The position numbers were made by a program, and so were the translations under genes. From assembly GCF_000012805.1 (NCBI RefSeq), contig NC_007484.1:1500001-1532000 (forward strand): a stretch of DNA of 32,000 nucleotides, in the 5' to 3' direction. Source of the stretch: Nitrosococcus oceani ATCC 19707. GTDB lineage: Bacteria > Pseudomonadota > Gammaproteobacteria > Nitrosococcales > Nitrosococcaceae. Under the pieces are notes generated by a model, which worked only from the letters and a program-made list of their open reading frames with translations, was not told where the DNA came from and made no database searches. Shown one piece after another: positions 1 through 32,000 of this stretch (position 1 is its first letter; every line of letters starts with the position of its first letter).

Positions 1-25
1 TCATCGAGGACGAGATAGAGGACTA

Positions 26-685
26 ATGCGCCTGCTGCTGGTGGAAGACAATGTGGCCCTGGCCGATGAACTTTTGCCTTTGTTTAAGGGCTATGGCTAC
101 GCGGTGGATTGGCGGGTGGATGGTCGGGATGCATTACTGGCGGTTCACGATGAATCTTATGATATGGTCGTTCTGGATCTGGGCCTGCCGGGCCTGGATG
201 GTCTTCAGGTGCTGCAGCACTGGCGTGCTGAGGGGGTAACTCTGCCGGTGCTGATTCTCACTGCCCGGGATGCCTGGGCAGAGCGTCTGGAAGGCTTGCG
301 CGCTGGTGCCGACGATTATCTGAGCAAGCCATTCCACCCGGACGAGTTGCTATTGCGGGTGCAAGCAGTGTTGCGGCGCAGCCATGGCACGGTCAATAGC
401 CCGCGGCTGGAAGCCGGGGGGCTGGCCCTGGATGAAGACCGACAGAGTGTTTGGCAGGGGGATCAGGAATACGAACTGACCCGGGGGGAATTTCGCTTAT
501 TGCGTTGCTTTATGCTGCACCCGGGCAAGGTGCTTAGTCGGATGGAGCTGAGCGAACATCTCTATGATGGTGAAAGCGAGCGGGACAGCAATGTATTGGA
601 GGTGCATATTAGCCGGCTACGCCGCAAACTGGGTGACCCAGTGATTGAAACCCGTCGGAACCAAGGCTACCGCTTCAAGAAATGA
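26..685 (+). CDS. OmpR/PhoB-family response regulator (receiver plus winged-helix DNA-binding domain)
   Basis: 219-aa ORF. N-terminal receiver signature ([31 protein letters not shown]) and C-terminal trans_reg_C-like end ([13 protein letters not shown]). Stop overlaps the next gene start (ATGA at 682-685). Confidence 0.9.
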
Positions 686-2007
686 GCTCTATCGGCCGCC
701 AATTAGGCGTTAGTTTATTTATCAGTTTGCTGGTGCCGGGTGTGCTGGCGGGACAAACTGCTATCTGGTGGCTGGATCAGCGCCAACGCGCCACCCTCGC
801 CGCTAGCCTGCGAGAAGAAACCGTCAGCGTGCTGGCGGCATTAGCCCGGGGGGGCAACGGCCTGCGCCTAGACCGCCAAGCCCTTGATCAAGTCTACCAG
901 CGGCCCTTATCTGGTCGCTATTTTCTGATTATTACCCCACAAGCGCGTTGGCGCTCCCGCTCCTTATGGGATACTCAGTTTGAGGAACCAGAGCAGGAGG
1001 GGCTTAGTGCTACCTTGGTAGATGGTCCCCAGGATCAAAAACTATTGCGCTATCGCGCCCATTATCAAATGGCGAGTCAGCCCGTTATTGTGGTGGTAGC
1101 CCAGGATTATGCGCCGCAATTGCAGGATTTCAGCCGCCTTAAAACAGGCGCTCTGGTAGCTTGGATAGCGCTCCTCGCGGTACTGGCGGCCGTTCAGCAG
1201 GGACTCATCCGGCGCGGGCTTCGCCCGCTTCTCCAAGTGCGCCAGCAATTGCAACAATTCCGTAAAGGCCAGCGCGCTACGCTGGATAAAAACGTGGCGC
1301 GCGAACTTAAACCCCTGGTAGAAGAAGTGAACCGACTCCAGGGCGATATTGAACGGCAACTACGCCGCTCTCGCCATGCCCTGGGAGATCTAAGCCATGG
1401 GTTGAAAACCCCACTGGCAGTCATGAAAAATCAGTCCCGTACACAATTGCTTGCTCTTTCTCCTGTTCTTGCAGGCAGCTTCAATGAGCAACTCTCGCAA
1501 ATGGAAGCTGGCATCAAGCGAGCCTTGGGGCGGGCCCGTATTGCTGCCAGCACAACCCCCACCAACCGTTTTACACCTGTTGAAGATGTCCCCCTATTGC
1601 TGCGTACTCTGCAACGGGCACATGATCGTGATCTAAATCTGGCGATCGAGGGGGTGTTGCCGCCAGCATTGCCCCTGGAACGGGAGGATATGCTAGAAAT
1701 TCTCGGCAATCTGCTGGACAATGCCTGTAAATGGACCCATCGCACCGTTGCCCTATCGTTGCAACGACAATCTACCGCGCTACTTATTACCGTGGTGGAT
1801 GATGGTCCGGGGATTGCACCGTCACAGCGGCAGGCAGTGTTGGCGCGGGGTCAACGTCTGGATCAGCAAGTACCTGGCCAAGGGCTAGGACTAGGGATTG
1901 TCAGTGACATGGTGGACGCCTATGGCGGAGAGCTAACCTTGGATGAAAATCCTGGAGGTGGATTGTTAGTACGGGTACGTTTGCCGCTGGCTGATTTGGG
2001 TGAGTAG
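682..2007 (+). CDS. Sensor histidine kinase (two TM segments, HAMP-like linker, HisKA, HATPase_c)
   Basis: 441-aa ORF. H-box [12 protein letters not shown]-box [10 protein letters not shown]1 DDGPGI, G2 GQGLGLGIV. Translationally coupled to the upstream regulator. Confidence 0.9.
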
Positions 2008-2102
2008 TTAATGATTTTACATTGTGCCAAGAAATCATCAATCTCTTGGTATAGCACGGGAAGTGCCCTGCGAATAATTTGAATTTTGAAGGTCTGAAAA
2101 CA

Positions 2103-3422
2103 ATGCTATCTCCTTTTTTTGGTCGATCTTCGAGAGCGGTTTTTTTGATTATAGCGCTCTTTTTTATCACTAAGCCGGCTTTTGCGGGCGCGCTTGAAGA
2201 TTATGTTCGCAAGCCTGATCCTCATTACAATTGGAAACTGACGGAGCAGAAAGAAGAGCACTGGGGAACTATGGCTTATCTGGAATTAGTGTCCCAGCAT
2301 TGGCGCAATCAATTTTGGAGTCATCGTCTCATTATAGCTCAGCCCAAGGAAGTCCGGAATCCAGAAATCGGTTTACTTTTGATCGCGGGTGAGGGAGACG
2401 GGGAGAAGTATATTGAGCGGTTGAAAATGCTCGCCCAGCGCGCAGGCGCGGTGGCCGCCGTTATCACTCAAGTTCCCAATCAGCCGCTCTATAATGGCCT
2501 CAAGGAGGATGCCTTGATTGCCTTTACTTTGGCTCAGTTTTTAAAAACTGGCGATGAAACGTGGCCATTGCTGTTTCCCATGGTGAAGAGTGCGGTTCGG
2601 GGTATGGATACCCTTCAGGCATTCCTGGAGCGGGCATTTCAGCAGAAAATTGAGGGCTTTGTAGTGGCGGGGGCCTCCAAGCGAGGCTGGACCACTTGGC
2701 TAACCGGTGCGGTAGATTCGCGGATAAAAGGGTTGGCTCCGATGGTCATTGATATGCTGAATATGGAGCAGCAACTGCATTGGGCTGAAAAAGCGTATGG
2801 CAGGCAAAGCGAAAAAATTAACGATTATACGGAGCTTAGCCTTCATCAAAATCAAGATGATCCGGCCGTGGCAAAACTGCGTAGTTGGATAGATCCCTAT
2901 GAATACCGACAGCACTATACGATGCCTAAACTTTTGCTCTTAGGCACGAATGACCCTTATTGGGTGGTGGACTCGCTGCGGCACTATTGGAACGAGTTGC
3001 CGGCGCCTAAGTTAATTTTTCAGACGCCTAACGCAGGGCACGATCTGAACGGCGGTAAACAAGCGATGCAGACCTTGGCCGCATTTTTTCAAATGATTGC
3101 TGATGGTCAGGATCTGCCCCAATTAGAATGGGAGTTACCAGCTAGCGACGCGGGAGAGCCAAGTGTTAAGGTAACGAGCGGGCAATCGGTTCGGGCAATT
3201 CGACTTTGGACGGCCACATCAGAGGATCGAGATTTTCGTGATGAACATTGGTCGAGCCGCAGTCTGAAAATCCTGCCAGGCAGCAGGCACGCAATAGCCA
3301 AAGTGGTTATTCCAGAACAGGGATATCGCGCCTATCTGTTTGAAGTAGAGATGACCACATCGACAGGGCATCCTTATAAACTTTCCACGGAAGCCCGTGT
3401 CCTACCCGATGATATTAAATGA
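2103..3422 (+). CDS. PhoPQ-activated pathogenicity-related protein (PqaA-type alpha/beta-fold) homolog, exported
   Basis: The ORF track starts at TTG 2079. The ATG at 2103 gives a typical signal peptide (MLSPFFGRSSRAVFLIIALFFITKPAFAGA). The mature N-terminus ALEDYVRKPDPHYNW and GASKRGWTTW resemble the PqaA family as I recall it. Confidence 0.7.
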   Translation: MLSPFFGRSSRAVFLIIALFFITKPAFAGALEDYVRKPDPHYNWKLTEQKEEHWGTMAYLELVSQHWRNQFWSHRLIIAQPKEVRNPEIGLLLIAGEGDGEKYIERLKMLAQRAGAVAAVITQVPNQPLYNGLKEDALIAFTLAQFLKTGDETWPLLFPMVKSAVRGMDTLQAFLERAFQQKIEGFVVAGASKRGWTTWLTGAVDSRIKGLAPMVIDMLNMEQQLHWAEKAYGRQSEKINDYTELSLHQNQDDPAVAKLRSWIDPYEYRQHYTMPKLLLLGTNDPYWVVDSLRHYWNELPAPKLIFQTPNAGHDLNGGKQAMQTLAAFFQMIADGQDLPQLEWELPASDAGEPSVKVTSGQSVRAIRLWTATSEDRDFRDEHWSSRSLKILPGSRHAIAKVVIPEQGYRAYLFEVEMTTSTGHPYKLSTEARVLPDDIK

Positions 3423-3451
3423 GCGAACCTACTAATTTGGACTTCTTATAG

Positions 3452-4654
3452 ATGCAAAATCGAGTAATCACCCCCTTTTTCCTTCTATTATTGTTTATCG
3501 TTTTCTTCTCTGTATGGGTGCGGCCTTTGACGGCGGCAACCGTTGTAAGTGGACAAGCACATGGAAAGGCTAACGAGCTGGAAGCGCAACAGGCCCTTGA
3601 AATGGATGCCTCCACCAAGGCGGTTAATTTGAGGCAGTTGCTAGATTTGGAGGCAATTATTCCTAAGTTAGCGCGCCACCAGGTTATCTTTGTTGGGGAA
3701 CAGCATCCCCGTTTTGATCACCATTTGAATCAGCTTGCCATAATTCGTGGCCTTCACGGGATACACCCAAAATTAGTGATCGGCGTTGAATTTTTTCAAC
3801 AACCGTTTCAGCAGTATCTGGAGCAATTTGTCGCGGATCAACTCACCGTAGAAGAATTTTTAAAAAAAACGGAATATTATGATCGTTGGCGCTACGACTT
3901 CCGGCTGTATGCACCGATACTTGAATTTGCCCGGAAAAATAGTATTCCTATATTAGCCCTCAATGTGCCTACCGAACTTATACAGAAAGTGGGCCGGGAG
4001 GGTTTGGAGGGGCTTTCTGAGAAGGAAAGAGCTCAACTTCCCTCCGAAATTGACCGTTCCAGTGTGGCCTACCGCGAGCGATTGCAAGAGGTGTTCGAAA
4101 ACCATCCTCAGCATTTTGGAAAGTTCGAGACTTTTTATGAGGCTCAATTAGTATGGGATGAGGCAATGGCGGAGAGCGCTAGCCGCTATCTTAAGGATCA
4201 CTCTGATTCCCATATGATTGTTCTGGCCGGCAATGGCCATTTGGCTTATGGCGTAGGTATTCCAGAGCGCCTTAATCGGCGTCTTGATACGACGGCTAGC
4301 GTGGCTATTGTGTTGAACGATTGGGAGGGGCTTGTTGAGCCAGACATAGCGGATTATTTATTACTCTCTGAGAAAAAAGAACTGCCAAAGGCCGGCTTTT
4401 TAGGGGTTATGCTCAAGCAATCTAGCGGAAAGCTTGAAGTCAATGCTTTTTCCGAGATCAGCGCGGCCAAAACTGCTGGAATTGAGGAAAAGGACGAGCT
4501 CCTTTCTTTGAATGGGCGCCTTGTTTCTGATATGTCGGATGTAAAGGAAGTAATGTGGGATAAAAAACCCGGTGAGGAAGTTCTCGTTAAGGTGCGCCGT
4601 GGGGCTTTTATGGGTAAGGATGAAGAATTGGAATTTGAGATAAAATTAAAATAA
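3452..4654 (+). CDS. ChaN-like (haem-binding uptake/Tiki superfamily) exported protein with C-terminal PDZ domain
   Basis: 400-aa ORF with an N-terminal signal peptide. VIFVGEQHPRFDHH matches the ChaN (PF04187-like) GEQH motif. The C-terminal about 90 aa (GFLGVML...GIEEKDELLSLNG...PGEEVLVKVRR) looks like a PDZ fold. Confidence 0.65.
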   Translation: MQNRVITPFFLLLLFIVFFSVWVRPLTAATVVSGQAHGKANELEAQQALEMDASTKAVNLRQLLDLEAIIPKLARHQVIFVGEQHPRFDHHLNQLAIIRGLHGIHPKLVIGVEFFQQPFQQYLEQFVADQLTVEEFLKKTEYYDRWRYDFRLYAPILEFARKNSIPILALNVPTELIQKVGREGLEGLSEKERAQLPSEIDRSSVAYRERLQEVFENHPQHFGKFETFYEAQLVWDEAMAESASRYLKDHSDSHMIVLAGNGHLAYGVGIPERLNRRLDTTASVAIVLNDWEGLVEPDIADYLLLSEKKELPKAGFLGVMLKQSSGKLEVNAFSEISAAKTAGIEEKDELLSLNGRLVSDMSDVKEVMWDKKPGEEVLVKVRRGAFMGKDEELEFEIKLK

Positions 4655-4885
4655 TAAATTGTTGAAGCTAACTGGAAGTTAACATTTCTTAAAAGGTTGA
4701 GGACTTAATCAATGGCTGAAGGAAGCTAGTGCTGCGGTTCTGAGTCAAAAGCCAAGAGATTGGGGCAGGGTGTTTAGAAAGAGAAATTGCACGCCCAAAA
4801 AATATTTGTTCCTAGCTTGATTAATGCTAGAGGATCGTTGACGGTCAGCAAAGTCTGCATTAGGCCATTTTTGCAAAAAAAATCA

Positions 4886-4962
4886 GGGAAATGCAAATTG
4901 TAGCAAATCGAACACGTGCCTGCTTGGAGCAAGTAGATGAGATTTAGCCGCAAATTCTAAAT
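4886..4962 (+). mobile_element. Degraded remnant of a tnpB 3' end / omega-RNA-type scaffold, related to the element at 14818-14919
   Basis: Hand alignment: 4886-4911 vs 14818-14843 matches 19 of 26. 4926-4962 vs 14883-14919 matches 27 of 37, including an identical ttagccgcaaa core. The copy here lacks the about 25-nt bulged hairpin that lies between the two blocks in the full element. Confidence 0.4.
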
Positions 4963-4973
4963 GAGAAAAGAGG

Positions 4974-5417
4974 ATGACTGAGCCTGAATTCTGGAAACAT
5001 AAGCCCTTGCAAGCCATGTCTTCAGAGGAATGGGAAGCCCTATGTGATGGCTGTGGTAAGTGTTGTCTGCACAAGCTAGAAGACGAAGAAACTGGAGAAG
5101 TTTTTTATACCAGTGTGGCTTGCCGACTCCTGGATCTGCATTATTGCCGCTGCACAGATTATCAAAATCGTGTCCGGAAAGTGCCAGATTGCTTAAGCTT
5201 GCGGGAGGAGTTAACAGAAGCTTTGAAGTGGTTGCCATCAACCTGTGCCTATCGTTTAATCAACGAGGGTAAAGAGCTGTTTCCTTGGCACCCTCTGGTT
5301 TCCGGTGATCCAGAGACGGTACATCAGGCAGGTATTTCAGTACGAGGCGTAGCGATTCCGGAATCCCAAGCGGGAGACTTGGAAGACCATCTGGTGGATT
5401 GGTCTGTTAAGGATTAG
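4974..5417 (+). CDS. ycgN: UPF0260 family protein YcgN (Cys-rich)
   Basis: 147-aa ORF with an AAGAGG RBS upstream. The conserved [31 protein letters not shown]...CRCTDYQNR pattern is typical of YcgN. Confidence 0.85.
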
Positions 5418-5550
5418 TCCTCCGTTTTAAATGGTTCCCAAGCTCGGCTTTCTCCACCTGCTGATTAACAAAACGAATACTTGAATGACAACCAAAGCAT
5501 TTTTATATTGTGGTTTAGCGCTGCACTATTATTACATGTTATCGCCTGAG

Positions 5551-6357
5551 TTATATGACATTTTTCTGCGCCCAATCAGTAAATTCGGTTGCTAAGCGCG
5601 CGGCCTCGGGGAACACCAAGAACGCCGCATGAACAGCATCTGGCGTAAGTGGATCAATACTCTTGGGGTGGCCTGCTTCATTTCGGGCCACACGAATCTG
5701 TGAGGTAAACGCTGACCAATAGGCTTCATAATCGTCGGCGAGTTCTCTGGGCATTTTCTTCTTGGCTTGGTCTAATTGCGCCTTGATAGAATCGGACACC
5801 TTCTTTATCTGCCAGCTGTTCAGATTGTTGGGAGCGGAATTTCCGCCTCTTGAAATTGCAGCCGCAATTGAGTCTCGTAAGTTCAGCACCAGACGTTCCG
5901 ACGCGGCCCCAATCATCACAGCAGCGGCCTTGTACGAACCAGTGGTGTAACAGTCAAGGGCTTCGACAACGTAGGATTTTGCTATGTCACCCAGGTCAGC
6001 GCCCGCCTCCAAATGAGCGATATATGCTGCTGGGTTTGACGGGTCGCGCTGGAGGTTTTCCAATGCGCGAGCACCACGATCTGTGACATGGCAGAAAGGT
6101 GGGCTTGGGTTCGAAAGGTCATGCCCCCAAGCCAGAATCCCTGTACGAAACAACTCGTGCCACTCAGTCAGCAACAGTCGCTGCTGCTTAATGTCGCGGG
6201 ACAATTTCAACTGATCCGTTACCCATCTTAGGGCCGAGCCAGCTTGCATATTTGAGCTATAAGGGTCCTGCTTGTTCTGGGTCGCGATATATTCGAGCAG
6301 TTTCGAGCGAACCTCCCCGGGGGTGACTGGCGATGAGCTGTTCATGTCATATAACAA
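5551..6357 (-). CDS. Hypothetical protein with C-terminal HEPN-like (DUF4145-like) domain carrying an RNxxxH motif
   Basis: 268-aa ORF with AT-rich flanks on both sides. The C-terminal helical half contains IRVARNEAGHP. The RNEAGH codons are at 5668-5685 (minus strand), which fits the Rx4-6H HEPN signature with a polar residue after R. Confidence 0.55.
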   Translation of the reverse strand: MLYDMNSSSPVTPGEVRSKLLEYIATQNKQDPYSSNMQAGSALRWVTDQLKLSRDIKQQRLLLTEWHELFRTGILAWGHDLSNPSPPFCHVTDRGARALENLQRDPSNPAAYIAHLEAGADLGDIAKSYVVEALDCYTTGSYKAAAVMIGAASERLVLNLRDSIAAAISRGGNSAPNNLNSWQIKKVSDSIKAQLDQAKKKMPRELADDYEAYWSAFTSQIRVARNEAGHPKSIDPLTPDAVHAAFLVFPEAARLATEFTDWAQKNVI

Positions 6358-6443
6358 AACAATTAAATTCTATTATTCAAGTTTCGTATGCCTAGCCTAG
6401 AATTAGGTAACCTTGGCGTTTTGATTTTTTAATTCTTTTCTGC

Positions 6444-6905
6444 CTAGTCAATAGGGGTAATCTCTTGTGAAGGTATGTTTTTTTCCGTGGGCGAGGGAGA
6501 AGGACTTTCTTTTATTGAAGTTTCAGGAGTATGGGCATGGCCACTTAATCCAAAAGCGGATATGCGGCACCCTAGGCAACGCGTAAATGTTTGTCGGGCA
6601 GGGCCAACAACCAGGGTGTCCGCAGCCTCCTTAACATTGCCTCCCAGGGCGCTAAATGGCAGACTCGCCAGGAATATTCCCGTGCCTAGCCCTGTGGCTA
6701 CCAGCAATAATGGGCGAGCGATAAGCAGATCCCCAATCATTCGAAAGTAACGTGGCTCGTCTTCAATCCGGGTATAGGGGAATGGGGAGCGTGATTGGTT
6801 GTAGCCTTCCATAGAGGTATCAGCAGCGTTAGCAAAGCTAGCCGCGCTACTAAAAAATACGAGACAAAGTAAATAAGTTAGGAATTTTTGCTTGAATTCT
6901 GCCAT
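6444..6905 (-). CDS. Exported/membrane-associated hypothetical protein
   Basis: The ATG at 6905 is preceded by a GGAAAT/AGGAA RBS and gives the signal peptide MAEFKQKFLTYLLCLVFFSSAASFANA. There is one central hydrophobic Gly-rich segment and a Ser/Pro-rich C-terminal tail. I recognised no family. Confidence 0.55.
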   Translation of the reverse strand: MAEFKQKFLTYLLCLVFFSSAASFANAADTSMEGYNQSRSPFPYTRIEDEPRYFRMIGDLLIARPLLLVATGLGTGIFLASLPFSALGGNVKEAADTLVVGPARQTFTRCLGCRISAFGLSGHAHTPETSIKESPSPSPTEKNIPSQEITPID

Positions 6906-7324
6906 GATATTTCCTTCGGAGCAGGAATACTTATTAGGGTTTTCTGAATCTATCAACGATACTCGCTAGCTGTTAGAGTTTATCGGACAATTAATAGTTG
7001 ACTAAAATCCTTTTGGTGCCATCATCACGGATGAACCCAATTCTCCCTTCGCTTTATCAGCTTGGAGGATTTATGCCTTATACAGCCCTCAACGGTAACT
7101 AGGCTGTTGACCCTCGGGTTTTTTTTACCGTTCCCGGCACTTTATAATGAGGGGCTGAATTTTCTTTAACGGAGGTTGACTAGGTGTCTGCACCAAACGC
7201 GAATTTATCAAGTTAAGCGGACCCTCGCTAGTAGGTGCGCGCCTATCCCTATCTTCCTCCAAAGCTAGCGTATGAAACTGGGTAGAATAGCATAAAAAGA
7301 CTGGAAACCTAGGCCCTGGGAAAT

Positions 7325-8497
7325 TTAGTCTTCTTCCTCCACCAGGCTGAAGGATAGCCCTCCCAATTCATCCTTGTTAGGTTTCTCATCCAGGGATATT
7401 TTTTCCGTTGCGGAGGAAGCGGTTGTCGATCCCATTGCTTTTTTTGATAAGTTAATTTTGAGGCGGAGATTATTAGGGGAATCGGCGTTGCGCAGCGCCT
7501 CTTCGACACTGATAAGGCCCGTCGCATATAATTTATAAAGGGCGCTATCGAAGGTTTGCATACCGAGATTCTCCGATTTTTCCATGACGTCTTTAATAGC
7601 GTGGATTTCACCCCGGTGGATGAGGTCGCGCACCAGAGGCGTCCCCAATAAAATCTCAATAGCCGCAGTGCGCTTACCGTCAATGGTGGGAACCAGACGC
7701 TGGGAAATAAAAGCGCGCAGGTTTAAAGAGAGATCCAAGAGTAGCTGTGGGCGCCGCTCTTCCGGGAAGAAGTTGATAATTCGGTCAAGCGCCTGGTTAG
7801 CATTGTTAGCATGAAGGGTAGAAAGGCATAAGTGACCTGTTTCCGCAAAAGCGATGGCATGTTCCATAGTATTCCGGTCGCGAACTTCTCCAATAAGAAT
7901 GACATCCGGTGCCTGGCGTAGGGTATTTTTAAGCGCATCTCCGTAAGACTCCGTGTCGACGCCTACTTCGCGCTGATTGACGATGGATCTTTTATGCTGG
8001 TGTATATACTCGATAGGGTCTTCAATCGTGATGATATGACCCGCGCTGCTATTATTGCGATGATCAATGAGGGCGGCAAGAGAGGTCGATTTACCAGAAC
8101 CGGTTGCCCCTACAAATAAAATGAGGCCATGCTTATCCATCACAACGTTTTTTAATATAGGAGGCAGGCCGAGGTTATCTACGTTAGGGATAGTAGTTTT
8201 GATATTCCTAATGACCATGGAAATTGCACTGCGCTGTTTGAAAATATTGACCCGAAAGCGTCCAATGCCGGATTCGGAAAGAGCCAAGTTCATTTCCGGT
8301 TTTTGTTCAAACTCGGCTGTTTGTTCTTCGCTCATGATGTCGTAGGCGATTTTCTTTATATCGCTGGAAGATAATCTCGTTTTTTCGAGAGGTTTCAGCA
8401 AACCGTGGAATTTGGCGCAGGGGGGGGCTCCAGCGCTCAGATAAATATCTGAGCCATCGTGGGCAACAAGTATTTTTAGGTAATCCTTAAATTCCAT
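7325..8497 (-). CDS. pilU: Type IV pilus retraction-type ATPase, PilT family (PilU-like)
   Basis: 390-aa ORF. N-terminus MEFKDYLKILVAHDGSDIYLSAGAPP resembles PilU. Walker A GATGSGKST, Walker B-region ILIGEVRD, and PilT-family LSTLHANNA. Confidence 0.88.
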   Translation of the reverse strand: MEFKDYLKILVAHDGSDIYLSAGAPPCAKFHGLLKPLEKTRLSSSDIKKIAYDIMSEEQTAEFEQKPEMNLALSESGIGRFRVNIFKQRSAISMVIRNIKTTIPNVDNLGLPPILKNVVMDKHGLILFVGATGSGKSTSLAALIDHRNNSSAGHIITIEDPIEYIHQHKRSIVNQREVGVDTESYGDALKNTLRQAPDVILIGEVRDRNTMEHAIAFAETGHLCLSTLHANNANQALDRIINFFPEERRPQLLLDLSLNLRAFISQRLVPTIDGKRTAAIEILLGTPLVRDLIHRGEIHAIKDVMEKSENLGMQTFDSALYKLYATGLISVEEALRNADSPNNLRLKINLSKKAMGSTTASSATEKISLDEKPNKDELGGLSFSLVEEED

Positions 8498-8604
8498 TGG
8501 GGAGTCTCCAAGGGTGAGTGGGTCTATTTATCCTAGTTTCGGCTATATTGCTGGGAGTTTAAGTGAGCTGTATCGCAATTCGATAGCCAGAACTTATCTG
8601 CTTG

Positions 8605-9540
8605 ATGGCGACGGAGCGGTACATGGTTGAAGTTTTGCTGCAAATGACGGCATCCATTGTCTGTGGTATCGCGTGGCGCTATTTTTCTCAACAACACCTC
8701 AGCCCTAAAAATACGCGTGAAGTACTCACTGAGTTAGTCTATTATTTATTTCTCCCTGCCCTGGTGCTCGATGTCCTGTGGTTAGCGGATTTGGGAGGGG
8801 CGGCAGGGGGTATTGCCGTGGTGGCCGCGAGCGGCGTATTCATAGCCCTTGCTCTGGCCTGGGGAGCTTATCGTCTTCTAGCTGCCTCTTGCCGTTCCAC
8901 CCAGGGCGCCTTGCTACTAGCGGCAGGATTTCCAAACGTCACTTACTTGGGGCTTCCGGTATTGCAAAGTACGTTCGGTGATTGGGCAAAAGCGGTGGCT
9001 ATCCAGTATGATTTATTTGCTTGTACTCCCCTGGTGCTTACCCTGGGTATACATATCGCCCGTATTCATGGCAGGGATGGCGGATCCGCCAATCACCTGC
9101 TTGAGTTACTTAAAACGCCACCCTTATGGGCAGCCGCCATGGGGGTGAGCCTTAACCTTGGCGGTGTGCCAGAGCCGGCGGGACTCCATGGCTTTTTAAA
9201 TATGATGGCTTCCAGCGTAGTGCCTTTGATGCTTTTGTCCCTAGGGATGGGGTTAGAGTGGCCTCGTAACCAGTGGCGGCATTTACCCCTCCTGTTTCCG
9301 GTGCTCATAATTCAGTTATGCTTAATGCCCCTCTGGGCTATGTTTATTAGTCATTTTTTTGCTTTCGATTCTTTTCAGCGGACCGCAGTAATATTGGAGG
9401 CGGCCATGCCGAGTATGGTATTGGGGATAGTGCTCTGCGATCGTTTTCATCTGAACACTTCCCTTTATGCGGCGGCTGTCACTTTCTCTACGGCGCTGAG
9501 CCTAGTGACGTTGCCTCTTTGGTATCAATTCCTCACTTAG
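8605..9540 (+). CDS. AEC (auxin efflux carrier) family membrane transporter
   Basis: About 311 aa, about 10 predicted TM helices, AEC-like layout. Start is ambiguous (TTG 8602, ATG 8605, ATG 8623). Confidence 0.75.
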   Translation: MATERYMVEVLLQMTASIVCGIAWRYFSQQHLSPKNTREVLTELVYYLFLPALVLDVLWLADLGGAAGGIAVVAASGVFIALALAWGAYRLLAASCRSTQGALLLAAGFPNVTYLGLPVLQSTFGDWAKAVAIQYDLFACTPLVLTLGIHIARIHGRDGGSANHLLELLKTPPLWAAAMGVSLNLGGVPEPAGLHGFLNMMASSVVPLMLLSLGMGLEWPRNQWRHLPLLFPVLIIQLCLMPLWAMFISHFFAFDSFQRTAVILEAAMPSMVLGIVLCDRFHLNTSLYAAAVTFSTALSLVTLPLWYQFLT

Positions 9541-10279
9541 AATGCCAGCGTATATTCAGTTGCGCTAACCCTTCCTTCAATTCGTTCATCGCTAGCATAA
9601 CTTCTGAGTGATTTCCCCGTAACCCAAGCTCAAGAATAGGTTGGTGCTTGCCAAGATGGGGAAGGCAGGAAAAACGCAAGTGGGAGTAACGGGAGACGAT
9701 CTGTTCCATAAGCGGGAGCAGATCACTTTCACCTACCCCAATCACGCGGATGATTTGTTCCGCCTTAGGGGCTAAATCGCGTAAATCTGAATAATAAGTC
9801 TCTAGCACCCATTCTGTCATGGGCCAGGCCATTTCCGGGAACCCCGGCAAAAAATGGTGGGAATGAAGGGAAAAACCCGGGACTCGGTTGAGGGGGTTGG
9901 GAATAATTTGGCTTCCTTGGGGAAGGTGAGCCATTCGGATGCGGTAAGGGTAGGCCCGCTCTCCATACTGAGCCTCCACTTCCTTGATGGCATCGGGGTG
10001 GGGAAAGAGGGTGGTGCCAGCAGCTTCCGCGGCACATTGCCGGGTGCGGTCATCTGGGGTTGCGCCGATTCCGCCAAAGCAAAAAACGATAGCCCCCGAG
10101 CGAAGGGTATGGTGCAGGGTGCGGGTAATTATTCCGGCATCATCGCCGATAAACTGACACCAAGCCAGCTCTAGCCCCCGCTTGTCCAAGGCTTCGATGA
10201 GATGGGGAAAGTGTTTATCGCGCCGTTTCCCGCTAAGCAATTCATCGCCTATGATGACGGCGCCTACTTGTCTCTGCAT
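9533..10279 (-). CDS. Molybdopterin-binding (MoCF_BD) CinA N-terminal-like protein
   Basis: GAVIIGDELLSGKRRDKH...FCFGGIGATPDDRT is typical of the CinA/MoaB-MogA-like fold. ATG at 10279; the ORF track extends to TTG 10291. The 3' end overlaps the convergent AEC gene by 8 nt. Confidence 0.75.
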   Translation of the reverse strand: MQRQVGAVIIGDELLSGKRRDKHFPHLIEALDKRGLELAWCQFIGDDAGIITRTLHHTLRSGAIVFCFGGIGATPDDRTRQCAAEAAGTTLFPHPDAIKEVEAQYGERAYPYRIRMAHLPQGSQIIPNPLNRVPGFSLHSHHFLPGFPEMAWPMTEWVLETYYSDLRDLAPKAEQIIRVIGVGESDLLPLMEQIVSRYSHLRFSCLPHLGKHQPILELGLRGNHSEVMLAMNELKEGLAQLNIRWHSK

Positions 10280-10383
10280 GGCTTGGTTCAATGGGTTGTC
10301 TATATGGTAGTGTTAGGCTACAACGATAGTATCTTAGCGGCAATTTTAACAAATAGTGTACAGTGATCTCTGATAACGTGCCC

Positions 10384-12306
10384 ATGGAATACGCTTTATT
10401 TTCTGCGGCTGAGCTTCTAGGCGAAGACGGTCCTTTAGCCCGCCAAATTGAAGGATTTACCCCGCGCCGCCCGCAACAGGAGATGGCGGAAGTGGTTGCT
10501 AAGGCTTTAGAAGGAAAACAAACTTTAGTGACTGAAGCGGGTACAGGCACGGGCAAAACCTACGCTTATTTGGTACCAGCATTATTGTCAGGGATCAAAG
10601 TTATCATTTCCACGGGGACTAAGCATCTCCAGGATCAGCTTTACCATCGGGATTTACCCTTGGTGAAAAATGCCTTGGGTATTTCCTCCCGGGTGGCCCT
10701 GCTTAAAGGGCGGAGTAATTATCTTTGCCTCCATCGTTTACATTTGTTTACCCAGGAAGGGGAAGCGAGTCATGGCCGTTTGGCTGGGGATCTGGTAAAG
10801 GCGCAACTGTGGGCGCGCCAGACTTCCACTGGCGATATTAGCGAATTGGGTGGAGTCGCTGATGATTCCCCCGTGTGGCCCCGAATTACTTCCACAGCGG
10901 ATAACTGTTTTGGGCAAGGATGTCCCTCCTTCTCGAAATGTCATTTGATGGCGGCCCGGCGCCAGGCCCAGGAAGCCGATATCCTGGTGATTAATCATCA
11001 CTTGTTATTATCGGATATGGCGCTACAGGAGGAAGGTCATGGCGATCTGCTGCCGCCAGCCAAGGCGTATATTTTGGATGAGGCTCATCAGCTTCCTGAA
11101 ACCGCCTCCCGCTTTTTTGGGCGCCGTGTAAGTGGTCGCCAATTGCTAGAGTTGGCCCGTGACAGTGGAGCGGAGCAACGCAATGACGCCCCTGATATGT
11201 TAGCTATCCGTGATGCTTGCCAGTGGCTGGAGAAGACGGTAGCCGATTTCCGCTTGGCCTTGGGTCTCGGAGAGCGCCGCTTGGCTTGGCGGAAGGTTGC
11301 GGATATGCCGCCAGTAGCCCTAGCGCTAGAGCAACTAAGTAGGGCCTTGGCGGATTTGGAAGTAGAACTTGAGCCGGCGGCGGTGCGGGGCAAGGGTTTG
11401 GAACATTGTTTTAAGCGCTGCGGGAGTTTGCGGGAGCAGCTTGCGATGTTTGCTGAAGAGGCAAGCGAAGATTTTGTTTATTGGTTCGAAGCCTACAGTC
11501 GATCCTTTATTTTAAGCGCGAGTCCCTTGGAAATCAGTGAAAACTTTCAGGCTTACATGGAATGTCGGCCGGGTGCTTGGATATTCACTTCGGCCACCAT
11601 GGCGGTAGGGGAGCACTTTGATCATTTCAATCATCAGCTAGGTTTAGAAATGCCTGCCAGCTATCGTTGGGAAAGTCCCTTTGATTTCCAGCGGCAAGCC
11701 CTTTTGTATCAGCCTGTTGGGCTTCCTGAACCTCATGATTCCGGTTATACCCAGGCAGTGATCGAAGAATCCCTGCCGGTGCTTGAAGCTAGCCGCGGCC
11801 GCGCCTTTTTGCTGTTTACCAGTCATCGGGCGCTGAAGGAAGCCTATAGCTTGCTCAAGGATCGAATAGCTTTTCCTTTATTAGTCCAAGGTAGCGCACC
11901 GCGCAGTGAGTTGTTGCGCCGCTTCCGCGCTTTGGGTAATGGTGTATTGTTAGGTACGAGTAGCTTTTGGGAGGGCGTGGATGTCCGCGGCGAGGCTTTG
12001 TCCTGTGTCATTATTGATAAACTGCCTTTTGCTTCCCCAGGTGAACCGCTGCTGCAAGCCAGAATTGAGGCCATCCGTCGTCAGGGCGGTAACCCTTTTA
12101 TGGACTATCAACTTCCCAATGCTGTCATTCAGCTTAAGCAAGGCGTGGGACGGCTGATTCGCGATGTGCATGATCGAGGCGTATTGATGCTCTGTGATCC
12201 CCGCCTTCGCAGTAAATCCTATGGTCGTTTGTTCCTGAAGAGCCTGCCAAGCATAGCCCAAAGCCAGGATATTAAAGAGGTGGAAGCCTTTTTCCAGACT
12301 GGATGA
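10384..12306 (+). CDS. yoaA: DinG-family ATP-dependent DNA helicase (YoaA-like, Fe-S XPD-type)
   Basis: Walker A TEAGTGTGKT, DEAH box (ILDEAHQL), four-Cys Fe-S cluster region (NYLCL...NCFGQGCPSFSKC), C-terminal helicase motifs (SFWEGVD, QGVGRLIR). ATG at 10384; the track starts at GTG 10363. Confidence 0.88.
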   Translation: MEYALFSAAELLGEDGPLARQIEGFTPRRPQQEMAEVVAKALEGKQTLVTEAGTGTGKTYAYLVPALLSGIKVIISTGTKHLQDQLYHRDLPLVKNALGISSRVALLKGRSNYLCLHRLHLFTQEGEASHGRLAGDLVKAQLWARQTSTGDISELGGVADDSPVWPRITSTADNCFGQGCPSFSKCHLMAARRQAQEADILVINHHLLLSDMALQEEGHGDLLPPAKAYILDEAHQLPETASRFFGRRVSGRQLLELARDSGAEQRNDAPDMLAIRDACQWLEKTVADFRLALGLGERRLAWRKVADMPPVALALEQLSRALADLEVELEPAAVRGKGLEHCFKRCGSLREQLAMFAEEASEDFVYWFEAYSRSFILSASPLEISENFQAYMECRPGAWIFTSATMAVGEHFDHFNHQLGLEMPASYRWESPFDFQRQALLYQPVGLPEPHDSGYTQAVIEESLPVLEASRGRAFLLFTSHRALKEAYSLLKDRIAFPLLVQGSAPRSELLRRFRALGNGVLLGTSSFWEGVDVRGEALSCVIIDKLPFASPGEPLLQARIEAIRRQGGNPFMDYQLPNAVIQLKQGVGRLIRDVHDRGVLMLCDPRLRSKSYGRLFLKSLPSIAQSQDIKEVEAFFQTG

Positions 12307-13253
12307 GCGTCGGCTTTTAATCGTTCCCCTGGGGAGTCTTGGGAACGGTGTGACCAGTAGTAAGCCAGCAGGGACCCGGAGAGATTGTGCCAGATACTAA
12401 ATAAAGCTCCGGGAAGGGCGGCCTGGGCGGTAAAGTATTTTAAGGCCAGGGCCACCGCTAGACCTGAGTTCTGCATGCCTACCTCAATGGCTACGGTGCG
12501 GGATTGGCGTTGACTAAAACCTAGGGTCTGGGCTAATCCATAACCGCTTGCCAGGCCCAATCCATTATGTAACAGGATGCAGAGGGCGATTGTTGGAGCA
12601 ATGAGGGTCAGTTTATCCTGGTTAATGGCCACGATAATCGCCACGATGAGCACAATGGCAAAGACCGAAATGACAGGAAAAACATCGGTGAGCTTGCCTA
12701 GCCGTTGGCCGAAAAAAGTATTGATGATAACTCCCAAGGTGACAGGAAGCAGCACGATTATCAAAATACTTTGCAGCATATCAGCTACTGGCACTGGGAC
12801 TTGCTGCCCCACATAAAGCCAGGTGAGAAAAGGAGTGGCAAGAACCGATAGAAGCGTGGAAGCAGCCGTTAGGGTGATGGAGAGGGCCACATCACCCCGG
12901 GCTAGATAACACACCACATTGGAGGCGGTGCCTCCTGGGCTGCATCCCAGCAGAATCATGCCGACGGTAAGATATGCCGGTAAGCTAAAAAGGTGGCTTA
13001 CTATCCAGGCGATGAAAGGCATCAATAAAAACTGTAACAGGGCGCCCGTCGCAACAGCTTGGGGCTGTTTGAGAATTAGGACGAAATCATTGGCTTTAAG
13101 AGTTATTCCCATGCCAAACATGATCACACCTAACAGGGGTACGATAGCCGGTTTGAGAACTACCCAGGGTTCAGGATATTGGTAGGCCACTCCAGCCCCC
13201 ATGAGCGCCAGCAGTGGAAATAGAGCTGTGATTCGATTAGCTGTTGTTGCCAT
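12219..13253 (-). CDS. Bile acid:sodium symporter (BASS/SBF) family transporter
   Basis: 344-aa polytopic membrane ORF. GMGITL, GCSPGGTASNV and QNSGLA motifs are typical of SBF-family carriers. A non-hydrophobic C-terminal tail of about 40 aa overlaps the helicase 3' end. Confidence 0.85.
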   Translation of the reverse strand: MATTANRITALFPLLALMGAGVAYQYPEPWVVLKPAIVPLLGVIMFGMGITLKANDFVLILKQPQAVATGALLQFLLMPFIAWIVSHLFSLPAYLTVGMILLGCSPGGTASNVVCYLARGDVALSITLTAASTLLSVLATPFLTWLYVGQQVPVPVADMLQSILIIVLLPVTLGVIINTFFGQRLGKLTDVFPVISVFAIVLIVAIIVAINQDKLTLIAPTIALCILLHNGLGLASGYGLAQTLGFSQRQSRTVAIEVGMQNSGLAVALALKYFTAQAALPGALFSIWHNLSGSLLAYYWSHRSQDSPGERLKADAHPVWKKASTSLISWLWAMLGRLFRNKRP

Positions 13254-13627
13254 GGGATATTGACCTAGCTGAAGATATAACGGGTTTGGATAAGCAAGAA
13301 CGAAGCGATATTTCGGGTATAGTGGGTAGGCGACGCTGCGCCCTTCCTTAGTATACAGAAAGGCGCTTTCAATAAGGTGGTGTCACTGAGCAAGCACTGG
13401 TCTATATGCTGGTTTTGTCTTTTCCAATTTTTTTGCGGCGAAATCATACTGATGTCATATCTTGCGCTTTTGCTGGTGCAATAATAGCCTTTGTTATCAT
13501 AGCTACGATCTAGCAGCAAGCGATTTGCGCTGAAGGAATACAGGGATGTATGACGCCCCCCCAGCGGGCGTGCGAAGTGAAACGGCGCGCCGAGCGCGAG
13601 GGCCGCATAAAGTGATGTTGGCGGCGG

Positions 13628-13652
13628 GCCTGTCTGCGTGCGACGCACAGGC
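13628..13652 (+). repeat. Left-end subterminal bulged hairpin (gcctg-tc-tgcgt-gcg-acgca-caggc)
   Basis: A 5+5 bp stem with a 2-nt bulge and 3-nt loop, read directly from the sequence. An inverted copy lies at 14856-14880. Confidence 0.6.
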
Positions 13653-13679
13653 GGGCAAAATTCGCGGTATACTGGGCGC

Positions 13680-13711
13680 GGTTGAGCGGTGCCTGGAAAC
13701 ACCCCTCAACC
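13680..13711 (+). promoter_or_regulatory. Second hairpin immediately upstream of the tnpB start (ggttgag-c-ggtg-cctggaaa-cacc-c-ctcaacc)
   Basis: A 7+4 bp stem with a symmetric 1-nt internal loop, 37 nt upstream of the ATG at 13748. Function unknown; candidates are IS-end structure or translational control. Confidence 0.4.
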
Positions 13712-13747
13712 ACTTGCCACCGACCCAATAGGAAAAGTATTGAGGCC

Positions 13748-14959
13748 ATGACCGAGCCGGATTCTAGCAAAATACAGCGAAGCTACAAGTTTCGCTTCTA
13801 CCCCACCAGCATCCAGCGCCAGCAACTTGCCCTTGAGTTTGGCCATGCCCGCTGGGTGTGGAATACCTGTCTGACCTGGCGGGGCCGTCAATACCGGGTG
13901 CACGATAAGCGCGTGACTGGCGTTGATTTTAGCCGCCAGCTCACGTTTCTAAAAAAGCTAGGGGCTTACGCGTGGCTGGGCGAAGCGACCCGCGATGGCC
14001 TCATGCAAAAGCTCCGCGACCAGGACAGGGCCTTCAGGAACTTCTTTGCGGGTCGGGCCAAATATCCCAAGTTCAAAAAAAGAGCCCATACCCAAAGTAT
14101 CCGCTACTGCTTCGATCATCGCCGCAGGGGCAAGATGAAAGCGTGGATAGAGGGTAAGCTCGTTCTGCCCAAGCTCGGGGCGCTCAAGCTCAAGGGGTCC
14201 CGCAGGCCCCAGGGCGTCCCCAAGATGGTGACGGTCACCCAGGACGGTGCGGGTCGTTATTTTATCTCCTTCATGTGCGAAGAGACGATCCAGCCGCTGC
14301 CGCGAAAGCCAAACGGTATCGGCGTGGATCTCGGCGTGAAGGATATTGTCGTGACTTCCGAGGGCTGGAAGTCAGGCAACCCACGGCACCTCAGGAAAAT
14401 TCAGCGTGGATTATCCCGCAAGCGCAAGGGTAGTCATCGCTGGCACCGTCAGCGGATACGGGTCGCCAAGGCCCACGCCAGGGTGAGCAATACCCGTCAG
14501 GATTGGCTGCATAAGCTCAGCACGGTACTGATTCGCCAGGCTGGTTTCATCGCCATGGAAGATTTGAACGTCAGGGGCATGATGGCCAATAGACGGCTAG
14601 CCAAGGCATTGGGCGATGTGGGCATGCACGAACTTAAACGCCAATTGGCATACAAGGCTAAGTGGTATGGCCGGGCGTTGGTGCAAGTGGATAGGTGGGC
14701 GCCCACCAGTAAAACGTGCTCGGCATGTGGCACGGTGATCGATGTCATGGCGCTCAAGGTTCGCGAGTGGAGGCGTATACCCACTGGAGGTGGTCGCATG
14801 ACCGCCAAAGGACGCCCGCGAAACGCGAATGGCAGCAAGGCGAGTGAGGCTGCCTGCCTGTGCGATGCACGCAGACAGGTCGGGAACAAGCGAACGAGAC
14901 TTAGCCGCAAACTCCAATATTCTTACCATCAGCTTGCTGCTAGAGGAGACGTTACGTAA
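13748..14959 (+). CDS. tnpB: TnpB-like RNA-guided-endonuclease family protein (IS605 OrfB), C-terminal Zn-finger/RuvC-III region degenerate
   Basis: OrfB N-terminus YKFRFYPT, RuvC-I GVDLGV, RuvC-II IAMEDLNV and the first half of the Zn finger TCSACG are all present. After REW (14762-14770) the in-frame sequence loses all consensus. A relic of CxxCGxxHDRDxNAAxNI reads YTHWRWSHDRQRTPAKRE in a different frame (14776-14829). Confidence 0.75.
   Translation: MTEPDSSKIQRSYKFRFYPTSIQRQQLALEFGHARWVWNTCLTWRGRQYRVHDKRVTGVDFSRQLTFLKKLGAYAWLGEATRDGLMQKLRDQDRAFRNFFAGRAKYPKFKKRAHTQSIRYCFDHRRRGKMKAWIEGKLVLPKLGALKLKGSRRPQGVPKMVTVTQDGAGRYFISFMCEETIQPLPRKPNGIGVDLGVKDIVVTSEGWKSGNPRHLRKIQRGLSRKRKGSHRWHRQRIRVAKAHARVSNTRQDWLHKLSTVLIRQAGFIAMEDLNVRGMMANRRLAKALGDVGMHELKRQLAYKAKWYGRALVQVDRWAPTSKTCSACGTVIDVMALKVREWRRIPTGGGRMTAKGRPRNANGSKASEAACLCDARRQVGNKRTRLSRKLQYSYHQLAARGDVT
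14856..14880 (+). repeat. Right-side bulged hairpin, inverted copy of 13628-13652
   Basis: gcctg-tgcga-tgc-acgca-ga-caggt. The bulge sits on the opposite arm from the left copy, so the two are inverted relative to each other. Confidence 0.55.
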
Positions 14960-15194
14960 CCACCACTCTAGCCGGCATATTTTGTGCACTTTGCATCCAT
15001 CCTCTGAGATTCCACGGTGGCAATGGGCGGTGTCCATGGCTTACTTTTTTCATCAAATAAAATCAAAATGCGCCTATTCATAGCGCAACTTAGCTTGTGA
15101 TGGCACCACCTAATCTAATGGCATAGCATCAAGGCAGGTTAGTGCCACAAACTCACCCTTGTACGATTTGGGATTAGTCTAAACGCAAAACATA

Positions 15195-17435
15195 ATGAAA
15201 GTAGTAAGCCAGAAAACCCGGATATCTCGTAAGCTCGCTGTCAATCCTTCAATGCTTGAAGAAGATAGGCCGGACACAATAGATATATCGGTGATACCAG
15301 GCCCTCGTGGTCTAGAGGACGATAAATTTCCATTTGAAATGCTCAGTGATATTGCCGAGCGTGAGAGTTGGCGGAAGGAAATCAATCGGCCCTTATCTCA
15401 TATTCATAAATGGTGGGCGCAGCGATTAGGAACAGTATTTCGAGCAATGACTATCGGTGCACTTGTACCGAAAGGCTCTAATATCATTGACCTTTTTTAT
15501 AAGCCAGTACGCATAAAGGACGCTATTGTTTTTGATCCCTTTATGGGCAGCGGTACGACCATCGGCGAAGCGCTCAAGCTTGGAGCGCGGGGCATCGGTC
15601 GGGACATTAATCCCGTGGCCTACTTTCTCGTTAAGAATGCTCTTTCCATTCATGATCGCCCGGCAATCCTTGCCACTTTCCGGGATATAGAACGTGATGT
15701 GGTAAGTAAAGTGCGCCCACTCTACCAGGCAACCCTCCCTGATGGGACAGTGGTTGATGTTCTTTATTACTTTTGGGTCAAAATAGTTGACTGTCCAGCC
15801 TGCGCTGAATCTGTTGATCTCTTTTCATCATACATTTTTGCACGGCATGCCTATCCCAAGAAATTCCCGAGAGCGCAGGCTGTGTGTCCCACTTGCGGGG
15901 CAATCAACGCTGTCCGCAACGATGCACAAAAAGCATATTGTCATACGTGCAATAGGGCGTTTAATCCGCAGATTGGGCCTGCTAGTAGGCAGAAAGCCAC
16001 GTGTCCCGCCTGTGCTCACGCCTTCTTAATTGCCAAGACGATTCGGGCGACTGATCGGCCGCCAGCTCACCGACTTTATGCCAAGCTTGTTCTCATGCCT
16101 GATGGAGCAAAGGCCTACCTGCCAGCTACGGATGAAGATCGGGCACTTTATGCACAGACAAAAGAGACTCTAAATAAGTTTAAGAATGCCTATCCGATTG
16201 TCCCGATTGAGCCCGGTTACAACACGAACCAAGCGCTTGGGTACAATTACCGCTACTGGCATGAAATGTTTAATGTACGGCAGTTGCTGGGCTTGTCTAT
16301 TCTCGCCGACCGCATTCGTCAGATACCCGATACCATTCTCTGCAACCTATTTACATGCTTACTATCAGGCGCACTTGAGTTTAATAATATGTTTGCGTCC
16401 TATAAAGGTGAGGGTACGGGCGCAGTCCGGCATATGTTTGCCCATCATATTCTAAAGCCGGAGCGTACTCCCTTGGAGGCAAACCTCTGGGGCACGCCTA
16501 AAAGTTCGGGTTCTTTCTCAACCCTATTCGAGGGGCGGATCAAGCGGTCGCTTGATTATGCCGAAAACCCGTTCGAGCTTCGCCTTTCCAATAGGAGCGG
16601 GAAGAGGATTAGCGAGAAGGTGTTCGGACTCTCCGAAAAGATCGGTTTTTCGATTGCCGATAGCTTTTCTTCCTTTGCCGCAGGGAAGCGTGTTTATCTT
16701 TCCTGTGCCGATTCAAGCGCGACCGACCTGCCCGAGCACTCTGTTGATGCTGTCCTTACTGATCCCCCTTTCTTCGACAATGTTCATTACTCCCAGCTTG
16801 CTGATTTCTTCCACGTCTGGCAGCGCCACATTCTTGGTTCTAATGGGTATCGGCAAGACTATACCACTCGCTCAAGGAATGAAGTTCAGAGCGCTGAAGT
16901 GAATGCCTTTACTGATCGTCTCACCGCAGTATGGATTGAAGTACATCGTATCCTTAAGGATGACGGCATATTGGCGTTCACCTACCACCATTCCCGCCCG
17001 GAGGGTTGGCGTTCCGTCCTACACGCTCTTATGGCTGCTGGGTTTGGGATCACGGCTGCTCATCCCATGAAGGCTGAAATGTCAGTCGCCATGCCGAAGC
17101 ATCAAGCCAAGGAGCCGATCAATCTGGATATTATCATCGTCTGCCGTAAGCGGTCACAGCTTCAGAGGCACTGCTGGAACGGCGATTTATGGGAAACAGC
17201 CATGCCTATCGCTGCTGAGCAGATTCGCCGGTTGCGGGAGGGAGGACGGCGGCTTAGTCGAAATGATGTTCGCGTCATCGTCATGGCGCAGATCTTAAGG
17301 CGGCTATCTGTCTCTCACACGGTAGAAACAGCTTTAACTCTGCTTGACGCCTGTAGTGCCGAGACTGAAGCACTTATTGAGCAACTCTATACTGCCGATA
17401 AGGAGAGAACAATCAGCAACAAGATGAAGGAGTAA
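15195..17435 (+). CDS. Zn-ribbon-containing DNA methyltransferase (COG1743/DUF1156-like, N6A/N4C type)
   Basis: 746-aa ORF. DUF1156-like N-terminus (FPFEMLSDIAERESWRKEINRP..HKWWAQR). AdoMet motif DPFMGSGTT (15534-15560). Four CxxC pairs: CPAC, CPTC, CHTC, CPAC (15792-16013). Catalytic DPPF (16761-16772) followed by FDNVHYSQLADFFHVW. Confidence 0.8.
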   Translation: MKVVSQKTRISRKLAVNPSMLEEDRPDTIDISVIPGPRGLEDDKFPFEMLSDIAERESWRKEINRPLSHIHKWWAQRLGTVFRAMTIGALVPKGSNIIDLFYKPVRIKDAIVFDPFMGSGTTIGEALKLGARGIGRDINPVAYFLVKNALSIHDRPAILATFRDIERDVVSKVRPLYQATLPDGTVVDVLYYFWVKIVDCPACAESVDLFSSYIFARHAYPKKFPRAQAVCPTCGAINAVRNDAQKAYCHTCNRAFNPQIGPASRQKATCPACAHAFLIAKTIRATDRPPAHRLYAKLVLMPDGAKAYLPATDEDRALYAQTKETLNKFKNAYPIVPIEPGYNTNQALGYNYRYWHEMFNVRQLLGLSILADRIRQIPDTILCNLFTCLLSGALEFNNMFASYKGEGTGAVRHMFAHHILKPERTPLEANLWGTPKSSGSFSTLFEGRIKRSLDYAENPFELRLSNRSGKRISEKVFGLSEKIGFSIADSFSSFAAGKRVYLSCADSSATDLPEHSVDAVLTDPPFFDNVHYSQLADFFHVWQRHILGSNGYRQDYTTRSRNEVQSAEVNAFTDRLTAVWIEVHRILKDDGILAFTYHHSRPEGWRSVLHALMAAGFGITAAHPMKAEMSVAMPKHQAKEPINLDIIIVCRKRSQLQRHCWNGDLWETAMPIAAEQIRRLREGGRRLSRNDVRVIVMAQILRRLSVSHTVETALTLLDACSAETEALIEQLYTADKERTISNKMKE

Positions 17436-17438
17436 CTT

Positions 17439-18214
17439 GTGTCGAAAGCTTCCACAATTTTCAAGAAATGTGTTCGGGCCATTCAAAACGGAGAGCTTAT
17501 CGAACGCGAAGGCCGCAACGATAAGGAGTTTTACTTTCAGAATTGGTTTCAGAAGAGATTAGAGGCACTCAAGCTAAATTTTGATTCTCCTGGTCGTAAC
17601 ACCTATCCGGATTTCCGCCTTGTACAGCATACGGAAGGATACGAGCTAAAAGGTCTTGCCTATCCAGGACGTGAAGCTGACTATGATTGCAATAGTCAGG
17701 TTCCATGTGGTGAACACAATGGACGCCAGGTGTATTATGTTTTCGGGCGATACCCTGTTAACCCGGATGGCAACAGTTATCCCGTGCTCGATTTCGTTGT
17801 ATGCCACGGCGATTTCTTGAATGCGGACAACTGTTATGTCCATAAAAAAAAAGTTTTCGAGGCTTTGGAAGCTACGGCGATATCCTTGTGCGTGATAGAA
17901 AGATGTACGTTGCGCCAACCCCATTCGCACTGGCGAAAGGAACTTCGCATCGACGTACATTGATCTTGCCTATAGACCATCCTGTAGATGATGACCTTAT
18001 TGAGGTAGGTACGCTAACTCGTCGTGAGGTTAGCCAAGTTGTTGTCGCTTACAGCTTCGATCTTCGCAGCAATGAGCTTGAAACAACGCTTGTTGCCAAT
18101 CCCAATGCAGGCCGAGAGCATATCTTTAAGGCTTACCGGATTGAGGGTGATCCTCTCGATCCTGTCTCTCTTCGGGAACAGGAAAAAGTTATTGCAGCTC
18201 AGAAGGTAAAGTAA
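17439..18214 (+). pseudogene. PD-(D/E)xK restriction-endonuclease-like gene interrupted by a frameshift in an A9 tract
   Basis: GTG start 3 nt after the methylase stop, with AAGGAG 6 nt upstream. Motif YPDF(D58)...EGYELK(E69,K71). The frame changes at the A9 run 17844-17852. One extra A would join HKKK to SFRGFGSYGDILVRDRKMYVAPTPF... and give a single ORF of about 258 aa ending at 18214. Confidence 0.6.
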
Positions 18215-18293
18215 GCTAAGTAGATGCTTGAGAGGAGAGACATGGCAGGTACCTTTGTTTTGCTTATAGTTACAGACCAAGAATAAGGAAAGC

Positions 18294-18947
18294 CTATAGC
18301 TTCATGGTAAAAAAAACTTCCGCAAAGACTCCTTGAGGGGTGGTTTGTTGCGGATCGGCAAAGACCGCCCGCCACCGGTTGAGGCCCAAAATACCTTCCC
18401 CATAAGGAATGGAGGCGAGCTGGCTTTTATGTTCTCCTATCGCCTGCATTTTTTTCCCTATCTGATCATCGATATATTCCAGGCGATCCCAGCGGGAAAA
18501 TAATCCCCAAACCTCGTAAGCCCATAGGGCGTCTATGAATAGGGGTGTTTCTTCGATACATTTTCGGGTTAGTTGCCCCGCTAGCCGGTGGGTAGGATGC
18601 CGGTCCCAGTGATCGTGGAGGGAATAGACCTCTTCAGGGCGAAGTTGCTTGATGAGCTCGCTAAGCCGCTCCTTTGCTGAATGGTAATGGGAAGTATTTT
18701 TTAGATCAGGGAGAGCAAAGAAAATAACTTCTTTGATTCCTAGCACTCTCGCTGCTCGAGTGGCCTCCTGCTTACGAATTTCCACCAGGGTTTCTTCCGG
18801 CCAGCCAAAGGGATTGGGGCTCCTCCTCCCATCAGTTAAAATGACCGAGGTAATATGGGAACCTGAGGCCGCTTTCTTGGCCGCAGTACCTCCCATTCCG
18901 ATTTCCATGTCATCCGGATGGGCGCTGATGATCAGAATTTGATTCAT
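18294..18947 (-). CDS. PIG-L/LmbE family N-acetylglucosaminyl deacetylase
   Basis: 217-aa ORF. The N-terminal ILIISAHPDDMEIGMGGT motif (AHPDD) and downstream HxDH-like region are typical of PIG-L. Confidence 0.85.
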   Translation of the reverse strand: MNQILIISAHPDDMEIGMGGTAAKKAASGSHITSVILTDGRRSPNPFGWPEETLVEIRKQEATRAARVLGIKEVIFFALPDLKNTSHYHSAKERLSELIKQLRPEEVYSLHDHWDRHPTHRLAGQLTRKCIEETPLFIDALWAYEVWGLFSRWDRLEYIDDQIGKKMQAIGEHKSQLASIPYGEGILGLNRWRAVFADPQQTTPQGVFAEVFFTMKL

Positions 18948-19524
18948 CTTTTCGGGGTCCCTTTTCCAGGCGGGGAGGATTCGGTCCTGAAGTCTCCACC
19001 TCGATAAGTTCCATGGGTTTACGCTGAGCCAGGTTTTTTTTAGCTGCTTTCCCCTTTAGGGTTTCTTGGCGGGCCCGCACTGCATAGCCGGTTAGGGCGC
19101 CGCCAGCGGCCAGCAGGGTCAAGATACCAACGGTAAAAAATTGTAGAGTAAGTAACCCTACCCCGACAGCCGCTGCTCCAACGACGGCTGCGCCCACCTT
19201 GAAATTAGCTTTGGCGTGGGCGCGGTTGGTTTCTTTTACAATACGCTTATGGGTTTGTTCGAATACGCGGCTTTTTTCTTTTTCCGTAGAGACGAGAAGC
19301 TGTTCCCGTTCTTGAAGCAGCTTTTCCTTCATTCGCGCCAAGGCATCTTTTTTGATGTGATTAGCGATGGAAGCGAACCAGAAAGCCGTCATAAAGCTGG
19401 CAATTAATGCAAGCAGCCCATAGGGTAGCCAGTTAGTTCCTGGATTCTCCAGGAAGGCGAAAACAAGGATGGCGGTGGCCACTTGAATAATGATAATTCC
19501 CGGGAGAAACCTGAGCATTGACAT
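18910..19524 (-). CDS. Membrane protein with two N-terminal and two C-terminal TM segments flanking a charged helical linker
   Basis: 204-aa ORF. Hydrophobic N-terminal segments, a KEK-rich central helix, a Gly/Ala-rich TM pair and a basic tail. Overlaps the PIG-L start by 38 nt. I recognised no family. Confidence 0.55.
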   Translation of the reverse strand: MSMLRFLPGIIIIQVATAILVFAFLENPGTNWLPYGLLALIASFMTAFWFASIANHIKKDALARMKEKLLQEREQLLVSTEKEKSRVFEQTHKRIVKETNRAHAKANFKVGAAVVGAAAVGVGLLTLQFFTVGILTLLAAGGALTGYAVRARQETLKGKAAKKNLAQRKPMELIEVETSGPNPPRLEKGPRKDESNSDHQRPSG

Positions 19525-19813
19525 ATAGGGTAAACCTATCGGGATAAAAATCGGCAGAAGTAGACGAAGCGGTTATCTGGCGAATAATCGATCCGTGTCT
19601 TAATAAATCTCATTATAGAGTATCCGGGAAGCTATTTCCGAGATCGGCCTATGCAAGCATAGGCTGCGCTGAGAAATTGCCCAACTTCCATGGCAGTAGG
19701 CGCGTTGTTAGGGATCATCGCTGCTGGATGGGGGAGAACGGATCTATTCCTTCCACCGAGTAGGGGAAAACCTAGCCTAGGCAGGCGGCTTAGTCTAGGT
19801 CTTCCGATACTCC

Positions 19814-20338
19814 TTAAAATGGCAGGCCGTGAGAGGCGCTCCCCATAAACAAAAGCATGGGCACGGATAATAAAGTATTGCTCCGGGAGGCGAGAAACGC
19901 TACTCGCTTGGCCTTGGCTTTTTCTTCCTCAGTGGCGACAACTAAACCTAGCACTTTCTTCTGATTAGGCCAGATGAGAACCCAGACATTAAATAGCATG
20001 ATCGTCCCTAACCAGGCGCCCATTCCAATGGTAGTCAGGGCTATATTGTTGGCGCCTATACCCAAGGTAAATGCGCCATGTAAGCTATAGTGGGGCGCCG
20101 CCATTAAATAATAAGCCCCGGATAGCCAAGTCACCAGCGCCGACCACCTAAACCACAATAGGGCGCGGGGGGTGATGTATTTGCCAATAGCGGCTGGGCC
20201 GGGTCCTCCTTGGTCCTTGGCGGCTTCCGCCGCGGCGGGTGCCTGTACAAAATTAAAATAGTACAGTAGCCCAATCCAAGTAATACCCGCGAGAAAGTGC
20301 AGCCAGCGATCAAGGGCTAATGAAGTTATCGATTCCAT
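19814..20338 (-). CDS. Conserved integral membrane protein (4 TM), family uncertain
   Basis: 174-aa ORF with a GGAGAT RBS 7 nt upstream of the ATG. The N-terminal WLHFLAGITWIGLLYYFNF helix is reminiscent of PuuD-type membrane domains, but I cannot confirm that. Confidence 0.6.
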   Translation of the reverse strand: MESITSLALDRWLHFLAGITWIGLLYYFNFVQAPAAAEAAKDQGGPGPAAIGKYITPRALLWFRWSALVTWLSGAYYLMAAPHYSLHGAFTLGIGANNIALTTIGMGAWLGTIMLFNVWVLIWPNQKKVLGLVVATEEEKAKAKRVAFLASRSNTLLSVPMLLFMGSASHGLPF

Positions 20339-20370
20339 AAAGTCATCTCCATAGGGTTTTATAAAAACGC

Positions 20371-20466
20371 TTAACCGCCTGCTATCGTTTTAATGATGAC
20401 AATCAACACCCCCGTTAGGATAAACCCCGAAACAATAGTGCCTGGAATAGAATCTAATGGGTTCAT
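20371..20466 (-). CDS. Unannotated 31-aa hydrophobic peptide ORF (MNPLDSIPGTIVSGFILTGVLIVIIKTIAGG)
   Basis: AGGGAG RBS 6 nt upstream of the ATG at 20466 and a single predicted TM helix. Stop lies 32 nt upstream of the next minus-strand gene. Too short to appear in the ORF track. Confidence 0.35.
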   Translation of the reverse strand: MNPLDSIPGTIVSGFILTGVLIVIIKTIAGG

Positions 20467-20570
20467 TCTTTTCTCCCTTGTTCATGGATTAACGGCAGTT
20501 TTCTTACAAGTTAGCAATTTACCATGGTAGCTGCCAGCCATGTAAAATTCCTCTGCACGAAGAACATAGC

Positions 20571-22196
20571 CTAGCGGCATCCTAGAGTTAGAGTCCAGTA
20601 GTGCCTATAGGTGCTTCTTCCTTGATAGGCATAACCCACGCCCAATTCGCAGTAACTGGCGTTTAAGATATTACGCCGATGTCCAGGGCTATTCATCCAG
20701 CCAGTAAGCACTGCCTGGGGCGAGGAATACCCTGCGGCAACATTTTCTCCTGCCGTGCGAAACCGATAACCCGCATCGGCCATCCGGGTAAATGGACTTG
20801 AACCGTTTGAGCCCCTATGGCTGATAAAATTGTTTTGAGCCATATCTTTGGAATGTCCCTTTGCGGCAGCGACAAGAGCACTATGGATCTTCAGGGAAGC
20901 AAGATTATGCTTTTGTCGTTCTTGATTAATCAGCTTTATAAGCTCCTGCTCGGCGGGAAGAAGATTCTGGCTATCGGTAGTGTCGTTATTATTAGCAGCC
21001 TCCGTTACTTCAATGGTGATTTGGGTGGAATCTTTGCTGTTTTCATTATCGATGACCGTTAGGGTAACTACATGGGCCCCTGGCGTGTCGTAGGTGTATT
21101 CGAGATTTGGACCGGTAATGATTTGGCCGTTATCAAATTCCCAACGGTAGTGTTGAATAAATCCATCCGCATCCTGACTATTGCTGCCATCAAGCGTGAC
21201 GGTGAGCGGTAGGGGGCCTTTCTGGGGATTGGCATTAATCACTGCTTGCGGAGGTTGGTTAAAGGAAGGCCCGGCGGCTTTTATTTTAAAAGCGGTAATT
21301 TTGGCAACGTTTTGGCCGATGTTGACATCACTCGCAATAAAAACAGGGGCTTCATCTTCAAATGCAGTGGGAGCTTTCAGGATGTCTAAGCTGTAAGTTC
21401 CGTTTTTTAGGGAGCGAACAAGTGCGATTTCATCCTCTGAATCATTATCGAAATCACCCACGGCAAGACCATCCGGTATAATATCCCTACCGAGGTCGCT
21501 ATAGCTAAGTAACGGTGGTCCGAGGCTATCGGAAAGAGAAGAGGGAGGTGAGTAAATTTCTACTCTAACCGTGCCGTTTCCATTTTTTTGGGCGATGACC
21601 AACTCGCTTTTGCTGTCACCCGCCATATCACCAGCGCTGAGGCCAATGATGTTATTGCCAATATTCGCGGCGCCCGCAATTGCCAAAGCATTCCCCCGGC
21701 GGCGGGTGGGAAGATCGTAAATGATGAGTTGATGGCTCCCGTTTTGAAGGCGCTTAATGACAGCTAGCTCTTTTTCAGGATCGGAATCGCAATCGCAGAG
21801 GGTGGCAAATTGGACATTTCTCTCCAGAGACCTATCATCCGCCAGCAAGCGGAAAAACAAGGCGCCATCTTCCGGCTTGACCGTATAGAGATAAAGGCCG
21901 TTACTTCCAAATCTTCCATGAGTGAGGAAAATAAATTCATCGCCTGCTGCTCCACTGACATTTCCCGCTGCAAGGCTTGCAACATTTCCAAAAATCTGGA
22001 CATCTTGAAAAAGCTTAGCCTCTAACCTGTTTTCGGGGGCAAGCGGCGGGGTATATACTTGAAGCGTTAGTCCCCGTCTATTAACGTTATCTTTTATGAT
22101 GGCTAATTTCTCTTCTATGGCAAAAGCAACCGTTGATAAGGAGCATAATGCTGATATAAAGAAAGCGAAGCAAAGCATTCTTCGATTGAGATACAT
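20571..22196 (-). CDS. Secreted multidomain protein: FG-GAP/VCBS-like repeats, PKD domain, C-terminal CAP/SCP/PR1-like domain
   Basis: Signal peptide MYLNRRMLCFAFFISALCSLSTVAFA. Repeated GDxxGDxxxE-type segments (AGDMAGDSKSELVIA, VGDFDNDSEDEIALV). PKD-like LTVTLDGSNSQDADGFIQHYRWEFDNG. CAP-like end (GHSKDMAQNNFISH...GENVAAGY...WMNSPGHRRNIL). Confidence 0.8.
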   Translation of the reverse strand: MYLNRRMLCFAFFISALCSLSTVAFAIEEKLAIIKDNVNRRGLTLQVYTPPLAPENRLEAKLFQDVQIFGNVASLAAGNVSGAAGDEFIFLTHGRFGSNGLYLYTVKPEDGALFFRLLADDRSLERNVQFATLCDCDSDPEKELAVIKRLQNGSHQLIIYDLPTRRRGNALAIAGAANIGNNIIGLSAGDMAGDSKSELVIAQKNGNGTVRVEIYSPPSSLSDSLGPPLLSYSDLGRDIIPDGLAVGDFDNDSEDEIALVRSLKNGTYSLDILKAPTAFEDEAPVFIASDVNIGQNVAKITAFKIKAAGPSFNQPPQAVINANPQKGPLPLTVTLDGSNSQDADGFIQHYRWEFDNGQIITGPNLEYTYDTPGAHVVTLTVIDNENSKDSTQITIEVTEAANNNDTTDSQNLLPAEQELIKLINQERQKHNLASLKIHSALVAAAKGHSKDMAQNNFISHRGSNGSSPFTRMADAGYRFRTAGENVAAGYSSPQAVLTGWMNSPGHRRNILNASYCELGVGYAYQGRSTYRHYWTLTLGCR

Positions 22197-22671
22197 GGAG
22201 ATCCCCTTGGTTTAGAAATAAAGTTTTTAATAGTTTTATGGATACGGATTGTGGTTAGCACGATCTGAATCCAGGCGTTGGAGGTAATAACAAAGCAAAT
22301 AATATGCCACTTCATAATCTTATTGCTTTTCCCCTGCGTTCCGCGAGTCTAAAGATTAACTGCGGTGATAAATAGAGTCGCTATTTGGCGACAAATTATT
22401 GCTCATAGTGCTGGGTAGGTAAGTCGTTAGGGGGGAATTTCTAGTCAATTGTACTCCCCACTGTTTTGGGAACGGGGTGGTCTGGTTTATATAAAACGGC
22501 GCTTCATGCTGATTCTGAAGTCTATCCAGGAAGTTTTCTGCTGCTAGTGCCTAGTTTTTGAGGCTGATAAAAGGTTGCTGGCGGGAAAGCCTTCCTCTGG
22601 AATCTCTCTTCAGACTCCTTTTTGGGTTACCGATAAATTCCACGGAAATGGATGACGTAAAATAGGCCCCC

Positions 22672-24150
22672 ATGAGCGATCACTACGATATCGAACTGCT
22701 GATTAAATCCCACATTCCCATCATCGTTATTGAGACTCATGAAGAGCTGCGTGCGGTAGATTTGCTCATGCAAATTGCGCGGCGCGTAGCTAAACCGACC
22801 TTTAAATGGAGCGTGACGGAGGGTCTGAAACGTATGGATTTGGATTATGCTCCTCAACGCCATAATAGCAAGCCCCTTGACGTACTGCAGCATATTAAGG
22901 CGGTCTCTTCGCCGGGCCTTTTCATTCTTGCGGATTTTCATCCTTATTTGGAAGACCCGTTCCATGTGCGCCTGTTGAAGGATATCGCCTTAACCGCTGA
23001 AACTCGGAGCCATACGCTAGTATTGTTGAGCCATCGTCTCAATATTCCACCAGAATTGCACAAGTTCTCAGCCCGTGCCGTGCTAACCTTGCCAAACCCA
23101 TCGGAATTAGACAATCTTGTGCGGGAGGTCGCCAGGGAGTGGTCCCAAAAGCACAACGGCAAACCGGTTAAAGCTGATCCCCAGACGCTTCGGATGTTGG
23201 TGAGTAATTTATCGGGTTTGACCTACAAGGATGCTAAACGGTTGGCCCGCAATGGGATCTTTAATGATGGAGCAGTGACCCCCATCGATTTGCAACGGGT
23301 GATGAAGGCGAAGTACGAGCTTCTCAATCAAGCAGGGGTGCTTACCTTTGAATATGAGAGCGCGCATTTTGCTGATATTGGTGGTTTCAAGCGGCTTAAG
23401 CATTGGCTAGAACAGCGCCGCGACCCCTTAATAAGCGGCTCTCAATCTTCTCCGTTAGCAGTGCCGAAGGGGATTTTATTATTAGGGGTGCAAGGATGTG
23501 GAAAAAGTTTGGCGGCAAAGGTGGTTGCGGGGACGTGGGGGATTCCTTTGTTGCGGCTCGATTTTGGCGCACTTTATAATAAATTTTTTGGCGAGACCGA
23601 GCGCAACCTGCGCGAGTCTCTCAAAATGTCTGAAGCGATGGCGCCTTGCGTATTATGGATTGATGAGATTGAAAAGGGGGTGTCCACGGAGGGTTCGGAT
23701 AATGCAACCTCCCGCCGGGTGCTAGGGACTTTATTAACTTGGCTAGCGGAGAAAAAAGCGCCGGTATTTATGGTTGCCACCGCCAATGATATCGAAGCCC
23801 TGCCGCCGGAACTGATCCGCAAAGGCCGTTTTGACGAGATATTTTTTGTGGATTTACCGGATCAAGTAGCCCGTGAAGCGATTTTCCATATCCATTTGGG
23901 CAATCGAAATGCGGAGATGGGGGTGATTGATATTCCCCATCTTGCCACGATGAGCGAAGGGTTTTCCGGTGCGGAAATCGAACAGGTGGTTGTTTCCGCC
24001 TATTATTCCACCCATGCTCAAAGTTCTGTTCTCGATACTCAGTCTATTGCCGCGGAAATTGCTCTAACCCGGCCGCTATCGGTCACGATGGCAGAGAGGA
24101 TCGCCTACTTGCGGTCCTGGGCGGTTGAGCGGACCGTACCTTGTGATTAA
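22672..24150 (+). CDS. AAA+ ATPase, Ycf46-like architecture (degenerate N-terminal domain plus one classical AAA module)
   Basis: 492-aa ORF. Walker A GVQGCGKS, Walker [10 protein letters not shown], second region of homology and arginine finger region ([25 protein letters not shown]). Confidence 0.85.
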
Positions 24151-24172
24151 CCAGCTGCTTTTAGGACGGGCG

Positions 24173-25153
24173 ATGTTCTCTCGTATACTGGGAGTGGGAC
24201 TACCATTGATGTTAATGACCGCCTGCACGCCTTATATTCAACGCACTGGGGAATCGCTGCAAAGTCCAACGCTGGAGACGATGCGGTTTATTGCGGCAGA
24301 TGGAGAATCTCTTCCTATGCGTATCTGGCTGCCGGAGGGAGAGCCCCATTCCATCGTTATTGGGGTTCATGGCTTTAATGATTACAGCCGTGCTTTCGCC
24401 AAGGTAGGTGCATACCTAGCGCAGCAAGGAATCGCTGTTTATGCCTATGATCAGCGGGGATTTGGGGCCACGCAACAGCGGGGAAGGTGGCCAGGCGTGG
24501 AGTTGCTTGTCAAGGATCTCCGCGGCTTTATCCAAGCCGTGGGCACCCACCATCGAAACCGCCCCCTTTATCTTTTAGGCGAAAGCATGGGGGGGGCCGT
24601 TGCCATGGCGGCTTTAGCGGGCGATGATGCGCCCTTGGTGGATCGCTTGATCTTAGTTGCCCCGGCAGTTTGGGGCGGGCAAAGTCTGAATAGTTGGTAC
24701 CGATCGCTGCTTTGGGTGTCCGCCCATACATTGCCCTGGTTGAAGGTCACTGGAAGTAGTTTGAAGATTAAAGCTTCGGATAATAGGGAGATGTTAAAAC
24801 GAATGCGGGCTGATCCCCTGATTATCAAAGAAACCCGGATCGACGCCCTTTATGGCATGGTTCAACTTATGGATAAGGCCCGGAAGATTATCCCCCAAGT
24901 TCATATGCCTACTCTGGTGTTATATGGCGGCCAGGATCAAGTGATTCCTGAACGGCCCATTTGCCATCTCCTGGAGGAGCTTCCTGGTCCCCACTCGGTG
25001 GCTTTTTATCCCACGGGTTACCATATGTTGTTGCGGGACCGAGAGGCTGAACGGGTATGGCAAGATTTGGTGGAATGGTTGCAGGTACCGGTTTGGGCGT
25101 TGAGTTCCCGCATTCCCGCCAGGTGCCTGCCGCTGCTGGCTCAAACCGGTTAA
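24173..25153 (+). CDS. Alpha/beta hydrolase lipoprotein (lysophospholipase/monoacylglycerol-lipase-like)
   Basis: The ATG at 24173 gives a lipobox-type signal (LPLMLMTAC). HG oxyanion motif VHGFNDY, nucleophile elbow GESMGG, and a C-terminal His region (GYHMLL). The ORF track start at 24125 overlaps the AAA gene. Confidence 0.8.
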   Translation: MFSRILGVGLPLMLMTACTPYIQRTGESLQSPTLETMRFIAADGESLPMRIWLPEGEPHSIVIGVHGFNDYSRAFAKVGAYLAQQGIAVYAYDQRGFGATQQRGRWPGVELLVKDLRGFIQAVGTHHRNRPLYLLGESMGGAVAMAALAGDDAPLVDRLILVAPAVWGGQSLNSWYRSLLWVSAHTLPWLKVTGSSLKIKASDNREMLKRMRADPLIIKETRIDALYGMVQLMDKARKIIPQVHMPTLVLYGGQDQVIPERPICHLLEELPGPHSVAFYPTGYHMLLRDREAERVWQDLVEWLQVPVWALSSRIPARCLPLLAQTG

Positions 25154-25248
25154 AAAATCGTGAGGCCGATAAATTGCTTGCAGGGAACTCACCCTGGCAT
25201 AATTTATTTATTTACCGGAAATTAAGAGAGAAATTTGGAGAATAGACT

Positions 25249-25794
25249 ATGCGCGCTAGTGGAACTTTAGCTCCTGAGTGGAAGGTAGCCCAATGGTTTA
25301 ATACCCAGCAGCCGTTGCAGCTAGCTGACCTTCGAGGGAAGGTCGTGGTGATGCATGCTTTTCAAATGCTTTGCCCAGGGTGTGTAGTGCATGGTTTGCC
25401 CCAGACCCAGAAAATTTATAATGTTTTTGACGCCAATGAGGTTGTGGTGGTGGGTTTGCATACGGTGTTCGAGCACCATGAGGTCATGACTCCCCAGGCG
25501 CTTGAAGTCTTTATTCACGAATATCGTTATACCTTTCCCATCGGTGTCGATCAGCCAGATGGGCAATCAGGGTTGCCACTGACGATGCGTGCCTATGGGA
25601 TGCGCGGGACTCCCAGCCTGATCTTGATTGATCATAAAGGCCGTCTCCGCAAGCATAGTTTTGGCCGCGACGATGATATCCAGGTAGGGGCGGATATTGC
25701 GACCCTTGTTAGTGAAGCGAAAGCGGCGCCCCTGGCTGAAGCAGAGAATGCTAGCGGAGGCGACGGTTGCGATGAGGACAAGTGCACGGCCTAG
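25249..25794 (+). CDS. Thioredoxin-fold redoxin (TlpA/AhpC-TSA-like) with CPGC active site
   Basis: 181-aa ORF with a GGAGAA RBS. The CPGC motif sits in a thioredoxin-like context (VVMHAFQMLCPGCVVHGLP) with a GTPSLILID cis-Pro region. Confidence 0.8.
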   Translation: MRASGTLAPEWKVAQWFNTQQPLQLADLRGKVVVMHAFQMLCPGCVVHGLPQTQKIYNVFDANEVVVVGLHTVFEHHEVMTPQALEVFIHEYRYTFPIGVDQPDGQSGLPLTMRAYGMRGTPSLILIDHKGRLRKHSFGRDDDIQVGADIATLVSEAKAAPLAEAENASGGDGCDEDKCTA

Positions 25795-26074
25795 CTTGCG
25801 GGTGGCAGGGGGGCGCCAGGGCCAGCAAAATCGTGCGCTTACTGGCGCCTTTTACCTCTGGAGAGGCGCTGATGCGGGCAGCAGCCATACGCGCCCCCGC
25901 AATATTGCGTGCGGCGGGCCCCAGTTCAAGTTCGGTAAGCGGCTGCCCCAGCACTCGAAATGGTGAATCGCCGAGTGGTAAGGCCCACCGGTTATTGTCC
26001 GCCGTGGCGACTTCAATTATAGCGATGGTGTTGGTGGAGCAGGCCACCTTCAGGTTCTTCAGGAGCCACGACAT
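25751..26074 (-). pseudogene. Possible foreign gene fragment: GC3-rich coding-like frame without RBS
   Basis: The minus-strand frame has strongly G/C-biased third positions (TCG TGG CTC CTG AAG AAC CTG AAG GTG GCC TGC TCC ACC...), unlike neighbouring genes. There is no SD and an in-frame stop lies just upstream. The 3' end runs into the redoxin gene. I recognised no family. Confidence 0.2.
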
Positions 26075-26293
26075 CCCGGATAGATAGAAGAGGGGTTAAA
26101 AGTCGGTTTATTTTCTTTTCTCCAGCTAGTAAATCCACCTCGCTTCTAATAACACTCCATGGTTGATGAATACCCTAAATAGCGGTGAATACACCGCCAC
26201 AGGCTAGGGTTAGTTGCTATCAAACCGCTTAACGTCTCCTTGTTTTTCAAGTTTCATTTATTTTTACCTATATATCTTATGGAGGATTTTATC

Positions 26294-26674
26294 ATGCCAA
26301 AAAATAATTATCGTTACTATGTTCAGGATTTACATATCATTGATTCCGAGAGCACTCCACCAAGGCAGGTTTATATCCGAGAAATATTGGATAGTACTAG
26401 CGCTGAGTTTAGAATGTGCAAGCTTAGTGCAGAAGAAAGGCTAAATATTATTGCTGAATTAGGATTGGATCATTTAACGCGAATACTGCATGAATGTTAT
26501 AAATCTAAAGGGGTAGAATCAATGCCGAGCTATAATGCCGAGCAGGACAGCGGCTTTGCCTTTTTGAATCTTCGGAAAACGGCTGGTGAAATTGATCAGC
26601 ATGAATACGCACACCTACTTAAGGCTTTAATAGGCATGCCTTCTCCTTCATCTAGCCTACGCCGGGATCAATAA
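26294..26674 (+). CDS. Hypothetical protein (AT-rich ORFan)
   Basis: The ATG at 26294 follows GGAGG by 8 nt. 126 aa with no recognisable motifs. The gene and its upstream spacer are visibly more AT-rich than the surroundings. Confidence 0.5.
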   Translation: MPKNNYRYYVQDLHIIDSESTPPRQVYIREILDSTSAEFRMCKLSAEERLNIIAELGLDHLTRILHECYKSKGVESMPSYNAEQDSGFAFLNLRKTAGEIDQHEYAHLLKALIGMPSPSSSLRRDQ

Positions 26675-26772
26675 TAAGCGCCTATCGGCGGGAAGCTGGG
26701 CTCGCGTTATACTTAGCAAAATTTGCTGTGCTGTACGGCAAGCTGTTTTACCTATAATTTAAGGAATCCCCT

Positions 26773-28041
26773 ATGGCTTATGACAAGATTTCCCTTCCCT
26801 CCGATGGTCAACCTATCACCGTTAAAGAGGACTTTAGCCTTGAAGTTCCCGCCCGCCCGATCATTCCTTTTATTGAAGGCGATGGGATTGGGGTGGATAT
26901 CACTCCGGTAATGCGCCAGGTCGTTGATAAAGCGGTTGCCGTGGCCTATAGGGGAGAGCGCTCCCTGGCCTGGACCGAAGTATATGCGGGGGAAAAGGCA
27001 ACGCGTATTTACGGCGCCGATGAATGGTTGCCGGCGGAGACCTTGGATGCTCTGCGGCAATTTGTGGTGTCTATCAAGGGACCTCTCACTACGCCAGTAG
27101 GCAAGGGTATCCGTTCTTTAAATGTGACGATTCGCCAGGTATTGGATCTCTATGCTTGTATCCGACCCATCCGTTATTTTCCGGGGACGCCAAGCCCTCT
27201 GGCCGATCCTTCCCGCACCCATATGGTGGTGTTTCGTGAGAATACCGAAGATATCTATGCCGGTATCGAGTGGCCAGCCCAATCGCCGGAGACGAAAAAG
27301 GTTATTGGATTTCTGCGGCAAGAGATGGACGTGGAGAAAATTCGTTTTCCGGAAAGCTCCGGCATTGGCATTAAGCCGGTATCCCAGGAAGGCTCCCAGC
27401 GTCTGATCCGTAAGGCCCTACAATACGCCATTGATAATGATCGCCGTTCGGTGACTCTGGTGCACAAAGGCAACATCATGAAGTTTACCGAAGGGGCCTT
27501 CCGTGACTGGGGTTATACGCTGGCCCAGGAAGCTTTTGGCGCCCGCCCCATTGATGGGGGTCCCTGGTGTGAGTTCGCTTCTCCTGAAAGCGGAGAAAAA
27601 ATTATTGTCAAAGACGCCATTGCCGACAACTTTCTGCAGCAAATTCTGCTCCGTCCCGAGGAGTATGATGTCATTGCCACACTTAATCTCAACGGGGATT
27701 ATATCTCCGATGCGCTAGCAGCCCAGGTGGGGGGAATTGGGATGGCGCCGGGGGCGAATATGGGGGATAGGGTTGCCGTGTTCGAGGCGACCCACGGGAC
27801 TGCGCCTAAATATGCAGGCCAGGATAGGGTCAACCCTAGCAGCATTATTCTTTCGGGGGAGATGATGTTGCGCCATCTCGGCTGGAATGAGGCGGCTGAT
27901 CTGATTATTCAGGGTATTTCGGATGCCTTGGCTACTAAGACGGTGACCTATGACTTGGCCCGATTGATGGAAGGCGCAACTCAAGTCTCGTGCTCTGGCT
28001 TTGGGACGGCCATTATGAAGCACATGGTAGATCCTGCTTAG
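26773..28041 (+). CDS. icd: NADP-dependent isocitrate dehydrogenase
   Basis: 422 aa, near-colinear with E. coli Icd as I recall it ([34 protein letters not shown] including the regulatory Ser position, [14 protein letters not shown]). Confidence 0.95.
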
Positions 28042-28059
28042 CTGTTGTTTCCGCTACCT

Positions 28060-29241
28060 ATGGAAAATAGGGACTCGACGGAACAGCAATTGCGTACCGA
28101 AGCCGATGCCCTGTGCCGGGATCATCGCTTCAGGCGGGCGATTTGGGATCACTTTCAGCGGCCAGGTAATAAAAGCATGGGGATGGCGCTCAATACCGCG
28201 ATCCATCCCAATGATCAAATGCTTATCCATTCACTGCGCCACCATCGGGATCCCAATGCGGCCTTGAGTCAGTATTACAATGTGGCGCTGCAGCAACATT
28301 TTGCCGCCCAACAGATTCTGCAAGCCTTTTTTCCAAACCCTGGGCCAGATTTCGCTTTTCTAGATTTTGCCTGTGGATTTGGCCGGTTAGTTCGATTGCT
28401 GACTCTCAGTTTGCCCGCAGCTAATATCTGGGTCGCGGAAATACAAAAAGATGCCCTTGCTTTTGTCACCCAAACATTCAATGTTCAGGCACTGGAGTCC
28501 AGTGCCAGTCCGGAGCAATTCCAAGCCGGGAGGAAATTTGATTTTATTTGGGTGGCTTCTCTTTTCTCCCACCTGCCGCCAGGGCTATTCCAGCGCTGGC
28601 TGGAGCGGCTTCTGTCCTTGCTGAACCCAAGTGGCATTCTCTGTTTCAGCGTCCATGATCAAGCGCTTTTGCCTGTGGGAGTCGGCCTGCCGGAGGTAGG
28701 TATTCTATTTAATCCCCACAGTGAAAATGCTGAATTGGACCCTAAAACGTATGGTACCACCTTCGTCGGCGAAGATTTTGTAAAGCGTGCCATCCACGAG
28801 GTAAGCGGTGAGGGCCATCCCTATTTTCGTATTCCCAAGGGGTTGGCCCAGGAGCAGGATCTCTATGTGGTGGCTAAATCTTCGAGTTTGAATCTATCAG
28901 GATTGCAAGCCTTTCGTTATGGTCCCTGGGGCTGGGTGGATGAGCGGCGTATTTTAGAGTCGGGTGAGTTATATCTGCGTGGCTGGGCTGCCTCTCTGGA
29001 TGATGGGGTATTGCCTGCCGTTGAGATCAAGGTCAATGGAACTTTTCATCGCTGCCCTACCGGGTTGCAGCGCAAGGATGTCTGTCAGGTTTTTAGGGAT
29101 GATCGTTTAGAATCCGCTGGCTGGGAGTTTAGCTATCCGCTGGATAGTAAAATACGGGAAGTTTGGGTAGAAGTCACGGCGAGGACAATTGCTAACGAAA
29201 GGGCCTTGCTCTACGGAGGAAGCCTTTCCCGTTCAAGCTGA
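28060..29241 (+). CDS. Class I SAM-dependent methyltransferase with an uncharacterised C-terminal domain
   Basis: Motif I FLDFACGFGR and post-I/II spacing typical of Methyltransf_11/23-type enzymes. The C-terminal domain of about 130 aa is unassigned. Start is uncertain (TTG 28045, ATG 28060). Confidence 0.7.
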   Translation: MENRDSTEQQLRTEADALCRDHRFRRAIWDHFQRPGNKSMGMALNTAIHPNDQMLIHSLRHHRDPNAALSQYYNVALQQHFAAQQILQAFFPNPGPDFAFLDFACGFGRLVRLLTLSLPAANIWVAEIQKDALAFVTQTFNVQALESSASPEQFQAGRKFDFIWVASLFSHLPPGLFQRWLERLLSLLNPSGILCFSVHDQALLPVGVGLPEVGILFNPHSENAELDPKTYGTTFVGEDFVKRAIHEVSGEGHPYFRIPKGLAQEQDLYVVAKSSSLNLSGLQAFRYGPWGWVDERRILESGELYLRGWAASLDDGVLPAVEIKVNGTFHRCPTGLQRKDVCQVFRDDRLESAGWEFSYPLDSKIREVWVEVTARTIANERALLYGGSLSRSS

Positions 29242-29304
29242 CTGAACGGCGAGAGATAAAAAATCAACGCTCCTAAAAAAGGTGTGCGGTAGAGGAAATT
29301 CATC

Positions 29305-30372
29305 ATGAAAATGATACTAATAATACTTGCTCTTGTGCTTATTATTGCCACCCTTACGCCTCTGATTCGACGCCATGAATGGTGGATACGTGTCTTTGAT
29401 TTTCCCCGGTTGCAAATCCTAATTATGGGCTTATTAGTGTTTGCGGTTTTTTTCTTCTTGTGGGATAAACAAAATATATTTGAAGGGATAACGCTTGTTG
29501 TTCTCGCGGCGGCGCTTCTCTTTCAGGGTTATAAAATACTTCCCCATACTTTCTTTGCGGCTAAGCAGGTCCGCGGTACCTCTGCTGACACGCCGGGCAA
29601 TACGATTTCTTTACTGATCGCGAATGTGTTGATGGGTAATCGGAATGTTCAGCGCTTCTTGGCAATAGTGCGGGAGGCTGACGCTGACGTTGTATTGATG
29701 TTAGAACCAGATCAATGGTGGGAGGAACAAGTTCGGGAGTTGGAGGTTAAATATGCCTATACCGTAAAAAAACCTTTAGATAACCGCTATGGGATGTTGT
29801 TGTATTCCAAATTTGAACTGGTAGCTCCCGAGATAAAGTTTTTGCTTAAAGAAGGGATTCCTTCTATCCATACTGAGGTGAAATTGCCTTCAGGACAGTT
29901 AGTTCGGATGCATTGTCTTCACCCGGAACCCCCGTCTCCCACGGAAGCCGACACTTCTGTTAATCGGGACGCGGAGTTGCTGATTGTGGGTAGAGAAGTA
30001 AAAAATAGCGAACAGCCAGTGATTGTAGCGGGTGATCTTAACGATGTCGCTTGGTCCTATACTACCACGCTTTTTCAGAAAACAAGCGGACTACTTGATC
30101 CCCGCATCGGCCGCGGGATGTTTAACTCCTATAATGCCAAGCATCCCTTAATGCGCTGGCCTCTTGACCACCTTTTTCATTCAGAAGATTTTCTTCTGGT
30201 AAGGATAGCCCGGATGCCGGCCTTTGGGTCCGATCATTTTCCTATCTATATTAAGCTTAGTCTTAACTCCAACGCCGAAAATCTCCAGGAGTCGCCTGAA
30301 GAGCCGGATGCCGAAGATAAAGAATTTACAGCGGATACGCTCCAAAAGGTAGAGCAGAAAGAAGAAATTTAA
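29305..30372 (+). CDS. Membrane-anchored endonuclease/exonuclease/phosphatase (EEP) family protein
   Basis: GAGGAA RBS, three N-terminal TM helices, and an EEP core (LLIANVL..N, LMLEPD, GDLND, GSDHFPI). Confidence 0.8.
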   Translation: MKMILIILALVLIIATLTPLIRRHEWWIRVFDFPRLQILIMGLLVFAVFFFLWDKQNIFEGITLVVLAAALLFQGYKILPHTFFAAKQVRGTSADTPGNTISLLIANVLMGNRNVQRFLAIVREADADVVLMLEPDQWWEEQVRELEVKYAYTVKKPLDNRYGMLLYSKFELVAPEIKFLLKEGIPSIHTEVKLPSGQLVRMHCLHPEPPSPTEADTSVNRDAELLIVGREVKNSEQPVIVAGDLNDVAWSYTTTLFQKTSGLLDPRIGRGMFNSYNAKHPLMRWPLDHLFHSEDFLLVRIARMPAFGSDHFPIYIKLSLNSNAENLQESPEEPDAEDKEFTADTLQKVEQKEEI

Positions 30373-31523
30373 TCTTCATAGGAGCCTTTTCCCATCAGTT
30401 CGCCGAGGGACGTTAGATTTTCCACATGATCGCAGCAAACTTTGATGATGATCAGAATGGGGGTGGCGACAATGAGTCCGATAGGTCCCCATAGCCAGCC
30501 CCAAAATAGGAGACCTATAAAGACCACAACGGCATTGATGCTGGAGGTGCGGCTGGTCAACCAAGGGGTAAGCCAGTTGCCTTGAATGCCAGTAATGAGG
30601 AGAGAGGCAGCGCCTACCCCAAGTCCCATCGTGATCGTGCCAAATTGCACCAGGGCCACGATTGTGGTGGCGGCGAACACCACGGCCGGCCCCAGGTAGG
30701 GCACCGTGCTTGCTACCCCGGCAATGAGTCCCCAAAGCGCTGCTTGTTCTAGCCCAATCCATAGGAAGGCGCCCCAAGTGGCTAGCCCCACGAAAACGCC
30801 TGAAATCACCAGCACAAATAAATGGCGGCGGATCTGCATGTTAATATCATCCAGGATTTGCACCGTCACCTTTTTTTCGGAGAGGGTGGGGCCTGTGATC
30901 TTCACCAGCTTGCGTTTGTAGGTATCGCCAGAAACCAAGAACAACAGCACCAGCATGACGACTGTGGCCAACTGCGCGAGGAAGGCCAAAACCCCCAGTG
31001 AACCCCACCAGACATATTCTCCCAGCTTGAGTCCTGGCTCCACGATTTCCACCTTCATGACTCCCGGCTTGCTAGAGGTAGCGTTGTCATCTGCGGATTT
31101 AGTTGCTTCTTGTATTTTTTCTGCGGCCTCCTGAACTTTTTTGATGACTCCTTCACGGGAGTCGGCGGGTTTAACTTGCATGGAATGGCGTAGCGTTTGC
31201 ACCGCTTGGGGGATCTTATCCAGAAGCACCATAGCTTGGTCTCTAAGGGTATAGCTACCATAGCCCAGGAGTCCTATAAACAGCATTACCAGTAGCGTTG
31301 CCCCCAGCCAGCGGGGCACTTTAAGCCGTTCCAGGGCGCTGACTATGGGGTCCAGGGAATAGCTTACTAATATGCTGAACACCAATGGCACCAATACTGC
31401 CTGGGTCCACTGTAACATCAGGATCGTGGCAAATAGAGCGAGCAGCGCCAGCGCGGTGCTGCGGACATCAATGGGTCCGGCTACTGCGGAGGAGGGCGAC
31501 GATTCTTGGGAATCTGATGGCAT
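30369..31523 (-). CDS. AI-2E family transporter (PerM/YhhT-like permease)
   Basis: 384-aa polytopic ORF with an AI-2E-like layout: a central soluble insertion and a C-terminal conserved VPYLGP...GLLFWGWLWGPIGL motif. Confidence 0.85.
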   Translation of the reverse strand: MPSDSQESSPSSAVAGPIDVRSTALALLALFATILMLQWTQAVLVPLVFSILVSYSLDPIVSALERLKVPRWLGATLLVMLFIGLLGYGSYTLRDQAMVLLDKIPQAVQTLRHSMQVKPADSREGVIKKVQEAAEKIQEATKSADDNATSSKPGVMKVEIVEPGLKLGEYVWWGSLGVLAFLAQLATVVMLVLLFLVSGDTYKRKLVKITGPTLSEKKVTVQILDDINMQIRRHLFVLVISGVFVGLATWGAFLWIGLEQAALWGLIAGVASTVPYLGPAVVFAATTIVALVQFGTITMGLGVGAASLLITGIQGNWLTPWLTSRTSSINAVVVFIGLLFWGWLWGPIGLIVATPILIIIKVCCDHVENLTSLGELMGKGSYED

Positions 31524-31667
31524 CGTATGGCGGTTATTTATGGTGAAAATGACAACTGTAACAGATAAATCGATAAAATTATTGCTTATATCCCCCTAGT
31601 ATATTCTACGGGTAAGGAAATTTTCTGTTCTTTTGCCAATATTCAGATTGACTATCCGCGCAAGGCT

Positions 31668-31707
31668 CTGGATGATCGTGTCAAGGTCTCCGAGCGAGAC
31701 CATCCAG
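31668..31707 (+). promoter_or_regulatory. Nested inverted repeat in the cbpA leader (ctggatg...ggtctc-cgagc-gagacc-catccag)
   Basis: A 6-bp inner stem with a 5-nt loop is stacked on a 7-bp outer stem with a 10-nt one-sided internal loop. It ends 30 nt upstream of the ATG at 31738. Confidence 0.3.
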
Positions 31708-31737
31708 GTGGAAATGCAAGGGGATAGATGAGGCATC

Positions 31738-32000
31738 ATGGAATTTAAAGACTACTACCAAATCATGGACATCAAGCGCGATGCCACGCAGGATGAGATC
31801 AAGCGCGCCTACCGCAAGCTGGCGCGCAAATACCACCCGGACGTCAGCAAGGAGCCGGAAGCTGAGGTGCGTTTCAAGGAAGTTGGCGAGGCTTACGAGG
31901 TGCTCAAGGACCCGGAGAAACGCGCCGCCTATGACCAGTTGGGCGCCAACTGGAAGGAGGGCCAGGATTTCCGGCCGCCACCAGACTGGGATCAGGGATT
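31738..32000 (+). CDS. cbpA: Curved-DNA-binding DnaJ-class co-chaperone CbpA, 5' partial (J domain)
   Basis: The ATG at 31738 gives [69 protein letters not shown], a J domain with HPD that lacks the DnaJ N-terminal style. The frame is open to the window end, so it is absent from the ORF track. Confidence 0.85.

Follow-up and report, generated by a model that had tools for sequence, protein, structure and literature searches.

The 32,000-nt stretch of Nitrosococcus oceani ATCC 19707 DNA analyzed here (referred to as the window) contains, on its forward strand, the intact ORF of a 746-aa DNA methyltransferase (positions 15195 to 17435; ORF list, Pfam, and PADLOC), followed on the same strand by the gene of a small predicted nuclease, which is interrupted by a frameshift. 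The methylase has a DUF1156-like N-terminal helical region (aa 45 to 97, positions 15327 to 15485; Pfam PF06634) that includes the sequence HKWWAQR (aa 71 to 77), an AdoMet-binding motif I, DPFMGSGTT (aa 114 to 122, positions 15534 to 15560), four CxxC pairs (aa 200 to 273, positions 15792 to 16013) located at aa 200, 231, 249, and 270 and weakly matching Zn_ribbon_19, and a catalytic motif IV, DPPF (aa 523 to 526, positions 16761 to 16772), where TDPPFFDNVHYSQLADFF is invariant. A preliminary description of this DNA had named each of these motifs, and all were found at exactly the amino acid positions it gave. Its reading of the junction also held: an AAGGAG ribosome-binding site lies within the 3′ end of the methylase gene (17427 to 17432), the methylase stop codon TAA follows at 17433 to 17435, and the nuclease gene starts with GTG at 17439, 3 nt past the stop. 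Homologues of the nuclease likewise start at this point, with VSKAS or MSKAS.

The nuclease gene consists of two ORFs in the window, one of 174 aa (17439 to 17963) and one of 108 aa (17888 to 18214), and the sole place where one frame could pass into the other is a run of nine A residues (A9; 17844 to 17852). The 5′ part of the gene, through this run (17439 to 17852, aa 1 to 138), encodes a conserved DKEF helix, P57-D58 (17607 to 17612) within YPDF (aa 56 to 59), and E69-L-K71 (17643 to 17651) within YELKG (aa 68 to 72). The 3′ part (17853 to 18214) is read in the −1 frame with respect to the 5′ part, corresponds to aa 139 to 258 of the repaired protein, and carries a GFGSYGD...RDRKMYV block and a C-terminal β-sheet domain. 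The window sequence yields a 258-aa nuclease only after frame repair, a point at which the preliminary description only hinted in speaking of a “repaired” pair. Thus, the preliminary proposal of a PD...ExK nuclease of about 258 aa was correct as to the YPDF and YELKG motifs, and it agrees with the EcoRV-like fold described below, but the protein is not encoded by a single ORF.

Upstream of the pair lies a TnpB-only IS200/IS605-type element (13532 to 14917, forward strand; Pfam and NCBIfam TnpB matches), which ends 277 bp before the methylase start and is precisely absent from N. oceani AFC132. This element is a later insertion, outside the module, and provides no information on how the pair arrived. 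The earlier picture of a defense islet beside an IS element is accordingly right about the adjacency but not about its meaning. The window neighbors of the pair are housekeeping-type genes, as judged from their Pfam domains and from synteny shared with AFC132. A DinG-like helicase gene (10363 to 12306) was considered as a system partner and rejected: it occupies the same position in AFC132 and NS58, an opposite-strand transporter gene lies between it and the pair, and it is unlinked to the pair elsewhere. A scan of the locus for promoters and terminators was uninformative, its promoter matches being no more than shuffled sequence would give.

Relationship of the two proteins to known enzymes

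Profile searches place the large protein, as had been proposed, among DUF1156-related methylases. It matches Pfam N6_N4_Mtase at 1.3e-13 (51.8 bits, cut-off 26.7), aa 98 to 141 corresponding to the C-terminal, motif I part of that profile (positions 175 to 214 of 221), and aa 45 to 97 match Pfam DUF1156 (PF06634) with 25.5 bits (1.4e-5), just over the cut-off of 24. Partial PADLOC matches are to HmaB, PglXI, DUF1156_MTase, and MTase_II. The eight Cys residues, DPFMGSGTT, and DPPF are all invariant among 20 homologues, and the protein is 97% identical to an N. oceani AFC132 protein annotated as “DNA methyltransferase.” In sequence, its motifs I and IV conform to the β-class N6/N4 amino-methylase type (PF01555; M.MboIIA, 1g60), and its motif I aligns with the one near the C terminus of M.MboIIA and other β-class enzymes. 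However, the β class has the order IV, target-recognition domain, I, whereas the window methylase is circularly permuted, motif I (aa 114) coming about 400 aa before motif IV (aa 523), with the Cys-rich insert between them; this is the permutation that had been noted in the preliminary description. DPPF suggests that the enzyme is probably of the N6-adenine type. The CxxC pairs probably form two zinc-ribbon sites in the insert that separates motif I from motif IV, and this insert is likely to be the target-recognition region.

DUF1156 methylases have been described in Hma and in DUF499-centered, BREX-related systems (PMC12839542), and the window protein shares with these enzymes (HmaB; NF042963) the DUF1156-like N terminus, the order motif I, insert, motif IV, and a homologous core and insert. 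In contrast to their length of ~950 to 970 aa, it has 746 aa and does not have the C-terminal ~200 aa, and it scores 96.1 bits against NF042963, where the cut-off is 1000, matching in partial stretches only. The PADLOC profile of PglXI, the methylase of BREX type 3 (PglXI/BrxXI), also gives a partial match (aa 499 to 652, 1.3e-23), and the two belong to the same broad methylase lineage (PMC12839542). Together, these matches identify the window methylase, at the level of sequence, as a short-form relative of the DUF1156 family.

The small protein was modeled with AlphaFold. A model based on only 22 close homologues reached a pLDDT of 58.5 and was discarded; with a diverse alignment the pLDDT was 92.5. 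When this second model was compared with the PDB by Foldseek, EcoRV was the top match (probability 0.99, E 3.8e-3), followed by HincII, BglI, MvaI, and Hjc, the closest folds being those of EcoRV, HincII, and BglI. With a TM of 0.32, EcoRV is only remotely similar, and Foldseek gave no match at E ≤ 1e-3. In an hhalign comparison the family motif RNsYPDF.L was placed on QNHYPDFTL of EcoRV, so that the two share N-x-Y-P-D-F-x-L around the catalytic D74; since the motifs superpose, D58 of the nuclease pairs with D74. Among members as distant as 31% identity, D58 does not vary, and conservation of E69 and of K71 is at least 90%. The core fold and the D...(D/E)xK triad of the PD-(D/E)xK superfamily are therefore present, and the model supports assignment of the small protein to the PD-(D/E)xK restriction-endonuclease fold, of the EcoRV/HincII type. 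It differs from EcoRV/HincII-type enzymes by an additional C-terminal five-stranded β domain.

Despite this likeness in fold, which stays at a TM of about 0.3, the nuclease has no sequence-level family match to restriction enzymes, solved or modeled. Neither sequence nor profile searches of Pfam, NCBIfam, PADLOC, and the PDB matched it to a family model; 27 diverse members likewise went unmatched by the Pfam, PADLOC, and NCBIfam models and, in profile searches, by the PDB. A phage genome collection contained no match, and a viral fold library returned weak matches to unnamed or generic PD-(D/E)xK proteins, including Vsr-like ones. The literature searched on DUF1156/COG1743 and restriction, and on Nitrosococcus restriction or methylomes, neither described the pair nor reported a methylome. 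As anticipated in the preliminary description, the predicted nuclease falls outside named families, and the family it represents is new relative to the Pfam, NCBIfam, PADLOC, PDB, and literature searched.

Linkage and spread of the pair

The nuclease family comprises 4177 protein clusters at 90% identity, and 424 matching stretches were found in a one-genome-per-species collection. Linkage of the two genes was assessed from both sides: a methylase adjoins the nuclease in 80 of 82 genome loci picked by the nuclease, and a nuclease adjoins the methylase in 63 of 80 metagenome loci picked by the methylase. All four relative orientations occur (methylase–nuclease, nuclease–methylase, convergent, and divergent), and there are also read-through methylase–nuclease fusions (P0125 and P0237). 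The pair is present across many phyla at 62 to 83% identity and is also carried on mobilizable or conjugative plasmids. There is no conserved third gene, none occurring in more than 12 of the 80 loci searched for one; an RHH-like small ORF, a controller candidate, occurs at ~10 of the 80, and the window has none. These data support the view that the two genes are a self-contained restriction–modification (R-M)-like pair. The minimal pairing had been thought unusual, but it is instead the standard context of this subfamily of ~750-aa methylases.

The organization resembles that of Type II (IIP-like) EcoRV/HincII systems, which likewise consist of two genes, for a methylase and a small nuclease of ~260 aa, and show mobility, plasmid carriage, and variable gene orientation. 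As expected of a Type II system, the methylase bears its motifs, the separate nuclease has, at the level of the family, its catalytic residues, and the two genes are tightly linked; in the window, however, the endonuclease gene is not intact. The proposal of a two-gene R-M-like module therefore stands for the family but not, as a working system, for the window copy.

Broken copies occur elsewhere. A split nuclease next to an intact methylase is found in the window and at loci L134 and L157, and a split methylase next to an apparently full-length nuclease at L047, L062, L154, L167, and L169. Both kinds occur, so the asymmetry expected if methylases outlive their nucleases is not clearly seen, although polar effects and assembly errors could account for the split-methylase loci.

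The frameshift in Nitrosococcus oceani strains

In strain AFC132, which has been treated as the ancestral lineage (PMC7285500), the site of the A9 run reads AAAAACAAAA, encoding His-Lys-Asn-Lys-Ser, and the gene encodes an intact 258-aa nuclease. Compared with AFC132, the loss of a C from this sequence has generated A9 and a stop codon at 17961 to 17963, and the conserved sequence of the window nuclease ends at residue 138 and is followed by an out-of-frame tail. The same A9 is present in NS58 (L086), C-27 (L087), L088, and L089, the first two being NCBI assemblies and the last two independent read-based Logan assemblies; across the aligned 5.4 kb the window and NS58 are identical. Because A9 is common to four other assemblies that are identical or near-identical to the window, the 1-nt deletion is real. 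Both A9 and the upstream IS element were read in the C-27 and NS58 assemblies; the grouping of these strains with C-107 and AFC27 is taken from a published comparison in which all four have highly similar sequence and synteny and the same R-M inventory (PMC7285500).

Apart from the frameshift, the nuclease has changed little. The repaired window protein differs from that of AFC132 at ~3 of 258 residues, with one lineage-specific nonsynonymous substitution per lineage, too few changes to judge relaxed constraint; in the window, H32Y alters a nearly invariant residue. With the nuclease frameshifted and the methylase gene intact, the window locus is a decayed R-M system whose surviving predicted product is an orphan methylase. 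It resembles other orphan methylases derived from R-M decay in having an intact methylase beside a frameshifted nuclease and a sister strain with the intact pair, and differs in that the window copy has a TnpB insertion 277 bp upstream.

Proposed function of the pair and significance of its decay

Collectively, the gene structure, motifs, fold, linkage, and reality of the frameshift lead us to favor, with good though not full confidence, an interpretation in which the pair represents a widespread, horizontally mobile Type II-like R-M family, the window copy of which has decayed, leaving its methylase orphaned. In an intact copy, the ~750-aa methylase would modify a specific host site, probably on the N6 of adenine, and the ~260-aa nuclease would cleave that site in its unmethylated state, D58, E69, and K71 acting as the putative metal-binding and catalytic triad; methylation would thereby shield the host site from the nuclease. 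In the window, the loss of one base, converting AAAAACAAAA to A9, has truncated the nuclease and spared the methylase gene. Against this interpretation stand the remoteness of the likeness to EcoRV, the absence of a clear asymmetry of decay among the broken loci, and the proneness of A9 to slippage.

We regard as improbable a model in which the pair is instead a reduced relative, or minimal core, of the multigene DUF1156 systems (Hma, the BREX-related systems, and BREX type 3), with a nuclease that relies on the methylase for its target, in a complex like those of Type IIG or Type III enzymes. The homology of the methylase to the HmaB, PglXI, and DUF1156_MTase profiles would fit this model, as would the translational closeness of the genes, which are 3 nt apart or overlapping, and the existence of natural fusions. 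Such fusions are, however, trivial to produce, because the stop and start are in frame and 3 nt apart, and the frequent convergent and divergent orientations fit separately acting proteins. Moreover, the DUF499 ATPase and helicase partners of Hma (HmaC and HmaA) are not linked to the pair, which has a stand-alone nuclease instead, and none of the BREX type 3 genes brxA, brxB, brxC, pglZ, and brxHII is present in the window or at L085 and L086. The extra β-sheet domain of the nuclease and its conserved loops could themselves read DNA, and the part of the 960-aa family that the methylase does not have is its C-terminal ~200 aa.

Comparably doubtful is the separate proposal that the window nuclease is attenuated rather than dead, its expression tuned by slippage of RNA polymerase on A9 or by a −1 slip of the ribosome on A AAA AAA, such that a fraction of products would be in frame (HKKKSFRG...) and a low dose of restriction enzyme would accompany a fully expressed methylase. 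Runs of at least nine A residues are known slippage sites in bacteria, and, because the A9 run is prone to slippage, production of full-length nuclease could continue to some extent. The nuclease frames overlap within A9 only, a −1 shift or one added A yields exactly the conserved downstream sequence, and that downstream frame is otherwise undamaged. Yet little further decay may just reflect a recent deletion, and the restored protein would have Lys in place of N137, a residue that does not vary among close homologues and whose conservation among distant ones is at least 90%. A9 was found in no homologue, both genes read at this site (L085 and L001) having an interrupted run, and its fixation in C-107, NS58, C-27, and AFC27 does not imply selection, because these strains are so similar (PMC7285500).

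Two further explanations carry far less weight than either of these. The nuclease might serve in repair or recombination rather than restriction and accompany the methylase in the way that Vsr accompanies Dcm, and among its weak fold matches are the Holliday-junction resolvase Hjc and Vsr-like proteins of viruses; this is very unlikely, since the top and most numerous fold matches are Type II restriction enzymes, amino-methylation by a DPPF enzyme creates no deamination mismatch in need of repair, and plasmid carriage and a patchy spread over phyla are in line with an R-M system that is selfish or defensive. Least credible of all is a sequencing error in an otherwise intact window pair, for although a nine-base homopolymer is a classic error site, A9 recurs in independent assemblies, two from NCBI (NS58 and C-27) and two read-based ones from Logan, and the intact allele is AAAAACAAAA, not A10.

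Under the favored interpretation of a Type II-like R-M family with a decayed window copy, the N. oceani locus provides a dated example of R-M decay. Were the doubtful minimal-core model true, the methylase and nuclease would form one complex in which the zinc-ribbon insert gives the nuclease its target, and the family would be a stepping stone from classical Type II R-M to BREX-like systems. In a scan with PADLOC models the methylase is scored and the nuclease is not, so any HMM-based defense finder that has no nuclease model would be expected to report an orphan methylase at such a locus; with a model of the nuclease family, many of these reports would instead become complete R-M systems. The predicted nuclease family may also offer new restriction specificity. 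Furthermore, the methylase shows that the DUF1156-related lineage extends beyond the multigene Hma and BREX-like systems.

Topology and class of the methylase

The 746-aa methylase (15195..17435, + strand) carries HKWWAQR at aa 71-77, motif I, DPFMGSGTT, at aa 114-122, CxxC pairs at aa 200, 231, 249, and 270, and motif IV, DPPF, at aa 523-526, each lying where the preliminary description had placed it. That description read the motifs as beta-class-like in permuted order, I before IV, and profile alignments bear this out. Pfam N6_N4_Mtase matches the protein (1.3e-13), with profile positions 175-214 of 221, the C-terminal motif-I segment, aligning to aa 98-141. When a profile built from 20 methylase homologs is compared with solved structures, it matches M.MboIIA and other beta-class methylases solely at the motif I near their C-terminus, and this aligns to the N-terminal aa 93-145 of the window methylase. 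The motifs are thus beta-class-like in sequence and follow the order I–insert–IV. BREX type 3 and DUF1156 methylases are in general built this way, with the target-recognition insert following core strand 2 (PMC12839542), so that the topology is a family trait and no peculiarity of the window protein. Across 20 homologs of 66-97% identity, no residue changes in motif I or in the extended motif IV (TDPPFFDNVHYSQLADFF), and each of the eight cysteines is retained.

Pfam DUF1156 matches aa 45-97 barely over threshold. DUF1156 methylases had been said to reside usually in larger loci with ATPases or helicases, which is correct for the long form of Hma and the DUF499-centred BREX-related systems. 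In contrast, the window methylase reaches 96 bits with NCBIfam DUF1156_antiphage, whose cut-off is 1000 bits, matches the HmaB and PglXI profiles in part only, and has no ATPase or helicase partner in the window, in the AFC132 and NS58 loci, or among neighbors across 80 loci. It is a distinct short form of the DUF1156-related methylases.

A probable restriction enzyme family and its broken window copy

The proposal that the adjoining nuclease belongs to no named family held for Pfam, NCBIfam, PADLOC, and the PDB sequence set, where neither the window fragments nor 27 diverse relatives found a match. In a set of 5.8 billion proteins the family comprises 4177 clusters at 90% identity, most of them unnamed or labeled "hypothetical protein" and with a length near 265 aa, and 576 representatives at 50% identity (counted at E ≤ 1e-3); it is large yet compact. 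An AlphaFold model from a diverse alignment is confident (pLDDT 92.5, pTM 0.89). Foldseek against the PDB returned nothing at E ≤ 1e-3, the best match being EcoRV (prob 0.99, E 3.8e-3) in a uniform list of many HincII entries, BglI, MvaI, and the resolvase Hjc. The hhalign alignment of the family profile to EcoRV (sequence verified against 1eo3) is short and weak alone (E 0.016, probability only 2.9%); it sets RNsYPDF.L in register with QNHYPDFTL and D58 on the catalytic D74. Among members down to 31% identity D58 never varies, and E69, K71, a DKEF...Q.W helix, and a GSYGD...R.RKMY block all show at least 90% conservation. The PD...ExK signature recognized earlier is correct, and the nuclease constitutes a sequence family of its own, new to the EcoRV-like branch of PD-(D/E)xK restriction enzymes.

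The junction is as first described: AAGGAG at 17427-17432, the methylase stop TAA at 17433-17435, and the nuclease start GTG at 17439. The nuclease is, however, split into a 174-aa part (17439..17963) and a 108-aa part in frame -1 (17888..18214), which can be joined only within an A9 run (17844-17852) because a stop codon directly 5′ of it closes the downstream frame. Homologs read ...YVHKNKSFRGFGSYGD... across this point. The defect is a genuine one-C deletion present in every C-27/NS58-type assembly examined, which rules out sequencing error (strain names from PMC7285500): NS58 (BJWX01000004; identical to the window across 5.4 kb), C-27 (JPGN01000043; one mismatch in 4.1 kb), and two read-based Logan assemblies (identical across 3.5 kb) all carry CATAAAAAAAAAGT, whereas AFC132 (JPFN01000054) reads CATAAAAACAAAAGT and has, at the corresponding place in the chromosome, an ORF of 258 aa. 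Since only about three further residues differ from the AFC132 nuclease, the frameshift appears to be recent. The window copy is therefore a pseudogene-bearing remnant, and the preliminary reading of an R-M-like pair with a nuclease in no family library, right in kind, was incomplete in this respect.

Neighboring IS and local history

That reading also cast the pair, beside an IS and between core genes, as a defence islet. The adjacency is real: a 1386-bp TnpB-only IS200/IS605-type element (13532-14917) sits 277 bp 5′ of the methylase gene. AFC132, however, has the pair flanked by the same transporter and PIG-L genes but lacks an IS there, and thus the IS arrived later and was no vehicle for the pair. 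The insertion is precise relative to AFC132, with target-site duplication absent. The tnpB ORF (13682-14959) does not stop within the element but continues beyond its right boundary into the adjacent sequence; TnpB has probably decayed, since its C-terminal zinc-finger and RuvC-III part seems out of frame, with an HDRQ-like stretch in another frame.

Between 9000 and 22000, the two N. oceani lineages, window and AFC132, diverge in a mosaic: most genes differ by 0-0.5%, but the stretches 12800-16400, 17000-17600, 19400-19800, and 21200-22000 differ by about 5%. At the protein level the methylase differs by about 3% and the nuclease is nearly identical. This pattern suggests recombination patches.

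Linkage, spread, and predicted function of the pair

The pairing had been thought unusual, but a two-gene arrangement is the rule for the short-form methylase. It adjoins the nuclease in 80/82 nuclease-picked loci, usually first and on the same strand (L052 is the one divergent case; in L079-L082, a more remote clade, the nuclease precedes), and the nuclease adjoins it, upstream, downstream, or convergent, in 63/80 methylase-picked metagenome loci (42-71% identity). Only four of the latter with at least 1 kb on each side lack the nuclease. In one of them, L106 (389-2847), the EcoRV-like nuclease is replaced by a 470-aa Mrr_cat restriction endonuclease and a further, beta-class methylase beside a methylase of the same clade, which indicates partner swapping. 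Protein clusters P0125 and P0237 are read-through methylase-nuclease fusions, and no third gene recurs above 12/80 loci. A small MobQ plasmid from Tabrizicola carries the pair, as does Acidiphilium pACMV2; hosts of the pair include Proteobacteria, Acidobacteria, Verrucomicrobia, Clostridiales, Spirochaetota, Tectomicrobia, and others, with 62-83% identity to the window nuclease. Such linkage, fusions, plasmids, and broad spread are characteristic of a mobile Type II R-M system.

Several carriers show further features. A 60- to 86-aa ORF (KRFTVSLD..DYEAL...RPPL..QY.VRLAIRRFL) lies just upstream of the methylase in L003, L004 (7533-7739), L006, L009, and about six others; missing from the window and without a Pfam match, it looks by eye like a ribbon-helix-helix protein and could be a controller of the pair. 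In about six loci, including L003, L024, L039, L052, and the Tabrizicola plasmid (L083, 4592-6936), a DUF262 protein and a HEPN-like nuclease (MAE_28990/MAE_18760 family) directly adjoin the pair and may be a second defence module traveling with it. Record names (Entotheonella, Poriferihabitaceae, Porisulfidus, and bins with sponge-style codes) suggest sponge-associated MAG origin for L026, L033, L037, L043, L044, L060, L061, L064, and L066; COG1743 methylases were listed in 2015 among COGs unique to sponge cyanobacterial symbionts (PMC4453008). Two MAG loci are relevant to a possible toxicity of the nuclease when its methylase is missing: L031 has two methylase copies (1760-3901 and 7817-9958), and in L047 the methylase is split by a ~1.6-kb insertion while the nuclease still seems full-length.

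From homology and context, the methylase of an intact pair would modify specific sites at N6-adenine, and the EcoRV-like enzyme, presumably as a homodimer, would cut unmethylated ones. In practice, the main gain would be a profile of the nuclease family, a widespread restriction enzyme for which Pfam, NCBIfam, and PADLOC offer no model.
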